This document shows, in pieces, positions 1 through 57,571 of a stretch of 57,571 bases of DNA (within the stretch, counting starts at the first letter, position 1; each line of letters starts with the position of its first letter). The notes under the pieces are model-generated. The model saw nothing but the letters and a program-made list of their open reading frames with translations, ran no database searches and was not told the origin of the DNA. Made by a program: the position numbers and the translations under genes. Location of the stretch: contig CAJUNE010000003.1 of NCBI GenBank assembly GCA_910587745.1, positions 1 to 57,571 on the forward strand, read 5' to 3'. The stretch comes from an uncultured Bacilli bacterium (GTDB taxonomy: Bacteria > Bacillota_I > Bacilli_A > RF39 > UBA660).

Positions 1-1502
1 TTTTCATTTCTTATTAAATTTATATCTTTATCAGGAATATCTCTTGGTTTAATAACATTAAGTGGAAAGAAAGTTGCCCTTCCTAAATGATTAGTTTTTA
101 AATAATCAATGCATTCTCTAGTAGCCGCCTCATCTTCTGTAACTAAAAAATTAGCCGAAGACCCTAGTGCTGTTTCTATAGCAGTTGCATACATATTTTC
201 CATTTCTAATAAATTACCTATGGTATTATGTACACCTTCTAACCGCATATTATTTAAAACACTTCTAACCGCATTAGGCATTTTGGAATTATTTTTAATA
301 TTATCTTCTAATATTTCAATTTTATTTTCTAAAACTAAAATTTCTTTAGCATGTTCATTTATATTATTAAGCAAATTATTTTTTTTCACTTTTTCTGTAA
401 TCAAATCATTATCAATTTTATCTTTAGCAATCGATAATTCTTTAATATCATTAATTACTCCTTCAAGTTTAGCTTGTTCTGTTGTAATATCTTTTTTTAT
501 TGCTAGTTGTTCTTCTTTAAGTTTTATTGAGATTTCTTCTAATTTTTCACTTCCAGTATCGTACTTTTTACGTTCCATAGTAACTAACTTCTCAGCTTCC
601 AAACTAGCAAGATTTTCTGTTAATTTTAAATATTCGCTATTCTTAGAACTTATAGTTTCATCTAATTTTATGTTTTCTAATTTTAGTTTTTCTAATTTCG
701 TATTATCTTCGGTATTTTTAGAAGTCATACCCGCAAGTTCTTTTTGTAAAGCCTCAGCTTCTGCTTTTATTCTTTTATAATCAATATTTATTTTAGAGAT
801 ATCACTTGCTATTAAAGCAATTTCAATATTTTTAAGTTCATCTTTCAACGCTAAAAATTTCTTAGCTACTTCACTCTGTTTTTTTAAAGGATTAACACTT
901 TTTTCAAGTTCTTCTATTACTAGTTTAACCCTTGCAATATTTTCTTTAGTTTTTTCTAATTTTTTTAAGCTAACTTCTTTTCTTTTCTTATATTTCAAAA
1001 CTCCTGCAGCATCTTCAAAAATAGTTCTTCTCATCTCTGGCTTACTATTTATTATATCAGAAACACTGCCTTGAGAAATAATATTAAAAGAATCATTACC
1101 CGCGCCTGTATCTAAAAAAAGATCTGTAACATCTTTAAGTCTAACTTTACTATTATTAACAAAGTATTCATTTTCACCTGTATTATAAATAACTCTTTTT
1201 ACTTCAATTTCATTAAATTCACTATTTAAATAATGATCGCTATTATCGAATACTAAAGATACATATGCTCTTGTATGAGCTGGTCTTGATTTAGAACCTG
1301 AAAATATAACATCACTCATCGTATCACTGCCACGAAGAGATTTAACCGATTGTTCGCCTAAAACCCAACGTACAGCATCAACAATATTACTTTTACCACT
1401 ACCATTAGGCCCTACTACTGCCGTAATTCCATTTTTTATTTCCAAATCTATTTTATCCGCAAATGATTTAAAACCAAATGCTCGAATATTCTTCAAATGC
1501 AT
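1..1502 (-). CDS. smc: Chromosome partition ATPase SMC, N-terminal ~500 codons (3' part runs off the window)
   Basis: My translation from the ATG at 1502 gives MHLKNIRAFGFKSFADKIDLEIKNGITAVVGPNGSGKSNIVDAVRWVLGEQS (Walker A), followed by a long Lys/Glu/Leu-rich coiled coil. It is absent from the ORF track because it is open at the window edge. It lies next to rnc, as in Bacillus. Confidence 0.85.
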   Translation of the reverse strand, partial: MHLKNIRAFGFKSFADKIDLEIKNGITAVVGPNGSGKSNIVDAVRWVLGEQSVKSLRGSDTMSDVIFSGSKSRPAHTRAYVSLVFDNSDHYLNSEFNEIEVKRVIYNTGENEYFVNNSKVRLKDVTDLFLDTGAGNDSFNIISQGSVSDIINSKPEMRRTIFEDAAGVLKYKKRKEVSLKKLEKTKENIARVKLVIEELEKSVNPLKKQSEVAKKFLALKDELKNIEIALIASDISKINIDYKRIKAEAEALQKELAGMTSKNTEDNTKLEKLKLENIKLDETISSKNSEYLKLTENLASLEAEKLVTMERKKYDTGSEKLEEISIKLKEEQLAIKKDITTEQAKLEGVINDIKELSIAKDKIDNDLITEKVKKNNLLNNINEHAKEILVLENKIEILEDNIKNNSKMPNAVRSVLNNMRLEGVHNTIGNLLEMENMYATAIETALGSSANFLVTEDEAATRECIDYLKTNHLGRATFFPLNVIKPRDIPDKDINLIRNE

Positions 1503-1514
1503 AATTATCTTCCT

Positions 1515-2162
1515 TTACTTAACACTTTTATTTAATGCATCGCGAGCAGCTTCTTGTTCTGCTTCTTTCTTGCTTTTTCCTATTCCTTTTCCATATACAA
1601 TGCCATCAATAACAACTTCAAAAGCAAAAGTTTTATCATGACTAGGCCCATCTTCACTAACTAAAATATATTCTAAACTTTTTTTATCAGTTTGAACCAT
1701 TTCTTGCAATCTAGATTTATAATCGCCTAAAAATATATGATGTTTTTTCACATACGGTTCTAAAATTTCTAAAGCATAACTACGAGCAACAGCAAAACCT
1801 TTATCTAAATATATCGCACCTAAAACACTTTCAAAGCAATCTGCAATAATAGTATCATTAACGTTTTTAATTTGACCATTACCGACTTTTATATATTTAT
1901 CAATACCCACATCTTTCGAATATTGCGCTAAAGCTTCTTCACACACAAAACTAGCTCTAATTTTTGACAATTCACCTTCTTGAGCACTACTAGAATTATA
2001 AAAATATTCACTAGTTATAAGTTGTAATACAGCATCTCCCAAAAATTCTAAACGTTCATAATTACCTCCACCATGTTCATTAGAATAACTACTATGAGTC
2101 AAAGCTAAATCTAATAGTTCTGTCTTTTCTATTTTAATATTATAAGGTTCTAAAAAGTTCAT
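1515..2162 (-). CDS. rnc: Ribonuclease III
   Basis: ERLEFLGDAVL signature plus a C-terminal dsRBD (KSKKEAEQEAARDAL). The likely start is the ATG at 2162; the ORF-track start at 2171 is a GTG. Confidence 0.9.
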   Translation of the reverse strand: MNFLEPYNIKIEKTELLDLALTHSSYSNEHGGGNYERLEFLGDAVLQLITSEYFYNSSSAQEGELSKIRASFVCEEALAQYSKDVGIDKYIKVGNGQIKNVNDTIIADCFESVLGAIYLDKGFAVARSYALEILEPYVKKHHIFLGDYKSRLQEMVQTDKKSLEYILVSEDGPSHDKTFAFEVVIDGIVYGKGIGKSKKEAEQEAARDALNKSVK

Positions 2163-2239
2163 ATATCTCACTCGTTTCTTTATTCTATATAATTATAACA
2201 AAAAGGAAAAAAAAAATAAACAGCTATTGTTTATTTTAA

Positions 2240-2608
2240 TTAAATCCATCTAGATATATATATTTTTCTTGTTTGATCTTCCATAGTTTGTTTATAAATA
2301 TTAATAATCGCATCAACAATGGTACGTACAGGATCTCCATTTTTACTTTTCACTTTCATTCTAAAAATTTCTTTTTGCAAAGTTTTACGAAAAAAATAAT
2401 CATCAACATATTTTCCCATTGTCATATCTAAAATTTTAATTTTATCAATATCTTCTCCATTATTAATATCAATTTTAAAAATAAAATCACGATATATCTT
2501 TACCAACTGTAAAGATAAGTTATCATCCTCTAAAAAATCAGTATTAACAATTCTATCAAAATTAGGACAATGACTAAGAATAACTTTATTATTTTCCACT
2601 ATTACCAC
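2240..2608 (-). CDS. Hypothetical protein (122 aa)
   Basis: Clean ORF in the coding-dense strand context. No motif recognised. Confidence 0.5.
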   Translation of the reverse strand: MVIVENNKVILSHCPNFDRIVNTDFLEDDNLSLQLVKIYRDFIFKIDINNGEDIDKIKILDMTMGKYVDDYFFRKTLQKEIFRMKVKSKNGDPVRTIVDAIINIYKQTMEDQTRKIYISRWI

Positions 2609-2696
2609 CCTATTACTTTACAAATTAATTTTACAATGACTAATTTAATTTGTCAAATATTATTTTTATGGTTATAATATATATAAGGTGATTATT

Positions 2697-3656
2697 TTGA
2701 AAAAAACTAAATTAAAAATCAAAAAACAAGTATGGATTGCTTTAGTTCTTATTATTTTTGGTTGTATTGGTATTTATTCATTTAACAAAGTACGTGCTAA
2801 AATAGAATATAAAAAAACAAATGAATATAAACTTTTAAATATTGGATATACAAAAGAAGATATCAAATTACTTGAAGAAAAAACAAACAAAGATAGCATC
2901 AAAAATCTTTTAAATAGTCCAAAAAATGATTTTCTATTATCTTTACTTAAAGAACAATATTATTTAAATAAAAACTTATCAAGATATATAGCTTACAATA
3001 AAGAAAATCCTAGCATCTCTCCTAAGGAAGTTATTTCTTTGATAAATGTTAACCGAGACTATGCTTATTATGATCACGATATTGAAACTGATACTTCTCT
3101 AAATGAATTAATGCTAATTAATAAATATCATAAATTAAACGAAGACTTTGAACCTAATAATTTAACAAATGTAAGTAACAAATACTATTATGGTGATAAT
3201 CATAAACTTCAAAAAATTGCTTATGAAGCTTTTATAGATATGTGGAATCAAGCTAAAAATGAAGATATATATTTAATAATGAATTCTAGTTATCGTACCT
3301 ATGAATCTCAAGTAAATGTTTATGATTCTTATAAAAATCGTAATGGCACTACCTACGCTGATTCTATCGCTGCTCGCCCAGGACATTCTGAACATCAAAC
3401 CGGTTTGTCATTAGATATTTTTAGTAAAGATAACACAACAACTTCAAATTTCAAAAACTCTCCAGCTCATATATGGCTTCAAAACAATTCTTATAGATTT
3501 GGTTTTATTGAAAGATATCAAGAAGGCAAAGAGAATATAACTGGATTTAAAGAAGAAGCCTGGCACTATCGCTACGTTGGCATTGAAGCAGCAACTTACA
3601 TTCACGACAATAACATAACATTTGATGAATATTATGCTTACTTTATTGAAAAGTAA
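2697..3656 (+). CDS. D-alanyl-D-alanine carboxypeptidase, VanY/peptidase M15B family, membrane anchored
   Basis: Motifs SSYRTYESQ, HSEHQTGLSLD and EAWHYRYVG, plus an N-terminal TM segment. A TTG at 2697 sits 6 nt after AAGGTG; the track start at 2688 is the GTG inside that SD. Confidence 0.8.
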   Translation: MKKTKLKIKKQVWIALVLIIFGCIGIYSFNKVRAKIEYKKTNEYKLLNIGYTKEDIKLLEEKTNKDSIKNLLNSPKNDFLLSLLKEQYYLNKNLSRYIAYNKENPSISPKEVISLINVNRDYAYYDHDIETDTSLNELMLINKYHKLNEDFEPNNLTNVSNKYYYGDNHKLQKIAYEAFIDMWNQAKNEDIYLIMNSSYRTYESQVNVYDSYKNRNGTTYADSIAARPGHSEHQTGLSLDIFSKDNTTTSNFKNSPAHIWLQNNSYRFGFIERYQEGKENITGFKEEAWHYRYVGIEAATYIHDNNITFDEYYAYFIEK

Positions 3657-3675
3657 GCTTTTTTATTAAAGAAAA

Positions 3676-3699
3676 AAACTCGAGTTTATTCTCGAGTTT
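3676..3699. terminator. Hairpin terminator between the vanY-like gene and the tRNA cluster
   Basis: AAACTCGAG-tttatt-CTCGAGTTT is a perfect 9-bp stem. An A-run on the plus side gives a T-run on the minus strand, downstream of tRNA-Glu. Confidence 0.6.
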
Positions 3700-3711
3700 A
3701 AATACAAATTT

Positions 3712-3788
3712 TGGTGACCAGTACGGGATTCGAACCCGTGAATGCTGCCGTGAAAGGGCAGTGTGTTAAGCCGCTTCACCAACTGGCC
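3712..3788 (-). tRNA. tRNA-Glu (anticodon UUC)
   Basis: The reverse complement GGCCAGTTGGTGAAGCGG...CTGCC-CTTTCAC-GGCAG...GGGTTCGAATCCCGTACTGGTCACCA folds as a cloverleaf with a TTCGAAT T-loop and an encoded CCA. Confidence 0.9.
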
Positions 3789-3794
3789 ATAAAA

Positions 3795-3871
<77 letters not shown>

Positions 3872-3883
3872 GAAACAAATCAA

Positions 3884-3959
3884 TGGTGTCCCCTTAGGGA
3901 TTCGAACCCTAGACCCACTGATTAAGAGTCAGTTGCTCTACCAGCTGAGCTAAGGAGAC
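3884..3959 (-). tRNA. tRNA-Lys (anticodon CUU)
   Basis: The reverse complement is GTCTCCTTAGCTCAGCTGGTAGAGCAACTGA-CTCTTAA-TCAGT...GGGTTCGAATCCCTAAGGGGACACCA. Confidence 0.9.
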
Positions 3960-3979
3960 ATCTCACAAATTGCTATTTA

Positions 3980-4007
3980 ATTATAACATAAAATTAATAA
4001 AAGGCAA
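3980..4007 (-). promoter_or_regulatory. Putative sigma-A promoter of the tRNA Lys-Ile-Glu cluster
   Basis: The minus strand reads TTGCCT, a 16-nt spacer, then TGT-TATAAT (extended -10), about 20 nt upstream of the tRNA-Lys 5' end. Confidence 0.5.
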
Positions 4008-4114
4008 TAGCAAAATTTTATTTTTTTAAAATTTTAAGTAAAAACTACATAATAATGCCAAAATCCCCTATTAAATTATATGCTTACATGTTAAAATACA
4101 TATGAGGTGTTTAA

Positions 4115-4414
4115 ATGAAAAAGTATTATAATACTCTAAATAAAGAAGAAAAATCAAAAATAAAAGAAATATATAGAAATGAATACAAAAATTCAGAACT
4201 TAAAATAAGATTACTAAGACTAGTCATATATGCTATAATTGGATATATTACATCAATAGTTTTATATTTAGATGCATTCATAGGAAAAGAAAGCAAAATA
4301 TTAAACATTACCATAGCTACTACCCTATTTATTGCTTCTACAATATTTTTAAGCGGAAGTATAATTTTAAAACAAAAAACATTAAATAAAATAGCTTTAA
4401 AAAACAAAAAATAG
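4115..4414 (+). CDS. Small membrane protein (99 aa, two predicted TM segments)
   Basis: A GAGGTG SD precedes the ATG. There are two hydrophobic stretches and no recognised family. Confidence 0.5.
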   Translation: MKKYYNTLNKEEKSKIKEIYRNEYKNSELKIRLLRLVIYAIIGYITSIVLYLDAFIGKESKILNITIATTLFIASTIFLSGSIILKQKTLNKIALKNKK

Positions 4415-4481
4415 ATACCTTAGTGTCTTTTTTTAATGATAAAAATTAATTTTTTAGCCACACTATAAATGGTGATAAAAT

Positions 4482-5825
4482 ATGTTTAATAACTATGAAA
4501 TAAAAAGATACCAAAATGAAGAAGTACTTATAATCTATTTAGATATGAATACTGAATTTGCTAAATTAAGTAAAAGTATTAAAACTACAATTAATAAAGA
4601 AGTAGATGATTATATTAAAGATAAAAAAATAAAATTTAAAGGTCAAAAAATAATTCTTATGGCCGGTTCTCTCCTAATCGGTACTCTTTTATACACAACT
4701 CCTCTTTTAAAAAATAATAACTCTCCTAGTTACACATATACAACTAGCATTACAAGTGTAAAAGAAAATATTAATATTGGTAAAGAAGATATCAAAGAAG
4801 AAATAGTAGAAACAAACAAGAATGAACAAAATGTATCAGATAAGAAAGATAATATAAGTTCTTCAAATAAACCCTCTAGTAGTAATACACCTGCAAATAA
4901 GCCTTCTGTAAGTAAGCCAAACACTACCCCACCAAAAAATCCTACGCCATCTTCTAATAATACACCTAATAAGACTGAACCCACAAAACCAACTGAACCT
5001 CCTAAAAAGGAAGAAATATCTAAACCTGTAACTTATAAAAACCCAGTTACAATAAAAAGAAGCAATGGTACAATTCTAACATTAGAACTTGAAGATTACT
5101 TAATAGGTGTCGTAAGCGCTGAAATGCCAGCCTCATTTCATAGTGAAGCCCTAAAAGCTCAAGCTATAGCAGCAAGAACCTATGCTCTTAAAACAATTGA
5201 AAGTGGCAAAACTTTAACCGACACAGTCTCAACCCAAGCCTATCAAGATAACAATCAATTAAAAAACAAATGGGGTCAAAGCTATAATACATATTATAAT
5301 AAAGTTAAAAATGCTGTTTTAGCCACCGAAGGTTTAGTTATGACTTATAATGGCTCTTTAATAAATGCTTATTACCATTCAACCAGTAATGGTTTTACAG
5401 AAGATTCTACAGCAGTATTTGGTTCTTTCCCCTACTTACAATCTGTCGCAAGTCCTGTTGATAAAAACGTTTCTAGTTATTTAAAAACTATCTCTATGAC
5501 TTATGAAAATATAAGTAATAAATTAGGAATTCCTGTAACAAGCCTATCAACTATAAAAGTAGAAAAAAATGGTTCTAATCGTGTAGATAAAATAATAATT
5601 GATAATCATGTATATGGTGGTGTTGAATTTAGAACTAAATTAGGTTTAAGAAGTACTGATTTTGAATTAAACCTTTATGAAAACAATATATCTATTACAA
5701 CTAGAGGATATGGTCACGGAGTTGGTATGAGTCAATATGGTGCTCATGAATATGCCAAAACTGGAATGACTTATCAAAATATATTAAAGCATTATTATAC
5801 AGGTATAAATATTACAAAACGTTAA
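4482..5825 (+). CDS. spoIID: Stage II sporulation protein D-like (SpoIID/LytB domain) with a long Pro/Thr/Ser/Asn-rich linker
   Basis: EDYLIGVVSAEMPASFHSEALKAQAIAARTYAL and GHGVGMSQYGA are SpoIID-domain signatures. An N-terminal TM anchor is present. Confidence 0.8.
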   Translation: MFNNYEIKRYQNEEVLIIYLDMNTEFAKLSKSIKTTINKEVDDYIKDKKIKFKGQKIILMAGSLLIGTLLYTTPLLKNNNSPSYTYTTSITSVKENINIGKEDIKEEIVETNKNEQNVSDKKDNISSSNKPSSSNTPANKPSVSKPNTTPPKNPTPSSNNTPNKTEPTKPTEPPKKEEISKPVTYKNPVTIKRSNGTILTLELEDYLIGVVSAEMPASFHSEALKAQAIAARTYALKTIESGKTLTDTVSTQAYQDNNQLKNKWGQSYNTYYNKVKNAVLATEGLVMTYNGSLINAYYHSTSNGFTEDSTAVFGSFPYLQSVASPVDKNVSSYLKTISMTYENISNKLGIPVTSLSTIKVEKNGSNRVDKIIIDNHVYGGVEFRTKLGLRSTDFELNLYENNISITTRGYGHGVGMSQYGAHEYAKTGMTYQNILKHYYTGINITKR

Positions 5826-6619
5826 AAAGTTTTAAAATTATTTAATACTTCATTAATAGACTCACTTATTACTTTGCTTAAATTTTTAATAAGAATATCA
5901 ATATTATGAGAAACAACTAAAAAGTCATATCCATCTTTAAAAGAAATATGGCTTTTTTTAACATTCATAACATCTCTAATAATAGTTGAGGCAAAAGTTG
6001 CAGTAGCAACACCTACTACAAACGTTGGAACTCCAAGTGTATTTAGACTTATTTCTTCATTATAATTAGCAAGTCCACTTCCAGGAGTTATTCCCATATC
6101 AGTTACTTGAATAACAGAATTAAGATACCGAATATGGCTACATACTAAAGAGTCAACGATTATTAAAAAATCAGGTTTTAACTCTTTAACTAAAGCATTA
6201 ACTCCTTTAAAAGCTTCCATGCCACTTTCTTTAGTAGTTCCTGGAATATAAACATACACATCTCTATAATTATTTATATTTAAAAAACCGAAATAACCTG
6301 TTGCAACTATATTATTACAAACTTGAGTTCCAAGAGCATCACTAATAACATTTTTATTTCCTAAACCTACAACTAAACAAGAAGTTTTATTATTTAAATT
6401 ATATTTCTTTAAAAAATATTTAATTTCTTTCTTTAAAGCTTGTTTTAAATCATTTTTATTTGAATTAGATTCTAAATTATTAAAAATAATATCTGCAAAA
6501 GAAAAATCTTTATAACCATATTGCTCTACTTCAATATTATTTATTAAATATTTATTAATTTTTTTATATTTTTTATTTTGAATTGCCAAATCATTTCTAA
6601 GTATATAGTTTTTCTTCAT
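5822..6619 (-). CDS. gpr: Germination protease (GPR endopeptidase, peptidase A25)
   Basis: LVVGLGNKNVISDALG and the GPR-like length and architecture. The ATG at 6619 is preferred over the TTG track start at 6646. Confidence 0.75.
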   Translation of the reverse strand: MKKNYILRNDLAIQNKKYKKINKYLINNIEVEQYGYKDFSFADIIFNNLESNSNKNDLKQALKKEIKYFLKKYNLNNKTSCLVVGLGNKNVISDALGTQVCNNIVATGYFGFLNINNYRDVYVYIPGTTKESGMEAFKGVNALVKELKPDFLIIVDSLVCSHIRYLNSVIQVTDMGITPGSGLANYNEEISLNTLGVPTFVVGVATATFASTIIRDVMNVKKSHISFKDGYDFLVVSHNIDILIKNLSKVISESINEVLNNFKTF

Positions 6620-6657
6620 AAATATCACTATTTTTAGTATAAACAAAAAAAGAGAAT

Positions 6658-7260
6658 TTATTTTCTCTTTATTTCTTCTATTATATAGCCATATTTCTTC
6701 ATAGCAATTTCACCATTCCACAGAAGAAAGTCATCAATATTAAAAGTTTTGTTGATATGAGCATTTTCTTTATCTATAAATATTCCTGATATTTCATCAA
6801 TCTCATCTTTAAATAATTTTAACACTTCTTCACAATTTAATTTAACAATACCATTAACTTCTCCATCTGAAAAATTAAATTCTTTAGGCTCACTTTTAAT
6901 ATTTAAAATATAAATATGAGAGAAAGCTCGATCTTTAGTTATTTTTCCATTTTTCTCTTTATCCATTTTCCAATGATTTATTCTAACTAATTCTGCCTCT
7001 AGAAAATCTACTTTTACGCCAATTTCCTCCATAACTTCACGGCCAAAAGCCTCTTTTAAGCTTTCTCCAGCTTGAACATGGCCAGAAGCTGTTGTATAAA
7101 GTTTATTATCATCACTTCTTACTTGAAAATAAACGTTACCATCATTATCATATAACCAACAATGAATAGTATTATGCCACATTCCTTTTTCATGTACTTC
7201 ATCTCTAGGATAAGTACCTATCATTTCATGATTTTCATTATATACATCTAAATATTCCAT
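6658..7260 (-). CDS. Nudix hydrolase
   Basis: Nudix box GHVQAGESLKEAFGREVMEEIGV. Its start overlaps the trxA stop (TAATG). Confidence 0.75.
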   Translation of the reverse strand: MEYLDVYNENHEMIGTYPRDEVHEKGMWHNTIHCWLYDNDGNVYFQVRSDDNKLYTTASGHVQAGESLKEAFGREVMEEIGVKVDFLEAELVRINHWKMDKEKNGKITKDRAFSHIYILNIKSEPKEFNFSDGEVNGIVKLNCEEVLKLFKDEIDEISGIFIDKENAHINKTFNIDDFLLWNGEIAMKKYGYIIEEIKRK

Positions 7261-7550
7261 TATAAACCTTTTACAATAGTCTCAATTTCATCTTTACTTC
7301 TAAAACCAACTACTTTATTAACTAAATTTCCATCTTTAAAGAAACAAATTGTCGGAATACTCATTACTCCAAATTCACGTGCTAAGTCTTCATGACTATC
7401 AACATTTATTTTTAACACATTGTCATCAAGTTCTTCAAGCACTGGCCCTAACATTTTACATGGCCCACACCAATCCGCATAAAAATCAACTATCCAAACC
7501 CCATTACTTATAACTTCTTTAAAATTTTCATTTTCTAAATGTTTAACCAT
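7260..7550 (-). CDS. trxA: Thioredoxin
   Basis: WCGPC active site, 96 aa. Confidence 0.9.
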   Translation of the reverse strand: MVKHLENENFKEVISNGVWIVDFYADWCGPCKMLGPVLEELDDNVLKINVDSHEDLAREFGVMSIPTICFFKDGNLVNKVVGFRSKDEIETIVKGL

Positions 7551-7553
7551 TTT

Positions 7554-8279
7554 CTAATCCTCCTTATAACTATTTAATACACTTTGCGCTCCTGCAAAGT
7601 CTAATTTTTTATTATTAATTAATTTTTGTGTTACCTCAGGTGTTACAACTTCATATTTAAGCATTATTGTTAATATTTCTGCATTGTAAGCATCTTTATT
7701 ACTATCATTTTTATACTTATCTTGTAATTTATTAATATCTTGTATTGCTTTATAAGTATCATTAACCATATGCCCAATAATTGGTGTTTTATCAATAATA
7801 CTTCTAGCAAGAGTACTATCACTAACCATTTTACTTGTTGCATTAAATTGCAATAAAACAAATAAAACAATAAAACTAAACACTAATGCTTCCAAAAATC
7901 CTAAAACTGCTCCTATAATTTTTGAAGGTATACCAAGAATAATAGTCATTTTAAGAATAGTTTCTAAAATACCTGATACTTTAATTAAAAGTGACAGTAT
8001 ACTTGATAACACAACAAACACTAAAAGATATGCTATTGCTTCATACAATAAAATATTAAGCGTTACTAGTCCTGTCCAAGCTCCACCAAATTTCAGAAAA
8101 GGACAATAATCAAGCAACAGTTCTGCAACTGGATTTTTTAAGTAATATGCAACTACTACAACCACTACTGTTCCAATTAAAGCAACTAAACTTTTTATAG
8201 CGCCTTTTTTAAAACCTAATACCGCCCCAAGTAGTAAAAACAAAATTAAAATTGAGTCTACTATTGTCAAATTAATCAT
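7554..8279 (-). CDS. cvpA: CvpA-family membrane protein
   Basis: The N-terminal pattern NxxDxxxLxxLLxGAxxGFKKG and multiple TM segments fit the family. It lies next to rnhC, as in Bacillus. Confidence 0.65.
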   Translation of the reverse strand: MINLTIVDSILILFLLLGAVLGFKKGAIKSLVALIGTVVVVVVAYYLKNPVAELLLDYCPFLKFGGAWTGLVTLNILLYEAIAYLLVFVVLSSILSLLIKVSGILETILKMTIILGIPSKIIGAVLGFLEALVFSFIVLFVLLQFNATSKMVSDSTLARSIIDKTPIIGHMVNDTYKAIQDINKLQDKYKNDSNKDAYNAEILTIMLKYEVVTPEVTQKLINNKKLDFAGAQSVLNSYKED

Positions 8280-8355
8280 CTCCTACTATTATTATATACT
8301 AAAGTTTTTGAAAAATAAAGCAATATATGTTATTATTAATACAAGAGGTGTCAAA

Positions 8356-9297
8356 ATGACTATAGTATTTAAAGTAAGTGATAATATAAAACCTTTAATG
8401 ATAGATTTTTATCAAGACAGAAGCGTTCTCAATCCCCCACCTTATTCTATTTTACAAGTCAAAGATTTTGATTGTGTAACAACTCTTTATGAATCTGGTA
8501 AAGTAATGTTTCAAGGGATTGGTGCTGATATAGAAGCAAGCTATTGGATAGAACAAGAAAGAATTAAAAATAATCGTTTAATTGATACAAATGGTAAAGA
8601 AAAAAGTAAAAAAGATGATAAATTAGAACCTAAAAAAACATTTATTAATACAAGCTCTATAGGATCAGACGAAGTCGGAACAGGAGATTTCTTTGGTCCC
8701 ATTGTTGTTACGGCAACTTATGTATCTAAAGAAAATATTGATTTTTTAATAGATTTAGGTGTTAGAGATTCTAAAAAAATAACCGATGATAAAATCAAAA
8801 AAATAGCACCAGATATCATAAAAAAAATTCCTTATTCTACATTTATTTTAACAAACACTTCATACAACAAAAATTGGAGTGAAGATTTAAACATGAATAA
8901 AATAAAAGCAATTCTTCACAATAAAGTTTTATGTACTATTAAAAATAAAAACTTTGATTATGATAAAATTGTTGTAGACCAATTTGTTTACCCTAAAAAA
9001 TATTACGAACATATCAAAGATGCTAGCGAAAAAGTAACTGACATAACTTTTATGACTAAAGCAGAAGATCAATGTTTATCAGTCGCTGCAGCATCAATAA
9101 TATCCCGTTATATATTTCTAGGAGAAATGAAAAAATTAAGTGAAGAAATGAATATGGAAATTCCAAAAGGTGCTGGTCCTAATGTTGATGAAGTTGGAAT
9201 AAAAATAGCTAAAGAATATGGATTTAATAAATTAAAAGATATTGCAAAATTAAATTTTAAAAACAAAGACAAAATAAAAGCTGGTTTAAAAAATTAA
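8356..9297 (+). CDS. rnhC: Ribonuclease HIII
   Basis: GSDEVGTGDFFGPIVV catalytic motif with an N-terminal RNase HIII-type domain. A strong SD (AGAGGTG) sits before the ATG at 8356. Confidence 0.85.
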   Translation: MTIVFKVSDNIKPLMIDFYQDRSVLNPPPYSILQVKDFDCVTTLYESGKVMFQGIGADIEASYWIEQERIKNNRLIDTNGKEKSKKDDKLEPKKTFINTSSIGSDEVGTGDFFGPIVVTATYVSKENIDFLIDLGVRDSKKITDDKIKKIAPDIIKKIPYSTFILTNTSYNKNWSEDLNMNKIKAILHNKVLCTIKNKNFDYDKIVVDQFVYPKKYYEHIKDASEKVTDITFMTKAEDQCLSVAAASIISRYIFLGEMKKLSEEMNMEIPKGAGPNVDEVGIKIAKEYGFNKLKDIAKLNFKNKDKIKAGLKN

Positions 9298-9298
9298 A

Positions 9299-10171
9299 TC
9301 AGTTTTTTTCATTAAACAGTTTAAGAAATTCTATACAAGCAAAAGTCAAATGCTTATTAGTAGCCAAATATATATCAACACTAGGAATTTCTTTATTTAT
9401 ATTAAGCTCTTTTAAGTAAGGATAATTTCTTTTAGCTAAATCAATCATTACAAAGCCAACTCCTAATCCCTTATTAACAAATTCAGTAATTAATTCTTGA
9501 CTAACTACTTCCATATTAGGATGCAAAATAACATTATTTTTTAAAGCTAAATTATCCAAAAATTTTCTCGTGTTAGAAGAACTTTTTTGTAATATGAGTG
9601 GATATTCATTTAAATTATTAAAATTCAATATTTTATCTTCAAAATAATTAGGATTATAAACAAAACCATGTTTAATACTTCCAATGGTTTTTAAATTCAA
9701 GCTTGGATCTATCAAAGAGCTTTCATTAAAAATAACTAAATCCAACTTACTGTTTTGCAAATCTAACAATAAATCACTAGTTAGACCGTTAATAATATTA
9801 ATTTCCACTCCTGGAAATTTATTAAGAAAAATTTCTATTCTATCTAATAAAAATAATTTAGTAAGCGTTGTTGAAGCACCAATATTGAGTTTCCCCTTAC
9901 TTAAATTTTTATAAGAAGTAAATTCTATTTCAGCACTATTTATAATTTCCAAAGCCCTACTTACATAATTAAAAAGCATTTCCCCTTCTTCAGTTAAAGT
10001 CATACCTTTGTTACTTCTCAAAAAAAGCGCTCCCCCGATTTGTTCTTCTAATTTTCTTATTGTTTGACTTATAGCAGGTTGAGAAATATTTAATTCTTGA
10101 CTAGCTTTAGTCATATGTTTATTCTTAGCTACAACATAAAATACTCTATACAATTCTAAATCTATATTCAT
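9299..10171 (-). CDS. LysR-family transcriptional regulator
   Basis: N-terminal wHTH (ELYRVFYVVAKNKHMTKASQELNISQPAISQTIRKLE) plus a LysR substrate-binding domain. AAGGAG SD lies 8 nt before the ATG at 10171. Confidence 0.85.
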   Translation of the reverse strand: MNIDLELYRVFYVVAKNKHMTKASQELNISQPAISQTIRKLEEQIGGALFLRSNKGMTLTEEGEMLFNYVSRALEIINSAEIEFTSYKNLSKGKLNIGASTTLTKLFLLDRIEIFLNKFPGVEINIINGLTSDLLLDLQNSKLDLVIFNESSLIDPSLNLKTIGSIKHGFVYNPNYFEDKILNFNNLNEYPLILQKSSSNTRKFLDNLALKNNVILHPNMEVVSQELITEFVNKGLGVGFVMIDLAKRNYPYLKELNINKEIPSVDIYLATNKHLTFACIEFLKLFNEKN

Positions 10172-10263
10172 TATAAGCACTCCTTATAAAGATTATAACA
10201 TAAATATATTTTACTTATCAACTTTTATAGAATAAAATAGTTTTAGAAAAGAGGAAAAATAAA

Positions 10264-11085
10264 ATGAAATTATCAGAATTTATTTACAAAATGAATCTTG
10301 TTATGACAGGAACAATTACTGACCCAACAGAATTTTGCTATGAAAAGGAAATAAACAAAGATGTAGACTACACCGAAAGTATAAGTCTTATAGAACTATT
10401 ATCCGAGTTTAATGATGCATATCAAAAATTCAGCATTGATTTTAAAAGTTTGCCTTCACTTGACTTCTTAGGTCAAAAAGTAGAATATTACCATAGTTAT
10501 TCGCAAGATAATGTAGCAATTCTATATTTAATTATAAATAAGCCAAATAGCGAGATTTCAGATAAACCTTGGTGTTATTTAGAAATAGTTAAATATAATG
10601 ACGGAAGCATTAAATGTTTAGTTACTAATGAGATAAAATGGAATAATAAATCAGAAAAAGAAATTCAATTAAGCCAAGATACCGCAGAAGCTTATTTATC
10701 ATTAATAGAAAAACATATTAGTTTTTTAAACTGTTATGAAGAATTAAAAAATAAAGTTATAGTAGGAAATGGCAGCACAGTATTAGTATCAAATATAAAC
10801 GGAGAAATACTAAACTTTCTAAATAGAATTAGACTTTCATTCGGAAACTCGTATTTTAATTCAGAAGATGCCTTTGAAATAAGTTTTCAATTAGAAGAAC
10901 CATTTCAAATAGCTTTACCAGAGTCAAATATAAGTAGTGACAATATAGATCAAAATGAATTAAAAAACAAAGCAAACGCAATTAATCAATTATTAAAAGA
11001 ATTATATATAAATCTATCTTATTTACCACATTTTTTTCAGGATAGAAGCCAAAATATAATTAGAGAAAGAAAAAAGACTGAATAA
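10264..11085 (+). CDS. Hypothetical protein (273 aa), divergent from the LysR gene
   Basis: An ORF with a GAGGAAAAA SD. No motif recognised. Confidence 0.5.
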   Translation: MKLSEFIYKMNLVMTGTITDPTEFCYEKEINKDVDYTESISLIELLSEFNDAYQKFSIDFKSLPSLDFLGQKVEYYHSYSQDNVAILYLIINKPNSEISDKPWCYLEIVKYNDGSIKCLVTNEIKWNNKSEKEIQLSQDTAEAYLSLIEKHISFLNCYEELKNKVIVGNGSTVLVSNINGEILNFLNRIRLSFGNSYFNSEDAFEISFQLEEPFQIALPESNISSDNIDQNELKNKANAINQLLKELYINLSYLPHFFQDRSQNIIRERKKTE

Positions 11086-11088
11086 AAT

Positions 11089-11352
11089 TCAGTCTTTTAA
11101 TTTATACTCTAAAAATCTTTCAAAAGCTCTTAAGCCATAATATGGATTATAATAATTAGAATACTCATTTAAATGAGCCAAAGCTATTTTAGCAGTAATA
11201 ATCAAATTATCATTAGTTACATTAGTTTTAGGATCAACAGTTCCATGTTCTAGCTCGATATTTATTCCATCTAAAAATTCTTCGGGCGTAAAATCATTAA
11301 AATTCACATTTAAAATTCTCGCAGCTTTATAAGCATCTTCCAAATTAAACAA
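11089..11352 (-). CDS. Small conserved hypothetical protein (ELEHG motif, DUF5661-like)
   Basis: INIELEHGT...IALAHLNEYSNYY resembles the DUF5661 pattern. This assignment is from memory only. Confidence 0.4.
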   Translation of the reverse strand: MFNLEDAYKAARILNVNFNDFTPEEFLDGINIELEHGTVDPKTNVTNDNLIITAKIALAHLNEYSNYYNPYYGLRAFERFLEYKLKD

Positions 11353-11420
11353 AATACATCACCAATAAAATTATATTAAAAAGTAGCGAATAAAAGACTA
11401 AAGACAAGTTTATAATATAA

Positions 11421-12362
11421 TTACTCACAAACATCTAAAATAAATAATTCTAAAGCAGTATATTTGTCCACTTTTCCAGTTTTAATACTAAGGTCTATAT
11501 CAGCAATTTTAATTAAAATACTTTCTAGCTCTTTAATTTTAAAAGGAAATATTTTATTCAAATATTTATTTAATTGCCAATCTTGCAGACCTAGTTCTGA
11601 TAATATTTCATATTCTCTTTTCTCTTCGTTTTGTAAAGTTTTAATTTGTAACATTATTCTAAAATCTCTCGCTAATAAAGATAAAATTATTGTGGGCTCA
11701 ACTTTCATAATTTTCAAATCATTTAATAGTTCCAAGCTCTTTTCTAAATCACCTTCAACCACTGCGTCTACAAATAAAAAATTATTAGTATTTATTGATT
11801 TAGCCGCTATATTAACAGCATCTTCATATTTTACATAACCAGGTTCATTATAAAACAACATAATTTTTTCAACTTCATTCATCGTCAAATCAAAATTATT
11901 AAGACTATTTTGAACTAAATACTTAACAGTATCCGTTTCTATTTTAAAACCATTTTTTTTAAAAGTCTCCATAGCTCTATTTTCTATTTCATAATATTTA
12001 AGATTAGGAATATTTATCAAATTAAATTTATCTTTAACTATCTTGGTTATTTTTTTTCTTAAATCAAGTTTAGTACTACAAATAAATATTAAGGTTGTAT
12101 TATCACTAGGATGTTCAAAATAATTAAGCAAAATATCTGTATCACTATCTTTAATTTTATCTGTTCCAAAAAAATTAGCATTTTTTATTACAATATATTT
12201 TTCCTCTTCAAACATTGAAACATAACCTGCTTCAATCAAGACATCTTCTAAAGTACTTTGAGACAAATCAAAAGTTGTAACATTCTTACTTAATCCTACT
12301 ATATCATTAATCTTTTCATTAACAAGTAAATAGCTTTCTCCACTAATTAAATTTATTTTCAT
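11421..12362 (-). CDS. holA: DNA polymerase III delta subunit
   Basis: Size and position directly downstream of comEC match Bacillus comE-holA synteny. The N-terminal delta-like pattern fits, and an AAGGTGG SD precedes the ATG at 12362. Confidence 0.65.
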   Translation of the reverse strand: MKINLISGESYLLVNEKINDIVGLSKNVTTFDLSQSTLEDVLIEAGYVSMFEEEKYIVIKNANFFGTDKIKDSDTDILLNYFEHPSDNTTLIFICSTKLDLRKKITKIVKDKFNLINIPNLKYYEIENRAMETFKKNGFKIETDTVKYLVQNSLNNFDLTMNEVEKIMLFYNEPGYVKYEDAVNIAAKSINTNNFLFVDAVVEGDLEKSLELLNDLKIMKVEPTIILSLLARDFRIMLQIKTLQNEEKREYEILSELGLQDWQLNKYLNKIFPFKIKELESILIKIADIDLSIKTGKVDKYTALELFILDVCE

Positions 12363-12478
12363 ACTAACCACCTTCTTATTGTATCAAATAACCAATACTA
12401 AATCTAGCTTATTTCATCTATTTATTATTTTATTGCAAAAGACATAAAAACAACTATAATTTCCAAAATTCCAAATAA

Positions 12479-14524
12479 TTATGGTTTGTAAAAAGCTAAA
12501 TTATTTAATTTTGCATTAAATTGAAATATTATAGTTCCACTATTTTGAGTATTATAGTATTTAATACGTAATTTTTCTAACGTTTCAATCGTTTCAAATG
12601 ACGGATGATTATATCTATTATTTCTTCCCGCAGAAATAATTGCTAATTTAGGATTAATCTTCTTTAAAAATTCTTCATCACTACTAGTATTTGATCCATG
12701 ATGCCCCACTTTTAAAACATCTATTTTTAAATTATTATATTTTTTAATAATATCACGTTCAATACTTTTAGGAGCATCACCCATTATTAAAAAATTCATT
12801 TTACCAATGATAGTATGCAAAACCAACGAGCTATCATTTTCATCAGAATCAACAGCATTATTTAAATTTTTTATATAAACATTTTCTCCTTTAAAAGCAT
12901 TTTTAATCTGTTTATCACCCATATTTAATAACTTCTTTTCGTCATTATTCAGTTTATTATTGTTTACCATTATTTTATCAACCTTAATTTCTTTAAATAA
13001 ATCTATCGCATATCCAATATGGTCTTTATCCCCATGCGTAGCAATAAATAAATCAATTTTTGATATACCCAAGCTTTTCATAAATTGAGTAAGAGTATCT
13101 GCCAAATTAAACATCGAATTTCTTACTTGCCAAGATTCTTTTTGATACTCCATTTTACCTCCACTATCAATCAAAACTAAATCTTTTCGATGTTCTGACA
13201 CAATAAATGTTGCGTCTCCCTGTCCTACATCTAAGTAATAAACATAATTATTAGAATCTAAATAAACTTTAAATTTAGCTCCTAAAAGTAGTAAGACTAT
13301 TAATAAATAATATCTTCTCTTCTTATGGCTAAAAAAAACAAATATATAGTAAAATATTAAAAAAGCGAGAGAAACTTTACCAATAATTATATTTATTGAT
13401 ATAAAGCTTAATATAGAATTAATACCCTCCAATATAACAAAACCAACTTTTAAAACGCTTTCTAAAAAAGGAAAGATAAAAGTAATTAAACTAAATGGAA
13501 ACAAAAACAAACTAACTATTGGCACAATTAATAAATTATTTAAAATAGTAAGTAAATTAAATTCATAATTAAAATATAAAGTTACAGGCAAACTAAACAT
13601 AAAAGCTATTGCACTAGTTTTAAATAATTTCATTAAATAATTACCAGTTATCTTTTTACTGAAAGTCATTAAACCAAAAGATGTTAAAAAAGAATAAATA
13701 AAACCAACATCTTTTATATAAAAAGGATTTATAATTAATAACAGCAAAAATAAAAAATAAAACAGTTTTATACTTTTAAAACTCCAATTAAATCTTTTAT
13801 TAAAAAATAAAAGTGCATAAAAAGATGTGGCTCGTACAACTGAAGCACTAAAACCCACTAAAAATAAATAAAATATAAAAAAACAAATTATGAAATAAGA
13901 AATACTATTATCTTTTAGATGTAATTTCTTTAAAAAGTTATTTATAACAATCACAAATAACCCAGTATGCATACCTGAAACTGCAAATAAATGTGTAACA
14001 CCATTTTTTTGGAAGTCATTATAAACATCATTATCGATAAACCCATTATCCCCTAAAATAAAAGCATACATATAAGAATTTGTCTCACAAAAACTATTTA
14101 CTCTCGAAATAAAAAAATTTTTAATTCTATAATTTATTGATATTTTATTATTTAAAATGGTTATTTTCTGAGCATTTAAAAGGTAGTATATTTTCTTACT
14201 ATATAAATAATCTTGATAGTTAAAAGTATTTGGAATAGTATTTCTGCTAGGTTTAGATAAAGTTCCATCAATTCGCAAAGTTTGTCCTAGCTTAATGTTT
14301 TTCAAAAATGCTTCTTTATCCTTCAAATTCTTAAAATAATAAGAACATTGTAACTTCTCTTTAGCTTTTATAGTAAAACTAAATTTATCTCCATCAATTT
14401 TATAATCAATTAACTTTCCTAAAAATATATTTTCTTCACTCGTATAAACAGATTTGTAAGATATTACTTCTGTAAAAAATACTACATAAAACACAAGAAA
14501 AATCAAAGAAAAAAGGAAAAACAT
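12479..14524 (-). CDS. comEC: DNA internalization competence protein ComEC/Rec2 (with C-terminal metallo-beta-lactamase domain)
   Basis: A polytopic competence domain is followed by DVGQGDA...ATHGDKDHIG...GHHGS beta-lactamase-fold motifs. An ATG at 14524 follows the comEA stop immediately; the track start at 14557 is a TTG. Confidence 0.85.
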   Translation of the reverse strand: MFFLFSLIFLVFYVVFFTEVISYKSVYTSEENIFLGKLIDYKIDGDKFSFTIKAKEKLQCSYYFKNLKDKEAFLKNIKLGQTLRIDGTLSKPSRNTIPNTFNYQDYLYSKKIYYLLNAQKITILNNKISINYRIKNFFISRVNSFCETNSYMYAFILGDNGFIDNDVYNDFQKNGVTHLFAVSGMHTGLFVIVINNFLKKLHLKDNSISYFIICFFIFYLFLVGFSASVVRATSFYALLFFNKRFNWSFKSIKLFYFLFLLLLIINPFYIKDVGFIYSFLTSFGLMTFSKKITGNYLMKLFKTSAIAFMFSLPVTLYFNYEFNLLTILNNLLIVPIVSLFLFPFSLITFIFPFLESVLKVGFVILEGINSILSFISINIIIGKVSLAFLIFYYIFVFFSHKKRRYYLLIVLLLLGAKFKVYLDSNNYVYYLDVGQGDATFIVSEHRKDLVLIDSGGKMEYQKESWQVRNSMFNLADTLTQFMKSLGISKIDLFIATHGDKDHIGYAIDLFKEIKVDKIMVNNNKLNNDEKKLLNMGDKQIKNAFKGENVYIKNLNNAVDSDENDSSLVLHTIIGKMNFLIMGDAPKSIERDIIKKYNNLKIDVLKVGHHGSNTSSDEEFLKKINPKLAIISAGRNNRYNHPSFETIETLEKLRIKYYNTQNSGTIIFQFNAKLNNLAFYKP

Positions 14525-14525
14525 T

Positions 14526-15266
14526 TTAGATTGTAATAAAATCTTTAATCTTTTCAAAAGCTTTTTCTCCTATTCCTGATACATTCATAATATCTTCAAT
14601 TTTTGTAAATTTTCCGTTATCTTCTCTATATTTTATAATAGCTTGTGCTTTGGATTCGCCTATTCCAACTAAAGTACTAAGTTCACTTACTCCAGCATTA
14701 TTAATATTAATTACTTTTATTTCTGAATTGTCACTATCATTTCTATTATTTGAACCAACTTCGATAATACTATACTTATCATTTACACATTCACAAATAT
14801 TATAATCTGGGGTATTGCAATCATTTTTAATTATAGAATTATTATCGTTATTTTCTAAATATTTGGCCATTTCTGATTTGGTATAAATATATATAACCAT
14901 TTCATCTTTAATCTTTTTGCTTAAATTAATACCATTTTGATAAGCATTTGTTGTATAACCACCAGCTATTTTTACCACATCATTTACAATAGAATCACTA
15001 TTCATTTCATAAACACCAGGTTTTTTAATTGCTCCTTTTATATCGACAAAAACGCTTTTATTCAGAATTTCTTTTTCTTCTTTAACAACTTCGTTAGTTT
15101 GAGTATCACCTAAATTCGTATAAGCAAGATTATCAGAAATAACATTATCTTTATTATCATAATTAATTAAAATAACAAATATTTGCATTCCCAAAGAAAT
15201 CAGCAATAAAGCATAAAGTAAAATTTCCTTACAATATCTTTTAAAATAATATAAAATACTTTGCAT
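14526..15266 (-). CDS. comEA: ComEA-family DNA receptor (SLBB plus helix-hairpin-helix)
   Basis: INNAGVSELSTLVGIGESKAQAIIKYRE...SGIGEKAFEKIK is the HhH signature. An N-terminal TM segment is present. AAAGGAGGTG SD precedes the ATG at 15266. Confidence 0.85.
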   Translation of the reverse strand: MQSILYYFKRYCKEILLYALLLISLGMQIFVILINYDNKDNVISDNLAYTNLGDTQTNEVVKEEKEILNKSVFVDIKGAIKKPGVYEMNSDSIVNDVVKIAGGYTTNAYQNGINLSKKIKDEMVIYIYTKSEMAKYLENNDNNSIIKNDCNTPDYNICECVNDKYSIIEVGSNNRNDSDNSEIKVININNAGVSELSTLVGIGESKAQAIIKYREDNGKFTKIEDIMNVSGIGEKAFEKIKDFITI

Positions 15267-15320
15267 CAAAACACCTCCTTTCCGCAAACATTATATCAAA
15301 AGATAAAATAAAATAAAAAA

Positions 15321-15340
15321 ACAGATTAATTAAAATCTGT
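15321..15340 (-). terminator. Intrinsic terminator downstream of the 15459 gene
   Basis: ACAGATT-aattaa-AATCTGT hairpin, followed on the minus strand by TTTTTTTATTTT. Confidence 0.55.
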
Positions 15341-15458
15341 ATTATAAATATACAAAATCTGTTTAGCAGAAATATCAAAATCTATAAAAAAATTAACCTA
15401 AATCATTAAAATCTGCAAAATAATTATTTTTAAATAATTAACGTAAACTTTACACAAA

Positions 15459-15860
15459 TCATTTAGCTTTTCTCTTATGAAACAAAAAAGCAAATAGAAA
15501 TAATATTAAGAGAAAACATGAGCAAGCAATTCCAGGACCAGCATATTCTGAAATCTCTTTTTTTGAATCAACCTCTAATAGAGTTCCATTAACAATCGAT
15601 TTATTAACTTCTTCAGTTTTACTTATATATACGTTAAAATAATAATCTATTGTTTTTTTTCCATCTGTTACACTAATTATAACAATACTTCCATCTGCTA
15701 AATTATAATTACCTTCAATAGTTACATTTGTATCACTTTTTAATTTATATTCTATATCTAATTTATTTTCATTCTCATTTAAAAAAACTGTATATTTAGA
15801 ATTTAAAGGATCAAAATTTATTGATAATTCTCCATTTAAAATTTTTAATTCTTCAAGCAT
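15459..15860 (-). CDS. Cadherin-like beta-sandwich domain protein with C-terminal membrane anchor
   Basis: LKILNGELSINFDPLNSKYTVFLNENENKLDIEYK resembles the cadherin-like beta-sandwich repeat. The C-terminus is hydrophobic and ends in the basic tail HKRKAK. Confidence 0.45.
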   Translation of the reverse strand: MLEELKILNGELSINFDPLNSKYTVFLNENENKLDIEYKLKSDTNVTIEGNYNLADGSIVIISVTDGKKTIDYYFNVYISKTEEVNKSIVNGTLLEVDSKKEISEYAGPGIACSCFLLILFLFAFLFHKRKAK

Positions 15861-15903
15861 TACTACCACCATTATTATTTTAAACAAAAAAGTTAATCAT
15901 ATA

Positions 15904-16995
15904 CTAGATTAACTTAATTAAAATCTCATTCATGACATAAAATTTATCATGATTAACAAATACCCTACCATCTTTAAAAATTAATTCTCCACTTTTAATT
16001 AATGGTTTAATTGGAAATATATCTTGCATATTCTCTTTATATTTATCATAAAATTGTGCTAAACTTATTCCATCTAATTTTCTAAAGCCTAAAATAAGTT
16101 CATTTTCCATATTATCTATTTTACTCATTAAAGCCTTAGAACTAACAAAATTACCTTTTAAATATTCTGTTAAACTTTTAGTATTCTCATAACGAACACC
16201 TGCTACAAAACCACTAGCACCACACCCAAAACCATAATATTCATTATTATTCCAATAAGTTAAATTATGTTTTGATTGATATCCATCTTTGGAAAAATTA
16301 GATACCTCATAGTGGATATAACCTGCTTTTTTTAATGTATTACAAATAATCTCATACATTTTCGAATCACGTTCTTCTTCAATTGGCTTAATTTTATTAA
16401 GACCTACTAAAGTATTTTTTTCAATCATTAAACTATAAGTACTAATATGTACTGGCTCTAATTTCAAAAACAATTTCAAATCACTTATTAAATCTTTATT
16501 AGTTTCTCCTGGTATTGCATACATCAAATCTACATTAATGTTTTTAAAACCTATTTTTTTAGCCAAATCTAATTTTTCTTTAGCTTCTTTAAAATCAGCT
16601 TCTCTATTCATAAATTTAAGTTTACTTTCATTAAAAGATTCAATTCCGACACTTAGTCTATTAACTCCTGCTTTATATAAAAATTCAAGTTTCTCTTCTA
16701 TCAAATCATTTAAATTACATTCAAAAGTAAACTCTATATTTTTACTTATTTTAAATTTGCTTATTATTTTAAATAATTCGCATAATTCATCCAAATTTAA
16801 CGAACTCGGAGTCCCTCCACCAATATATAAAGTCTCAATAACCTCTCCCATATAAATATTATCAATTTCTTCTTCTAACTTTTTAAAATAAGGTTTTACC
16901 CAACTACCATTATAAAGAACTTTACAAAAATCGCAATATGAACAAATACTATTACAAAAAGGAATATGAATATAAACAGATTTTATCTTTTCCAT
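15904..16995 (-). CDS. hemW: Radical SAM heme chaperone HemW (HemN-like, oxygen-independent coproporphyrinogen oxidase family)
   Basis: YIHIPFCNSICSYCDF is the CxxxCxxC radical SAM motif. The gene lies downstream of lepA, as in Bacillus. Confidence 0.85.
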   Translation of the reverse strand: MEKIKSVYIHIPFCNSICSYCDFCKVLYNGSWVKPYFKKLEEEIDNIYMGEVIETLYIGGGTPSSLNLDELCELFKIISKFKISKNIEFTFECNLNDLIEEKLEFLYKAGVNRLSVGIESFNESKLKFMNREADFKEAKEKLDLAKKIGFKNINVDLMYAIPGETNKDLISDLKLFLKLEPVHISTYSLMIEKNTLVGLNKIKPIEEERDSKMYEIICNTLKKAGYIHYEVSNFSKDGYQSKHNLTYWNNNEYYGFGCGASGFVAGVRYENTKSLTEYLKGNFVSSKALMSKIDNMENELILGFRKLDGISLAQFYDKYKENMQDIFPIKPLIKSGELIFKDGRVFVNHDKFYVMNEILIKLI

Positions 16996-17453
16996 GAATT
17001 ATCCTCAAGATCATAACCTTTATCTAAAATATCACCTGAATGATACCTGGTCATATAATCTCTAAATTTATTATACAAATCAGGATCTTTAATTGCACAG
17101 AAATTATCATATAAGGTGGACTTAGGAATATAAGATAAATCAGCAAAAGCTTCTAAAGATAAGCCACTTGATATAAAAGCTTTAAGATACATTTCTATTT
17201 GCCAATATTCCAAATTTCTAGTTCTCTTTCCTAGACTTCCACCTTTTTTATGACCCTCAAGTTCTATTTTAGCTTGAGCTAATTTAATTTTTTCAGCTAA
17301 AATTTCATTATAAAAATCACTATCTTTATTTCTAATTTTAGCCAAATATTTTTTTATACTACTAGTAGATTTTTGGAAAAATAAAGCCGCTTCACTTATA
17401 GTGTGTCCATCAGCAATATATTCACCAACCTGCCAAATAAAATTTTTATCCAT
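16983..17453 (-). CDS. SpoIIID-like HTH regulator with a C-terminal extension
   Basis: VGEYIADGHTISEAALFFQKSTSSIKKYL...GGSLGK parallels the SpoIIID HTH plus basic region. The ATG at 17453 is 1 nt after the lepA stop, with a GGTGAGGAA SD. Confidence 0.45.
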   Translation of the reverse strand: MDKNFIWQVGEYIADGHTISEAALFFQKSTSSIKKYLAKIRNKDSDFYNEILAEKIKLAQAKIELEGHKKGGSLGKRTRNLEYWQIEMYLKAFISSGLSLEAFADLSYIPKSTLYDNFCAIKDPDLYNKFRDYMTRYHSGDILDKGYDLEDNSWKR

Positions 17454-17454
17454 A

Positions 17455-19251
17455 TTATTCCTCACCACTTAAAACAGCTAAAAAGGCTTCTTGAGGAACT
17501 TCAACACTACCAACCATTTTCATTCTTTTCTTTCCTTCTTTTTGTTTTTCTAAAAGTTTTCTTTTACGTGATACATCTCCACCATAACATTTTGCAAGAA
17601 CATTTTTTTTCATAGCACTTATAGTTTCTCTAGCAATTACTTTTGAACCAATACTCGCTTGAATAGGAAGTTCAAACATCTGTCTAGGAATTAGTTCTTT
17701 TAATTTTTTAACTATTGTTCTTCCTCTAGGATAAGCAAAATCTTTATGTACTATAACACTTAATGCATCTACTAAACTTCCATTTAGTAAAATATCCATT
17801 TTAACCAAATTAGACTCTCTATAACCACATATTTCATAATCAAAAGAAGCATAACCTTTAGTATAACTTTTAAGTTTATCAAAAAAATCATAAACTATTT
17901 CTGATAGAGGAATTTCATAATGAATATTTACTCTTGTCTCATCTATATATTCCATGGATTTATAAACGCCACGCTTATCTTGGCAAAGCTCCATTATTGG
18001 CCCTATATAATCACTAGGAACAATAATATTCGTATAAATAAAAGGTTCTTCAATATGTGAAATAGTAGTTCTATCTGGCATTTTATTAGGAGAATCAATA
18101 TCTAATATCTCTCCACTATTTAAAGTAACTTTATATATAACACTTGGGCTTGTCGCAATAATACCAATATTAAATTCTCTTTCTATACGAGTCATAATAA
18201 CATCCATATGAAGTAAACCTAAAAAGCCTGTTCTAAAACCAAATCCTAAAGCATCAGAAGTTTCTGCTTCAAAAGACAATGCTGCATCATTAAGTTTTAA
18301 TTTGTTTAAGGCTTCTTTAAGTGTTTCAAATTGATTAGGCTCTATTGGAAACAAACCAGAATAGACCATTGGTTTCATTGGTTGATATCCTTTTATAGGT
18401 TCTTTAGCTGGATTATTACTTAAAGTAATTGTATCACCAACTTGAACTTTAGAAATATCTTTAATACTAGCACATAAATAACCGACTTCTCCAGCGCATA
18501 ATATATCTTTTTTCACTTCTTTAGGTGTACTAACACCAAGTTCCACCACTTCAAAGTCTGAATTTGAAGCCATCATTCTAATACTATCTTTAAGTTTTAT
18601 TTTACCACTTTCTAATTTAATTAAAGCAACAATACCTTTATATGCATCATATCTACTATCAAAAATTAAAGCTCTTGTCACATCAGTATCTGGAATAACG
18701 GGTGCTGGAACTCTTTTAATTATTTCTTCAATAAGTTGAGAAACACCTTCTCCAGTTTTTCCACTACATAAAACTATTTCTTCTTCTTTAAAACCAAACA
18801 CGCGTTTAAGTTCTTCTGTTACTTTAGGCACATTAGCATTAGGCAAATCAATTTTATTTATAACTGGAATAATAGTTAAATCATTATTCATTGCTAAATA
18901 TAAATTCGCAATAGTTTGAGCTTCTATCCCTTGAGCTGCATCTACAACAAGAATAGCGCCATCACAAGCAGCCAAACTTCTTGATACTTCATATGAAAAA
19001 TCGACATGTCCTGGCGTATCTATCAAATTAAGAACATATTCTTCACCATTATACTTAGTATGAAGTTCTACAGCATTAAGTTTTATGGTAATACCTCTTT
19101 CTCTTTCAAGATCCATACTGTCTAAAGTTTGAGCTTTCATTTCTCTTGCCTCAAGAGCATTAGTGCATTCCAAAATACGATCAGCCAGAGTACTCTTACC
19201 ATGATCAATATGCGCTATAATTGAAAAATTTCTTATATTTTTTGCATTCAT
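17455..19251 (-). CDS. lepA: Elongation factor 4 (LepA)
   Basis: [28 protein letters not shown] and NKIDL GTPase motifs, with the LepA C-terminal domain. Confidence 0.95.
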
Positions 19252-19286
19252 AAAAACACCTCTTTTATTATATCGTAAAACAGAAA

Positions 19287-19312
19287 AAGATAAAAGCCCA
19301 AACTTTTATCTT
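19287..19312 (-). terminator. Intrinsic terminator after the 19330 membrane protein gene
   Basis: 10-bp stem AAGATAAAAG/CTTTTATCTT, followed on the minus strand by TTTCTGTTTT. Confidence 0.55.
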
Positions 19313-19329
19313 TAAAAACCAAAACATTC

Positions 19330-20085
19330 TTATTTCTTATATTTATTCTTTAATTTTTCTTTAAAAGCTTTTCTTTTTTCTTTCTCTTGTAATCTATATT
19401 GTTTCATTTTTTCAAAACTATTATGATACTGTTTTTCTAAATCAGGAAATGCTTTTAATAAACGATTAGGAAAACCTTTAATACCTTCCGTTAATTCTTT
19501 TAGTTTTTTATCAAAAATTATTGGAATCTTTGATATTTTTTCATTTTTAAGTTCTTCAACAATAATAATTCTATTACGTAAATTATAAGCAACATAAATA
19601 GAATAAATTGTATCAAGCATTACTAAAACAAATAAAACAATTGCAATTATAGACCAAGTTTTAAAACTAAGTAAGCCAAACAACATTGCAAATAATGGTG
19701 CGACTAAATAAACAACAACTAAAGACATAATACCAAAAGCAAAAGAGTTTCTAAGACATATTCTACCATTTAAATTATAAGGAATGCTACTATAATCCCA
19801 CCATTTGTTATGAAATACTTTTTCCATTAAAAACGATACAAAATATTCCAAGGCACTAGTAATAATTAAACCAAATACAAATACCACTATTGGATCACTA
19901 TAATATCTAAAAAGACAAATTAAAATCAGAATAGCTCCCACTCCATATATAGGAATTATAGGTCCACACAAAAAGCCTCTATTAACTAACCTTTTTGAGC
20001 CTAGAAACACCCAAAAGACTTCCAAAAAATAGCCTACAAACGAAGAAAAGAAAAAAATTAAAAAACCATAAACTAAAATTTCCAT
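19330..20085 (-). CDS. Polytopic membrane protein (DUF1113 / putative ABC-transporter type IV family)
   Basis: GPIIPIYGVGAILI motif and about 6 TM segments, with a Lys-rich C-terminal tail. Confidence 0.5.
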   Translation of the reverse strand: MEILVYGFLIFFFSSFVGYFLEVFWVFLGSKRLVNRGFLCGPIIPIYGVGAILILICLFRYYSDPIVVFVFGLIITSALEYFVSFLMEKVFHNKWWDYSSIPYNLNGRICLRNSFAFGIMSLVVVYLVAPLFAMLFGLLSFKTWSIIAIVLFVLVMLDTIYSIYVAYNLRNRIIIVEELKNEKISKIPIIFDKKLKELTEGIKGFPNRLLKAFPDLEKQYHNSFEKMKQYRLQEKEKRKAFKEKLKNKYKK

Positions 20086-20193
20086 AATATACCTCTATTT
20101 AATTATATCAAAAAGTATCTCAAATAACTACAATTTTAACATATTTAATTTAATGGTATCATATTATTAATTAGAAAGAAGAGGATAAATTTA

Positions 20194-20688
20194 ATGATAA
20201 ACAAACAAAATCTTTGGTTTATAACCCTGTTTTCTCTCATCATGGTATTAAGTATTTATTATTTAACTATGTCTGAGGATACACTATCAACATTAAATGT
20301 AAACAATACAAATAATAATGGCACTGAAGTTGTCATAAGTGAAAATGAGACTTTAGTTGCTTTAAAAGTAGCAGATGAAGAAGCATTAGTATCAAAAATT
20401 GAAGAATTACAAAACGTATTATTAAATAATAGTTCTAGCTTAGAAGAAAAAAATCACGCTTACGACGAATTACAAGAAATAAACAAAAAAGAAAGTACAA
20501 AAGAAACAATAGTAAAGAAAATAAAAGACACTTATAAATTAGATTCATTTGTAAGTATTGAAGAAAATAACATTAAAATAACCATTGCATCTTCTAAGCA
20601 TGATACCAAATTAGCTAATAATATCATTAGAAGTGTCCAAGAACTTTTTAATGAAACCAAATACATAACTGTTAAATTTGGTAGTTAA
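20194..20688 (+). CDS. spoIIIAH: Stage III sporulation protein AH-like
   Basis: The N-terminus KQNLWFITLFSLIMVLSIYYL and the C-terminus IKITIASSKHD...ITVKF parallel B. subtilis SpoIIIAH (KQTVWLLTMLSLVVVLSVYYI ... INITVKSDKHS ... VAVTF). Confidence 0.65.
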   Translation: MINKQNLWFITLFSLIMVLSIYYLTMSEDTLSTLNVNNTNNNGTEVVISENETLVALKVADEEALVSKIEELQNVLLNNSSSLEEKNHAYDELQEINKKESTKETIVKKIKDTYKLDSFVSIEENNIKITIASSKHDTKLANNIIRSVQELFNETKYITVKFGS

Positions 20689-20759
20689 AATTTAACAAAA
20701 ATCATGTGTATCTCATAAAATACATTAGAATGGTATTAAAACAGAAAGGAAAGATACAC

Positions 20760-20966
20760 GTGAAAAGAAGCATTTTAACCAAAAGAGAACATGAAATATT
20801 CACACTTTTAGTTCAAGGCTTATCTACAAAAGAAATATCAAAAAAAATAAAAATAAGTGAAAAAACTGTACGAAATCACATATCAAATACTATGCAAAAA
20901 TTAGAAGTAAAAGGACGTGCTAATGCCGTAGTAGAATTATTAAAGTTAGGTGAAATTTCGTTTTAA
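20760..20966 (+). CDS. gerE: LuxR-type sporulation regulator GerE
   Basis: LTKREHEIFTLLVQGLSTKEISKKIKISEKTVRNHISNTMQKLEVKGRANAVVELLKLGEI is near-collinear with B. subtilis GerE. A GTG at 20760 follows AAAGGAAAG; the track start at 20706 is probably too far upstream. Confidence 0.8.
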   Translation: MKRSILTKREHEIFTLLVQGLSTKEISKKIKISEKTVRNHISNTMQKLEVKGRANAVVELLKLGEISF

Positions 20967-20968
20967 AT

Positions 20969-20991
20969 AAATCTCCAAATGGAGATTTTTT
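20969..20991 (+). terminator. Intrinsic terminator after gerE
   Basis: AAATCTCC-aaat-GGAGATTT followed by a T-run. Confidence 0.7.
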
Positions 20992-21039
20992 AATTCTAAA
21001 ATATTTTTTTAAAACATATTAATTTATTAAGGTGATATT

Positions 21040-21981
21040 ATGCTTAAAAAAAGCGCATTAAGAAGAATACTAACTGCTACTCTAGCTTTAATAATTGCAA
21101 GTATTTTATATTTTTTTCCTAACAATAACACTTTATACAATATCAAACAAAACACTAATTATATAGATATTAATAAAACTCCTATATATTTATTAAATAA
21201 AGAAAATTATCTTATCAGAACCTCTATAGTATCTAGCGATAAAGATGAAATAAATCAAATCAAATATCTCATTTCAAGTTTAACCATCGATAGTGAAAAC
21301 AATGAAAATTTGCCTAAAAATTTTAATCCTATAATTCCTAAAAACACTAAAATTTTATCTTTATCATTAGAAAACAACCTATTAAAAATTAATTTTTCTA
21401 AAGAATTTCTAAATGTTAACAAGGATCAAGAAGAAAAGCTTATTGAAAGTATAATTTACACATTAACTGAAAATAAGAATATCAAAGAGATAATGATTTT
21501 TATTGAAGAAAAAAAACTAGAATACTTACCACAAACAAATATAAAACTGCCAAACACATTAACAAGAGATTTTGGTATAAATAAAATATATGATTTAACA
21601 AATATTAAAAATATATCTAAAACAACAATTTATTATATTGGAAAAGAAGAAGATTTAGTATATTATATCCCTGTTACTAAAATAGATAATAATCAAAATA
21701 ATAAAATTGAAATAATTATTGAAGAATTAAAAAGTTCCCCCACTTATGAAACAAATCTTTTAAGTTATTTAGCATCTTCAGTAAAACTATTAAATTATGA
21801 AACTTTAGAAAACACTATTAACTTAACTTTCAACAATGAAATATTCTCTGATTTTAATAATAACAATATATTAGAAGAAGTAAAATACTCTATTTCATTA
21901 TCTTTAAAAGATTCACTACATGTAGAAGAAGTAAACTTCTTAGTTGATGGAAAAGTTATTAGTACATTTAAAGGAAATTAA
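21040..21981 (+). CDS. GerM-like sporulation/germination protein (two GerMN-like repeats), membrane anchored
   Basis: An N-terminal signal anchor, then two repeats each containing a tL.lnFskef-type segment (LLKINFSKEFLN; INLTFNNEIFSD). The call also rests on its context with gerE and spoIIIAH. Confidence 0.45.
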   Translation: MLKKSALRRILTATLALIIASILYFFPNNNTLYNIKQNTNYIDINKTPIYLLNKENYLIRTSIVSSDKDEINQIKYLISSLTIDSENNENLPKNFNPIIPKNTKILSLSLENNLLKINFSKEFLNVNKDQEEKLIESIIYTLTENKNIKEIMIFIEEKKLEYLPQTNIKLPNTLTRDFGINKIYDLTNIKNISKTTIYYIGKEEDLVYYIPVTKIDNNQNNKIEIIIEELKSSPTYETNLLSYLASSVKLLNYETLENTINLTFNNEIFSDFNNNNILEEVKYSISLSLKDSLHVEEVNFLVDGKVISTFKGN

Positions 21982-22004
21982 AACAAGCATTATTTTGCTT
22001 GTTT
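21981..22004 (+). terminator. Hairpin terminator after the gerM-like gene (overlaps the 3' end of the convergent small ORF)
   Basis: AAACAAGCA-ttattt-TGCTTGTTT followed by a T-rich tract. Confidence 0.6.
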
Positions 22005-22142
22005 ATCTTTTTTAGCTTTTTTATTTTTAATAATAGCGCCTATTCCAATTAAAGTTGCAGCGCCAGCTATTACAGCACCTATAGCAAATTTCTTTTTCTT
22101 ACTATTATTACACTTTCCAGTATTGCATTCTTCTTTTTTCAT
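21990..22142 (-). CDS. Unannotated 50-aa small membrane protein
   Basis: My translation is MKKEECNTGKCNNSKKKKFAIGAVIAGAATLIGIGAIIKNKKAKKDKQAK. A GAGGAGG SD lies 6 nt before the ATG, and a promoter TAGACT-17 nt-TGA-TATAAT sits at 22169-22197. Confidence 0.6.
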   Translation of the reverse strand: MKKEECNTGKCNNSKKKKFAIGAVIAGAATLIGIGAIIKNKKAKKDKQAK

Positions 22143-22168
22143 AATTAGCCTCCTCTATTATATAAATT

Positions 22169-22197
22169 ATTATATCATTATCTAATAATAAAGTCTA
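22169..22197 (-). promoter_or_regulatory. Sigma-A type promoter with extended -10 for the 50-aa ORF
   Basis: The minus strand reads TAGACT (22197-22192), a 17-nt spacer ending in TGA, then TATAAT (22174-22169). Confidence 0.55.
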
Positions 22198-22239
22198 TTT
22201 CTATAATAAGGCTTTACATATTTATTTTAAAAAAGAAAA

Positions 22240-22256
22240 AAGTCTTAAAAGACTTT
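22240..22256 (-). terminator. Terminator downstream of tRNA-Arg
   Basis: AGTCT-taaa-AGACT hairpin followed on the minus strand by TTTTTTCTTTTTT. Confidence 0.5.
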
Positions 22257-22266
22257 ATAACTAAAA

Positions 22267-22343
22267 TGGTGACTCCGGCGTGATTCGAACACGCGACCGA
22301 TCGCTTAGAAGGCGATTGCTCTATCCAGCTGAGCTACGGAGTC
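22267..22343 (-). tRNA. tRNA-Arg (anticodon UCU)
   Basis: The reverse complement is GACTCCGTAGCTCAGCTGGATAGAGCAATCGC-CTTCTAA-GCGAT...GTGTTCGAATCACGCCGGAGTCACCA. Confidence 0.9.
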
Positions 22344-22399
22344 ATATCAACCAGCTGTCATTAATTATAACCTATTTTATAATTTTTTTCAAGTAGAAA

Positions 22400-22855
22400 T
22401 TACCTACTTTTTCCAATATCAGGCTCACTTATAGTATGTACGCATTCTCTTTCTTTTATAAGTTTAATATCAATAACTTTCATTCTTATTTCGTTTTCTA
22501 AGATTTTTAACTTTTTTAACATTTTTTCTTCAATTTTTCTACTTACTATTAAACTATATTTTTTAATAAGGATGCTTCTAAGTCTTGCTATTTCATCTAA
22601 AGAGATCATAAAATTACCCTCACTACTATCACTATCTTCATTTTGTAAAGTTGCAATATAATATTCTAAAATCTTCTTATAGCGACGATTAAAGTTAGTC
22701 AATATTAATTGATCAATAATATGAGGATCCAAAATAATTATTTCTTTTACACCTAAATTAGAAGATTTTAAAACATATTTAAATCCTCCATCTAAAGAAA
22801 TAACATCTGACAATTTTAATTTTTTCTTTATTTCATGAATAACAAAGCTTTTCAT
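22400..22855 (-). CDS. Hypothetical protein (151 aa) downstream of trmD
   Basis: ORF 9 nt after the trmD stop. No motif recognised. It occupies the position where rplS lies in many Bacillota. Confidence 0.5.
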   Translation of the reverse strand: MKSFVIHEIKKKLKLSDVISLDGGFKYVLKSSNLGVKEIIILDPHIIDQLILTNFNRRYKKILEYYIATLQNEDSDSSEGNFMISLDEIARLRSILIKKYSLIVSRKIEEKMLKKLKILENEIRMKVIDIKLIKERECVHTISEPDIGKSR

Positions 22856-22863
22856 AATTTCAC

Positions 22864-23529
22864 CTACTTTAATAAATCTGGTCTTTTTTCTTTTGTAATT
22901 CTAAGTTTTTCACTAGTTCGATATTCCTTTATTTTCTTATGATCTCCGCTTAATAATACATCAGGCACTAAATATCCCCTAAAATCTCTAGGTTTAGTAT
23001 AGTTAGGATAGTCTAAAAGATTATCATTAAAAGAGTCATTAGTAAATGAATCCTCTAAAATAACCCCAGGTATAAATCGAGATATAGTATCCATTATCAC
23101 CAAAGAAGGAAGTTCTCCCCCAGTTAAAACATAATCTCCAATACTTATTTCTCCATCTACAAAATTATAAATTCTCTCATCAAAGCCTTCATAATGCCCA
23201 CATACTAAAATTACATGTTTAGTGTCATTTATTATGGAACTTGCCAACTGGTTATTAAATTTTTTTCCTTGAGGAGTCAAAAGATAAACTTTCGAGCTGT
23301 CAGTTCTAACTGATTCTATCGCTCTTACAACCGGCTCACACATTAAAACCATCCCTGCTCCACCACCATAAGGAGTATCATCAACTTGTCCATTTTTATA
23401 AGGAGTAAAATCTCTAATATTAACCACATTAACATCTAATATATTCTTTTCTATAGCTCTTTTAATGATGCTTTCTTTAATATAAGCATTAATAATATCG
23501 GGAAAAAGAGTTAAAATATCAAATCTCAT
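22864..23529 (-). CDS. trmD: tRNA (guanine37-N1)-methyltransferase
   Basis: MRFDILTLFPD..., YGGGAGMVL and GHYEGFDERI motifs. Confidence 0.95.
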   Translation of the reverse strand: MRFDILTLFPDIINAYIKESIIKRAIEKNILDVNVVNIRDFTPYKNGQVDDTPYGGGAGMVLMCEPVVRAIESVRTDSSKVYLLTPQGKKFNNQLASSIINDTKHVILVCGHYEGFDERIYNFVDGEISIGDYVLTGGELPSLVIMDTISRFIPGVILEDSFTNDSFNDNLLDYPNYTKPRDFRGYLVPDVLLSGDHKKIKEYRTSEKLRITKEKRPDLLK

Positions 23530-24014
23530 AAAATCAAATCCTTAACACTATCAACTTCTATTGATTTATTTTTCAAATCAACACTTTTTATATATCTTTT
23601 ATTATAAGGTATATAATAATTTTTATCAAATAAAATTTTTAATAATGTATTTCCATTATTATCGAAGATATCTTCAACTATTCCATATTCTTCATTATTA
23701 GATACTATTTTCATACCAAGCAAATCGTCTAAAACATAATCATTTTCTATATCTAAATCACTTCTAAGTGCATAAATCTTTTGACCTTTATATTTTAAAA
23801 CCTCATTTATATCATAAATACCTTTTAATGTTATCATATCATAATTTTTATGTTTTCTATAACTATTTATAATTTCTTTTTGCTTTTCATTTCCAATATA
23901 TACAGGTTTATCTATAACAAATATTTTTTCTTTTTTATCAAAATTGCTAATTATTCTAATTTCGCCTTTAATACCATGAGTCCCCACTATTTTTCCAATA
24001 TAAACAAAATCCAT
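23526..24014 (-). CDS. rimM: 16S rRNA processing protein RimM
   Basis: IGKIVGTHGIKGEIRI N-terminus plus a PRC barrel. It overlaps trmD by ATGA. Confidence 0.9.
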   Translation of the reverse strand: MDFVYIGKIVGTHGIKGEIRIISNFDKKEKIFVIDKPVYIGNEKQKEIINSYRKHKNYDMITLKGIYDINEVLKYKGQKIYALRSDLDIENDYVLDDLLGMKIVSNNEEYGIVEDIFDNNGNTLLKILFDKNYYIPYNKRYIKSVDLKNKSIEVDSVKDLIL

Positions 24015-24038
24015 TAACGTTTTCTCCTACGACTATAG

Positions 24039-24329
24039 TTAATCCCTGCATTTTAATTCTTCACCTGGCAACACTACCACATTTGTACCCAAAAAACCTT
24101 TTTTTCGTTCTACTGCATGCTTTAACAACATTGTAAAATTACCAATTTCTAAAGGCAAAAACACTCTTTGTCTCATTCCATGATAAATAATATAATAAGA
24201 TAATAAAACAGATCTTTTTTTCTCGTCATTATTTAATATAACATCCTCAAACTCTGAATCATAAAAATTCTCTAAAAAATCTTTTAAACAAGAGACTACT
24301 TCTTCTTTACTTAAATTTAATCTTTCCAT
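24039..24329 (-). CDS. Hypothetical protein (96 aa) upstream of rimM
   Basis: ORF in an operon position. No motif recognised. Confidence 0.45.
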   Translation of the reverse strand: MERLNLSKEEVVSCLKDFLENFYDSEFEDVILNNDEKKRSVLLSYYIIYHGMRQRVFLPLEIGNFTMLLKHAVERKKGFLGTNVVVLPGEELKCRD

Positions 24330-24339
24330 AAAATCCCAC

Positions 24340-25062
24340 CTAATTCATTTCATAAAATATTATACTAGCGGCTATACCTGCATTTAAAGATTCACAAGTA
24401 CTAGATATTGGTATATATATTAAGCTATCACACTTATCTTGTAAAGCTTTTTTTACACCATTGCCTTCATTTCCTATAATAACAGCCCCTTTATTTCCAA
24501 ATGAAGTTTCTTTTAAATCTAAACCATTTTCCACATTAGTTCCATATATTTTATAATCTTTATTTTTCAAAGAATCAATAGCATCTTCTAAATTCTGTTT
24601 TATAACATTAATATGAAAAAGCATACCCTCACTTGATCTAATCGTTTTATCATTATATAAATCAACGGTATCAGGGCTAACAATAATTGTATCAATATTA
24701 AAAGCAACTGCACTTCTAATAATTGTTCCTAGATTTCCTGGATCCTGAATATTATCAAGTAAACAAACATTACCAATTATTTCTCTTTCTCTCAATTTCT
24801 CACAAACACATATAACATTAGTTCCACTAACTTGATTAGACATTTTTTTCATAATACTATCATTAACTTCATAAAAAGGAATTCCTTCAAAATCAAATAA
24901 TTTATCTGTTGAAATAATTTCTCTCACAACACCTTTTATCATAGCTTCATTAAGTAAATGATCCCCTTCAATTAAAAATAAATTATTTAAATCACGATAT
25001 TTCTTTTCTTTTAATTTAATCCATTCTTTTACTTTAGAATTTTGCAATGATTCAATTTTCAT
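24340..25062 (-). CDS. TrmH/SpoU-family RNA 2'-O-methyltransferase
   Basis: DPGNLGTIIRSA, IGNEGNGV and IPISSTCESLNAGIAASIIFYE motifs. Confidence 0.85.
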   Translation of the reverse strand: MKIESLQNSKVKEWIKLKEKKYRDLNNLFLIEGDHLLNEAMIKGVVREIISTDKLFDFEGIPFYEVNDSIMKKMSNQVSGTNVICVCEKLREREIIGNVCLLDNIQDPGNLGTIIRSAVAFNIDTIIVSPDTVDLYNDKTIRSSEGMLFHINVIKQNLEDAIDSLKNKDYKIYGTNVENGLDLKETSFGNKGAVIIGNEGNGVKKALQDKCDSLIYIPISSTCESLNAGIAASIIFYEMN

Positions 25063-25691
25063 TAGTCTCTTAATTCCTTTCTTGCATTTTTATAATTAGG
25101 ATAATAATATTCTACCATATTCCAAAAGTTTTTGCTATGATCATGATGATAAAAATGACACATTTCATGCACGATAACATATCTAATTTCATCTCTTGAA
25201 TATCTTATTAATTCCGTATTTAAAGTTATAGTGCATAATTTATAATTGCACACACCCCATCTAGTTTTCATTTTTCTAAACTTTAAAGTAAATTCAGGCG
25301 TATCAATAATATTCTTCATTTTATTTACTTCATCAACAAATATTTCTTTTATTTTTAATTTTAAAAATTTATTTATCATTTCTTCATTTCTAGCTATAAT
25401 TTTACCATCATTAAATTCTACTTCATTTGCCATATCATCATAAATCAATTCATATGAATTACCTAAATATCTAAATTCATTAGCTCTTTCTCTTTTCTTT
25501 TCTACTTTATTCAACATTTTTTCTAAAGAATTACAATTTTTCTCAATTAATTTTAATATTTCTTTATTAGTTATCCATTTATTAGCATTTACACATAAAT
25601 TTCCTGAATCATCAAAACGAAAATAAATATTTTTTATTTTTTTATGATTTACTATTACATTGATTTGTTTCCCACCTAATATTACTTCCAT
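25062..25691 (-). CDS. M48/YgjP-like zinc metallopeptidase (DUF45)
   Basis: RWGVC...IRYVIVHEMCHFYHHDHSKNFW carries an HExxH motif. Confidence 0.7.
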   Translation of the reverse strand: MEVILGGKQINVIVNHKKIKNIYFRFDDSGNLCVNANKWITNKEILKLIEKNCNSLEKMLNKVEKKRERANEFRYLGNSYELIYDDMANEVEFNDGKIIARNEEMINKFLKLKIKEIFVDEVNKMKNIIDTPEFTLKFRKMKTRWGVCNYKLCTITLNTELIRYSRDEIRYVIVHEMCHFYHHDHSKNFWNMVEYYYPNYKNARKELRD

Positions 25692-25740
25692 TTTTTTCAC
25701 CTATTTAAATTATACCTTAATAAAGAAAAAAAGAAAACTT

Positions 25741-27030
25741 TTAGTTTTTCTTTGGTAAAATTTTTTCTAATCCTCCCATGTAAGGTCTTAGAGCTTCTGG
25801 TATCAAAACACTACCATCTTCTTGATAATTGTTCTCTAAGAAAGCTATTAAACCACGAGGTGTTGCCAAAACTGTATTGTTTAAAGTTGTAACGTAGTAA
25901 TTTCCTTTTTCACCTTTAGCTCTAATACCTAAACGTCTAGCTTGCGCTTCACCAAGTATAGAGCAAGAACCGACTTCAAAATATTTTTGTTGACGAGGAC
26001 TCCAAGCTTCAACATCACAAGATTTAACTTTTAAATCCGCAAGATCTCCACTACAACATTCTAAAGTACGAACAGGTATATCTAAACTTCTAAAAAATTC
26101 CACAGTAAATTGCCACATTTTATTATACCAATCCATTCCCTCTTCTGACTTACATAATACAACCATTTCTTGTTTTTCAAATTGATGAACTCTATATAGC
26201 CCACGTTCTTCTAAGCCATGTGCTCCAACTTCTTTTCTAAAACAAGGAGAATATGAAGTTAAAGTTATAGGAAGTTCTGTTTCCTTAACAATTTGATCTT
26301 TAAATTTACCTATCATAGAATGCTCACTAGTACCAATTAAGAATAAATCTTCTCCTTCAATTTTATACATCATCGCATCCATTTCTGCAAAAGACATAAC
26401 TCCTGTTACAACATCACTTCTAATCATAAAAGGCGGTACACAATAAATAAAACCTTTATTAATCATAAAATCTCTTGCATAGCTAAGCATTGCACTATGA
26501 AGTCTGGCAATATCACCCATTAAATAATAAAAACCATTACCACTAGTTCTACCAGCACTTTCTTTATCTAAACCATTTAATTTTTCACATATTTCAGCAT
26601 GATAAGGAATTTCATAATTTGGTACTATAGGATCTCCAAACTTTTCTATTTCTACATTTTCATTATCGTCTTTACCAATAGGCACACTATCGTCAATAAT
26701 TTGTGGAATAACCATCATTTTCTTCTTTATTTCTTCACTTAAAGTTTCTTCTAAAACTTCTAGTTCTGCAATTTTAGTATCCATATTAGCTATTTCTACT
26801 TTAAGAGCATTTGCTTCTTCAATTTTTTTATCGCGCATTAAAGAACCAATTTCATTACTTTTTTTATTTTTATCAGCTCTAATATTATCCGCTTCAGCTT
26901 TTGCTTCTCTAAATTTTATATCAAGATCATAAACTTCATCTACTAAAGAAAGTTTATCATCTTGAAATTTCTTTTTAATATTTTCCTTTACTAATTCTTT
27001 GTTTTCTCTAATTAATTTAATATCTATCAT
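25741..27030 (-). CDS. serS: Seryl-tRNA synthetase
   Basis: An N-terminal coiled-coil arm (MIDIKLIRENKELV...) and class II motifs (FRKEVGAHG..., GSCSILGEAQARR). Confidence 0.95.
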   Translation of the reverse strand: MIDIKLIRENKELVKENIKKKFQDDKLSLVDEVYDLDIKFREAKAEADNIRADKNKKSNEIGSLMRDKKIEEANALKVEIANMDTKIAELEVLEETLSEEIKKKMMVIPQIIDDSVPIGKDDNENVEIEKFGDPIVPNYEIPYHAEICEKLNGLDKESAGRTSGNGFYYLMGDIARLHSAMLSYARDFMINKGFIYCVPPFMIRSDVVTGVMSFAEMDAMMYKIEGEDLFLIGTSEHSMIGKFKDQIVKETELPITLTSYSPCFRKEVGAHGLEERGLYRVHQFEKQEMVVLCKSEEGMDWYNKMWQFTVEFFRSLDIPVRTLECCSGDLADLKVKSCDVEAWSPRQQKYFEVGSCSILGEAQARRLGIRAKGEKGNYYVTTLNNTVLATPRGLIAFLENNYQEDGSVLIPEALRPYMGGLEKILPKKN

Positions 27031-27521
27031 TTTAAAATCCTTCTTTCTAAATCTTCAATTAATTTTATATAAGCTTTAATATACTTATTTCTAATTCTGT
27101 CAAAATTAGTTTTATCTAATTCTTCAAATCTATTCAAATTCATATTATCCAGTAAATCAGCTATTTTTACTTTTTTAGCAAGTATATTATTACTTTTAAT
27201 TAATCTATCAATATATTTATCATAATCTCCTAAGTCGTTAGTTAAAAGCTGTAATGTCGAAATTATATCTTTGCTAAAACCCAAAGCAATTAAATCATCA
27301 AAAGTAAAACTTGTATCTTCAATAATATCATGAAGTAAAGCCACACACTTACCTTTATCATCCTTAAAACTTTCCGAGACATTATTTAAATGTCTTATAT
27401 AAGGATCTCCAGCCTTATCTTTTTTATCCTTAAAAACTATTAAAGTTAGCATATTAGCTTTTGCTAACTCATCTAATCCTTGTAAATGAATAATTTTAGC
27501 TACATTTAGATAACTATCCAT
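27027..27521 (-). CDS. HD-domain protein resembling the RelA/SpoT (p)ppGpp hydrolase domain (small alarmone hydrolase-like)
   Basis: IRHLNNVSE...ALLHDIIEDTSFTFDDLIALGF matches the HD...HDxxED hydrolase signature. It is 164 aa and overlaps the serS start by ATGA. Confidence 0.6.
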   Translation of the reverse strand: MDSYLNVAKIIHLQGLDELAKANMLTLIVFKDKKDKAGDPYIRHLNNVSESFKDDKGKCVALLHDIIEDTSFTFDDLIALGFSKDIISTLQLLTNDLGDYDKYIDRLIKSNNILAKKVKIADLLDNMNLNRFEELDKTNFDRIRNKYIKAYIKLIEDLERRILK

Positions 27522-27533
27522 ATAATTCCTCCT

Positions 27534-27735
27534 AAAAATAAAACCACAAAACTTGCAAGGAGCAAATTCTGCGGTACCATCCTTTATATTACTCTAATTC
27601 TTAACGCGAATGAAACGGGAATAATTAGTTCCACTAAAGAGTAGATTTCTTATATATTTTTAGTTTATTTTCACCAACCATAAACTCTCTGCAAAAAAAT
27701 TATATAATACTTATCTCTTTTAAGCTTTGCTCTTA
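27534..27735 (-). promoter_or_regulatory. T-box riboswitch leader, probable Ser (UCU) specifier, with terminator/antiterminator
   Basis: The minus strand has a GA/AG-rich Stem I region (AGAGATAAGTA, GCAGAGAG...GGTTGGTGAAA), a candidate specifier GAAA-TCT-A (27645-27643), and the T-box sequence AGGATGGTACCGCAG. A 13-bp terminator stem CCGCAGAATTTGC/GCAAGTTTTGTGG (27544-27574) is followed by TTTTATTTTT. A promoter TTGTTT-17-TGA-TATATT lies upstream. Confidence 0.8.
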
Positions 27736-27870
27736 TAATATATCACAATTTAATTATTTAAACAAGTATTTTATATTCCATTTATTTAAGATAGTTAAAG
27801 TATATTATATTTTTCGTAATGATTGAGCCTTTAATATTTTTGTACTTTTAAAATAAATAAAAAGAGAAAA

Positions 27871-28296
27871 CTACTTCATACTTTCTAAAATAGCTTTCTC
27901 TATGCCTCTAAATGGTAGAGTTGCACACGTTTTTCTATTCCCTTGTTTATATATATCATTATATACTATAGCTTCATTTAAAACTTCAGCATTAAAATCA
28001 TTTCCATCAGTCATATTATAAAATTCTTTTATATATTTTAGCGCTTCATTTTTGGTTTTGCCTATTAAATTATTAATCATAATTGAAGTAGCTGATATAG
28101 ATATCGCACAAGCTTCTCCTTCAAATGTAATATCTTCGATTCTATCATCTTTAAATTTCACATAAATATCTATATTATCTATGCAAGAAGAATTAGCTGT
28201 GTTTGTTTTTTTATAAGATTCTTCATCACTTCTTTTTCTATTTGTTGGGTGCATATAGTTTTCCATAATAATTTCTCTTTTTGTTTCTTGATCCAT
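27871..28296 (-). CDS. sufU: Fe-S cluster assembly sulfur-transfer protein SufU
   Basis: Three conserved Cys contexts (SSCIDNI, EGEACAISISATS, RKTCATLPF). It directly abuts sufS. Confidence 0.85.
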   Translation of the reverse strand: MDQETKREIIMENYMHPTNRKRSDEESYKKTNTANSSCIDNIDIYVKFKDDRIEDITFEGEACAISISATSIMINNLIGKTKNEALKYIKEFYNMTDGNDFNAEVLNEAIVYNDIYKQGNRKTCATLPFRGIEKAILESMK

Positions 28297-29502
28297 TTAT
28301 ATCATCTCTTTTACTATTTTATCATAATCACTTAAAAGTTCTACTAAATTGTCTATTTCCTCAAATGTATTATAAAAATACAAACTAACTCTAACCGTAT
28401 TTGTAACACCTACACTAGATTTCAATATTTTAGCACAATGATTACCTGCTCTAACACAAATATTATATTTATTTAAATAGTAAGCAACATCCTGACTAAA
28501 TACTTTATCTACATTAAAAGCTACAATTCCACTATCACTTTCAATATTTATAACATCAATATACGGAATATGAATTAATTTATCTATTAAATATTTTCTT
28601 AAAGAATGTTCTTGCTCGCCAATTTTATCATAACCAATATTTTCAATATATTTAATAGCCTCCGCGAGACCTATAACACCAGCTATATTTTGAGTACCAG
28701 CTTCCAATCTTGTTGGTAAAGGCTTATAATAAGTTTCATCGGGACTATCAAAAGATTCATTCATTCCGCCACCTAAATTTATAGGCTCTAAATGTCCCAA
28801 CAACTCTTTTTTACCATATAAAACCCCAACCCCTGTTGGTCCACACATCTTATGAGCCGAAAAAGCTAAAAAGTCTATGTCCAAATCTTGAACATCCGTT
28901 TTCATATGAGGGACCATTTGAGCCCCATCTAAAACAACAAAGATATTATTAACGTGTGCATACTTTGTAATCTCTTTTATAGGTCTTGCATCTCCTATAA
29001 CATTTGTAACTCCGGCTATAGATATTACTTTGGTTCTAGAAGTTATAGCTTTTTTAACATTATCCATTGTTACATAATAATTATCATCAAGTGGAATATA
29101 ATTTACAACAATACCTATTTTTTTCACTAAATTAAACCAAGGCAAAACATTAGATGCATGCTCGCTTGTTGTAATTAGCACTTCATCTCCAGCCTCTAAA
29201 AGATTTTCAAAGAATCCTTTAACAATCCAATTTAAACCTTCTGTAGCACCAGAAGTAAATACTATTTCTTCTAAAGATTTAGCATTAATAAAATTCTTAA
29301 CTATTTCTCTAGTATTTTCATAAGCTTGATCTACTTTAAATGATAAATCATAATCTCCTCTATGAGCATTAGCAGAATAATTCGTATAATAATCGTTCAT
29401 TGCCTCAATAACACTTTTAGGTTTTAAACTAGTCGCACTATTATCAAGATAAATAATATCTTGCGTTAATAATGGAAAATCTTCTCTATTCAAGTATATC
29501 AC
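28297..29502 (-). CDS. sufS: Cysteine desulfurase SufS
   Basis: SAHKMCGPTGVGVLYG (PLP Lys) and RAGNHCA (active-site Cys). Confidence 0.95.
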   Translation of the reverse strand: MIYLNREDFPLLTQDIIYLDNSATSLKPKSVIEAMNDYYTNYSANAHRGDYDLSFKVDQAYENTREIVKNFINAKSLEEIVFTSGATEGLNWIVKGFFENLLEAGDEVLITTSEHASNVLPWFNLVKKIGIVVNYIPLDDNYYVTMDNVKKAITSRTKVISIAGVTNVIGDARPIKEITKYAHVNNIFVVLDGAQMVPHMKTDVQDLDIDFLAFSAHKMCGPTGVGVLYGKKELLGHLEPINLGGGMNESFDSPDETYYKPLPTRLEAGTQNIAGVIGLAEAIKYIENIGYDKIGEQEHSLRKYLIDKLIHIPYIDVINIESDSGIVAFNVDKVFSQDVAYYLNKYNICVRAGNHCAKILKSSVGVTNTVRVSLYFYNTFEEIDNLVELLSDYDKIVKEMI

Positions 29503-30160
29503 CTCCTAAATTTAAAAATTCTAATTCTATATTTTTCATATTATGTTTTAAGAAACTATTCGTAAGCATCTTCTGAGCATTATCTTTATCAAGACCCAAA
29601 CTTTCTAAATAAAATAATTCCTCTTTATTAAAACTACCAATTGTAACCAAATGATTAGCACTAACTTCATTAGTATCTATTTTCATAACTGGACTAATTT
29701 TAATTGTATCATTTTCATTTTTAATAAGACCTTTTAAATTCTCAATAAGCTCATTATCTTTAGTATCCTTTTTTACATAGCCATTACATATTATATCAAG
29801 ATTACTATCATTATCTATATTCATACCTCTAATATCTAATATTGCTTTGCTACTATTCCCTAACATATTTATATTGACTGTAACTTTGTTTTTATTATTA
29901 TTTAAGATAAGCATATTTAAATTTAATTTAACATTATTTAAAAGTGAAAAGCTGATATTATAATCACATCCACTTTTTTTGATAAGATATAAATCCAAAT
30001 TGCTATTATCTTCTAATTCTATATTAAATTCTTTATTAATATTGTTAATATCATGTAATATAACATTTCCTTCTATATTTATAACTACATTTTTATTTAA
30101 TTCTAAGTTGTACTCACCAGAAGTTATTTTTTTATCCTCTACCACTAATAGTTTATTCAT
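29486..30160 (-). CDS. sufD: SufD-like Fe-S assembly protein, unusually short (~224 aa)
   Basis: The C-terminal SANHLVTIGSFNKEELFYLESLGLDKDNAQKML matches the SufB/SufD signature. The ATG at 30160 overlaps the sufC stop (ATGAATAA). Confidence 0.7.
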   Translation of the reverse strand: MNKLLVVEDKKITSGEYNLELNKNVVINIEGNVILHDINNINKEFNIELEDNSNLDLYLIKKSGCDYNISFSLLNNVKLNLNMLILNNNKNKVTVNINMLGNSSKAILDIRGMNIDNDSNLDIICNGYVKKDTKDNELIENLKGLIKNENDTIKISPVMKIDTNEVSANHLVTIGSFNKEELFYLESLGLDKDNAQKMLTNSFLKHNMKNIELEFLNLGGDILE

Positions 30161-30905
30161 GATTTTCACTACCTGCAATAGCATTTGACCTAAAACCATG
30201 TTTTTCTATTAAACTAACAAGATCTTTACTTCCAGTTTTAATAATTTTACCATCATTTATAATTGAAACTTTATAATCATCAAAATATTTTAAAATATCA
30301 GCATGATGGGTAACTATAAGCATAGTAGGATGATACATATCATAATATTTTTTTAAAAGTTCACCTACCACTTTCATGGCATCAACATCTAGACCCGAAT
30401 CAATTTCATCTAAAATAATAAATTTTGGCTCTAGCATAAATAAATGTAGCAGTTCATTTTTCTTTTTTTCTCCACCACTCATATTAAAATTAATATCACG
30501 ATGCATAAATTCTTTTGGAAGTCCAACTAATTTACATACTTCTGTTAACTTTTTTTGGAATGCAAACACATCTACTTTTTTTCCGTTTATTTCGCCAATA
30601 ATACTTCTAAGTAACTCCGCATTAGTAATCCCTTCAATTTCTGTAGGATTCTGTCCTAACAAAAAAAAGCCTAATCTTCCTATTTCTGTAGGAGTTAAAT
30701 CATTTAAAAGTTTGCCATTACTCTTTATTACACCACTTATGATTTCGTAATCTGGATGATGCATCAAAGCTTTACATATTGTACTTTTCCCAGTTCCATT
30801 AGGTCCCATTAAAACCATAATTTCCCCGTTATCTATATTTAAATTAAAGTCATTTAAAATTTCTTTTTCTTGAGCTTTAACAACTAAATTTTTAATTTCA
30901 AGCAT
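30153..30905 (-). CDS. sufC: Fe-S cluster assembly ATPase SufC
   Basis: GPNGTGKST Walker A, MSGGEKKKNE signature and ILDEIDSGLD Walker B. Confidence 0.95.
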   Translation of the reverse strand: MLEIKNLVVKAQEKEILNDFNLNIDNGEIMVLMGPNGTGKSTICKALMHHPDYEIISGVIKSNGKLLNDLTPTEIGRLGFFLLGQNPTEIEGITNAELLRSIIGEINGKKVDVFAFQKKLTEVCKLVGLPKEFMHRDINFNMSGGEKKKNELLHLFMLEPKFIILDEIDSGLDVDAMKVVGELLKKYYDMYHPTMLIVTHHADILKYFDDYKVSIINDGKIIKTGSKDLVSLIEKHGFRSNAIAGSENHE

Positions 30906-30964
30906 AACTTCTTCACCTCCTCTATTTTACCATATTATCACTTAATTTAAAACTCAAAAATAAA

Positions 30965-30989
30965 ACAAGAATTCTATTTTAATTCTTGT
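30965..30989 (-). terminator. Intrinsic terminator overlapping the stop of the 30974 gene
   Basis: ACAAGAATT-ctatttt-AATTCTTGT, followed on the minus strand by TTTTATTTTT. Confidence 0.6.
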
Positions 30990-31822
30990 TTTTTCTTTTC
31001 TAAAAATAAAATAGCTTGATTTACATCAACATTAGCATTATTTTCACTATTAAATCCTGTTATTGTATAAACTCCATCTTTTAACACTACAACTACAGGA
31101 TTTATATCACTTTCTTGATTAATTCTACCCAACTGATAACTGCAAACTAAACCATTTAATAAAGATACTTCATCCAGTTTAATCCCTTTCTTGCTATAAT
31201 CTTCAAAATCAGACATTTTTTGCCAAACGCTAATTACAGTTCTACATTCACTTCTATCAAATGTACTTTGATATTTTATAAAATCCCTTCGATAAAATTT
31301 AATAACATCTTTGATATCCATACTTTTATTAAACAAACACATATATTCTTGTTCTAAAATAAAAGGACACTCTATGGGAAGGTTCAAATAAAATACTTTA
31401 CCTGTATCTTTAAAATGGATTTCCAACTCCATATTATGATTAGAAAAACGTTCCACAAATATTCTATTTTTCAAAAAAATAATGTACTCAACTAGAGCAA
31501 GCTCATCTTGAGGATAAAAAGATTGTAAAGCAAATTGTAAAGACACTTCATTATTAAATAACCTAAACGTATCTCTTTCTAAAATTAAATTAAATATACC
31601 AGCTGGAGTTTTTATTAAAAATGTTGCTTCAGTAATTAAATTGTAATTTCCTCTTTTTGAAATAAGATCAATATCAAAAGTATTAATTTTAAAAATTTTT
31701 TTCAAAATAAAAGAAGCTGCTTTAAATACTCCTCCAAATTGTGTAGAGATTAAGTTAAATATACCACTGTTCATATGCTTCGCTATAGCAATATTCTTGT
31801 TTACTGTATAATATAAATTCAT
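30974..31822 (-). CDS. Hypothetical protein (282 aa)
   Basis: ORF with its own terminator. No motif recognised. Confidence 0.5.
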   Translation of the reverse strand: MNLYYTVNKNIAIAKHMNSGIFNLISTQFGGVFKAASFILKKIFKINTFDIDLISKRGNYNLITEATFLIKTPAGIFNLILERDTFRLFNNEVSLQFALQSFYPQDELALVEYIIFLKNRIFVERFSNHNMELEIHFKDTGKVFYLNLPIECPFILEQEYMCLFNKSMDIKDVIKFYRRDFIKYQSTFDRSECRTVISVWQKMSDFEDYSKKGIKLDEVSLLNGLVCSYQLGRINQESDINPVVVVLKDGVYTITGFNSENNANVDVNQAILFLEKKKQELK

Positions 31823-31904
31823 TATTTGAAATCTCCTATCAATAGCATTCTAATGAATATCTAAATTATACCCTCTAAATATTATAAAGTCAAATAAAAA
31901 TATG

Positions 31905-32327
31905 TTACTTATTACCTTGTAACATATTTAATAAATCAATTTTAAATTTATCTTTAGAAGCATTAGCTTTTGATATCATTATACCTTTATAAGTTGTAAG
32001 TTCACTCATATGACCTTCAAGTAATATTTCTGTTGGAGTAATAGTATCTAACATAACAGTTCCTTCTTTTTTATAAACTGTATAAAATAATTTTACTTCT
32101 CCATGAACAGCTGCAAACATCTTATCACTAGGTAACTTAAGTTCATATTTACTAGTGCCATCCTTTTTATTAGTACTAATAAGTTCTCCAACAAAATTAC
32201 CATTTCTAAGAGCAGGATAATAATCAAAATTTAATTTTTTAAAAGCTAACATATTATATTTTTTTAAAGCTCTCTCTAATTTTTTAAACTCATTTTCATT
32301 AATATAATCTAAAACATAACCCTTCAT
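31905..32327 (-). CDS. Hypothetical protein (~140 aa)
   Basis: An AGGGGG SD precedes the ATG at 32327. No motif recognised. Confidence 0.5.
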   Translation of the reverse strand: MKGYVLDYINENEFKKLERALKKYNMLAFKKLNFDYYPALRNGNFVGELISTNKKDGTSKYELKLPSDKMFAAVHGEVKLFYTVYKKEGTVMLDTITPTEILLEGHMSELTTYKGIMISKANASKDKFKIDLLNMLQGNK

Positions 32328-32421
32328 AATCAAAACCCCCTATTTCAATTACGAATACATTATAGCATATTTTAACACATTTGTCAAATTTGTGTTAAAA
32401 AATATTATTTTTCCAGAAAAA

Positions 32422-32685
32422 CTATTGACTTATCTTTAATTTTATAATAGTAACTCCTGGATTAAAAATATCTACCTTATAAGAATCAACATATTTATTA
32501 GATTTTAATACTTCATGAACTTTATTTTTTAAAATATCAGAACTTCTACCATGGATAATTCCTACATACTCTATTCCTAATTTAATGTTATCTTGAATAA
32601 AATCTTGAATTAGAAAAACCGAAGTATCTCTAGTTTCACCATGTAAGTTTAAAGTTGGTGACTTACTACTGAACATTTTGATCAT
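32422..32685 (-). CDS. Smr-domain protein (small MutS-related)
   Basis: LNLHGETRD...IIHGRSSDILKNKV is the Smr signature (LDLHG...HGxG-like). It overlaps the upstream kinase gene. Confidence 0.7.
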   Translation of the reverse strand: MIKMFSSKSPTLNLHGETRDTSVFLIQDFIQDNIKLGIEYVGIIHGRSSDILKNKVHEVLKSNKYVDSYKVDIFNPGVTIIKLKISQ

Positions 32686-33823
32686 TATTTGGGGTAACTA
32701 TTGGTATAGAAGAGCCAATGTTTTCATTACTTGAAGCAATCGGTACATTTTGAACTCCTACAGCCGGAATACTAGCTCCGCCTATTGAAAAAGTTGGAAT
32801 AGCTTCTAAATCTTTTGGATCAATAACCTTAAAAGTTGCAGCATCAGGAATATCTGGTAGTTTATCTTCTTCTTTAACCTCTTCTACTTTAGGAGCCTCC
32901 TCAATAACAACTTCCTTTTTAAATTTCTGATTATAATAGCTTATTACTTCTTTAAGCATTGGAATAGAAGGACTGCCTCCCATTTTATTAAGTGATAAAC
33001 CTGCAGCTATATTTGAATAAGTTATAGCTTTTTCCATATCAAAACCATTAGCCATACAATAAGCAAAAGCTCCATGGAAAATATCTCCAGCACCACTAGG
33101 GTCAACAACTTGTGTTTTTATTCCAGGCATAACTCTTATTTCTCCATTAACTATATACATAGCCCCCATATTTTCCAAAGTTACTATAATTTCATTATTA
33201 GGATATTTCTGCTTCAATTTTTTATAAACATTCACTAAACTAGCCGAATTATTATAATCAATTTTAAGCCCACTAACTGATTCTGCAAACCCCTTAGAGC
33301 AAACTATATATTTAACAAATTTACAAAGTTCTAACAAGTCTCGATTAACTCTCCCTGCATCAACAATACTTATCGCTCTTGGAAACTTATTTAAGGCATT
33401 TATTGTTGCACTATATTCTTTCCCATCTGAGAATATTACATCAGGATTAATAGAATAATCATACTTTTTCAAATTAGGTTGCGTATTACTAACTATATCA
33501 AATCTTGTTCTAGAGCCATTTTTTTTATTCACTAAAACAACTGATACAGGCGTTCCAACTTCATAAGAAACTTCAATAAGTTCTGTTTTTACCATTACTT
33601 GTTCTAACTCTTTTTTTAATTTTGTTCCATAATCATCAGAACCAATAACACCAGCAAAATAAGAAGTTTCTCCCCATTTCCCTAAAAGATAAGCAACATT
33701 AGCTGCTGTTCCTCCACCAGACTCGATTTTTTCATTTAATAAATACTTAGTTCCTTCTATCGGATATTCATCTATCGGACATGTTATATCATAGCTAGCT
33801 TTTCCAATATTTAATATTGTCAT
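32666..33823 (-). CDS. PfkB-family carbohydrate/nucleoside kinase with ~85-aa low-complexity C-terminal extension
   Basis: GGTAANVAYLLGKWG and DPSGAGDIFHGAFAY (PfkB signature 2). Confidence 0.8.
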   Translation of the reverse strand: MTILNIGKASYDITCPIDEYPIEGTKYLLNEKIESGGGTAANVAYLLGKWGETSYFAGVIGSDDYGTKLKKELEQVMVKTELIEVSYEVGTPVSVVLVNKKNGSRTRFDIVSNTQPNLKKYDYSINPDVIFSDGKEYSATINALNKFPRAISIVDAGRVNRDLLELCKFVKYIVCSKGFAESVSGLKIDYNNSASLVNVYKKLKQKYPNNEIIVTLENMGAMYIVNGEIRVMPGIKTQVVDPSGAGDIFHGAFAYCMANGFDMEKAITYSNIAAGLSLNKMGGSPSIPMLKEVISYYNQKFKKEVVIEEAPKVEEVKEEDKLPDIPDAATFKVIDPKDLEAIPTFSIGGASIPAVGVQNVPIASSNENIGSSIPIVTPNNDQNVQ

Positions 33824-33907
33824 AAGTATCACACCCTTTTACACTATAAATATAATATCATATTTATCAAAAAAAATAAAGATTATTAATCTTCATTTTA
33901 TTATTTT

Positions 33908-35659
33908 TTATTCTAGAACAGCCTTTATTCTTCTAACACCAGCACTACTAGCTTCTTCCTTTTTAATTCTAAAAACTCCTAGTACTCCTGTGTGTTCTAC
34001 ATGAGGTCCTCCGCATATTTCTTTTGATACATCACCAATACTATAAACATTAACAATATCAGCATATTTTTCTATAAACATCGCTTCTGCTCCACTATTT
34101 ACAGCATCATTCTTATTCATTGTTTCCATTGTAACTGGTAAATCCTCTTGAATCCATTTATTAACTAGTTCCTCAACTTGTTTTTTCTCTTCATCAGTAA
34201 GTTTATGATCACAAGAAAAGTCAAAGCGCATTCTTTCCTCGGTAATATTACTACCTTTTTGATGAACATTTTTATCAACTACAACTTTTAAAGCGGCATT
34301 AAGTAAATGTGTAGCTGTATGATATTTTGTTTCCATTTCTCCACTACTAGCTAAACCGCCCTTAAATTTACCCGCACTAGCTGTACGCGATAGTTCTTGA
34401 TGAGCCTTAAACTTTTCATAAAAGCCCTGAATATCAACTGTTAAACCCTTTTCTTGAGCCATTTCTTCTGTAAGTTCTATAGGAAAGCCATAAGTATCAT
34501 ATAATCTAAAAGCATTCTCTTTATCAATAATAGAATTATCAATATGACTAATTAATTTATCAAATTCTTTTAATCCTTTTTCCAAAGTACGATTAAACTT
34601 AATACTTTCATTTTTTAATACATCTAAAACAATTTCTTTGTTGTCTTTAATTTCAGAATAATAATCTTCATACTTTGCTATTACTTCTAAAGCTATAGGA
34701 AGAGTCCAGTTTGTATTAGTATCTATTCCTAACTTTTTACCATGTCTAATAGCCCTTCTAATAAGTCTCCGCAAAATATAACCTTGATCTGTATTACTAG
34801 GTTTTATTCCAGCATAATCTGCACTAATAAATACAGCAGTTCTAATATGATCGGCAATTATACGCATGCTAACTTCATTTTCATTATAAGTCTTTTTACT
34901 AACACTTTCTATTGCTTCTATTATTTCTTTCCAAATAGAAGTTTTATAATTATCATCAACATTTTCTAATACAGCAACAACACGTTCTAAGCCCATTCCT
35001 GTATCAACATTTTTCTGTTCAAGTTCTTCAATCGTACCATCAGCATTTTTACGATATTCCATGAAGACATTATTCCAGATTTCTACCCAGCGATCATCTT
35101 TAGGATCAAAAACCTTTGGTATATCCTCATCACTTCTAAAATAGAATATTTCTGTATCTCCACCACAAGGACCAGTATCTCCTGCAATCCAAAAATTATC
35201 TTCCAAACCTAAATAAGCAATTCGCTCTTCTGGGATTCCGAGCTCTCTCCAAATTGTAGCTGCTACTTCATCGCGTGGAATATCATCATTTCCTTCAAAA
35301 ACAGTTACTGCAAGTCTATCAACAGGTATATTCAAAACTTTGGTTAAAAATTCAAAACTATACTCAATACTTTCTTTTTTAAAATAATCTCCTAAACTCC
35401 AATTCCCAAGCATTTCAAAAAAAGTATGATGTGTCTTATCTCCAATTTCCTCTAAATCAGTTAATCTAACGCATTTTTGATAATCGCAAAGTCTTGTTCC
35501 TTCTGGATGTTTTTTGCCAAGTAAGTAAGGAATTAACGGTTGCATTCCTGCAGTATTAAATAAAACAGAAGGATCATTTTCAGGAATTAAAGGAGCACTT
35601 GGTATTTGTATATGTCCATTACTTTTAAAATAATCTATAAATTTATCTTTTAAATTCAT
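33908..35659 (-). CDS. alaS: Alanyl-tRNA synthetase, short form (583 aa: catalytic plus editing domains, no C-Ala domain)
   Basis: QKCVR...HHTFFEMLGNWSLGDYFK (class II core), HTATHLL and CGGPHV (editing-domain zinc motifs). Confidence 0.8.
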   Translation of the reverse strand: MNLKDKFIDYFKSNGHIQIPSAPLIPENDPSVLFNTAGMQPLIPYLLGKKHPEGTRLCDYQKCVRLTDLEEIGDKTHHTFFEMLGNWSLGDYFKKESIEYSFEFLTKVLNIPVDRLAVTVFEGNDDIPRDEVAATIWRELGIPEERIAYLGLEDNFWIAGDTGPCGGDTEIFYFRSDEDIPKVFDPKDDRWVEIWNNVFMEYRKNADGTIEELEQKNVDTGMGLERVVAVLENVDDNYKTSIWKEIIEAIESVSKKTYNENEVSMRIIADHIRTAVFISADYAGIKPSNTDQGYILRRLIRRAIRHGKKLGIDTNTNWTLPIALEVIAKYEDYYSEIKDNKEIVLDVLKNESIKFNRTLEKGLKEFDKLISHIDNSIIDKENAFRLYDTYGFPIELTEEMAQEKGLTVDIQGFYEKFKAHQELSRTASAGKFKGGLASSGEMETKYHTATHLLNAALKVVVDKNVHQKGSNITEERMRFDFSCDHKLTDEEKKQVEELVNKWIQEDLPVTMETMNKNDAVNSGAEAMFIEKYADIVNVYSIGDVSKEICGGPHVEHTGVLGVFRIKKEEASSAGVRRIKAVLE

Positions 35660-36189
35660 TAATTCTCAACTCTTTCTATAAACTCAATAACTCTATTATC
35701 TAAAACATTTATATTATCATTAGTAATTGTAATATCAAAATTTCCATAATTTTCTAAAGCGGTTTCAGTCACATGAGTTTGCTCTTTTAAACTTAGCTCA
35801 CTTTTAGCAAATTGATTTACTACATAAATAGAATATACATTTTTAAAAGTCTTTTTCATTTCTTCAATTTCATCTGGAAATCTTACATCACTAATTATTA
35901 CTACATCATAATATAAAGAATAAACTTTTATATCTTCAATCATTCTATTAACAAGCATTTTAGGCATATCCATATTTTCTCTAATTGTTACACCTAATTC
36001 TTGTAAAAATTTTCTAGGCTTTGGTTCCTCACCATTCCAACCTAATATTTCATTAGCATATAATTTCAAATACTTACTATATTCCGTAATTATAGGTTTC
36101 TTTTTTAGGCTAAGATAATGTTCTCTAATAATCTTAGCAACCTCTCCTTTACCAGAGCCAGCTCTACCTGCTACTAAATACAATTTCAT
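35659..36189 (-). CDS. P-loop nucleotide (dNMP-like) kinase family protein
   Basis: GRAGSGKG Walker A, 176 aa. Its stop overlaps the alaS start (TAATG). Confidence 0.5.
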   Translation of the reverse strand: MKLYLVAGRAGSGKGEVAKIIREHYLSLKKKPIITEYSKYLKLYANEILGWNGEEPKPRKFLQELGVTIRENMDMPKMLVNRMIEDIKVYSLYYDVVIISDVRFPDEIEEMKKTFKNVYSIYVVNQFAKSELSLKEQTHVTETALENYGNFDITITNDNINVLDNRVIEFIERVEN

Positions 36190-36258
36190 AACTAATCACC
36201 TACTAAAATTATAACATTAAATCAAAAAAAAAAGAAGATTTTTTTATCTTCTATCACT

Positions 36259-37044
36259 TTAAGCCAAATGAGGTGCATATCTTTCAATGCTAAATTTTCT
36301 ACATTCAGTTTCTAAACGTTCAAAATAGTAATCCAAATCAATTTTCTTTTCTCTGATTAACTTTAATTCTGCTGTATCTAAAAGTTTAGCAGTATCATTA
36401 GCTCTTATAAAACCATTTAAGTAAATAGCCCAATTTTCCTCAGTGGCTCGAAAAAAGCCATTAATACCTAAATCCATAAAAAAATCTTCATTTCCAAAAC
36501 TAGCTGGACTCATAAAATTTTCTTTAAAATGGTAAATTACTTCTGGAATAAAGCGCGGAACTATTAAAAATTGTCTAAAAGTAGGATCAATGACATAGGC
36601 ATTACCATTAAAGATAGCAACAGCAAAAAAATGTGGAACTAGCTGAAGGCCTAAATTCTTAGTATGGATAATCATTACTTTTATACCCAAACTCTTACAT
36701 ATTTGATATACCATTATAGCTGCATATTTGCACAAATTCAAGCATGGATTTAAGTTAGTATACTCTATAAACCCACGTTCAAATAATTCATTATAAACTT
36801 CATTAACAATGTCACTAAATATAGGAATATTTATACTAAATAATGAATTTAAATCCCAATTAAAAACCCTCTTTTTCATAATACTGTTATCAAATTGTAA
36901 CCATAATATTCTTTTATCAATTTTAGATAATTCTTTTTCCTTTAAAAACAATTTAAGCCATAGTAATCTTATTCTTTCTCTCGCATTAACATCATTACAA
37001 TCAATATTTCCAATATCATTTATTATATCTTGAATTTCATTCAT
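36259..37044 (-). CDS. Hypothetical protein, possible transglutaminase-like cysteine peptidase fold
   Basis: A candidate Cys...His...Asp arrangement (NPCLNLCKYAA; VPHFFAV; YVIDPT). An AAAGGGGGA SD precedes the ATG at 37044. The assignment is weak. Confidence 0.35.
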   Translation of the reverse strand: MNEIQDIINDIGNIDCNDVNARERIRLLWLKLFLKEKELSKIDKRILWLQFDNSIMKKRVFNWDLNSLFSINIPIFSDIVNEVYNELFERGFIEYTNLNPCLNLCKYAAIMVYQICKSLGIKVMIIHTKNLGLQLVPHFFAVAIFNGNAYVIDPTFRQFLIVPRFIPEVIYHFKENFMSPASFGNEDFFMDLGINGFFRATEENWAIYLNGFIRANDTAKLLDTAELKLIREKKIDLDYYFERLETECRKFSIERYAPHLA

Positions 37045-37088
37045 ATTAAATCCCCCTTTCATAAAAAATAAAAGACTCTATAAGAGCC

Positions 37089-37631
37089 TTATTTTAAATT
37101 AGCAAGTAATTCGTCTTTTTTCATTGTAGAATAGCCTTTAACACCTTGTTCTTTAGCTATAGCTTTAAGTTCTGTTAAAGTCATTTCACTATAATCAGTA
37201 GCTTCTACCTTAGAAGCTTCTTTTTTAGTTTCTTTCTTCTCTTCTTTAGATTCTACAGCTTTCTTAACACCTTTACCGTTTAAAGCATTTTTACTAGTTT
37301 CTACTAATTTAGTAAATGCAGCTGGATTTTCAATAGCCATTTCGCTTAACATTTTACGGTTAATTTCGATTCCTGCTTTAGTTAACCCATTCATAAATTT
37401 AGAATAACTAATATCATTCATACGACAAGCTGCATTAATTCTTGTAATCCAAAGTTTACGAAAGTTTCTTTTATTTGCTTTTCTATCACGATAAGCATAT
37501 TCTCCACTATGAAATAATTGCTCTTGAGCAGTTTTATATAATCTATGTTTACTACCAAAGTAACCTTTAGCTTCTTTTAATACTTTTCTTCTTCTGTTTT
37601 TAGAAACAGTTCCACCTTTAACTCTTGTCAT
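37089..37631 (-). CDS. rplT: 50S ribosomal protein L20 with ~60-aa C-terminal extension ending in a Rho_N/SAP-like module
   Basis: The L20 core ([26 protein letters not shown]...) covers about 118 aa. It is followed by a Lys/Glu linker and [36 protein letters not shown]. Confidence 0.95.
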
Positions 37632-37643
37632 GTCTTAAACCTC

Positions 37644-37838
37644 CTATATGAAATCCTTTAATCTCTTAGCTTGCCCATCTGCTAAGACACCTTTATTTCT
37701 TCTTTGACGAACTTGTTTAGCTGAATCTTTATTTGTTTTATGATTTCCATTTCCTTGTTTGTAAGTTAAAGTATTATTTTTTTTCTTCTTTAAAACTTTA
37801 CTACTTGCTTTATGAGTTTTTTGTTTACACTTTGCCAT
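37644..37838 (-). CDS. rpmI: 50S ribosomal protein L35
   Basis: A 64-aa basic protein lying between infC and rplT. Confidence 0.9.
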   Translation of the reverse strand: MAKCKQKTHKASSKVLKKKKNNTLTYKQGNGNHKTNKDSAKQVRQRRNKGVLADGQAKRLKDFI

Positions 37839-37853
37839 TTTTAATTCCTCCTA

Positions 37854-38381
37854 CTATTTTTTTGGTGCGAGTAACATAAACATTTGTCTACCTTCAAGTT
37901 TAGGTTGAGCTTCAATATTAGAAACCTCTTCTAAAGCTCCTGCAAATCTAAGTAAAACATCTTTACCTAATTCTGGTCTTGCCATTTGTCTACCTTTAAA
38001 GCGAATAAATGCTTTAATACGATGTCCTTTCACTAAATAATCTTTAGCATTTCTAACACGAGTATCAAAATCATGTACATCTATAGTTGTTGACAAACGA
38101 TATTCTTTTACTTCTTTGTTTGTTTCTCTTTGCTTTTTTTGTTGTTCTTTTAATTTTTTTTGTCTCTCATAACGGTATTTATTATAATCCATAATTTTAG
38201 CAACAGCCATATTACCATTATCATTCATTAAAACTAAATCTAAACCTGCATATCTTGCGAGTGTTAAAGCATCTTCTAATTTCTTTTGCCCCATTTGTTC
38301 TCCATTCGGACCAATAACCATCATAGACTCTGCTTTAATTTGCTCATTAATCGGTAAATCCTTATTCATATTTGTGTTTAT
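37854..38381 (-). CDS. infC: Translation initiation factor IF-3 (probable non-canonical ATA start)
   Basis: INEQIKAESMMVIGPNGEQ... is the IF3 signature. The SD GGAGGTG (38391-38385) overlaps the first in-frame ATG (38393). It sits 5 nt before the in-frame ATA at 38381 and 17 nt before the next ATG (38369). Confidence 0.85.
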   Translation of the reverse strand: MNTNMNKDLPINEQIKAESMMVIGPNGEQMGQKKLEDALTLARYAGLDLVLMNDNGNMAVAKIMDYNKYRYERQKKLKEQQKKQRETNKEVKEYRLSTTIDVHDFDTRVRNAKDYLVKGHRIKAFIRFKGRQMARPELGKDVLLRFAGALEEVSNIEAQPKLEGRQMFMLLAPKK

Positions 38382-38393
38382 TTGCACCTCCAT

Positions 38394-38516
38394 AATTAAA
38401 AAGGTAGAATATTCCTATTCCACCTAAAAGACATATTATAAACTTCATAACTGGCCTTTTACCTATGAACTCATATTCATCAGGTGGAATAAAATTCGCT
38501 TTCCTTCTTAAATTTC
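38394..38516 (-). promoter_or_regulatory. L20-type ribosomal leader (transcription attenuator) upstream of infC-rpmI-rplT
   Basis: The terminator GGTGGAATA-ggaa-TATTCTACC plus TTTTT lies at 38403-38424. An upstream ATTCCACCT (38490-38482) can pair with AGGTGGAAT (38425-38417), which would form an antiterminator. Confidence 0.6.
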
Positions 38517-38522
38517 TCATTA

Positions 38523-38551
38523 ATTATAGTATATTATATGTATAAAGTCAA
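38523..38551 (-). promoter_or_regulatory. Near-consensus sigma-A promoter of the infC operon
   Basis: The minus strand reads TTGACT (38551-38546), a 17-nt spacer, then TATAAT (38528-38523). Confidence 0.7.
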
Positions 38552-38569
38552 GAATTTTTCTAATTTTTT

Positions 38570-39598
38570 CTAAAAACCTCTTTTTCTAGTTAAAAAGACA
38601 GTATCTTCTTCTCTGGCTTTAATATTAAAAATTTCTAAATCAAAAGCGCTATTTAAAGACCTATAAATCATTCCGTAAATATCTGAAGAAGTTAATCCAG
38701 CACTATTTTTTATTCCAAATTCCCCACTTAAATTATCTAAAGTATGGCAAAACCAATAATCAAATACCATTACACCATTATGATTTAGATTAATTTCAAA
38801 TATCTTCTTTAATCTATCTATAACTAATGCAAATTGATTAGAATCACTATTACATAAAATTTGAAAAATAAAAAGTAAAATATTTGTAATATCAATATAA
38901 TCATATTTTATTTCTGAGTGATCTTCCAAATATTCTAGAGCATCACCAAAAACAATATTTATTGAAGCCTTTTCTATTTTTTCTCTTATAGCATAATAAC
39001 CTTTCTTACTACTCAAATAAGTTATTAATGATTTATTTACTTTTAAATCATAATCAATCGCTTTAAAAAGATGATGCATTAAATCCTCTTTTGGATTTTT
39101 TGTCAATAAGATATCCCACGCATTAATATCAGCTTCATCATTTAAAGCTGGTTTCACACTTTTAAAAACATCATAAGACAAAAATTTATGACTATTACTA
39201 TCTAATAAAAAACGCTCATAATCAATCGCCGATAAAGTTTTAAAAGCAGCCAATCTTAATCTAAAAAATAATATTTGCAAATCATTATTTTCTAAAGCAG
39301 TTATATTTTTTATATCACGAGATAATAATTCAAGTAAAGTATCTCCTGTGCCTAAAATAATAAAGGCATTATTTACATCACTAGGTAAAGTTCTTTCTAA
39401 ATAATGTTGATTTTGTGTAGTAAAAATAAATGGTTTATCAATATAAACATCTGAATCTATCCCATCTCTGTTTATAACATTCTGTGCCTTAAAAAGAATA
39501 TCGGCACCCGGCATACTTTTAGGATAAACGCCAATACTATCTTTAAACATTCCAAATAGTCTATTCATCATTATTGGATCCATATAATCATTCCTCAT
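38570..39598 (-). CDS. DUF3419/BtaA-like SAM-binding-fold protein
   Basis: IILGTGDTLLELLS...ALENNDLQILFFRLRLAAFKTLSAIDYERFL resembles the DUF3419 pattern. This is a family call from memory. Confidence 0.4.
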   Translation of the reverse strand: MRNDYMDPIMMNRLFGMFKDSIGVYPKSMPGADILFKAQNVINRDGIDSDVYIDKPFIFTTQNQHYLERTLPSDVNNAFIILGTGDTLLELLSRDIKNITALENNDLQILFFRLRLAAFKTLSAIDYERFLLDSNSHKFLSYDVFKSVKPALNDEADINAWDILLTKNPKEDLMHHLFKAIDYDLKVNKSLITYLSSKKGYYAIREKIEKASINIVFGDALEYLEDHSEIKYDYIDITNILLFIFQILCNSDSNQFALVIDRLKKIFEINLNHNGVMVFDYWFCHTLDNLSGEFGIKNSAGLTSSDIYGMIYRSLNSAFDLEIFNIKAREEDTVFLTRKRGF

Positions 39599-39642
39599 TT
39601 CAAGGAAAGATTATAACATAGCAAAAAAACTATGTCAAAAAT

Positions 39643-40209
39643 CTACTTTGTATATTTTCTAGTAAAACCTAAATCATCTAGTATTTCTTTTAATCTAATT
39701 TCAAATTCTTCTATATTACCATTATTTAAAATATAATAATCTGCATATGCTATAGGACCACCTTTAGCAAGATTTTCTATTTCCGACATATCTCTATGCA
39801 TAGCCTCTTCATTAGTAAAAGGTCTCACATCTCTTTTTGCTAATCTCTCATACCTCAAAGCTCTATCTGCTATTACACAAATTACAGTTATAGCTTCACC
39901 AAACTCTTCTTTTAATATTTTAAGTTCATCCCAAGAATACAAACCATCAAGTACCACATTTGACTCTTCTGATAGTTCCTTAATTTTAGGCAAAAGTACT
40001 TTAGCATAAGCACCCATACCTAGTTCACTTCTAAGTCTCTCTCTCATCATTTTTTCATTCTCTGGAGTTACATCTAATCCTTCTTCTTTTAGTTTTTCCA
40101 TTGTAACCCCACCAAAATAAACTTTTTGATAACCAGTATTTTCTAAAAATTCACAAGCAACAGACTTACCCACTCCACACATTCCTACAATTGCAATAAT
40201 TTTATTCAT
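39643..40209 (-). CDS. P-loop nucleotide kinase-like protein
   Basis: IAIVGMCGVGKS Walker A, 188 aa, with an adenylate/dephospho-CoA-kinase-like layout. Confidence 0.5.
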   Translation of the reverse strand: MNKIIAIVGMCGVGKSVACEFLENTGYQKVYFGGVTMEKLKEEGLDVTPENEKMMRERLRSELGMGAYAKVLLPKIKELSEESNVVLDGLYSWDELKILKEEFGEAITVICVIADRALRYERLAKRDVRPFTNEEAMHRDMSEIENLAKGGPIAYADYYILNNGNIEEFEIRLKEILDDLGFTRKYTK

Positions 40210-40265
40210 ACTTCCACCATCCTTAAACCTATTATATCAAACAAAACCAAAATAAAAAAGATTAA

Positions 40266-40706
40266 TTAGCTTAATCTTTCTTTAACAAGTTTACTAACTA
40301 AAGACATATCTGCATTAGTTATTTTTGTATTTAATTCCTTCATTATTAAACCCATATCTTTCATACTAGTTGGTTTAACAATATCAAAAACCTCATCAAT
40401 AACTTTTTTTATTTCTTCTTCAGTCATTTCTGCAGGCAAATAAACATTTAAAATTGCAACCTCATTTTCTAAAGATTCAACTTCTTCTTGCTTATCATAT
40501 TTTTGATATTCTACAATACTATCTTTTCTGGTTTTAACTTGTTTTTTTATTACTTTTATTACTTCCTCATCAGTTAACTCATGATCTTTACTTACAGCCT
40601 TAGCTTCTAAAAGTAAAGCACTTTTTAACATTCTCAATACTGATAATTTAAACTTATCACCATTTTTCATAGCTTCTTTTAAATCTTCAGATATTTTATT
40701 ATTCAT
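40266..40706 (-). CDS. yqeY: GatB/YqeY-domain protein
   Basis: ISEDLKEAMKNGDKFKLSVLRMLKSAL is the signature. The gene lies downstream of rpsU, as in Bacillus. Confidence 0.85.
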   Translation of the reverse strand: MNNKISEDLKEAMKNGDKFKLSVLRMLKSALLLEAKAVSKDHELTDEEVIKVIKKQVKTRKDSIVEYQKYDKQEEVESLENEVAILNVYLPAEMTEEEIKKVIDEVFDIVKPTSMKDMGLIMKELNTKITNADMSLVSKLVKERLS

Positions 40707-40717
40707 TATAATCACCC

Positions 40718-40903
40718 TTAATAATTTTTATGCTTTCTCGCATTTCTCATTTGTTCTTTCTTTTCATTTCTTCTACGAACGCCTGGTTTCTCATAATGTT
40801 TTTTCTTTTTTAACTCAGAAGGGACACCGCTACGGGCGAATTTAGTCTTAAACTTTTTGATTGCGCCATCAACGTTTCCATTTTGAACTACTACTTTAGT
40901 CAT
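40718..40903 (-). CDS. rpsU: 30S ribosomal protein S21
   Basis: A 61-aa basic protein containing ...ELKKKKHYEKPGVRRRNEKKE. Confidence 0.9.
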   Translation of the reverse strand: MTKVVVQNGNVDGAIKKFKTKFARSGVPSELKKKKHYEKPGVRRRNEKKEQMRNARKHKNY

Positions 40904-40993
40904 TTATAAATCCCTCCCTTCATTTATCAATGTATAGTATAACACCAAAAAAATCTAATTACAAGTAAATTAAATAGTTTTTTTCACGATTTT

Positions 40994-41182
40994 TTAAGAG
41001 TTTTCACTATAATCAACTATATCAATATGATAATCTTGAAGTTTAATTTTAATATCATTTTTAAGAGTATTTAAAAACTTTTGTTTATAGGTATTTACCA
41101 TTAAAGTAGTAAGCATCATCAAGATAAAAACTACAAAGAAAGAATAAACCATATACATCGAAGCAAACCCTCTCTTTTTCAA
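40994..41182 (-). CDS. Small single-TM protein downstream of the peptide genes (candidate immunity protein; N-terminus is pseudopilin/ComGG-like)
   Basis: (M)KKRGFASMYMVYSFFVVFILMMLTTLMVNTY... A TTG at 41182 lies 8 nt after AAAGGAG; the track start at 41191 abuts the SD. Confidence 0.45.
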   Translation of the reverse strand: MKKRGFASMYMVYSFFVVFILMMLTTLMVNTYKQKFLNTLKNDIKIKLQDYHIDIVDYSENS

Positions 41183-41214
41183 AACTATCAACTCCTTTTA
41201 AAATTATAACAAAA

Positions 41215-41236
41215 AAGAGTTTAATTTAAAACCCTT
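41215..41236 (-). terminator. Intrinsic terminator after the third peptide gene
   Basis: The minus strand forms AAGGGTTT-taaatt-AAACTCTT (8 bp, one G-U) followed by TTTTTTG. Confidence 0.55.
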
Positions 41237-41245
41237 TTTCATTTA

Positions 41246-41398
41246 TTAGCAATAATTTTTAGTTTTACCTCTACGAAGCGTAGAACCAATCTTTCTTCCA
41301 AAATCAAAGATTGTTTTAAAAGCAGAGATAACAGCATTTACAAGCGCTGCACTTACTCCACCATAAATTTTTTGAAGTTCTATATTATCTAATTTCAT
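41246..41398 (-). CDS. Double-glycine-leader peptide 3 (50 aa)
   Basis: My translation is MKLDNIELQKIYGG|VSAALVNAVISAFKTIFDFGRKIGSTLRRGKTKNYC. The ATG overlaps the stop of peptide 2 (TAATG). Confidence 0.75.
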   Translation of the reverse strand: MKLDNIELQKIYGGVSAALVNAVISAFKTIFDFGRKIGSTLRRGKTKNYC

Positions 41399-41541
41399 TA
41401 GCACTTCTCCGGATGAAAATAGCCATAAACAACTGCGCTAATAAAAGTTAATCCAGCTGCAATTCCAAGTCCTAAAAACTTCAGAACAGTCCATCCTCCT
41501 CCTGTAATATTAGATAATTCATTAATACTAATATTTCTCAT
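41398..41541 (-). CDS. Double-glycine-leader peptide 2 (47 aa)
   Basis: My translation is MRNISINELSNITGG|GWTVLKFLGLGIAAGLTFISAVVYGYFHPEKC. The ATG overlaps the stop of peptide 1 (TAATG). Confidence 0.8.
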   Translation of the reverse strand: MRNISINELSNITGGGWTVLKFLGLGIAAGLTFISAVVYGYFHPEKC

Positions 41542-41672
41542 TATTTAATACCTCCAAAAACAACTTTAAATTTTTTTATAACATTAACCATGCTAATAAA
41601 TAAACTTGTAAAAGTAGTAACTATATTGCCACCACCACAAGCTATTAATTCATTTTTATTTAATTTTCCCAT
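41541..41672 (-). CDS. Double-glycine-leader peptide 1 (43 aa)
   Basis: My translation is MGKLNKNELIACGG(G)|NIVTTFTSLFISMVNVIKKFKVVFGGIK. It starts 17 nt downstream of the accessory gene stop. Confidence 0.7.
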   Translation of the reverse strand: MGKLNKNELIACGGGNIVTTFTSLFISMVNVIKKFKVVFGGIK

Positions 41673-41689
41673 TCTATCTACATCCTTTC

Positions 41690-42100
41690 TTAAAAAACTG
41701 AATTAATAATTTTCTTTAATAATCTTTGTTTATTATAGCAAAAATTAAGCTCAACAATTTCTTTATCTTCCAAACCATAAGTATTAGCAAAATTATATAA
41801 ATAATAACTAATTACATTTTTTTCATCTATCTCTATAGTTTTAGATAAAATATTAGGCTTTATATACTTATTGTTAAATTTAATTTTTTGAATATCTATA
41901 TTTGTAGGAATAGCCACAATTATTCTGCAATCTTCACTACAATTCACATATCCTCGAGTCAAATAGTGATCATAAACTTCTACATTTAAAGATATAACTA
42001 AAATAACTAATAAAAGAAAAATAAACATAATTGAAACAAGAAATAAATTTTTAGGTTTTTTTCTTAAAAATGCTTGTTTATTCTGAAATAAGTTTTCCAT
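41690..42100 (-). CDS. Small single-pass membrane protein, putative bacteriocin export accessory (or immunity) protein
   Basis: An N-terminal cytoplasmic basic stretch, one TM segment (LFLVSIMFIFLLLVILVISL) and a ~90-aa extracytoplasmic domain. It overlaps the ABC gene by 23 nt. Confidence 0.5.
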   Translation of the reverse strand: MENLFQNKQAFLRKKPKNLFLVSIMFIFLLLVILVISLNVEVYDHYLTRGYVNCSEDCRIIVAIPTNIDIQKIKFNNKYIKPNILSKTIEIDEKNVISYYLYNFANTYGLEDKEIVELNFCYNKQRLLKKIINSVF

Positions 42101-44144
42101 TTAACTCACCCATATCTAAAATCTGTGTAAACTTACTACTCACGTCTTTATGAGAAACATAAATAAGTGTACTGGTAGGATAATATTTTTTAATATCTTC
42201 TATAATATCTAACTCTAAATCAAAATTCACTTCACTCAAAGCTTCGTCTAAAATGAGTATTTTCGCTGATTTTAAAAGACCTCTAGCAAGTATTATTCTT
42301 TGTAGTTCTCCACCGCTTAAATTATTTTGCATTGCATTAATAATTGATTCATATCTATTAGGTCTTTTCTCCACTATAGATTCTATTCTACAAACTTCCA
42401 CTACTTTTTTAAAATCTTCATCTTTAACTTTTCGAAAACAAAGAATGTTATCTCTAATTGTTCCTGTAATAAGTTTTTCATTTTGACCCACATAAAGTAT
42501 ATTTTTTAAAGTAGTGCCTAAACTATAATCTGCCTCATTTATTCCCCCGATTTTTATTGTCCCATTAATATCTTTAGGATAAGCAAGCATATTACATATA
42601 GTACTTTTACCACTGCCACTTGGGCCCTTTAGAAAAACTTTATCACCCGCATCAATTTTAAAATTTACATTCTTTAAGATATCCGTAGTATTATATTTAA
42701 AAGAAACATCTATAAATTCAATACTATAACTATCCAATGTTTTAATACCTGTTTCATAATTATCACATTCAATATTTATAAATTCTGACAATTTACTAAA
42801 AGTTGCTTTTAAATAATTAAACTTTGGTATTAAATCTATACAATCTTGAATAGGATTAATAAAATAAAACATTAAGCTTTGAAAAGTAATAAGTGAAAGA
42901 AGCTCTAGTTTACCATCTGCAATCATCAAAATACCAATACTAATAACTAAAAAAGTTCCCATTTCATAAATAAATTCTTTAATAAAAGAGACGTTATTTA
43001 AAGTAGACTGCGTTTTAAAATTACTTTTAAACATTATAATTAATTTCTCTTCTAAATATTTTAAAAAATGATTAACTAAATTCAAGTTTTTTATACTAGT
43101 ATTTGCTTCAATATTCTCAACTAAACTAGAATTAAAAGTAGTCGTTGTATTAACATTATCTCTAACACACCTATAAATAAGTTTACTAAATAGAAGTCCT
43201 AAAATTACATAAATAAAAACTATCAAACAAAGCATAAAAAATAATTTACTATTTATGGAATATAAAACCACTACTGCTCCTATTACCAAAACCGTATTTA
43301 AAAGAACATTAGTAAAGAAATCTGCTAATAATTCTTTTATTTCGCTTAGATCTTGTATTCTAGATACAATTTCTCCCGTGCTACGATTTTGTATAAATTT
43401 TAAAGGAAGATTAAATATGTGAGATAAAAAATTCGAAAATAGTTCTACATCAAGATTACGATAAAAATAAGTAAGATAATAATTTTTAATAAAATTCAAG
43501 AAAACTTTAAAAAAGAAAGTTAGTGCGAATATAATTATTATAGCTTTCAAATATATATTATCTTCCCCATGATTAATCGCAGAAACTGCAATTTGAAAAT
43601 AAAAACTTGTTAAAATTGTAAAAAACATTACAATTAGATTAATAATACAGATTTTTATAAAAACAGATTTATTCTTTATAATTAATTTCATTAACAAAGA
43701 GGAAATTGTTAAGTCTTTATCATATTTTAAAATTTTATCTATAGGTGTTAATAGAATTAAAATATTATCCCAAATATTATTAAAATCTTCCATTTTCATT
43801 TTTATTTTTCCTACAGCTGGATCCATAAGCCACACATAATTTTTAGATATCTTATAAACAACCACAAAGTGATTTAATCCGTTTTTAAGAACCACATGTG
43901 CTATAGCAGGCAAATAGATATTTCTATTTTTTACATCGTCCACAAAAACCCCCATTGCCTCAAAACCATAACTTTTAGCAGTCTCTACTAAATTATAGGC
44001 AGTTGTTCCAACTCCAGTTGTAAAAGTATCATCTCTTATTTTTTCAATAGGAACATATCCATCATAATATTTAATAATACATGCCAAACTACAAGCTCCA
44101 CAATCTTTCAAATCATGTTGTTTTACAACTTCAATTTTAGCCAC
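42078..44144 (-). CDS. Bacteriocin-processing ABC transporter with N-terminal C39 peptidase domain
   Basis: QHDLKDCGACSLACIIKYY (catalytic Cys), HFVVVYKI (His), 6 TM segments, and GPSGSGKST / LSGGELQRI / ILILDEA. A GTG start follows AAGGGAGAG by 7 nt. Confidence 0.9.
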   Translation of the reverse strand: MAKIEVVKQHDLKDCGACSLACIIKYYDGYVPIEKIRDDTFTTGVGTTAYNLVETAKSYGFEAMGVFVDDVKNRNIYLPAIAHVVLKNGLNHFVVVYKISKNYVWLMDPAVGKIKMKMEDFNNIWDNILILLTPIDKILKYDKDLTISSLLMKLIIKNKSVFIKICIINLIVMFFTILTSFYFQIAVSAINHGEDNIYLKAIIIIFALTFFFKVFLNFIKNYYLTYFYRNLDVELFSNFLSHIFNLPLKFIQNRSTGEIVSRIQDLSEIKELLADFFTNVLLNTVLVIGAVVVLYSINSKLFFMLCLIVFIYVILGLLFSKLIYRCVRDNVNTTTTFNSSLVENIEANTSIKNLNLVNHFLKYLEEKLIIMFKSNFKTQSTLNNVSFIKEFIYEMGTFLVISIGILMIADGKLELLSLITFQSLMFYFINPIQDCIDLIPKFNYLKATFSKLSEFINIECDNYETGIKTLDSYSIEFIDVSFKYNTTDILKNVNFKIDAGDKVFLKGPSGSGKSTICNMLAYPKDINGTIKIGGINEADYSLGTTLKNILYVGQNEKLITGTIRDNILCFRKVKDEDFKKVVEVCRIESIVEKRPNRYESIINAMQNNLSGGELQRIILARGLLKSAKILILDEALSEVNFDLELDIIEDIKKYYPTSTLIYVSHKDVSSKFTQILDMGELNGKLISE

Positions 44145-44302
44145 AAATTTTCTCTCCCTTCAAGTAAAGTTAAACCATATTTTTACGCTTTTTTCCAGCA
44201 TTTTTACGATTTAGGGTAAGATTTGAGTTATCCACGACAATACTCGACAAACACCGACAAAGCTATATGCTAATATATCAAACCAAAGAAAGGAGAAATT
44301 TT

Positions 44303-44755
44303 ATGCAAAATGGAATTAATTTAGCAAAATTAAGAAGTAAAAATAATCAAACTATAAATGATATATCAAAAATTTTAAATGTTTCATTGTCATCTTATAA
44401 GTTATATGAAACAGGCACTATTCCTATGTCTTTAGAAGAAATAAATACTTTAAGTATATTCTATGATGTATCATTTGATTATTTATTAGGGTTAAGTAAT
44501 GTAACCAAAAGAGATCATTTTCGTAAAACAATTGATTATAAATATTTGAAATTTTCTATCAAATACTTAAGAAAAGTAAACAAAATTAATCAAAAAAATT
44601 TTGCTAAAGAATTAAACTATTCTATAAGTTCTGTTAGTAGGTTTGAACATAATGGAAAAACGGTAAGTTTAGATTATTTAATAAAAATAGCCAGAAAATT
44701 TAACATATCAACTGATTATTTATGTGGTAAAAGTTATATAAAAACTATATTATAG
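44303..44755 (+). CDS. Tandem XRE-type HTH transcriptional regulator (two Cro/C1 domains)
   Basis: Two HTH_3-like repeats (INLAKLRSKNNQTINDISKILNVSLSSYKLYETG and IKYLRKVNKINQKNFAKELNYSISSVSRFEHNG). An AAAGGAGAAA SD precedes the ATG at 44303. Confidence 0.8.
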   Translation: MQNGINLAKLRSKNNQTINDISKILNVSLSSYKLYETGTIPMSLEEINTLSIFYDVSFDYLLGLSNVTKRDHFRKTIDYKYLKFSIKYLRKVNKINQKNFAKELNYSISSVSRFEHNGKTVSLDYLIKIARKFNISTDYLCGKSYIKTIL

Positions 44756-44844
44756 CAAAAAACAGGATTATCGATGGCAAATTATATCTTACATCATATC
44801 TCCTGCTTTTTTCTTATAAACTAAAAAATTAGATTACTCAAAAT

Positions 44845-46005
44845 CTAATCTTTAAATACTTCTTTTAAATAAACATCATCATCTTTAAATAAATTATACT
44901 TTCGAATAATAAACTTAAATATAACTTTAAATAAAGCTATACAAGGAGTAGCTATAATCATTCCCAGTATTCCAAAATAATAACCAAATACTAATAAACC
45001 TATCATAATTGTTACTGGATGTAACTGTGTAGTTTTACTCATTACAACTGGTTGTAAAACATAGTTTTCTACAAGCTGTACGACTATACAAATAATTAAA
45101 ACAGTTATACCTGTTATTGAACCTTGACTAAAGCCTACTGCAACCGCCGCTGCTCCACCTATATATGGACCGATATAAGGTATTAAATCTGTTAAACCAC
45201 AAAATATACCAAATAATAATGGTGCATTAAGACCTACTATCCAGAATCCTACAGAATCAGAAACAAATACCATTAAAGCTACTAATAGAGTTCCACTAAT
45301 AGTTTTTCTAACTTCTTTTCCAATATCTGTAATTAGTATTTCAATTTCATATTTATTTTTATTAGGAACTAATTTTATAAAATGTTTAGTTATAGCATCA
45401 AAATCAAACAACATATAAAGTCCCACTACTAAACTTATTAATATTGTTCCCACACCACTCATTAAACTACCCAAAATAGACATTATGGAATTAGGAAGTG
45501 ATCCTGTAAAATTAACTAAAGAGTCTCCTATTCCATTAAACAAATTATCTTTAGCAGCTGTTAAATCTATTCCACTAATTGATATTTGATTAATAAAATT
45601 ATCTATAATTGATTCAAATTTAGCCATTATAGAAGGTAAATTAGCAATCAAATCATTTATTTGAGTATATAATGTTGGTATTAAAAGTCTTAAGAATACA
45701 AATATAAATAGAATTAAAACAGCATAAACAATTAAACTAGCTGCTATTCTAGGTATTCCCTTTTGATTTAGTTTTTTAACTATTGGATTAAACAACCAAG
45801 CTACAACAAATCCTATAAAAAGTGGTGATAAAACTTTAAGGAAAGTCAAAAGGAAATGCCATAATTTTAAATTTTTCATAATTATAGTTGCACTTAAAAC
45901 TATAGCTACAATCATTGCTATATAAAGAATTTTAAGTATTTTTTTTGTTAGTGTAACAACTTCATTTACTTCTTTTGAATCAATTTCCTTAAATTTTTTA
46001 TTCAT
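44845..46005 (-). CDS. AI-2E/PerM (UPF0118) family transporter
   Basis: Polytopic protein carrying the conserved C-terminal LxPxxxxxxxxLHPxxxxxxxxxxGxxxGxxGxxxAxP pattern. Confidence 0.8.
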   Translation of the reverse strand: MNKKFKEIDSKEVNEVVTLTKKILKILYIAMIVAIVLSATIIMKNLKLWHFLLTFLKVLSPLFIGFVVAWLFNPIVKKLNQKGIPRIAASLIVYAVLILFIFVFLRLLIPTLYTQINDLIANLPSIMAKFESIIDNFINQISISGIDLTAAKDNLFNGIGDSLVNFTGSLPNSIMSILGSLMSGVGTILISLVVGLYMLFDFDAITKHFIKLVPNKNKYEIEILITDIGKEVRKTISGTLLVALMVFVSDSVGFWIVGLNAPLLFGIFCGLTDLIPYIGPYIGGAAAVAVGFSQGSITGITVLIICIVVQLVENYVLQPVVMSKTTQLHPVTIMIGLLVFGYYFGILGMIIATPCIALFKVIFKFIIRKYNLFKDDDVYLKEVFKD

Positions 46006-46006
46006 T

Positions 46007-46537
46007 TTAAACCCTCATTAATTCAGCTTCTTTGTTCTTAAATATTTCATCTATTTTCTTATTATATGTATTAACAAGCTCTTGTATGTCATCTAAAGCA
46101 CTTTTTTCTTGATCTTCAGGCATTTCCATTTTTTTAATTTCATTATTACAATCTTGTCTAATATTACGAAGAGCAACCCTTGCTTCTTCACAAGTAGTTT
46201 TAGCTTGTTTAACATAATCACGACGTTTTTCTTCTGTAAGTTCAGGTACAGTTAAAGTAATAACTTCCCCATTATTTACTGGTGTGATACCAATATTAGC
46301 TTCATTAATAGCCCTTTCTATTTCTTTTAATGCACTTTTATCAAAAGGCTTAATCATTAAACTTCTTGCCTCTGGAACAGTAATATTAGCAAGAGATTGA
46401 ATTGGTGTTGGTGTTCCATAATAACTTGCCATTATTCCATTTAACATAGCTGGATTAGCCCTTCCCGCTCTAATATTTAAAAGTCTAGACTCTAAACTTT
46501 CAATTGCTTTCATAAATTTTAATTCTGTGTTATCCAT
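46007..46537 (-). CDS. frr: Ribosome recycling factor
   Basis: LNIRAGRANPAMLNGI...VPELTEEKRRDYVKQAK. Confidence 0.95.
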   Translation of the reverse strand: MDNTELKFMKAIESLESRLLNIRAGRANPAMLNGIMASYYGTPTPIQSLANITVPEARSLMIKPFDKSALKEIERAINEANIGITPVNNGEVITLTVPELTEEKRRDYVKQAKTTCEEARVALRNIRQDCNNEIKKMEMPEDQEKSALDDIQELVNTYNKKIDEIFKNKEAELMRV

Positions 46538-46551
46538 ATTATTATTCCTCC

Positions 46552-47355
46552 TTAATCTAATATTATAACATCTAATTTATTTTCTTGTATACCTTTTATG
46601 AAATAATTAATAACTAAATAACCGCTTTTATTCACATATAAGGCATATGAACTATCATCATCTAAAGAACTTAAAGTATTTACAATATCTATTTGTGGTA
46701 TATCTTCTACTATCGTTTGTTCTTTTTCTAGTTTTTCTTGAATTATTTCTTTAATTCTGTCTAAAGAAATATCAAAATCTTCCATAAGTCTATTTTTAGA
46801 TAATAAATCTCCTGTATTGGTATCAAATGTATAAGCGCTAACTTTGGTATTTTTAGTGCCATCATTACAATTATATTCAAAAAGACTATTAACTATTGTT
46901 GCATAATTTTTATAAAAATAACGTGTATATTTATTATAAGTAGCTTCATATACATCGCTATCTTTAAATAAAATATTTTCTTGTTCTTCAGGAGTTAATT
47001 CCACTTCACCAATAGTTTTATACGTTTTCTCATTTGCTTCTCTTTCACTATTTAAAAAAGTTGTAATAGTTTTAGTATCACGAGAATCAAAATTAAATAC
47101 TACATCTTGATATGTTATATCACGTATTTCATTTTTAATCACTACATTATCAAAATAAATATAATCTTTAGTATTATCTATACGAATATCTTCATCTTTT
47201 TCTTTATTTTTACTAGCCATTTCTGTAGTCTTCTTATCATTTTTTTCGATATCTTTTGTAAGCATTATCATAGTTATATAACCACCAACAATGAGTACAA
47301 CAATAAAAAACAGAAATATAGCTGCTTTTACTTTTCCGCTTCTTATATCATCCAT
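46552..47355 (-). CDS. Membrane-anchored extracytoplasmic protein of unknown function (267 aa)
   Basis: An N-terminal TM segment (AAIFLFFIVVLIVGGYITMIML) followed by an Asp/Glu/Lys/Thr-rich soluble domain. Confidence 0.5.
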   Translation of the reverse strand: MDDIRSGKVKAAIFLFFIVVLIVGGYITMIMLTKDIEKNDKKTTEMASKNKEKDEDIRIDNTKDYIYFDNVVIKNEIRDITYQDVVFNFDSRDTKTITTFLNSEREANEKTYKTIGEVELTPEEQENILFKDSDVYEATYNKYTRYFYKNYATIVNSLFEYNCNDGTKNTKVSAYTFDTNTGDLLSKNRLMEDFDISLDRIKEIIQEKLEKEQTIVEDIPQIDIVNTLSSLDDDSSYALYVNKSGYLVINYFIKGIQENKLDVIILD

Positions 47356-47360
47356 AAGCT

Positions 47361-47948
47361 TTACTCCTTAATTCCTAAATAATCTTTAAACATTAATCTA
47401 AATTTATTTAATTGTATTGCTCTATTATTTGCATTCCAATAATCCTCAGGGCTAAGATTCCCCTTCATTATAGCTGTTTCATTATCAAAATGTATAACTT
47501 TACCGTTTTTTATAATAAACATTGTTGGAGCATAAATATTTTGTGTTCCGTTATCATTTGTATATGTATAACTGCTAAGTTTTAATACAACACTTTGATA
47601 AGTAGCATTTTTAGTTTCTCTATCTTTCTTAAAATCATAATAAAGAATTTCCTTTACCCCAAGCTCTTTAGCTACAGTATTAAGCATTTCTGCATAATAA
47701 CCACTCCACTTATTAGTAGGAAAGCCCATGAAAACCACAGCATTTCCATTTTTAAATCTAGTATATACATCTTGTGCATTAGCATAAACAAATACATTAT
47801 CACTTGATACATTACTATATTCTAAATCAAACTTTTCATTATCAACAACTATTTCTTTAGTAAAATCCTTTTTACCCACAAATATAAAAGCCGCAATAAT
47901 TAAAATAAATAATATGCCTTGTATAGCTCTTTTTAAATTTTTATTCAT
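47361..47948 (-). CDS. Membrane-anchored thioredoxin-fold protein lacking the CxxC motif (Cys-free)
   Basis: The thioredoxin-fold landmarks are AVVFMGFPTNKWSGYYAEML (the CxxC position reads KWSG) and YAPTMFIIKNGKV (cis-Pro loop). An N-terminal TM segment is present. Confidence 0.45.
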   Translation of the reverse strand: MNKNLKRAIQGILFILIIAAFIFVGKKDFTKEIVVDNEKFDLEYSNVSSDNVFVYANAQDVYTRFKNGNAVVFMGFPTNKWSGYYAEMLNTVAKELGVKEILYYDFKKDRETKNATYQSVVLKLSSYTYTNDNGTQNIYAPTMFIIKNGKVIHFDNETAIMKGNLSPEDYWNANNRAIQLNKFRLMFKDYLGIKE

Positions 47949-48040
47949 AATACATCACTAATAGTATTATAACATTTTTCTTTAATTTAATTAAGAAAAA
48001 TCTATTAATCATGTTAAATAAATGTCTATTTAAACATAAG

Positions 48041-48064
48041 AAAAAACTAGTTTAAAACTAGTTT
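48041..48064 (-). terminator. Intrinsic terminator overlapping the tsf stop codon
   Basis: The minus strand forms AAACTAG-ttttaaa-CTAGTTT followed by TTTTTTC. Confidence 0.55.
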
Positions 48065-48936
48065 CCATTAATTTGATTCATTACTTCTTCAGCAAAGTTT
48101 TCACATCTTTTTTCCATGCCTTCGCCTACTTCATAACGTACCATAGAAATAAGCTCACCACCATTATTTTTAACATAAGTAGCAACACTTATATCTCCAT
48201 CTTTAATAAATGCTTGTTCTGCAAGGCAAATTTCTTTAAAGTATTTCTTAATTCTGCCTTCAACCATTTTTTCAGCAATATCAGCAGGTTTGCCTTCAGA
48301 CATTGCAATTTCTTTTTGAACTTCACGTTCTCTATTCACAACATCTTCAGGCACCTCACTTTCAAATACATAAAGTGGTTTCATAGCAGCTGCTTGCATT
48401 GCAACATCTTTAGCAACATCTGAATTAGCATTCTTAACAACTGTTAAAACAGCAATTTTACCACCCATATGTAGGTAAGCCCCAAAATTTTCGTCATCAT
48501 TTTTTTCTACAACTTCAATTCTTCTTAAAGATAATTTTTCACCGATTTTAGCAGTCTTAGCAACAATTAAATCAGCAATAGTTCCTTCTTCACAAGATAG
48601 TTTTAAAGCTTCTTCTAAAGTATTAATTGTGCTATTTAAAATAGTATTACCAATTGTATCTATCATTCCAGTAAACTCTTCATTCTTACTAACAAAATCA
48701 GTTTCACTATTTACTTCTAATATAATAGCACGATTACCATTTACATATATATTAGCTAAGCCTTCAGCAGCAATACGTGAAGCTTTCTTTTCACTTTTTG
48801 CAATACCTTTTTCACGAAGCCAATCAATAGCTTCTTCCATATTTCCATTAGTTTCTGCAAGAGCTTTCTTACAATCCATCATTCCAGCACCAGTTTTTTC
48901 ACGTAAATCTTTTACCATACTTGCTGTAACTTCCAT
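48058..48936 (-). CDS. tsf: Elongation factor Ts
   Basis: VKDLREKTGAGMMDCKKALAETNGNMEEAIDWLREKG. Confidence 0.95.
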   Translation of the reverse strand: MEVTASMVKDLREKTGAGMMDCKKALAETNGNMEEAIDWLREKGIAKSEKKASRIAAEGLANIYVNGNRAIILEVNSETDFVSKNEEFTGMIDTIGNTILNSTINTLEEALKLSCEEGTIADLIVAKTAKIGEKLSLRRIEVVEKNDDENFGAYLHMGGKIAVLTVVKNANSDVAKDVAMQAAAMKPLYVFESEVPEDVVNREREVQKEIAMSEGKPADIAEKMVEGRIKKYFKEICLAEQAFIKDGDISVATYVKNNGGELISMVRYEVGEGMEKRCENFAEEVMNQINGN

Positions 48937-49006
48937 TTTTCTTCCTCCTTAAATATCATTATTATATTAAATTAAAATATAAAATTAAAATATAAAAATT
49001 TTAAAA

Positions 49007-49951
49007 TTATTTTAAATTTTCAATTAATTCATCTTTTTTCATAGTTGAATAACCTTTAACACCTTTTTCTTTAGCAATAGCTTTAAGTTCTGTTAAAGTC
49101 ATTTCACTATAATCTGTAGTTTTTTCTTCTTTTACTTCTTTTTTTGTTTCATTCTTTTCTACATTTTTTTCATTCTTAGGAGCTTTTTCTTCAGTCTTAA
49201 CTAAATCTTCCATAGTTTTAGACTCTACTTTAGCTTTTTTATCTTCTTCAGTAACGTAATCAACCATTTCTAAATTACGTGCTTCACAAATAGCATTATT
49301 AAGTACTCCAAGTAATACTTTAACACTTCTAACAGCATCATCATTACCAGGAATTACAAAATCAACATCATCTGGATCACAATTAGTATCTACAATACCA
49401 AATACTGGAATACGAAGTTTACGAGCTTCTCTAATTGCATTAATTTCTTTTTTAGGATCAACAATAATTAAAGCATTAGGTAATTTATTCATATCACGGA
49501 TACCAGCTAAAATTTTATTTAATTTTTCATATTCTTTTTTTAGTCCAATAACTTCTTTTTTAGGTAAAAGATCAAATTTACCTTCTTTTTCCATATTTTC
49601 GATTTCTTCTAATCTTCTAATTCTTCTTCTAATAGTTCTAAAATTAGTTAAAGTTCCTCCTAACCAGCGTTCAGTAACATAATAAGAATTACTACGATTA
49701 GCTTCTTCTTGAGAAACTTCTTGAGCTTGTTTCTTAGTTCCAACAAATAAGAAAGTTCCTCCATTATCAGCGATAGCTTTTACTTGAGTGTAAGCTTCCT
49801 CTAATTTTTTTGTAGTTTTTTCTAGGTCGATAATATAAATATCTTCTCTAGTTCCAAAAATGTATTCTTTCATCTTTGGATTCCATCTTTTAGTTTGATG
49901 TCCAAAATGAACACCTGCTTCTAATAAATAACTCATAGAAACAACTGACAT
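49007..49951 (-). CDS. rpsB: 30S ribosomal protein S2 with ~80-aa C-terminal extension ending in a Rho_N/SAP-like module
   Basis: The S2 core ([19 protein letters not shown]...) is followed by a Lys/Glu-rich linker and [36 protein letters not shown]. Confidence 0.95.
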
Positions 49952-50115
49952 ATAAATCATCCATCCTTTCGTTTTTACCTCTTTTTGCTTTCAAACATTT
50001 AACTCCACCACTCTTCGCGGCACTAGGACTTAAACTAAACAAAAATGTGTATTTGCAATTTATTTGCCGATATTATTATATTATAAAGTATATGAAAAAA
50101 CAAGTAAAACTTAAC

Positions 50116-51027
50116 TTAATTCCCAAGTTTTTCCACATTTCTTTCAAATAATTTTTTCCATTCTTCCAAACTTTCCAAATCTTTTTCAGCAATTAAATAT
50201 TTTTTAACTGCTTTTTGTAGCTTTAATATATCTTTTTTAGCTTTTAAAATATGAATTTTTCTATGACAGTTAGGACACAAAGCAACTGTATTATAGAGCG
50301 CATCAGGGCCATCATTAGCAAGATTAATTATATGATGTTCCTCTAAAAAAGGATAACCATTTTTATCATTAAATGGTGCTTCATTCTTACATAAATCACA
50401 TTTCCCATTAGCTCTATATTTAGTATATTCAGCGATATATAAATCCCTACTTCTTTTAATAACTTCTCCGCTCTTACTAACAGGTTTAATTTTAGATGCA
50501 TTCTTAGCTCTTAATTTTAATTCATGAACTGGCAATTTTCTTACTTTTTTTATTTTTTCTTCCATACTCAATTCTACATCTTTATCTAAAACTGTTAAAT
50601 TAACTGAATTATTTAAACGCTTTAAAGGAAATTTAAAAACACGTCGCAAATCACCATTTTTATCTAACTCATCCATTTCAAGCACATTACCTGCAACTTC
50701 TACTTCACCAGCATAATAATATTCATCAGACTTATAAGACTCAAATAAATAAACATTAATATTTTTTTCTTTAGAATAGAGCAACGTCTTATTTTGAGAA
50801 AAATTTATATTTTGATCGCCAACCATTCCCATACCTGTATAATAAAGTATTCCATTATTATCCCAAACATCATCATAAAGACTATTATTATGCTTTGCAA
50901 TAAGTATTAATGAATTTGTTTTTAAAGATCTTCTCATCCCACCTTGATTAGAACATTTAAAAACAGTACTTATATCATTATTTGAATATTTATTTCCTAT
51001 TACTAATTTATTATTTATTTTTGTCAT
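50116..51027 (-). CDS. Putative modification-dependent (Type IV) restriction endonuclease: SRA/YDG-like PUA-fold reader fused to an HNH nuclease
   Basis: The N-terminal half has QGGMRRS...LYDDVWDNNGILYYTGMGMVGDQ...NKTL (SRA/YDG-like). The C-terminal half has CDLC...EEHHIINLANDGPD...NTVALCPNCHRKIH (HNH with a CxxC zinc pair). Confidence 0.6.
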   Translation of the reverse strand: MTKINNKLVIGNKYSNNDISTVFKCSNQGGMRRSLKTNSLILIAKHNNSLYDDVWDNNGILYYTGMGMVGDQNINFSQNKTLLYSKEKNINVYLFESYKSDEYYYAGEVEVAGNVLEMDELDKNGDLRRVFKFPLKRLNNSVNLTVLDKDVELSMEEKIKKVRKLPVHELKLRAKNASKIKPVSKSGEVIKRSRDLYIAEYTKYRANGKCDLCKNEAPFNDKNGYPFLEEHHIINLANDGPDALYNTVALCPNCHRKIHILKAKKDILKLQKAVKKYLIAEKDLESLEEWKKLFERNVEKLGN

Positions 51028-51412
51028 TATACTCCTCCTCTAAAAACTTTGCTAAAGGAATATCAGCTAAAGCTAAATCATAATTAAGCAAATCTTTTAT
51101 TTCTACAAATTTATACTCAAAATGATTATGCAATTTAAAATCTCCACCAATATACTTACACTCATAAAGTCGTAAATCAATAACATTAGAAGGATAAGTG
51201 CAAATATTATTAGTTAAAAACCTGATTGCTTTAACTTGCATTTCAAACTCTTCTAAAATTTCTCTTTCTATTGCATCTTTTTCTGATTCATTTTTTTCTA
51301 CTTTACCACCTGGAAACTCCCATTTACCAAAAGTTTCTTTAGAACCTGTTGATCTTTTAGCAATTAAAACTTTGTCTTTCTTAAATATTAAAGCCGCCAC
51401 TACTGTTATCAT
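51011..51412 (-). CDS. MutT/NudG-like Nudix (deoxy)nucleoside triphosphate pyrophosphohydrolase
   Basis: GKWEFPGGKVEKNESEKDAIEREILEEFEM Nudix box. It overlaps the downstream HNH gene by 17 nt. Confidence 0.75.
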   Translation of the reverse strand: MITVVAALIFKKDKVLIAKRSTGSKETFGKWEFPGGKVEKNESEKDAIEREILEEFEMQVKAIRFLTNNICTYPSNVIDLRLYECKYIGGDFKLHNHFEYKFVEIKDLLNYDLALADIPLAKFLEEEYNDKNK

Positions 51413-51502
51413 AAACTTCACCAAATAAATTATAACACAAAAACAATAAATTTAAAATTAGACACTTATTCAAAACTATGATAAAATAAAATAGTGATAT
51501 AT

Positions 51503-51724
51503 ATGCAAAAAATACTTATTAAATTAATTAAACTTTATCAAGCCCTCCCACTTCATACTCATAGTGCTTGTCGTTTTTATCCAACATGTAGTAATTATGC
51601 TATCGAAGCTATAAGTATTCATGGCAGTATAAAAGGAATTTATTTAACAATAAAAAGAATTTTAAGATGTAATCCTTTTAATAAAAAAAGCGGTATAGAC
51701 CTAGTACCACCTAAAAACAAATAA
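51503..51724 (+). CDS. yidD: Membrane protein insertion efficiency factor YidD
   Basis: LIKLYQ...[15 protein letters not shown]...G...KRILRCNPF signature. Confidence 0.85.
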
Positions 51725-52031
51725 ATATCATAGCTAAAACAATTATTAATACAAAAGCAATAATATATTTAATTTTATTTTTAAACTTTAATTTTTTAAT
51801 TATCAAATCCATATCTTGAATTGATGTATCACCACTAAGCATTTCTACAATACTTGTCCCCAAAACTATAGATAACTTTTCTAATTTTTTTATATTAGGA
51901 AGACTTTTTCCTTTTTCCCATTTATCAATAGTTGCAATAGACACATGCATTTTTCTAGCTAATTCTTCTTGTGTAATTTTAGCATCAATTCTTTTTTCTT
52001 GAATAAAAGCCCCTATTTTCTTATTATACAT
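51711..52031 (-). CDS. XRE-family HTH protein with C-terminal TM anchor
   Basis: [40 protein letters not shown] plus a terminal hydrophobic segment [17 protein letters not shown]. Confidence 0.7.
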
Positions 52032-52151
52032 AAACCCACTTCTCTCTAAAGATATTTTATCAAATAAAACAACATTCGTAAACATTTTTCACTATTTCAA
52101 AAGACTTCTAACTTGCATTTTACTTTCCTGATAAAATAAATCTTTTTTACT

Positions 52152-52798
52152 TTACAATATCATTAAAACTCTCAAGATATTTTTTTCTTCAAAAAAACTC
52201 AAATCATAGCTTATATCTTTTAAACCTAAAATCTCTAAAGTATCAAGAGCTTTACCATTTAAAGAATAATCTTCATCATACAATAAAGAAATAACAATAG
52301 ACCAAAAAAAGTTAATTATCCAATACATATTCCTTGATTTAAATCGTTTTTTAAAATCATACCATCCCTATCTAAAAATAATAACCCTCTTTTTTGAACC
52401 ATTATATTACTACAATGAAAATCCGTGTAAACAAAACCTTTATAATATAAATCTAAAAAGATTCTACTCATCATAAAAATAATTTCGCACTTTTCTTTTA
52501 ATGATAATTTACCAAATAATTCTTTAATTGTTAAATCATCTAACAAAGGCATTGTATAACCAACAAAACAACCATCATCATATAGTAAATCATTAACCGT
52601 TACCATGCCATTTAATTTATGTTTTAAACTCTCTATTATTAAATTTTCTCTTTGTTCTCTTAAGGCTACATTTAATATTTTATAAACCTCATTTTGATAT
52701 AAATATAAAGAACTCTCACCATTAAGAGTTTGTTTATTAAAACTTTGAAGAAGTTTTGGATAACTACTAATAACTTCTAAACTAATATTCTTCCTCAT
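52152..52798 (-). pseudogene. Small protein-kinase-like gene interrupted by a frameshift
   Basis: The 160-aa ORF carries FVYTDFHCSNIMV...LDRDG (kinase catalytic-loop-like) and stops at 52316. A second frame continues with WIINFFWSIVISLLYDEDYSLNGKALDTLEILGLKDISYDLSFFEEKNILRVLMIL to the TAA at 52152. An A6 run (52347-52352) lies inside the window where the frame must switch. Confidence 0.5.
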
Positions 52799-52819
52799 AA
52801 AACCCCCAGAAACATAAAA

Positions 52820-52837
52820 ATCCCACTTTAGTGGGAT
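52820..52837 (-). terminator. Terminator downstream of tRNA-Ser
   Basis: ATCCCAC-taaa-GTGGGAT followed on the minus strand by TTTTTATGTTT. Confidence 0.55.
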
Positions 52838-52848
52838 AATAACCTAAA

Positions 52849-52941
52849 TGGCGGAGTTGAGAGGATTTGAACCTCCGCGCCAGCATTCGCCGACCTAAAT
52901 CCTTAGCAGGGATCCCTCTTCAGCCTCTTGAGTACAACTCC
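52849..52941 (-). tRNA. tRNA-Ser (anticodon GCU), class II with long variable arm
   Basis: The reverse complement is GGAGTTGTACTCAAGAGGCTGAAGAGGGATCC-CTGCTAA-GGATT...variable arm...GGAGGTTCAAATCCTCTCAACTCCGCCA. Confidence 0.9.
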
Positions 52942-53061
52942 AATTTGCTACTACTTAAGTGTACAATAAATATTAATCTTTGTCAATATTTTTTAGCCAA
53001 ACTATAGAACTAATACATATTTATCTAAAATTTACCAATAATAACATTAGGTGAAACCCAT

Positions 53062-54495
53062 ATGGAAAATAAAATCGTCAAAAGAATCCAAGAAGAATTC
53101 AAAAAAAATCCTGATTTAACTACTAAAAAAATAAAATTATCTCTACTTGATACTGTATATGTAATTTATTTAGAAACTATTAGTTCCAGTGATAAAGTAA
53201 ATGATTATATCTTAAAAAATTTAAGTAATTTAAGTGGCTTAAAAAGTAAAAAAATAAGAAACTTAGATTCTATATTACCCGGTCCTAATACCAAAGAAAT
53301 TAAAAACTATGATGAGATAGAATTTTACATAACTAATGGATTTACTATTGTAGTAAGAAATAATACGATTCTTGCCATTGAAACCAAAGCTGATATTAAT
53401 CGAAGTGTTGCTGAACCTAATAGTGAACCAGCTACTAATGGACCCAAAGACGCTTTTACAGAAAATTATCAAATTAATTTAGGTTTAATAAAAAGAAGAA
53501 TTAAATCTCATACTTTAAAAACTGATGAGTATATTGTTGGACGTAAAACAAGCACTAAAGTTGGCGTTTTATATTTTGATGATATTGCAGATTTAGAACA
53601 AGTTGAATTAATCAAAAAGAAAATATCTAAAATAGATATTGATGGCATAATTGATACAGCTTCTTTAGGTCAATTAATAACAGATGAATTTATTACCCAC
53701 TTTCCTACTTATATGATGACAGAAAGACCCGATAATGTTTCTCGTGCCCTACTTGAAGGTAAAATTGCTATTACAGTTGATACTTCACCTTATGTTATAA
53801 TACTACCCGCCTTTCTAGCAGACTTTATTAATCCAGGAGTAGATCAGTATAATAAAAACAAAAATGTTAACTTTATTAAAATACTTCGCTTTGTTTGTTT
53901 CTTTTTATCAATGATAGCGCCTGCCGTTTATATTGCTCTTACAAATTATAATCAAGAAACTATTCCAACAGACCTTTTAGTTAGTTTTGCTGTTCAAAGA
54001 GATGGTGTCCCCTTTCCGGCAATAGTTGAAGCTTTTATGATGCTCTTTATATGTGAGATGTTACGAGAAAGTGACCTTAGATTCCCTAACTCGTATGGTA
54101 GTGCCATTTCTATTTTAGGTGCTTTAGTCTTAGGAGATGCAGCTGTTTCTGCAGGAATAGTTAGTCAAATTATGATTATAGTTATTGCTCTAACATTTAT
54201 ATCCAGTTTAATATTTACTGAAGTAGAACTAGTAAGTGCCTTAAGACATTTAAGATTTATCTTTCTAATTTTAGCATCATTCTATGGCATTATGGGTATA
54301 GTCTTTGGTTTATTCTATTTTCTTATTAGAATTAATGATACTTACTCCTTTGGTAAACCTTACTTCTATCCGATTGTTCCTTTTGATAAAACATACATCT
54401 TTAAAACTTTACTTAAATCTCGTGCTAAAAAAGATACTAAACGTAGTAAATTGCTTACTAAGAAAAACTTTACAAGACAAGGAGAAAACGCATGA
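53062..54495 (+). CDS. Spore germination protein, GerA/GerKA family (A subunit)
   Basis: GerA-family length and architecture, with a C-terminal TM bundle and the ...EMLRESDLRFPN... region. It is the first gene of an A-C-B operon. Confidence 0.85.
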   Translation: MENKIVKRIQEEFKKNPDLTTKKIKLSLLDTVYVIYLETISSSDKVNDYILKNLSNLSGLKSKKIRNLDSILPGPNTKEIKNYDEIEFYITNGFTIVVRNNTILAIETKADINRSVAEPNSEPATNGPKDAFTENYQINLGLIKRRIKSHTLKTDEYIVGRKTSTKVGVLYFDDIADLEQVELIKKKISKIDIDGIIDTASLGQLITDEFITHFPTYMMTERPDNVSRALLEGKIAITVDTSPYVIILPAFLADFINPGVDQYNKNKNVNFIKILRFVCFFLSMIAPAVYIALTNYNQETIPTDLLVSFAVQRDGVPFPAIVEAFMMLFICEMLRESDLRFPNSYGSAISILGALVLGDAAVSAGIVSQIMIIVIALTFISSLIFTEVELVSALRHLRFIFLILASFYGIMGIVFGLFYFLIRINDTYSFGKPYFYPIVPFDKTYIFKTLLKSRAKKDTKRSKLLTKKNFTRQGENA

Positions 54496-55580
54496 AGAAA
54501 CTATTAATATTATTAATTATTCCTTTCATTTTAAGTGGCTGTTATGACTATAATGAGCTTAATGATTTAGCTATCGTCTCAGGTATTGGTATTGATTATG
54601 AAAATGAAGAATATATAGTTACTTATGAAATATTAAGTACTAAAAAAGAAGGAGAAACCTCAGCCTCCTCTAGTACTTATAACGTTACAAGTCGTGGTAA
54701 AACAGTAGTTGAAGCTTTTAGTAATAATGGTAATTTAATGGATAAAGTACCCTACTTTGAACATGTAGATGTAGTTGTTATAAGTGAAGATATAGCTAAA
54801 AACAATTTAAAAGAAGTTGGCGAATATATTATTAGAACATCTAAACTTCGAAACGAAAGTTTTCTAGCTATTGCTACTAATTCCAGTGCTAAAGATGTTA
54901 TAGAAGCTAAAACCAAGGAAAAACCTGTTGCCTCAAGTTTTATAATGAATTTACTCGAAAATAATAAAAATAGTGCTAGTGCTGGTTACTTTATGCCATA
55001 TACAGAAATATTAAATAGTATTCTAACAAATGGTGAAGATGCTATTTTATCAGCAGTTACTGTAAAAAAAAATGGTGAAGAAAAAAATATTGAATTAGTA
55101 GGTCTAGGTGTCTTTGAAGATTTTAAATTAAAACATATTTTTGATACCAAGGAAGCAGCCATTTTAAATGTCTTAAATAATTTTGATGCTGAAACAGTAT
55201 TCTTTGAAAAGAAATGTAACAATGGTGTTATAGTAGTATCCATTTATGAATCAAGTATCAAAATAGAACCTAATAATGAAAATGTTAAAATAAGCGGCAA
55301 ATTAAATGTTCGAATTAATGAGGACACTTGTAATGATAATTTAAGAGATGAAAAAGTCTATGAAAAACTCCAAAAAGAATTTACTAAAATAGTTGAAGAT
55401 AAAATGCTTAATGTTTTAGAAACTCTTCAAACAGAAAAATCAAATGCTCTTAAAATTGGTAAATCTTATTATGATAAATATCGTAAACCAGAATACAAAT
55501 TATGGACTAACCAAAGATTTGTCTTCGATTTAGATTTAAAAATAAATAAGAAAGGATTAATATTTGAGGTGAAAAAATGA
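54492..55580 (+). CDS. Spore germination lipoprotein, Ger(x)C family
   Basis: Lipobox LSGC followed by YDYNELNDLAIVSGIGIDY. It overlaps the A gene by ATGA. Confidence 0.85.
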   Translation: MKKLLILLIIPFILSGCYDYNELNDLAIVSGIGIDYENEEYIVTYEILSTKKEGETSASSSTYNVTSRGKTVVEAFSNNGNLMDKVPYFEHVDVVVISEDIAKNNLKEVGEYIIRTSKLRNESFLAIATNSSAKDVIEAKTKEKPVASSFIMNLLENNKNSASAGYFMPYTEILNSILTNGEDAILSAVTVKKNGEEKNIELVGLGVFEDFKLKHIFDTKEAAILNVLNNFDAETVFFEKKCNNGVIVVSIYESSIKIEPNNENVKISGKLNVRINEDTCNDNLRDEKVYEKLQKEFTKIVEDKMLNVLETLQTEKSNALKIGKSYYDKYRKPEYKLWTNQRFVFDLDLKINKKGLIFEVKK

Positions 55581-56608
55581 AAGAAAAACCATTTATCATA
55601 TATTTTTTAACCCAAAGTTTATTCTTAGGTTTTGGTATCTCTATTTTATTTAGTATTTCCAGTAAAGATTGTTATATAGGAGCTCTTTTAGGATTATTAA
55701 TTGGTTTTGTTATAATCTACTTATATTCTAAATTTTTAGAATTAAAAAAGAAAAGAACTCTTAAAGAAATACTAAAACAAAATAAAATTCTCGGCATATT
55801 TGTTTATCTTCTAATTATTATAGCTTCTTATATTTTACTAATCTATTCTCTAGTTATATATAAAGTATTCGTAGCTAGTTTTATGTTAATTAAAACCCCA
55901 GAAATTCTTCTACTCATACCTATTGTTATATTTGGAACTTATGGTGCATTTAAAGGATTAACAGTTATAAATCGTGTAGCAGAATCCTTAATACCTCTAG
56001 CTTTAGGTTTAGCAGCCTTTGCTTTTCTAGGGGTTGTTGGTTTATTTGACACATCTAATTTTCTTCCAATTTTAACTACTACTCCATCTAACTTTTTTAA
56101 AACAGCCATAACTTTCGCTGGCATAAGTACATTTCCTAATTTACTTACTATTCATTATCAAGAAAAACCAAAATATATGCTAACTACTTATTCCCTAACT
56201 TGTTTACTGATAATCGGTACTATCATTTATATAAATGGTATTCTAGGCGAAGAACTAGTTCACATCTATCGTTTCCCAGAATATATGGTTTTAAAACAAT
56301 TAAAACTATTCCAATTTATTGAAAAAGTTGAAAACATTTTATCAATCGCATGGATATTTAACATTTTTATTCTTTTAATGACATCTATTCATTCAATTAA
56401 AGAATTATTGCCTAATAAAAAACCTAAAATAATAACAGTCATAATTCTAATATTAACCTTATATATGATAGACAAAGTATTCGCTTTTAATTATGTTAAT
56501 GAACTTCGTATTTATAAATTATTACCATATATAAGTATAATTATTCCTTTAATAATTATTATACCTTTATTATATTTAGCTAAAAAAAAGAAAAGTAATC
56601 ATAACTAG
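55577..56608 (+). CDS. Spore germination permease, GerAB/GerKB family (B subunit)
   Basis: A ~10-TM APC-like protein that overlaps the C gene by ATGA. Confidence 0.8.
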   Translation: MKEKPFIIYFLTQSLFLGFGISILFSISSKDCYIGALLGLLIGFVIIYLYSKFLELKKKRTLKEILKQNKILGIFVYLLIIIASYILLIYSLVIYKVFVASFMLIKTPEILLLIPIVIFGTYGAFKGLTVINRVAESLIPLALGLAAFAFLGVVGLFDTSNFLPILTTTPSNFFKTAITFAGISTFPNLLTIHYQEKPKYMLTTYSLTCLLIIGTIIYINGILGEELVHIYRFPEYMVLKQLKLFQFIEKVENILSIAWIFNIFILLMTSIHSIKELLPNKKPKIITVIILILTLYMIDKVFAFNYVNELRIYKLLPYISIIIPLIIIIPLLYLAKKKKSNHN

Positions 56609-56618
56609 GATTATTTTT

Positions 56619-57206
56619 TTAATAGTCATCAACTATATAATAAACATCATTATAAATAAGTTTATCTTTTTTATTTATACCATATAAAAAGACTTCTATA
56701 TTAAGTTTTTTTAAAGAATTAATCATGTGTTCACTTGCTACATCATATAAAATTCCTATAAAATCAAATGGATATAGATTAGAACTATTAAGTATATAAT
56801 TAAGAACTCCTATTTTAAAAGTTCTACTTTTAAATTTTTTTATAACACTTGTAAAAAAAGACATAACATAAATATTTTTCCTTTTATATTTATTAAGTAA
56901 TTTAGTAAATTTTTCTACATCTAAATTTATATCTTTAATTTCAATCAATAAAATTTTATCTGTTTTAAGTTTTAAAACTTCTTCAAGTTTTGGTATTCCC
57001 TTTTTCTTAAGTTCTTTATATGTATATTTCCACATAAATTTACCATCAAGCATAATATCGTGATGTACTACAAACTCTCCATCTTTAGAAGTATAAATAT
57101 CAAACTCAAAACCATCATATAAAGAATTATTTATAGCTCCTAAAAAAGCGGGTATTGTATTTTCTTTAACCACTGAATTAAATATTCCTCTATGGGCAAT
57201 TAACAT
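56619..57206 (-). CDS. Glycerophosphodiester phosphodiesterase family protein (short, 195 aa)
   Basis: IAHRGIF...ENTIPAF...GFEFDIYTSKDGEFVVHHD is the GDPD signature. Confidence 0.75.
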   Translation of the reverse strand: MLIAHRGIFNSVVKENTIPAFLGAINNSLYDGFEFDIYTSKDGEFVVHHDIMLDGKFMWKYTYKELKKKGIPKLEEVLKLKTDKILLIEIKDINLDVEKFTKLLNKYKRKNIYVMSFFTSVIKKFKSRTFKIGVLNYILNSSNLYPFDFIGILYDVASEHMINSLKKLNIEVFLYGINKKDKLIYNDVYYIVDDY

Positions 57207-57333
57207 ATAAAAACCACCAATATATTTTATGTTTAGTGGTTTAATTTTGTGTTAAGAATAACTTTTAATTTATTTTATTAAAAAGAAAAAGCTTGATATT
57301 TAGTATCTATTGTGGTACCATTATTATAATAAA

Positions 57334-57421
57334 TTGAGCGGGTATTCTTAGGAATATCACTGATGGCAGTACTTCCATCAGAGCTTCGCATAGGTAATTG
57401 GAACCTATCCGTAGCACTCAA
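57334..57421. ncRNA. GC-enriched cloverleaf-like structured RNA candidate (strand unresolved; possibly a 5' leader of the GDPD gene)
   Basis: A closing helix TTGAGYG/CRCTCAA encloses three perfect hairpins at 57343-57356, 57360-57381 and 57390-57408. The element stands out from flanks that are almost pure A+T. Confidence 0.4.
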
Positions 57422-57571
57422 TTTTTTTGTTTATTATTTTTATCTATTTTATATATAATGCCCCTCTATATCTTAAACAATATTATACTTATTTTCCAAG
57501 CAAATTAAAAGAACTATTTTTGAAGTAGTCAAGAAAAAATAGACACTTTATAAAAAGAACGTTCTTTTAAA

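What the first reader, a model, noticed from the sequence alone, without database searches (positions are those of the whole stretch)
37089..37277. Ribosomal protein L20 carries a Rho_N/SAP-like C-terminal domain
L20 is normally ~118 aa. Here the conserved core is followed by a ~25-aa Lys/Glu-rich linker and then ...[36 protein letters not shown]. This tail fits the helix-extended-helix pattern of the Rho termination factor N-terminal domain (Rho_N, SAP-like: mTl-ELk-iAKe-gi-gys-mkKdELi--l). The same module is appended to S2 (see 49007-49250). Thus one large-subunit and one small-subunit protein carry an identical extra nucleic-acid or protein-docking module on flexible linkers.
Basis: partly seen in the sequence, partly recalled or inferred. 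Interest (0 to 1): 0.65.

Follow-up and report, generated by a model that had tools for sequence, protein, structure and literature searches.

The report
Ribosomal proteins L20 and S2 with Rho-type tails
In a group of uncultured, small-genome gut bacteria, ribosomal proteins L20 (large subunit) and S2 (small subunit) each end in the same conserved 36-residue helix-loop-helix domain, of the kind found at the start of the termination factor Rho, and it probably acts as an extra RNA- or DNA-binding arm on the ribosome surface.

Summary
rplT (37089-37631, minus strand) encodes a 180-aa bL20. It has a normal core (residues 1-118), a 27-residue Lys/Glu-rich linker predicted to be disordered, and a 36-residue module. 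That module passes Pfam's Rho_N threshold (42 bits against 24.9). rpsB (49007-49960) ends in the same module: 33 of 36 residues match, and the DNA is about 91% identical.

Both fusions are widespread. All 80 related species genomes and all 120 best database hits for each protein keep them. The module is under purifying selection (dN/dS 0.33, against 0.85 for the linker) and is transcribed with the operon in mouse-gut metatranscriptomes. Within a genome, the L20 and S2 modules resemble each other more than they resemble their orthologues (11 genomes, p about 0.004), so they evolve in concert.

The module also occurs on bL21 in Flavobacteriia-like contigs, on true Rho, and on some membrane-anchored and chaperone proteins. 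From general knowledge of 50S structures, bL21 is the neighbour of bL20.

The most likely function is a tethered helix-extended-helix nucleic-acid-binding arm. This is inferred from Rho and from plant RHON1, and was not shown here. I could not test whether the genome has Rho. I found no paper describing these fusions. This is a new variant of a known kind, of moderate interest.

The parts
37089..37631 (-). rplT, encoding the 180-aa bL20-Rho_N fusion protein (stop codon 37089-37091)
   Evidence: ORF. Pfam Ribosomal_L20 plus Rho_N. The same architecture occurs in all 120 best database hits and in 80 of 80 species loci.
37278..37631 (-). bL20 core, residues 1-118
   Evidence: Matches solved bL20 chains end to end, residues 1-117/118, with E down to 5e-46. 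AF2 pLDDT is 76-94 over most of it. dN/dS is 0.18.
37200..37277 (-). Lys/Glu-rich flexible linker, residues 119-144
   Evidence: AF2 pLDDT 33-43 with no secondary structure. Across 81 orthologues it is 11-43 aa long, with K 32%, E 22% and V 13%, and dN/dS 0.85.
37092..37199 (-). Rho_N / helix-extended-helix module of bL20, residues 145-180
   Evidence: Pfam Rho_N 42-44 bits. The module-only AF2 model has pLDDT 89.6 with helices at 8-18 and 28-35. It superposes on the Rho N-terminal domain 1a8v with TM 0.80 and rmsd 1.1 A. dN/dS is 0.33, and L155, K171 and K172 are invariant in 81 sequences.
37072..37090 (-). Intrinsic-terminator-like hairpin directly after the rplT stop codon
   Evidence: Pattern scan. 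Metatranscriptome contig depth falls from about 17-45 to 0-2.5 below about 37100.
37644..37838 (-). rpmI (bL35), same operon
   Evidence: 64-aa ORF between infC and rplT. The equivalent gene in L161 carries a weak Ribosomal_L35p hit. It is covered by the same RNA contigs.
37854..38393 (-). infC (IF3), first gene of the operon
   Evidence: ORF. The equivalent gene in L161 carries IF3_N and IF3_C. The RNA contigs run 37167-38505.
38390..38507 (-). Probable L20 leader (attenuator) upstream of infC, below the Rfam threshold
   Evidence: Rfam RF00558 matched over its full length at 30.2 bits (gathering 58.7), E 4e-4 in a local search. There is a terminator-like hairpin at 38425-38402 and a promoter-like site at 38551-38523 (11 of 12 positions matched). 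The RNA contigs begin near 38505.
49007..49960 (-). rpsB, encoding the uS2-Rho_N fusion. It is 317 aa from the first ATG; the database gene call is 314 aa, which would start at 49951.
   Evidence: ORF. Pfam Ribosomal_S2 plus Rho_N. All 120 best hits carry PF07498 plus PF00318. S2 ends in the module in 5 of 5 related loci where it is in range.
49118..49243 (-). Lys/Glu-rich linker of uS2 (approximate bounds)
   Evidence: The sequence [47 protein letters not shown] has 13 K+R and 14 D+E. It has no DNA similarity to the L20 linker.
49010..49117 (-). Rho_N / HeH module of uS2
   Evidence: Pfam Rho_N at 41.6-46.7 bits. It shares 33 of 36 residues and about 91% of its DNA with the L20 module. Its transcript shows up as a second contig that joins at the shared module.

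Best explanation
What is shown. In this mouse-gut, low-GC (26%), spore-forming, small-genome member of the Bacilli, and in at least 80 related species, bL20 and uS2 are each made as one polypeptide. Each consists of the normal ribosomal core, a disordered Lys/Glu-rich linker, and a 36-residue helix-extended-helix domain of the Rho_N family.

What is inferred.
- The cores assemble normally, which leaves one module tethered on the solvent side of the 50S subunit and one on the solvent side of the 30S subunit.
- The tethers are about 27 residues (L20) and about 45 residues (S2) long.
- The modules act as accessory, low-specificity nucleic-acid-binding arms, most likely for single-stranded RNA such as nascent rRNA during assembly, or mRNA. 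The N-terminal helix bundle of Rho and the C-terminal Rho-N motif of plant RHON1 work in this way.
- Contact would be made through the conserved basic loop and helix start, KGYS-x-MKK. This aligns with the R(M/L)RK block of Rho.
- Because the two modules stay alike within each genome, they probably recognise the same ligand.
For: Identity of the module:
- Pfam Rho_N is above threshold on both proteins.
- A module profile hits solved Rho N-termini at E 3.9e-6 and 6e-4. TMKK aligns with GMRK and RMKK.
- A true Rho aligns with the tails.
- The module-only model shows a helix-extended-helix fold at pLDDT 89.6. Its best structural matches are Rho 1a8v and the Tho1 and Hcc-1 SAP domains, with TM 0.73-0.80.

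The tail is real, translated sequence under selection:
- A single ORF in 80 of 80 species loci.
- All 120 best hits for each protein carry the fusion.
- dN/dS is 0.33 for the module, 0.85 for the linker and 0.18 for the core. K171, K172 and L155 are invariant.
- RNA contigs cover the tail contiguously with the core and stop at the terminator.

Shared function of the two modules:
- Within-genome L20-to-S2 identity is 0.789 (DNA) and 0.763 (protein). Orthologue identity is 0.760 and 0.722. Permutation p is 0.004 and 0.001. Paralogues within a genome are the closer pair in 38 genome pairs, against 14 where orthologues are closer.

Nucleic-acid binding:
- The 40 C-terminal residues of RHON1 (its Rho-N motif) bind RNA, including pieces of 16S and 23S rRNA, in gel shifts (PMC3458557).
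- The Rho helix bundle is proposed to bind the RNA backbone, and deleting the first 27 residues of E. coli Rho abolishes RNA binding (PMC11347177).
- Among the 149 best module-bearing cluster representatives, partner domains include HMG box, SSB and helicase.

A recurring site on the ribosome:
- The same module is fused to bL21 in Flavobacteriia-like contigs. From general knowledge of 50S structures, bL21 is the neighbour of bL20.
Against: - No binding was measured, and no ligand was identified.
- The module is not basic overall: pI 6.0, with 6 K+R against 6 D+E.
- Some helix-extended-helix domains bind proteins rather than nucleic acids. The LEM domain is an example (general knowledge).
- The Foldseek E-values are not significant, because the domain has only 36 residues.
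- Transcription is shown, but translation of the tail and its retention on assembled ribosomes are not.
- The concerted-evolution signal rests on 11 genomes, three of which are close relatives. It could reflect gene conversion rather than a shared ligand. Synonymous-codon identity is only slightly raised, 0.74 against 0.69.
Confidence: 0.55

Rival explanations
1. The module is a protein-docking domain. Both tails would recruit the same protein partner to the ribosome, or bind each other. Candidate partners include RNA polymerase, NusA or NusG (for transcription-translation coupling), a hibernation or assembly factor, and the membrane-anchored or stand-alone Rho_N proteins found in related organisms.
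For: - The module is charge-neutral, with pI 6.0.
- Co-variation of the two modules within genomes is stronger at the protein level than at synonymous sites. That is what co-evolution with one partner would produce.
- The same module sits on a thioredoxin-like membrane protein, an FKBP chaperone and small stand-alone or TM-anchored proteins. These could be partners or competitors.
- From general knowledge, LEM-type helix-extended-helix domains bind proteins, and Rho N-terminal domains contact RNA polymerase and NusA in pre-termination complexes.
Against: - No partner was identified.
- The most conserved surface residues are lysines (K156, K160, K165, K171, K172) in the block that corresponds to the basic R(M/L)RK block of Rho.
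- The only isolated Rho-N motif tested experimentally binds RNA.
Confidence: 0.25
2. The tails mainly serve autoregulation. bL20 and uS2 are both autogenous repressors that bind their own mRNA leaders. An extra RNA-binding module would strengthen or alter that off-ribosome mRNA binding rather than act on the ribosome.
For: - Both carriers are known autogenous repressors in model bacteria (review PMC10931766).
- An L20-leader-like element with an attenuator hairpin lies upstream of infC in this window.
Against: - bL21 carries the same module in Flavobacteriia-like contigs and, as far as I know, is not an autogenous repressor.
- The two modules are nearly identical, although the L20 and S2 operators are unrelated RNAs.
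- The leader match is below the Rfam threshold (30.2 bits against 58.7).
Confidence: 0.1
3. The extension is an artefact or neutral baggage. It could be an assembly or annotation error, a read-through after loss of a stop codon, or a tail that is cleaved off and has no function.
For: - Metagenome assemblies do break and misjoin at this repeat, and the databases hold chimeric or duplicated versions such as P0010 and P0147.
- No proteomic evidence was available.
Against: - The single ORF is found in 80 independent species genomes and in many independent assemblies.
- The module is under purifying selection (dN/dS 0.33), while the linker drifts.
- Transcripts are contiguous.
- The predicted fold is confident.
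Confidence: 0.03

Closest known systems
N-terminal helix bundle of transcription termination factor Rho (Pfam Rho_N, PF07498; for example E. coli 1A8V/1PV4 and M. tuberculosis 7OQH)
   Same: The same sequence family and the same helix-extended-helix fold. The conserved L-x-E-L-K...G-[VI]-K-G-x-S-x-M-K-K-x-E-L pattern aligns with the Rho R(M/L)RK block.
   Different: Here the domain is C-terminal, on a long disordered linker. It is attached to ribosomal proteins. The Rho OB-fold RNA-binding domain and the ATPase are absent. It is not a Rho factor.
Arabidopsis RHON1 C-terminal Rho-N motif (PMC3458557)
   Same: A Rho_N motif of about 40 residues that has been moved to the C-terminus of an unrelated protein. 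It binds RNA on its own, including 16S and 23S rRNA fragments. The authors note that the motif has been recruited to the C-termini of diverse proteins.
   Different: RHON1 is a plant chloroplast RNase E cofactor, not a ribosomal protein. No sequence comparison with RHON1 was run here.
SAP / HeH / LEM domains (Pfam clan CL0306)
   Same: The same two-helix fold. The SAP domains of Tho1 and Hcc-1 are among the best structural matches. Of the 149 closest module-bearing representatives, 62 also hit SAP.
   Different: The window's modules score below the SAP gathering threshold (15-20 bits against 23.9). Classical SAP domains are eukaryotic DNA- or chromatin-binding modules.
bL21-Rho_N fusions in Flavobacteriia-like metagenome contigs
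   Same: The same design: ribosomal core, a low-complexity linker (Ala/Lys/Pro-rich), and a C-terminal Rho_N module (35-40 bits). The carrier protein contacts bL20 on the 50S subunit (the contact is general knowledge).
   Different: A different phylum, a different carrier protein and a different linker composition. F. johnsoniae bL21 in the solved ribosome 7JIL has a 147-aa form, and its aligned portion shows no module.
Lineage-specific extensions of ribosomal proteins in general (for example the Bacteroidetes bS6 C-terminal helix, PMC7797042, and the histone-H1-like tail of mosquito RPS6, PMC548281)
   Same: Clade-restricted C-terminal additions to otherwise universal ribosomal proteins.
   Different: Those are single-protein extensions, mostly short helices or low-complexity tails. 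Here one autonomous folded domain is added to one protein of each subunit and is kept alike in both.

Membership tests
Pfam Rho_N (PF07498), the Rho N-terminal helix-extended-helix domain | Profile score at or above the curated gathering threshold (24.9 bits) | tested here: met
   L20 scores 42.2 bits and S2 41.6 bits. The tails alone score 43.6 and 46.7 bits.
Pfam Rho_N (PF07498), the Rho N-terminal helix-extended-helix domain | Detectable homology to the N-terminus of true Rho proteins | tested here: met
   The module profile hits Rho 7oqh residues 60-89 (E 3.9e-6) and 8hsj residues 24-51 (E 6e-4). A metagenomic Rho with Rho_RNA_bind and ATPase domains aligns its residues 2-35 with the L20 tails.
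Pfam Rho_N (PF07498), the Rho N-terminal helix-extended-helix domain | Helix, extended loop, helix fold | tested here: met
   The AF2 module model has pLDDT 89.6 with helices at 8-18 and 28-35. Its top Foldseek match is the Rho N-terminal domain 1a8v, TM 0.80 and rmsd 1.1 A over 34 residues. The E-value (1.8) is not significant because the domain is so short.
Pfam Rho_N (PF07498), the Rho N-terminal helix-extended-helix domain | Binds RNA or other nucleic acid | not testable with these tools
   This rests only on analogy with Rho and RHON1.
Transcription termination factor Rho | Rho_RNA_bind OB fold plus a RecA-type ATPase domain | tested here: not met
   Neither domain is present on L20 or S2. 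No Rho gene was found among the window's larger ORFs. Whether the rest of the genome has one is unknown.
SAP domain (PF02037) | Profile score at or above the gathering threshold (23.9 bits) | tested here: not met
   The scores are 15.1-19.7 bits. It belongs to the same clan, not the same family.
Ribosomal protein bL20 (PF00453) | Full-length match to the bL20 profile and to solved bL20 chains, in the infC-rpmI-rplT gene context | tested here: met
   156.9 bits over profile positions 1-107 of 107. It matches S. aureus and B. subtilis bL20 over residues 1-117/118. The gene order is shown, and the operon transcript.
Ribosomal protein uS2 (PF00318) | Full-length match to the uS2 profile, in the rpsB-tsf gene context | tested here: met
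   323.7 bits over profile positions 1-215 of 216. The ORF directly downstream (48058-48936) reads as EF-Ts by inspection of its sequence. It was not scanned against Pfam.

The most novel reading that the evidence does not exclude
The paired, co-evolving helix-extended-helix arms on one 50S protein and one 30S protein form a lineage-wide ribosome-tethering system. Both subunits would be held to one shared ligand: nascent or messenger RNA, nucleoid DNA, or a membrane-anchored Rho_N partner. This could compensate for factors that reduced genomes often lack, such as bS1-like mRNA capture or Rho-linked coupling. The same solution arose independently on bL21, next to bL20, in Flavobacteriia. That would define a general class of ribosome-surface helix-extended-helix arms.
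Probability: 0.2. Interest if true: 0.75.

Novelty: new variant of a known kind. Interest (0 to 1): 0.52.

Why it matters
Bacterial ribosomal proteins rarely gain autonomous folded domains. Here one known nucleic-acid-binding fold has been added to a protein of each subunit and kept across at least 80 species. It is held under purifying selection and kept alike in both copies.

If the arms bind RNA or DNA, these ribosomes carry built-in tethers. Such tethers could affect mRNA capture, ribosome assembly, transcription-translation coupling or ribosome localisation. The organisms concerned are abundant but uncultured gut bacteria with reduced genomes.

The bL21 fusions in Flavobacteriia-like contigs point to a possible way of testing the idea, if a cultivable species carries the fusion.

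There is also a practical point. The shared repeat breaks metagenome assemblies and produces chimeric or fragmentary protein records and misleading annotations, such as 31-aa 'Rho termination factor N-terminal domain-containing' proteins.

Tried and rejected
1. A tail-only search of the 5.8-billion-protein index (the first attempt was too short) returned only 24 short proteins. Most are fragments of L20 or S2 tails, so it could not serve as a survey of architectures.

2. An exhaustive representative search with the module profile gave 3969 clusters at E<=1e-3. The top of the list is dominated by multi-copy tandem proteins of unknown origin. The close '[11 protein letters not shown]' subset (40 of 149) is mostly L20 or S2 fragments, or probable assembly chimeras. 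I therefore did not count these as independent carriers.

3. Literature searches found no description of ribosomal protein plus Rho_N fusions. The one paper that surveyed PF07498 genome-wide (PMC11347177) puts its 'Rho-like' single-domain sequences in supplements that are not held.

4. Rho presence could not be tested. The window has no Rho among its larger ORFs. A Rho query against the 1.24 Mb of related loci hit only the tails. Those loci are L20 neighbourhoods, so this says nothing about the rest of the genome.

5. A gene-conversion test at synonymous sites gave only a weak excess, 0.74 against 0.69. Conversion is neither shown nor excluded.

6. Rfam at gathering thresholds found no L20 leader. 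Only a permissive local search gave a sub-threshold, full-length match.

7. An internal start at the module's Met150 was considered and rejected. That position is M in 34, K in 32 and L in 14 of 81 orthologues.

8. P0010 (293 aa) and P0147 (524 aa) looked like longer variants. They are internal duplications of the core, that is, assembly artefacts.

9. NCBI taxonomy gave no placement for the named relatives, and the Gilroy paper text that is held did not contain the name. The order (RF39, RFN20 or ML615J-28) is left open.

Full report
**Observation.** The minus-strand ORF 37089..37631 encodes a 180-aa protein. Pfam places Ribosomal_L20 at residues 3-109 (E 2e-46) and Rho_N (PF07498) at residues 147-178, with 42.2 bits against a gathering threshold of 24.9. 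The 62-residue tail that corresponds exactly to the reported coordinates scores 43.6 bits on its own. Every solved bacterial bL20 chain listed is 112-129 aa long and matches only residues 1-118 of this protein, so the last 62 residues or so are extra sequence.

S2 (49007..49960) likewise has Ribosomal_S2 at residues 12-226 and Rho_N at residues 284-316, at 41.6 bits. The two modules share 33 of 36 residues. Their last 111 nt are about 91% identical, and the linkers upstream are unrelated. A six-frame profile scan finds just these two copies in the 57.5-kb window. SAP itself scores below its threshold (15-20 bits against 23.9), so the precise label is Rho_N, which belongs to the same HeH clan as SAP.

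**Anatomy.** AlphaFold2 with 27 orthologues models the L20 core confidently. It leaves residues 121-145 disordered (pLDDT 33-43) and folds the tail into two helices. The module modelled alone reaches pLDDT 89.6, with helices at 8-18 and 28-35 separated by an extended loop. Its best PDB matches are the N-terminal domain of E. coli Rho (1a8v; TM 0.80, rmsd 1.1 A over 34 residues) and the SAP domains of Tho1 and Hcc-1. Foldseek E-values are not significant for so short a domain.

A sequence profile of the module hits solved Rho proteins directly: 7oqh residues 60-89 (E 3.9e-6) and 8hsj (E 6e-4). The invariant TMKK of the module aligns with GMRK and RMKK in Rho. A true metagenomic Rho, with Rho_RNA_bind and ATPase domains, aligns its residues 2-35 with the L20 tails.

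**Gene context.** The gene lies in a canonical infC-rpmI-rplT operon. The operon has these features:
- a promoter-like site at 38551-38523;
- a full-length but sub-threshold L20_leader match at 38390-38507 (30.2 bits against 58.7, E 4e-4);
- an attenuator-like hairpin at 38425-38402;
- an intrinsic-terminator-like hairpin at 37090-37072, directly after the stop codon.

Assembled contigs from four mouse-gut RNA-seq and metatranscriptome runs cover about 37100-38505 continuously, tail included. Depth is close to zero on both sides. The S2 tail transcript appears as a second contig that joins at the shared module. The tail is therefore transcribed as part of rplT. Translation is inferred, not shown.

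**Organism and distribution.** The window has 26% GC and carries sporulation and germination genes: SpoIID, GerA, Gpr, a SpoIIIAH-like protein and a protein with the Germane (sporulation and spore germination) domain. Its closest relatives are MAGs labelled 'Bacilli bacterium', 'uncultured Tenericutes', 'Mycoplasma sp. CAG:776', 'Clostridium sp. CAG:609/524' and 'Candidatus Ventrenecus avicola'. They come from mouse, rabbit, human, goat and chicken guts. This fits the group of uncultured small-genome orders RF39, RFN20 and ML615J-28 described in PMC10868615. I could not fix the order.

All 120 best database hits to L20, down to 73% identity, carry PF07498 plus PF00453. All 120 best hits to S2 carry PF07498 plus PF00318. 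All 80 GTDB-species loci keep core, linker and module in one ORF. S2 ends in the module in every locus where it is in range.

**Selection.** Nei-Gojobori estimates over 81 orthologues give dN/dS 0.18 for the core, 0.85 for the linker and 0.33 for the module. Synonymous divergence is similar in all three (dS about 0.8). Linker length varies from 11 to 43 residues, but its composition is kept at K 32%, E 22% and V 13%. In the module, L155, K171 and K172 are invariant, and K156, A159, K160, G166 and M170 nearly so. This is the signature of a folded, functional domain on a spacer constrained only in composition. It rules out read-through junk and assembly error.

**Concerted evolution.** In 11 genomes where both genes could be read, the L20 and S2 modules of one genome are more alike than orthologous modules of different genomes. 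Within-genome identity is 0.789 (DNA) and 0.763 (protein). Orthologue identity is 0.760 and 0.722, and cross-genome paralogue identity is 0.748 and 0.703. Permutation p is 0.004 and 0.001. Within-genome paralogues are the closer pair in 38 of 55 genome pairs, and orthologues in 14. Identity at synonymous codons is only slightly raised, 0.74 against 0.69. I cannot tell gene conversion from selection for a common ligand. Three of the 11 genomes are close relatives, so the p-values are somewhat optimistic. Either way, the two modules are being kept the same, which suggests they do the same job.

**Other carriers.** In a DNA run that holds this organism at about 9x depth, only the L20 and S2 copies are present at 80% nucleotide identity or more. 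The assembly graph breaks at the shared repeat. A metagenome scan with the module profile returned 79 loci with these carriers:
- S2: 36.
- L20: 26.
- bL21 plus Rho_N: 11. Pfam shows Ribosomal_L21p plus Rho_N at 35-40 bits. The cores are about 85% identical to Flavobacterium johnsoniae bL21, so these carriers are Flavobacteriia-like.
- True Rho: 3.
- Single cases: a thioredoxin-like membrane protein with a cytoplasmic linker and module, and an FKBP-type isomerase with an adjacent small module protein.
- The remaining hits are short fragments.

A stand-alone 66-aa protein made of an acidic linker plus the module also exists in a related low-GC contig. An exhaustive search of 1.84 billion cluster representatives found 3969 clusters at E<=1e-3. 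The 149 best all pass Rho_N, and 62 of them also hit SAP. Their partner domains include HMG box, SSB, helicase and protein kinase. The module is therefore a promiscuous, mobile helix-extended-helix unit. What is specific to this clade is that it sits on bL20 and uS2 at the same time. The bL21 case is notable because, from general knowledge of 50S structures and of the assembly map, bL21 sits next to bL20 and depends on it. An independent lineage has thus placed the same module at about the same spot on the 50S surface.

**Mechanism.** Three things are shown:
- The tail is a real, selected and transcribed Rho_N-family domain, joined by disordered linkers to one protein of each subunit.
- The two copies co-vary within genomes.
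- The same module recurs on bL21, on Rho and on other proteins.

Three things are inferred:
- The cores assemble normally, so the modules hang from the solvent faces of the 50S and 30S subunits. [quoted passage not shown]
- The modules bind nucleic acid with low specificity.
- Both bind the same ligand.

The basis for RNA binding is analogy. The Rho helix bundle is proposed to bind the RNA backbone, and deleting the first 27 residues of E. coli Rho abolishes RNA binding (PMC11347177). The last 40 residues of Arabidopsis RHON1, a C-terminal Rho-N motif, bind RNA in gel shifts, including 16S and 23S rRNA pieces (PMC3458557). The best-conserved surface residues here are lysines in the block equivalent to R(M/L)RK in Rho. 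Against this, the module is charge-neutral overall, with pI 6.0, and some helix-extended-helix domains bind proteins.

I put about 0.55 on the tethered nucleic-acid-binding arm. Protein docking gets about 0.25, a mainly autoregulatory role about 0.1, and artefact or neutral baggage about 0.03.

**What could not be settled.** I could not determine whether the genome encodes Rho or bS1, or how many other proteins of this genome carry diverged copies of the module. I also could not show that the tails survive on mature ribosomes. The window holds no Rho among its larger ORFs. Rho is absent from Mycoplasmatota and from 30% of the Bacillota species surveyed (PMC11347177), but that survey did not cover these uncultured orders.

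**Novelty.** The architecture is implicit in databases, since precomputed Pfam hits record it. One MAG's gene table lists a 31-aa 'Rho termination factor N-terminal domain-containing protein' inside what is in fact an intact L20 gene. I found no paper in the searchable library that describes ribosomal protein plus Rho_N fusions. I rate this a new variant of a known kind: a lineage-specific ribosomal-protein extension built from a known domain. What is unusual is that the same folded domain sits on both subunits, that the two copies evolve in concert, and that there is a parallel on bL21. Interest is about 0.5.

Noticed in passing
L116:9611-10111, L138:3818-4372, L128:9578-10114 (also L131, L135, L140, L141, L149, L154, L155, L159): Ribosomal protein bL21 carries a C-terminal Ala/Lys/Pro-rich linker and a Rho_N module (35-40 bits). 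The contigs come from aquatic or marine metagenomes, with 30-43% GC. The cores are about 85% identical to Flavobacterium johnsoniae bL21. That protein's solved-ribosome form (7jil_R) is 147 aa, and its aligned portion shows no module.
   Followed up: partly
window 38390-38507 (-): A full-length but sub-threshold match to the Rfam L20 leader lies upstream of infC (RF00558, 30.2 bits against gathering 58.7, E 4e-4). An attenuator-like hairpin sits at 38425-38402 and a promoter-like site at 38551-38523. L20 autoregulation by attenuation is probably retained. The default Rfam scan missed it.
   Followed up: partly
window 37159-37201 and 49077-49119; runs X15-X19: The near-identical L20 and S2 modules act as a short genomic repeat. 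Logan contigs end or fork there. Public protein sets hold fragments, internal duplications (P0010, P0147) and probable chimeras (P0341, P0372, P0371) that derive from this repeat.
   Followed up: partly
L161:1042-1584 (NCBI GCA_026338125.1, contig JAPKXG010000005.1): The gene table lists only a 31-aa 'Rho termination factor N-terminal domain-containing protein' after infC and rpmI. The DNA nevertheless encodes an intact 180-aa L20-Rho_N in one frame. This looks like an annotation or indexing problem caused by the unusual architecture.
   Followed up: yes
L160:3001-3201: A stand-alone 66-aa ORF consisting of an acidic linker plus the Rho_N module. It sits after a 333-nt intergenic gap in a low-GC contig. 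Free mini-proteins made of the module may therefore exist in related organisms.
   Followed up: partly
L084:395-1204 and L157:7648-8193, 8204-8422: The module is also fused to two other proteins. One is a signal-peptide, thioredoxin-like (CxxC) protein that continues with a TM helix and a cytoplasmic acidic linker (29% GC contig). The other is an FKBP-type prolyl isomerase, with a second small module protein immediately downstream.
   Followed up: partly
P0131 (77 aa, 618-nt contig): This protein starts like the N-terminal UBA-like domain of EF-Ts and ends in the Rho_N module. It is either a real small fusion or a misassembly near the rpsB-tsf junction.
   Followed up: no
window 50116-51027 (-): A 303-aa protein directly upstream of rpsB has an HNH endonuclease domain and a weak SAD/SRA-like (modified-cytosine-binding) N-terminal region. 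It resembles a modification-dependent restriction enzyme.
   Followed up: no
window 33908-35659 (-): The alanyl-tRNA synthetase is only 583 aa (tRNA-synt_2c plus tRNA_SAD). It is far shorter than the usual bacterial enzyme of about 870 aa (general knowledge) and appears to lack the C-terminal domain.
   Followed up: no
window 36259-37062 (-) and 35659-36189 (-): The 267-aa ORF just downstream of rplT has no Pfam match and only trace RNA coverage. The next ORF resembles a phage-type deoxynucleotide monophosphate kinase (DNMK, 33.6 bits).
   Followed up: no
window 4482-6646, 20194-21981, 53062-56608: The window holds several sporulation and germination genes: SpoIID, germination protease Gpr, a SpoIIIAH-like protein, a protein with the Germane (sporulation and spore germination) domain, and GerA with two downstream ORFs that were not scanned. 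This small-genome, 26% GC organism is predicted to form spores.
   Followed up: partly

Follow-up and report, generated by a model that had tools for sequence, protein, structure and literature searches.

A conserved cassette of three double-glycine-leader peptide genes and a peptidase-containing ABC exporter in uncultured gut Bacilli: a candidate class II bacteriocin-type operon

The locus lies within a 57.5-kb stretch of DNA, analysed as a whole (hereafter, the window), from a genome of uncultured gut Bacilli with 26% G+C; related public records are labelled 'Bacilli bacterium' or 'Tenericutes bacterium'. The conserved gene order comprises an XRE regulator, a C39-peptidase ABC exporter, a 136-aa accessory protein, peptides 1, 2 and 3, a terminator-like hairpin, a membrane protein of ~62 aa and rpsU. 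The coordinates and translations that the first-pass annotation gave for three small minus-strand ORFs were exactly reproduced from the sequence and the ORF list. The precursor of peptide 1 (41541..41672, minus strand; 43 aa) consists of the leader MGKLNKNELIACGGG and the mature part NIVTTFTSLFISMVNVIKKFKVVFGGIK, that of peptide 2 (41398..41541, minus strand; 47 aa) of MRNISINELSNITGG and GWTVLKFLGLGIAAGLTFISAVVYGYFHPEKC, and that of peptide 3 (41246..41398, minus strand; 50 aa) of MKLDNIELQKIYGG and VSAALVNAVISAFKTIFDFGRKIGSTLRRGKTKNYC. Both junctions have the TAATG stop/start arrangement described earlier, with one shared base each (41541 and 41398). The Shine-Dalgarno sequence of peptide 1, AAAGGA, is placed upstream of its gene; those of peptides 2 and 3 are found inside the preceding genes, as GGAGG within the F-G-G codons of peptide 1 and GGAG within the P-E codons of peptide 2, respectively. 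The junctions between the peptide genes measure -1, 0 or +1 nt in 12 of the 12 loci examined.

A regular expression for double-glycine leaders was applied to all six-frame ORFs of up to 90 aa in the window, and peptides 1, 2 and 3 were the only matches returned. Two hundred first-order Markov simulations gave a mean chance expectation of 0.015 matches and never produced three. Open frames of 43–50 codons could conceivably arise by chance, or persist as unexpressed and decayed remnants, in a genome this rich in A+T, of which short ORFs are a common feature. The excess of leader motifs (three observed against 0.015 expected) argues against this, as do the large synonymous excess in peptides 2 and 3 and the retention of reading frames, starts, ribosome-binding sites and leader motif in 26 of 26 related loci. 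Lengths are kept as well; the one departure is peptide 1 of L014, with 40 codons against 43 in the other 25 loci. Because the ORFs are conserved, an origin as chance frames is effectively refuted, and we regard it as exceedingly improbable; the ORFs represent three genuine genes, conserved and provided with double-glycine leaders. Their earlier description as unannotated is true of the ORF track then in use, but all three exact sequences have already been predicted publicly, as proteins on ~60 contigs each, and a variant of peptide 2 (MCI9280736.1) carries the NCBI name 'bacteriocin'.

A double-glycine leader was taken to have ~14–30 residues, with Gly-Gly at positions -2/-1, Glu-Leu at -8/-7 and a hydrophobic residue at both -4 and -12, and each of the three peptides has these features, in agreement with the first-pass annotation. 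Glu(-8), Leu(-7), Gly(-2) and Gly(-1) are invariant in all 37 sequences of the three peptide families, among which the other leader positions vary. Position -4 of the peptide 1 leader is occupied by Cys, which is unusual yet conserved. The cleavage site originally assigned to peptide 1 had to be corrected, the processing Gly-Gly being residues 14–15. Orthologues read C-x-G-G followed directly by either N or G at the cleavage site, and mature peptide 1 therefore starts at N16 and is 28 aa long; the mature forms of peptides 2 and 3 comprise 32 and 36 aa, with predicted cleavage after G15 and G14. The calculated average masses of reduced mature peptides 1, 2 and 3 are 3131.8, 3459.1 and 3933.6 Da, and a disulfide-joined dimer of peptides 2 and 3 would have 7390.7 Da.

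Mature peptide 2 is hydrophobic and has a single C-terminal cysteine; the GxxxG-type motifs ascribed to it are present as GLGIA, GIAAG and AVVYG. Mature peptide 3 likewise has one C-terminal cysteine, and contains the small-xxx-small motifs ALVNA, AVISA and GRKIG; motifs of this kind occur in all three mature peptides. Peptides 1 and 3 had both been called cationic and amphipathic. The net charges of ~+4 and ~+6 bear out the first property for both, and the second holds for peptide 3 (hydrophobic moment 0.77). The AlphaFold2 model of peptide 3 is a single helix spanning residues 5–47 (pLDDT 78.7), and the peptide is predicted to form a strongly cationic amphipathic helix. The mature parts of the three families are unrelated to one another, the cross-family identity of 16–31% coming mostly from the leader.

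Searches of curated family models, PDB sequences and the literature returned no described bacteriocin that matches the mature sequences, as had been supposed. Peptide 2 passes the TIGR01847 model (bacteriocin_sig; 16.6 bits against a cut-off of 15.7), for which no match was reported with peptides 1 and 3 and which matches 8 of the 37 family members at E <= 0.1. More family members (20 of 37 at the same threshold) are matched by TIGR03949, the lactobin A/cerein 7B model. Peptides 2 and 3 of the window score 18.2 and 14.7 bits, below its cut-off of 21.5 bits, which is exceeded by the peptide 2 orthologues of L013 (26.3 bits) and L014 (22.7 bits). Pfam Bacteriocin_IIc matches 12 of the 37, with peptide 2 of the window below its cut-off. 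No curated bacteriocin model in Pfam or NCBIfam was passed by peptides 1 and 3. On these scores peptide 2 appears to border the lactobin A/cerein 7B family of class IIb. Much of the weak similarity of the peptides to bacteriocin models is derived from the leader.

Mature peptides 1 and 3 gave no match against all PDB sequences. For peptide 2 the PDB yielded only the artificial 'Pizza' repeat proteins; no individual segment passed, and these matches were judged spurious. Distant homologues were recovered from 5.8 billion proteins as ~14 clusters per peptide, all within the same clade, and none of the relatives in that collection is named or characterised. Two proteins of 431 and 425 aa in the 90% cluster of peptide 1 are unrelated sequences and were set aside as a clustering artefact. 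The literature search found these peptide sequences printed nowhere, and returned nothing relevant on peptidase-containing ABC exporters (PCATs) or bacteriocins in Tenericutes/Erysipelotrichaceae.

As proposed, the peptide genes lie in one operon with, and behind, the gene for a C39-peptidase ABC exporter (42078..44144, minus strand; 688 aa, GTG start). Peptidase_C39 (PF03412, 120 bits against a cut-off of 22), ABC_membrane (PF00664, 112 bits) and ABC_tran (PF00005, 83.5 bits) all score above their cut-offs. The closest solved relatives are PCAT1 (PDB code: 4RY2; E = 4e-92) and ComA, which align over the full length, and the catalytic residues (Cys of the DCG motif, His of NHFVV and Asp of MDP) align with those of PCAT1. 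The domain order of C39 peptidase, six-helix membrane domain and ATPase is that of PCAT1 from Clostridium thermocellum, ComA from Streptococcus and LagD/LcnC. The exporter differs from these in falling below TIGR01193 (353 bits, cut-off 524) and every other NCBIfam exporter cut-off, among them TIGR03796 (334 bits, cut-off 853) and NF045998 (320.9 bits, cut-off 500). Judged from its sequence, the protein has PCAT architecture with a C39 domain that is not degenerate like that of HlyB-type exporters, yet belongs to no curated subfamily. We infer that it cleaves the leaders after Gly-Gly and exports the peptides.

The accessory gene (41690..42100, minus strand; 136 aa) overlaps the exporter gene by 23 nt. 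Its product is laid out as a short N-terminal helix, one transmembrane helix and a beta-rich outer domain with a conserved C-x3-C motif. PCATs are usually accompanied by accessory proteins of the HlyD/LcnD/ComB type, of ~450 aa, or by thioredoxin-like proteins of the PedC type; the single-pass partner encoded here is of neither kind. The family is small, a single-sequence query of 1.84 billion proteins having returned 44 representatives, of which the full-length ones nearly all have ~115–146 aa. Size and layout are similar to those of the Mycoplasma family MAG1140 (NF045999), with residues 13–133 corresponding to model positions 3–126. This model matches 8 of 38 accessory relatives (best E = 1.3e-6), and the protein of the window scores 16.7 bits. 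The exporter model of the Mycoplasma system, Mbov_0121 (NF045998), is the third-best NCBIfam match of the exporter, at 321 bits. Both scores are well under the respective cut-offs (500 bits for the exporter, 35 bits for the accessory protein), and the pair is thus a relative of the Mycoplasma system, not a member. The literature search found Mbov_0121 only listed in tables, and nothing on the cargo of the Mycoplasma system. The AlphaFold2 model of the accessory protein (pLDDT 88.8) was compared with the PDB using Foldseek, which gave nothing below E = 0.06. The idea that it is a miniature membrane-fusion protein was rejected, as the matches to the beta-barrels of ZneB, CusB, MexA and MacA are too weak (TM ~0.3).

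Divergently transcribed from the exporter gene is a regulator (44303..44755, plus strand; 150 aa) with two XRE-type helix-turn-helix domains, each matched by Pfam HTH_3. The mechanical ORF begins at 44267 and encodes 162 aa; the 150-aa form is the public prediction on this contig. The gene is found in every related locus that extends far enough, and its product probably controls the exporter operon. Three direct repeats of TTGTCG with an exact spacing of 10 nt (44235..44260, minus strand) are located in the intergenic region between regulator and exporter. The pattern occurs once in the window, against an expectation of 0, and 10 related loci have its core, TGTCG-N5-TGTCGYGGA, in the corresponding position, which makes the repeats a candidate operator.

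The 3' boundary of the operon may be marked by a hairpin resembling an intrinsic terminator (41208..41243, minus strand), composed of an A-tract, a stem and a U-tract (-11.9 kcal/mol, z = -5.8). Equivalent hairpins are present 3' of peptide 3 in L004, L012 and L013. A consensus terminator scan missed the hairpin of the window because its stem is poor in G+C. This terminator-like element would end the transcript of exporter, accessory protein and peptides. Beyond it lies the gene for a single-pass membrane protein (40994..41182, minus strand; 62 aa, TTG start) that begins MKKRGFASMYMVYSFF..., with a predicted extended -10 promoter, including the TG (41203-41230, minus strand), of sequence TGTTATAAT. 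Wherever a locus extends far enough, a gene of ~62 codons lies downstream of peptide 3, with a 176-aa gene intervening in L007. No Pfam or NCBIfam family matches the 62-aa protein. The operon itself contains no dedicated immunity gene, as peptide 3 is followed by the hairpin and then by the 62-aa gene with its own promoter; this small membrane protein is the leading candidate for an immunity protein. To the eye, its first residues, K-K-(R)-G-F, resemble those of a pilin, and a ComGG-type pilin was considered; this assignment was dropped for want of Pfam or NCBIfam support, and inspection by eye revealed no comG genes in the window.

The first-pass annotation proposed a candidate multi-peptide bacteriocin and took the coupling of the genes as an argument for stoichiometric co-translation. 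In its strict form, this would make the three peptides obligate subunits of a single bacteriocin, produced in equal amounts by virtue of the coupling and inactive unless combined. The tight coupling on which the proposal was built is kept in all 12 loci examined for it. The genes always occur together and in the same order, and the double-glycine leaders and small-xxx-small motifs common to all three peptides are also consistent with it. The obligate three-peptide unit fares less well, as the links between the peptides favour peptides 2 and 3. The pN/pS ratio of the mature part is 0.20 for peptide 2 and 0.13 for peptide 3, and the many synonymous changes in these two indicate purifying selection; peptide 1, at 0.74, appears far less constrained, and close and distant loci can scarcely be aligned over its mature part. 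A C-terminal cysteine is present in both peptides 2 and 3 in 24 loci and in neither in L013 and L015, and there is no locus in which one of them alone has it. L013 and L015 are close relatives, so that the joint loss was probably one evolutionary event. This co-variation joins peptides 2 and 3 only and points to a pair, the two members of which are possibly disulfide-linked through these residues.

The multi-peptide bacteriocins found in the literature search (garvicin KS, aureocin A70 and the cereucins) offer a further comparison. In these systems, too, tandem genes encode small peptides, three or four in number and cationic or hydrophobic, with a presumed joint action. These peptides are, however, leaderless and similar to each other, and use another kind of exporter; those of the present cassette have leaders and unrelated mature parts. 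Tandem coupled genes are, moreover, also common for independent bacteriocins. We therefore consider an obligate three-subunit bacteriocin unlikely. A role for the accessory C-x3-C motif in making a disulfide between the peptides was also considered and is weakened, since the motif is lost in some relatives; because it is kept in the lineage without peptide cysteines (L013 and L015), it is not tied to them.

The rapid evolution of peptide 1 raises the question of whether at least one of the peptides, most plausibly this one, is a PCAT-exported pheromone like ComC or BlpC, and not a toxin. Peptide 1 and the adjoining regulator both diverge fast (identities among loci of 51–98% and 62–78%, respectively), as in pherotype systems, and the conserved operator-like repeats suggest regulated expression. 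There are also weak matches to the BlpC, ComC and VP1 pheromone models, but these are driven by and confined to the leader and lie far under the cut-offs. ComC and BlpC have a cognate histidine kinase and response regulator, and no such pair is present in the cassette or its conserved flanks. Nor does the cassette contain an RRNPP-type regulator with a peptide-binding domain, the sole regulator being the 150-aa protein with two helix-turn-helix domains. The mature peptides, hydrophobic or cationic and 28–36 aa in length, resemble pore formers, and a pheromone seems to us quite improbable.

The distribution of the cassette is unusually uniform. Its architecture and chromosomal place are identical in 26 of 26 related loci, including five in which the accessory protein has just 40–45% identity. 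It is situated between a gene for an AI-2E-family transporter and rpsU in 10 of 10 contexts with identical RpsU, as well as in distant relatives. A metagenome scan with close accessory sequences gave no matches; one with a subset of the 38-sequence accessory alignment did. Contigs with the cassette occur in mouse and human gut samples, for example SRR27976893 and SRR14167430. Neither the accessory protein nor peptide 3 had a match in a plasmid collection. Bacteriocin loci are usually strain-variable, and a fixed housekeeping position is atypical of them.

Such a fixed and syntenic part of the core genome would be explained if the exported, membrane-active peptides had a lineage-specific role not directed at competitors, for example in sporulation, sibling killing or interaction with the envelope or the host. 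In its favour, the housekeeping position is shared by all loci of the clade, whose accessory proteins range down to 40% identity; the low pN/pS ratios given above show strong purifying selection on the mature parts of peptides 2 and 3; and the accessory protein, itself of a small family, is a remote relative of the MAG1140 proteins of Mycoplasma and differs from the accessories customary in bacteriocin systems. No positive pointer to any specific alternative was found, however. The leaders, the PCAT, the GxxxG peptide with its cationic amphipathic partner and the small membrane protein are all typical of class II loci, and the cassette proteins diverge faster than the neighbouring housekeeping proteins, like accessory or competition genes. 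We accordingly hold a non-competitive role to be improbable.

Comparison with class IIb bacteriocins (the lactobin A/cerein 7B type of TIGR03949, lactococcin G and plantaricins EF and JK) shows several features in common. Both have adjacent genes, in the cassette probably co-expressed, for unmodified peptides with double-glycine leaders, hydrophobic or cationic mature forms of 28–36 aa, GxxxG, AxxxA or SxxxS motifs and a C39-peptidase ABC transporter, and peptides 2 and 3 are adjacent, coupled and each provided with GxxxG-like motifs. The cassette differs in having three coupled peptides instead of two, in the placement of their genes behind the exporter in the same operon, and in the lack of an immunity gene inside that operon. 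Further differences are the score of peptide 2 of the window, which does not reach the family cut-off, the lack of any fitting family for peptides 1 and 3, the single C-terminal cysteines of peptides 2 and 3, kept or lost together, and the fixed place of the locus in the clade's core genome.

On balance, we favour a chromosomal class II bacteriocin-type operon as the somewhat more probable interpretation, with peptides 2 and 3 most likely forming a pair and the 62-aa protein as immunity candidate. The C39-peptidase ABC exporter, the small membrane accessory protein and the three precursors would be encoded on a single transcript, and control of its expression is probably exerted by the divergent XRE regulator through the TTGTCG repeats. 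Translation of the peptide genes is expected to be coupled through the 1-nt overlaps and the placement of each following ribosome-binding site inside the last codons of the preceding gene. The C39 domain of the exporter would cut the precursors after Gly-Gly, and the mature peptides of 28, 32 and 36 aa would be expelled. Peptide 2 may act as a hydrophobic helix with GxxxG motifs, of the kind seen in lactobin A/cerein 7B, and most likely cooperates with peptide 3 as a two-peptide, class IIb-like, membrane-permeabilising bacteriocin, the two possibly being joined through their C-terminal cysteines. Peptide 1 would be exported as well; evolving fast, it could be a further subunit, a bacteriocin in its own right or a signal. 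Immunity may be conferred by the ~62-aa membrane protein, the gene of which would have a transcript of its own.

A bolder version of this scheme can be envisaged, in which peptides 2 and 3 form a covalent disulfide heterodimer, peptide 1 is a strain-specific signal or specificity factor, and the cassette, together with its MAG1140-like accessory protein, is passed on vertically as a core trait of this gut lineage instead of serving as a mobile weapon. We know of no example of a disulfide-linked two-peptide bacteriocin, and none turned up in the literature search; this combination is put forward as a speculative and rather doubtful one.

From the sequence evidence assembled here, the peptides are most likely secreted antimicrobials whose general type is well known and in which a few details are unusual, and the general picture of class II bacteriocin biology is unchanged by them. 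If active, they would give this clade of gut Bacilli, uncultured and very rich in A+T, its first described bacteriocin, and the mature peptide sequences known would grow by two or three that have no characterised relatives. The paired C-terminal cysteines suggest a simple, testable mechanism by which the two components of a two-peptide bacteriocin could recognise each other and stay together. The accessory protein, as a remote relative of a Mycoplasma family, could reveal the role of the exporter/accessory pairs of Mycoplasma. Finally, with a cassette so strictly conserved in the core genome, it may be asked whether warfare between strains is the function of such peptides in every case.

Reading of the minus strand between 41100 and 41800, with listing of all ORFs of at least 30 aa, recovered the three consecutive small genes proposed in the first-pass annotation: peptide 1 at 41672-41541 (MGKLNKNELIACGGGNIVTTFTSLFISMVNVIKKFKVVFGGIK), peptide 2 at 41541-41398 (MRNISINELSNITGGGWTVLKFLGLGIAAGLTFISAVVYGYFHPEKC) and peptide 3 at 41398-41246 (MKLDNIELQKIYGGVSAALVNAVISAFKTIFDFGRKIGSTLRRGKTKNYC), all on the minus strand. 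A regular expression for the double-glycine leader, applied to every ORF of up to 90 aa in the six frames of the window, matches these three ORFs only; the mean expectation was 0.015 matches in 200 first-order Markov simulations of the window, none of which reached three. The three leader-bearing ORFs are confirmed, far beyond chance. They had been described as unannotated, which holds for the ORF track used then but not for public protein collections, where the exact sequence of each peptide occurs on about 60 contigs and one variant of peptide 2 (MCI9280736.1) carries the name 'bacteriocin [Bacilli bacterium]'. Homology searching placed the relatives of each peptide in about 14 clusters, none of them named and all belonging to this clade. 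Two apparent cluster mates of peptide 1 (P0004 and P0007, 431 and 425 aa) are unrelated sequences and evidently an artefact of clustering at 90% identity.

Both junctions, 1/2 and 2/3, bear the expected TAATG, in which stop and start have one base in common. Shine-Dalgarno sequences precede peptide 1 (AAAGGA), peptide 2 (GGAGG) and peptide 3 (GGAG). The second of these (41546-41560, minus) is formed by the C-terminal Phe-Gly-Gly codons of peptide 1, and the third (41403-41414, minus) lies in the Pro-Glu codons among the last of peptide 2. Since the ribosome-binding site of the next gene sits in these codons, conservation of the C-terminal residues may be partly owed to a second, non-protein constraint. 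In distant loci the site is formed likewise from Arg-Gly codons (AGAGG). In each of the 12 loci examined the junctions measure -1, 0 or +1 nt, usually with the downstream site within the last codons of the preceding gene. In two distant loci no such site can be recognised ahead of peptide 3, which would there depend on reinitiation.

Across 37 sequences of the three peptide families invariance is confined to the initiator Met, Glu(-8), Leu(-7), Gly(-2) and Gly(-1), a set that corresponds to the double-glycine leader signature. The leaders vary freely at their other positions, and mature peptides 2 and 3 hardly at all. Nei-Gojobori counts from six loci gave pN/pS values for mature part and leader, respectively, of 0.20 and 0.77 for peptide 2, 0.13 and 0.37 for peptide 3, and 0.74 and 0.92 for peptide 1. 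Peptide 1, with its leader retained and a length of 43 codons in 25 of 26 loci (40 in L014), is nevertheless a real gene, though a much less constrained one. Orthologues, with C-x-G-G and then N or G, settle its predicted cleavage site and place the start of the mature form in the window at N16. Leader position -4, at which double-glycine leaders as a rule have Ile, Leu or Val, is Cys12 in peptide 1 (41637-41639, minus); Cys is found here in almost all orthologues, and Tyr in L016.

The exporter (688 aa), encoded upstream on the same strand, scores above the Pfam cut-offs for Peptidase_C39, ABC_membrane and ABC_tran, in agreement with its earlier identification as a C39-peptidase ABC protein. 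Among solved structures it is closest to the bacteriocin exporter PCAT1 (PDB code: 4RY2, E = 4e-92) and to ComA. The Cys of its DCG motif, the His of NHFVV and the Asp of MDP coincide in alignment with the same PCAT1 residues, so that the peptidase domain is of the active type and not degenerate. The protein falls below the curated cut-off of every NCBIfam exporter subfamily. Its start codon is GTG (44142-44144, minus), where L002, L003 and L011 have ATG in the alignment.

The accessory gene overlaps that of the exporter over 23 nt, and 17 nt separate its end from peptide 1. Relatives of its 136-aa product are few, with 44 in an exhaustive HMMER search of 1.84 billion representative proteins, the full-length ones nearly all of about 115-146 aa. 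The family is characterized by an N-terminal NK-x-x-FL-x-x-KP, one transmembrane helix, a mostly conserved C-x3-C and a C-terminal FYYNKQRII, and is unlike the usual LcnD/ComB-type and PedC-type accessories. A confident AlphaFold2 model (pLDDT 88.8) comprises a helix, the transmembrane helix, a seven-strand beta domain and a final helix; a Foldseek search of the PDB returned no significant match. The NCBIfam model MAG1140_fam is matched by 8 of 38 relatives (best E = 1.3e-6), with the window protein at 16.7 bits against a cut-off of 35, and the third-best NCBIfam match of the exporter is the Mycoplasma Mbov_0121 family (321 bits, cut-off 500). By these matches, the exporter/accessory pair appears to be remotely related to a Mycoplasma pair that is itself uncharacterised.

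Mature peptide 1 (28 aa, net charge about +4) has a hydrophobic N-terminal half and a cationic tail. Mature peptide 2 (32 aa, about +1) is very hydrophobic and contains GLGIA, GIAAG and AVVYG, while mature peptide 3 (36 aa, about +6) has a hydrophobic moment of 0.77 and contains ALVNA, AVISA and GRKIG. The GxxxG-type motifs of peptide 2 and the cationic nature of peptides 1 and 3 are thus as first described. The peptide 3 precursor is modelled by AlphaFold2 as a single long helix (residues 5-47, pLDDT 78.7). Family-model results are weak but coherent. Peptide 2 of the window passes TIGR01847 (16.6 bits, cut-off 15.7), reaches 18.2 bits with TIGR03949 (the lactobin A/cerein 7B class IIb family), just under the cut-off of 21.5, and is also under that of Pfam Bacteriocin_IIc, whereas peptides 1 and 3 pass no family-model cut-off. 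Among 37 family members, 20 match TIGR03949, 14 the lactococcin G-beta family and 12 Bacteriocin_IIc, and in L013 and L014 the peptide 2 orthologue exceeds the TIGR03949 cut-off (26.3 and 22.7 bits). None of the peptide sequences occurs among solved structures or in papers of the literature searched, consistent with the initial failure to recognise a described bacteriocin.

Mature peptides 2 and 3 each contain exactly one Cys, located at the C-terminus or no more than three residues from it. Both carry it in the window and 23 related loci, and both lack it in L013 and L015, where peptide 2 ends ...YPKEN or ...NPKES and peptide 3 ...QRLIK; no locus among those compared has it in just one. The joint loss is probably one evolutionary event, these two loci being close relatives. 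Co-occurrence of the cysteines, similarly strong constraint and small-xxx-small motifs together suggest that peptides 2 and 3 function as a pair, perhaps joined by an intermolecular disulfide. A bacteriocin that is an obligate assembly of all three peptides is possible but not favoured, because peptide 1 has no such link to the others and evolves several times faster. The multi-peptide bacteriocins returned by the literature search are leaderless and built of mutually similar components, whereas peptides 1-3 have leaders and are unlike each other.

In a comparison of 26 related loci, every sufficiently long one retains all three reading frames in the order regulator, exporter, 136-aa gene, peptides 1, 2 and 3, and a membrane protein of about 62-69 aa, followed by rpsU, yqeY, infC, rpmI and rplT. 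The order is kept in five metagenomic loci (L012-L016, 26-30% G+C) with accessory identities of just 40-45%, and in 10 of 10 different contexts with an identical RpsU protein; within this clade, then, the cassette is fixed and syntenic. Divergence is nonetheless faster in its proteins than in those of the housekeeping genes alongside, with identities to the window copies of 69-98% (exporter), 53-88% (accessory) and 51-98% (peptide 1), against 82-100% for the neighbours.

Downstream of peptide 3 lies a terminator-like A-tract/hairpin/U-tract (41208-41243, -11.9 kcal/mol, z = -5.8), with equivalent hairpins in related loci. It is followed by an extended -10 promoter (TGTTATAAT) and the gene of the 62-aa single-pass membrane protein (40994-41182, TTG start), beyond which come rpsU and yqeY. 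In some relatives (L007 3056-3586, L010 1020-1349) peptide 3 and the membrane protein gene are separated by a further gene of about 176 aa, for which no family was assigned; in L008 it is in two pieces of 92 and 74 aa (3056-3334, 3361-3585) with a frameshift-like look. At the other end, the divergent regulator (150 aa) has two XRE-type helix-turn-helix domains, and the regulator/exporter intergenic region contains three TTGTCG direct repeats with exact 10-nt spacing (44235-44260, minus), a pattern occurring once in the window. The core TGTCG-N5-TGTCGYGGA is at the same position in 10 related loci (L002 768-786, L003 3287-3305, L011 2146-2164, and L019-L026). The repeats are probably the operator of the regulator.

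Building on the observed gene order, domains, catalytic residues, leaders, coupling, terminator, conservation and selection, the regulator would control a single transcript from about 44144 to 41208, from which the three precursors would be produced in linked amounts. The C39 domain would cut after Gly-Gly and the transporter export the mature peptides, helped by the accessory protein; peptides 2 and 3 could then jointly insert into the membranes of target bacteria, with the separately transcribed 62-aa membrane protein protecting the producer. Against a simple 'weapon' reading speak the lack of an immunity gene within the operon and the fixation of the locus in the core genome. The boldest reading, in which two peptides form a disulfide-linked heterodimeric bacteriocin, a fast-evolving third peptide stands apart and the whole is inherited as a core trait, we consider improbable.

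The kind of system, a PCAT with double-glycine class II peptides, is well known; public databases already include the genes as predictions and label one peptide 2 variant 'bacteriocin'. New are the mature sequences, which are without characterised relatives, the arrangement of three coupled genes behind the exporter, the small MAG1140-like accessory protein and the paired terminal cysteines. Elsewhere in the window, an otherwise syntenic housekeeping block includes two genes that vary among close relatives. One encodes 342 aa (38570-39598, minus; weak DUF3419 match) and is missing in L004, L017, L018 and L022; the other encodes 267 aa (36259-37062, minus; faint papain-like toxin domain match) and is replaced in L017, L018 and L022 by a different 349-aa gene on the opposite strand. 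Three consecutive genes at 53062-56608 (plus), including a lipoprotein with an L-S-G-C lipobox, resemble by eye a GerA-type spore germination receptor operon, and other ORFs, also at 20194-21981, seem sporulation-related by the same judgement. If so, the 26% G+C host of the cassette would be a spore former, though related records say 'Tenericutes bacterium'.

Follow-up and report, generated by a model that had tools for sequence, protein, structure and literature searches.

A Rho_N-type module at the C-termini of ribosomal proteins S2 and L20 in uncultured gut Bacilli, with signs of concerted evolution between rpsB and rplT

Introduction

Several described systems resemble the feature reported here, among them the helix-extended loop-helix (HeH) subdomain at the N-terminus of Rho (Rho_N, PF07498). 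Related SAP, HeH and LEM domains are classic DNA binders, mostly eukaryotic, and behave as promiscuous terminal modules. Duplicated translation genes can also evolve in concert, as tufA and tufB of enterobacteria do by gene conversion. Lineage-specific extensions of ribosomal proteins, both bacterial and organellar, combine a conserved core with a clade-specific tail on the solvent side. In the Arabidopsis chloroplast protein RHON1, the last 40 aa, a Rho-N motif, bound RNA, including rRNA segments, in gel shifts (PMC3458557). This motif lies at the C-terminus of an otherwise unrelated protein and follows a highly charged stretch (PMC3458557).

In the present study, we analyzed a stretch of 57,571 nucleotides from an uncultured mouse-gut Bacilli bacterium (hereafter the window), in which the genes for ribosomal proteins bS2 (rpsB) and bL20 (rplT) both end in a Rho_N-type module. 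The module belongs to the same family as the Rho subdomain by HMM, has the same predicted fold and shares an aligned loop motif; in contrast to Rho, it is C-terminal, follows a long disordered linker, sits on ribosomal proteins and is accompanied by no Pfam match to PF07497 or to the ATPase. RHON1 offers the same arrangement of a charged stretch and a terminal Rho-N motif; however, it is a plant protein and an RNase E partner rather than a ribosomal protein, it carries the motif in one protein rather than duplicated on two, and concerted evolution is not described for it. The likeness to SAP, HeH and LEM domains extends to the fold, the terminal position and the occurrence of the module in tandem arrays, whereas the score of the module lies below the Pfam cutoff for SAP. 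Other ribosomal-protein extensions differ in that here one folded domain occurs on a protein of each subunit and the copies co-evolve. The rpsB and rplT tails share with tufA and tufB their state as dispersed repeats in essential translation genes that undergo non-crossover recombination; unlike those whole-gene paralogues, only the 3' ends of about 110-160 nt of two non-homologous genes are involved, and they are partly homogenized. The feature is a variant that joins concerted evolution with an extension of ribosomal proteins specific to one lineage, both of them known in kind. In the literature searched, fusions of S2 or L20 to Rho_N were not described.

The rpsB and rplT Loci and Their Shared 3' Ends

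The features of the two loci are as follows.

49007-49951, minus strand: rpsB, ribosomal protein bS2 with a C-terminal extension, 314 aa; Pfam Ribosomal_S2 and Rho_N
49118-49246, minus strand: S2 linker, residues 236-278, 43 residues, Lys/Glu-rich (13 K+R, 13 D+E), predicted disordered
49010-49117, minus strand: S2 copy of the 36-aa Rho_N (helix-extended loop-helix) module; stop codon at 49007-49009
49077-49114, no strand assigned: 38-nt identical run, S2 copy, in the 5' half of the module; equals 37159-37196
37089-37631, minus strand: rplT, ribosomal protein bL20 with a C-terminal extension, 180 aa; Pfam Ribosomal_L20 and Rho_N
37200-37280, minus strand: L20 linker, residues 118-144, 27 residues, Lys/Glu-rich, predicted disordered
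37092-37199, minus strand: L20 copy of the 36-aa Rho_N module; stop codon at 37089-37091
37159-37196, no strand assigned: 38-nt identical run, L20 partner; equals 49077-49114
37072-37090, minus strand: intrinsic-terminator-like hairpin with a T-run, directly 3' of rplT (one found in the scan against 0.0 expected)

Both genes lie in a canonical operon context. EF-Ts (tsf) is encoded downstream of rpsB, IF3 and L35 are encoded upstream of rplT, and rplT is the last gene of infC-rpmI-rplT. For rpsB, the homologues use the ATG that gives 314 aa, and an alternative ATG at 49960 would give 317 aa. The Pfam search matched the full Ribosomal_S2 profile (PF00318) to residues 9-223 of the rpsB product (E=5e-97, 323.7 bits) and Rho_N to residues 281-313. 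This agreed with the sequence-only reading, in which S2 continued for about 80 residues past its core. In the rplT product, the full Ribosomal_L20 profile (PF00453) was matched at residues 3-109 (E=2e-46, 156.9 bits) and Rho_N at residues 147-178. The Rfam search matched no L20 leader or other element.

The 3' ends of rpsB and rplT are direct repeats on the same strand, 11.9 kb apart. In an ungapped alignment anchored at the stop codons, rpsB 49007-49120 and rplT 37089-37202 were identical at 103 of 114 nt (90.4%), which bears out the identity of about 90% that had been counted by hand. That count of roughly 12 mismatches and a run of about 36 nt was essentially right, the computed values being 11 mismatches and 38 nt. 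Within the module itself, 33 of 36 aa and 99 of 108 nt are identical; the common C-terminus consists of 17 shared residues, a K/Q site, 13 further shared residues, an I/L site, an E/A site and the final NLK. The linkers had been described as not alignable, but this does not hold for the 45 nt adjoining the module, which are 69% identical between the genes and encode ETKKE in both, in the same register. On the other side, the similarity stops at the stop codons, and the downstream flanks are unrelated, with the terminator-like hairpin following rplT and tsf following rpsB. In the repeat search, no direct repeat of the window was larger than the tail pair (159 nt, 84%; blastn E = 1e-37). A copy count by blastn, which the sequence-only reading had proposed, returned these two copies only, and tblastn likewise found no third copy in the window.

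Identity of the Shared Module

With the Rho_N profile (PF07498), for which the cutoff is 24.9 bits, S2 scored 41.7 bits and L20 scored 42.2 bits (E about 1e-10). The SAP profile (PF02037) scored 15 bits against a cutoff of 23.9, which is sub-threshold and places the module outside that family. The possibility that the fusions are Rho factors was considered and rejected, as Pfam matched only Ribosomal_S2 or Ribosomal_L20 together with Rho_N, and neither the Rho RNA-binding domain (PF07497, CSD-like) nor a RecA-type ATPase domain was matched by Pfam in either protein. A PDB profile search with 13 tails retrieved Rho N-termini only (7oqh, 4e-6; 8hsj, 6e-5). The best PDB sequence matches were Rho proteins of M. 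tuberculosis and others, with which the conserved K-G-Y-S-x-M-K/R-K loop motif aligns. In the 13-sequence tail alignment, the module was near-invariant, with 16 invariant positions.

Structure prediction gave a consistent picture. The AF2 model of the 52-aa S2 tail (single-sequence) contained a helix at 24-34, a 9-residue loop and a helix at 44-51, with pLDDT 94-95, while 16 linker residues in the same model had a pLDDT of about 61-73. The L20 model, built with a 44-sequence alignment, contained the same helix-loop-helix elements, and its residues 124-144 had a pLDDT below 50. In a Foldseek search against the PDB, all seven matches were Rho (rmsd 1.6-2.1 Å over 33-36 columns), with E-values of 2-7, which fall short of significance owing to the very small size of the domain. 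According to these models, both proteins are predicted to consist of a normal core, a flexible charged leash and an HeH domain. Taking the profile, structural and distribution data together, we regard the identity of the module as Rho_N, and its antiquity, as close to certain.

Distribution of the Fusions and Assembly at the Repeat

The Rho_N fusion was present in all 120 of the best listed homologues of S2 and in all 120 of those of L20. The S2 homologues were 77-100% identical to the query, except for one 524-aa protein with 70% identity over 82% of the query; the L20 homologues were mostly 73-100% identical, with one 293-aa protein at 55%. No close relative without the tail occurred among the homologues listed for either gene. 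A search of species-representative genomes (one per species) yielded at least 542 confirmed module stretches in uncultured gut Bacilli, and among the best 80 of these, 78 terminated an S2 or L20 gene and two were cut off at the locus start. A representative search was dominated by multi-repeat Rho_N proteins, and tandem Rho_N arrays occur in such other proteins. The MAGs that carry the tails were labeled uncultured Bacilli, Tenericutes, 'Mycoplasma sp. CAG:776' and Candidatus Ventrenecus, and came from mouse, rabbit, human, chicken and roe deer. A search with the module only returned 21 short fragments, which yield no per-genome copy count. A metagenome scan added 80 further loci, which were used as a background distribution; no contig among them held both S2 and L20. 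S2 loci with a 10-kb flank never reach the L20 module, and one (L167) ends inside the L20 core; the L20 loci were therefore retrieved on their own.

The distribution indicated that both fusions are old and fixed across the whole clade. A recent duplication of the module, as the sequence-only reading had proposed for the two genes, is therefore excluded as the origin of the repeat.

We also considered whether one tail had been attached by mis-assembly across the repeat, which the same reading had named as a possible flaw. The exact S2 protein of the window was found on 10 contigs and the exact L20 protein on 14, and of the k-mers of 48800-50000, 91% or more were present in each of 20 public runs, mostly mouse gut or gut metagenome. 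In k=31 Logan contigs from three independent mouse-gut runs, assembly broke at the 38-nt run (ends at 37160/37167 and 49084/49085), which in one of the three runs formed a separate contig. The graphs branched at the shared run, and both linker-side branches were attached to it at the contig level in all three runs. In addition, hundreds of MAGs made with different assemblers carry both fusions with the correct downstream genes. An artefact in the window is refuted by the exact proteins and the MAGs; nevertheless, the repeat does break contigs elsewhere.

These breaks matter for the reading of some apparent tail swaps, namely one S2 protein with an L20-type end (P0025) and five L20 proteins with an S2-type end (P0124, P0129, P0131, P0137 and P0145). 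Taken at face value, such proteins might serve as direct proof of conversion. We rejected this use of them, as the downstream flank was swapped too in all three cases fetched (P0025, P0129 and P0137). Of the contigs concerned, three (L081, L083 and L084) had the tsf flank behind an L20 core with its module, and one with a coverage of 1.4 (L082) joined S2 and its module to the flank downstream of L20. The swap proteins come from repeat-junction contigs, which are probably chimeras and conceivably rare junctions of 12-kb duplications or excisions. Moreover, orphan 31-aa ORFs that start at the Met of the module are annotated in databases as 'Rho termination factor N-terminal domain-containing protein'. 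The repeat thus breaks short-read assemblies and leaves chimeric rplT-tsf and rpsB-flank contigs and orphan 31-aa annotations in public databases.

Background Identity Between the Two Modules

The identity expected between S2 and L20 modules was estimated from 49 S2 and 109 L20 modules from different sources, combined into 5333 S2-by-L20 pairs that each joined different genomes. The mean identity of these pairs was 0.75 and the maximum was 0.93; the window pair ranked in the top 0.23% for identity and in the top 0.08% for run length. Among 12 related genomes, cross-genome S2-L20 identity averaged about 0.82 and reached 0.91-0.94, and the S2 module of a sister species was 94% identical to the L20 module of the window. 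The window genes have a GC3 of 0.13. These comparisons indicated that most of the 90% identity is a clade-wide background, arising from protein constraint and AT-biased codons.

Part of the identity in the window exceeded this background. At sites with the same residue, 27 of 32 codons were identical, against 19.6 expected from the genes' own codon usage (P = 0.002). The modules are homologous, and their codon identity exceeds what protein identity and codon bias give, which upholds the earlier view that the likeness is not just convergent protein similarity. A Sawyer-type run test on the window pair was not significant, with a probability of 0.23 for a run of at least 38 nt given nine differences placed by site variability. 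Among the rare nucleotide states examined, the window pair shared no rare variant.

Concerted Evolution Across Related Genomes

To compare tails within and across genomes, we used 12 genomes that carry both: the window, seven GTDB MAGs, three species obtained through exact-protein look-ups, and the nearest relative of the window (genome B), for which a single sample supplied both contigs. In two of the 12 pairs, the S2 locus and the L20 locus belong to one species but to different samples; for each of these two species, four places were checked and the DNA of the L20 module was the same in all of them. The 12 genomes are relatives of one another and are not phylogenetically independent. If the modules were old duplicates that evolved independently, the L20 module of a genome would be no closer to its own S2 module than the L20 modules of other genomes are. 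The comparisons gave the following values.

Nucleotide identity: 0.856 within genomes, 0.821 across genomes (permutation p=3e-6; 12 pairs)
Same-codon fraction at same-residue sites: 0.827 within, 0.738 across (permutation p<3e-6; 12 pairs)
Longest identical run: 25.3 nt within, 18.4 nt across (permutation p=1.7e-4; 12 pairs)
Same-codon fraction predicted from codon usage: 0.619 within, 0.602 across (no p; 11 pairs)
Shared rare nucleotide states per pair: 0.82 within, 0.15 across (permutation p=0.0015; 11 pairs)

For the first 11 pairs, the same-codon excess remained after subtraction of the codon-usage prediction (p=5e-5) and also after double-centring for lineage-specific divergence. As an example of shared rare states, both genes of one species have the codons ACC and AAG, and both have a C at position 7 of the module. 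Paralogues within a genome (0.856) were on average more alike than orthologues between genomes (0.825 and 0.832), and the S2 and L20 modules formed no separate clades. The only gene-biased module sites were codon 31 (Ile vs Leu) and codon 8 (Thr vs Ala). Within-genome S2-L20 identity ranged from 0.79 to 0.92 among the lineages. Between the window and genome B, the orthologous modules (0.95-0.96) were closer than the within-genome paralogues (0.91-0.92), which argues for conversion that is episodic rather than continuous.

The clearest signal came from the linker. Linkers of orthologues from different species were identical only at random level (0.50-0.52), whereas in the 30-45 nt next to the module the two genes of one genome resembled each other more closely (p=0.001-0.007; 11 pairs). 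In one species, VETKEEAK precedes the module in both genes with 82% nucleotide identity; in genome B, ETKKETSKKE occurs in both genes, with 29 of 30 nt identical and a one-codon indel. A comparison of the S2 gene of the window with that of genome B revealed five differing sites within 26 nt, and four of the five carry the L20 state in genome B. These linker stretches and clustered sites are, as we read the alignments, the marks of short conversion tracts that run from either gene to the other. If both proteins had adapted to a common ligand, this could account for the co-varying residues, but not for the co-varying synonymous sites or linker stretches.

Collectively, these results make it probable that gene conversion contributes to the similarity of the S2 and L20 tails. 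Conversion was supported statistically over the 12 genomes and by the mosaic patterns; the window taken singly gives no proof of it. The earlier suggestion of ongoing gene conversion therefore stands as episodic short-tract conversion over the 12 genomes with their mosaics, while the window by itself (P = 0.23) does not carry it.

Proposed Explanation

The explanation that we favor combines old fusions, constraint, AT bias, episodic conversion and a nucleic-acid tether, and on balance we consider this combination likely, though less so than the contribution of conversion taken by itself. Three additive reasons would account for a DNA likeness of about 90%. In both hosts, almost all residues of the module would be under strong purifying selection; the codons used are very heavily AT-biased, with a GC3 of about 13%; and episodic, short-tract, non-crossover gene conversion would occur between the 3' ends, sometimes extending into the proximal linker. 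A 38-nt identical run should be long enough for homologous recombination. A crossover between the direct repeats would delete or double about 12 kb, including the essential tsf, frr, infC and rpmI, so only non-crossover conversions should persist.

Domains that are near-identical, with only one or two gene-specific residues, suggest one common ligand for both proteins. We infer that the tails act as flexible tethers that hold a low-specificity nucleic-acid-binding HeH domain at the solvent side of both subunits. In the ribosome, bS2 is situated close to the mRNA exit and to the site of S1, and bL20 has its globular part at the surface of the 50S subunit. By analogy with the C-terminal Rho-N motif of RHON1, the likeliest ligand would be RNA. 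Domains of the HeH/SAP type are able to bind RNA, DNA or proteins, and we hold the function as an RNA or nucleic-acid tether only tentatively, at somewhat less than even chances.

Alternative Explanations

The closest competitor on the evolutionary side holds that the modules have been independent since an ancient duplication and that selection together with AT-biased codons suffices, with no conversion. The high cross-genome identity of S2-L20 pairs (0.82 on average and up to 0.91-0.94), the 16 near-invariant positions of the module and the non-significant run test of the window all fit this account. It is nevertheless unlikely, since it does not explain the synonymous within-genome excess that persists once genome-specific codon usage is removed (p=5e-5), the rare variants common to both genes within genomes, the lineage-specific identical stretches in the unconstrained linker, the clustered L20-type substitutions in the S2 orthologue of genome B, or paralogues that are no more diverged than orthologues. 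A recent copying or transfer of the module between the genes of this species would produce the 90% nucleotide identity and the 38-nt identical run of the window; its probability is minimal, as both fusions recur throughout the listed homologues, even at 73-77% identity, and in the MAGs of five hosts, and as gene-biased residues (Ile vs Leu at module codon 31) are common across species. Mis-assembly is just as improbable, even though the repeat does mislead assemblers at the junction contigs and orphan 31-aa ORFs have entered the databases, because the window's exact proteins occur on 10 and 14 contigs, its k-mers recur in 20 runs, the shared run is joined to both linker-side branches in three independent runs, and MAGs from different assemblers agree. 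A shared RNA element, that is, a structure or sRNA target in both mRNA 3' ends, would account for cross-genome paralogues that share codons above the codon-usage prediction (0.728 vs 0.602) and for an S2 segment that folds better than its shuffles (z=-2.7). The L20 segment, however, folds no better than its shuffles (z=+0.8), its predicted fold is different, and no Rfam family matched there; on the folding comparison the RNA-structure explanation was dropped, and we consider it very unlikely.

The remaining alternatives accept the same evolutionary history and concern function. The HeH tail might be a DNA or nucleoid tether or a protein docking module that attaches its hosts to a common scaffold or membrane anchor. 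Near-identical linker and module tails were found in metagenomes on small membrane-anchored proteins (P0297, P0330 and P0350), and further near-identical tails occur on an Hsp20-like C-terminal fragment (P0389) and on a thioredoxin-like membrane protein (L116). The tandem Rho_N arrays of other proteins, the weak SAP-domain matches and the DNA binding typical of SAP, HeH and LEM domains point the same way. Against this, the sole isolated Rho-N tail that has been assayed, that of RHON1, binds RNA, and some of the tails on other hosts lie on short contigs that are possible chimeras. We give this reading roughly one chance in a small handful, below the tether to RNA or nucleic acid and slightly above the account without conversion. 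In a broader and rather doubtful version, the tail would be a clade-specific address tag, by which ribosomal subunits and the other hosts bind one common ligand and ribosomes are localized, clustered or hibernated. The ligand might then be an RNA, the AT-rich nucleoid or the tails themselves, and conversion would keep the copies compatible.

Significance

The two tails offer a clear instance in nature of one folded domain that sits on a protein of each ribosomal subunit and stays near-identical across a large clade of uncultured gut Bacilli. This near-identity argues for a real shared function on the ribosome. The concerted evolution itself is unusual, as the part affected appears to be no more than some 110-160 nt at the 3' ends of two essential genes that are not related otherwise. 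Of the bacteria surveyed in one study, all Mycoplasmatota and 30% of Bacillota lack Rho (PMC11347177). If the tail were an address tag, it would represent a previously undescribed way of localizing bacterial ribosomes, in a lineage that may have undergone a putative loss of Rho and/or S1. If the tail binds RNA or DNA, it would provide a testable handle on mRNA recruitment or ribosome positioning in reduced-genome Bacilli.

Distribution of the linker-plus-module tail

In metagenomes, the linker-plus-module tail was also observed on four further proteins (P0297, P0330, P0350 and P0389) and at the contig locus L116, with modules that were 70-89% identical. The non-ribosomal hosts were small proteins with a membrane anchor, a C-terminal fragment resembling Hsp20 and a membrane protein resembling thioredoxin; therefore, the tail is not confined to ribosomal proteins. 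Among the ribosomal homologues, an S2 protein with a much longer linker (P0003, 524 aa) and an L20 protein with an additional PF12452 match (P0130, 293 aa) still ended in the Rho_N module. These two are possibly proteins of a neighbouring clade, or fused or mis-called genes.

The repeated module has also left traces in public assemblies. There are public contigs (loci L081-L084) in which the shared module connects rplT with tsf, or rpsB with the sequence that normally lies downstream of rplT. In addition, orphan 31-aa ORFs (MTLTELK…; P0394-P0404) carry the annotation "Rho termination factor N-terminal domain-containing protein". The joined contigs and the orphan ORFs are both by-products of the rpsB/rplT module repeat.

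Genomic context of rplT

The infC-rpmI-rplT operon is flanked by two ORFs, and a short alanyl-tRNA synthetase (AlaRS) gene lies nearby:

33908-35659, minus strand, AlaRS, 583 aa
36259-37062, minus strand, 267-aa ORF of no family, without a counterpart in close relatives
38570-39598, minus strand, 342-aa ORF with a weak DUF3419 match, without a counterpart in close relatives

In close relatives, a DNMK-like kinase gene directly follows rplT, and infC follows an AAA_18 gene. The two flanking ORFs look like strain-specific insertions. No L20 leader or other Rfam element above the gathering score was found in the whole window, including 38393-38570 (minus strand) upstream of infC, and the only matches reaching that score were five tRNAs. 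Bacterial AlaRS is typically about 870 aa long; the 583-aa enzyme, which retains the catalytic and second additional domains, is identical in length to that of a relative (L179).

Genomic context of rpsB

Four further features were annotated around rpsB:

41000-44144, minus strand, bacteriocin-like cluster (C39-peptidase ABC exporter, accessory ORF, small ORFs)
46552-47948, minus strand, ORF pair between tsf and frr (195 and 267 aa)
50116-51027, minus strand, HNH nuclease-domain protein (domain match), 303 aa, directly upstream of rpsB
53062-56608, plus strand, GerA/GerAC/spore-permease germinant-receptor operon

The cluster comprises an exporter of 688 aa, an accessory ORF of 136 aa and several ORFs of 40-65 aa, one of which (41246-41404) carries a double-glycine leader (…IYGG); relatives keep the cluster between frr/AI-2E and rpsU. 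The place between tsf and frr is occupied by pyrH in many bacteria. Here, both ORFs at this place have hydrophobic N-terminal segments and neither had a Pfam match, and relatives carry similar-sized ORFs at the same position. The HNH protein also showed a weak SAD/SRA (modified-cytosine-binding) match and could act as a modification-dependent restriction enzyme. In relatives, the position directly upstream of rpsB is taken by different genes.

The genome hosting the germinant-receptor operon has 26% GC, and its relatives bear the labels Tenericutes or Mycoplasma. The same operon was also found upstream of rpsB in relatives. Its presence in both the window and the relatives suggests that this lineage is spore-forming.
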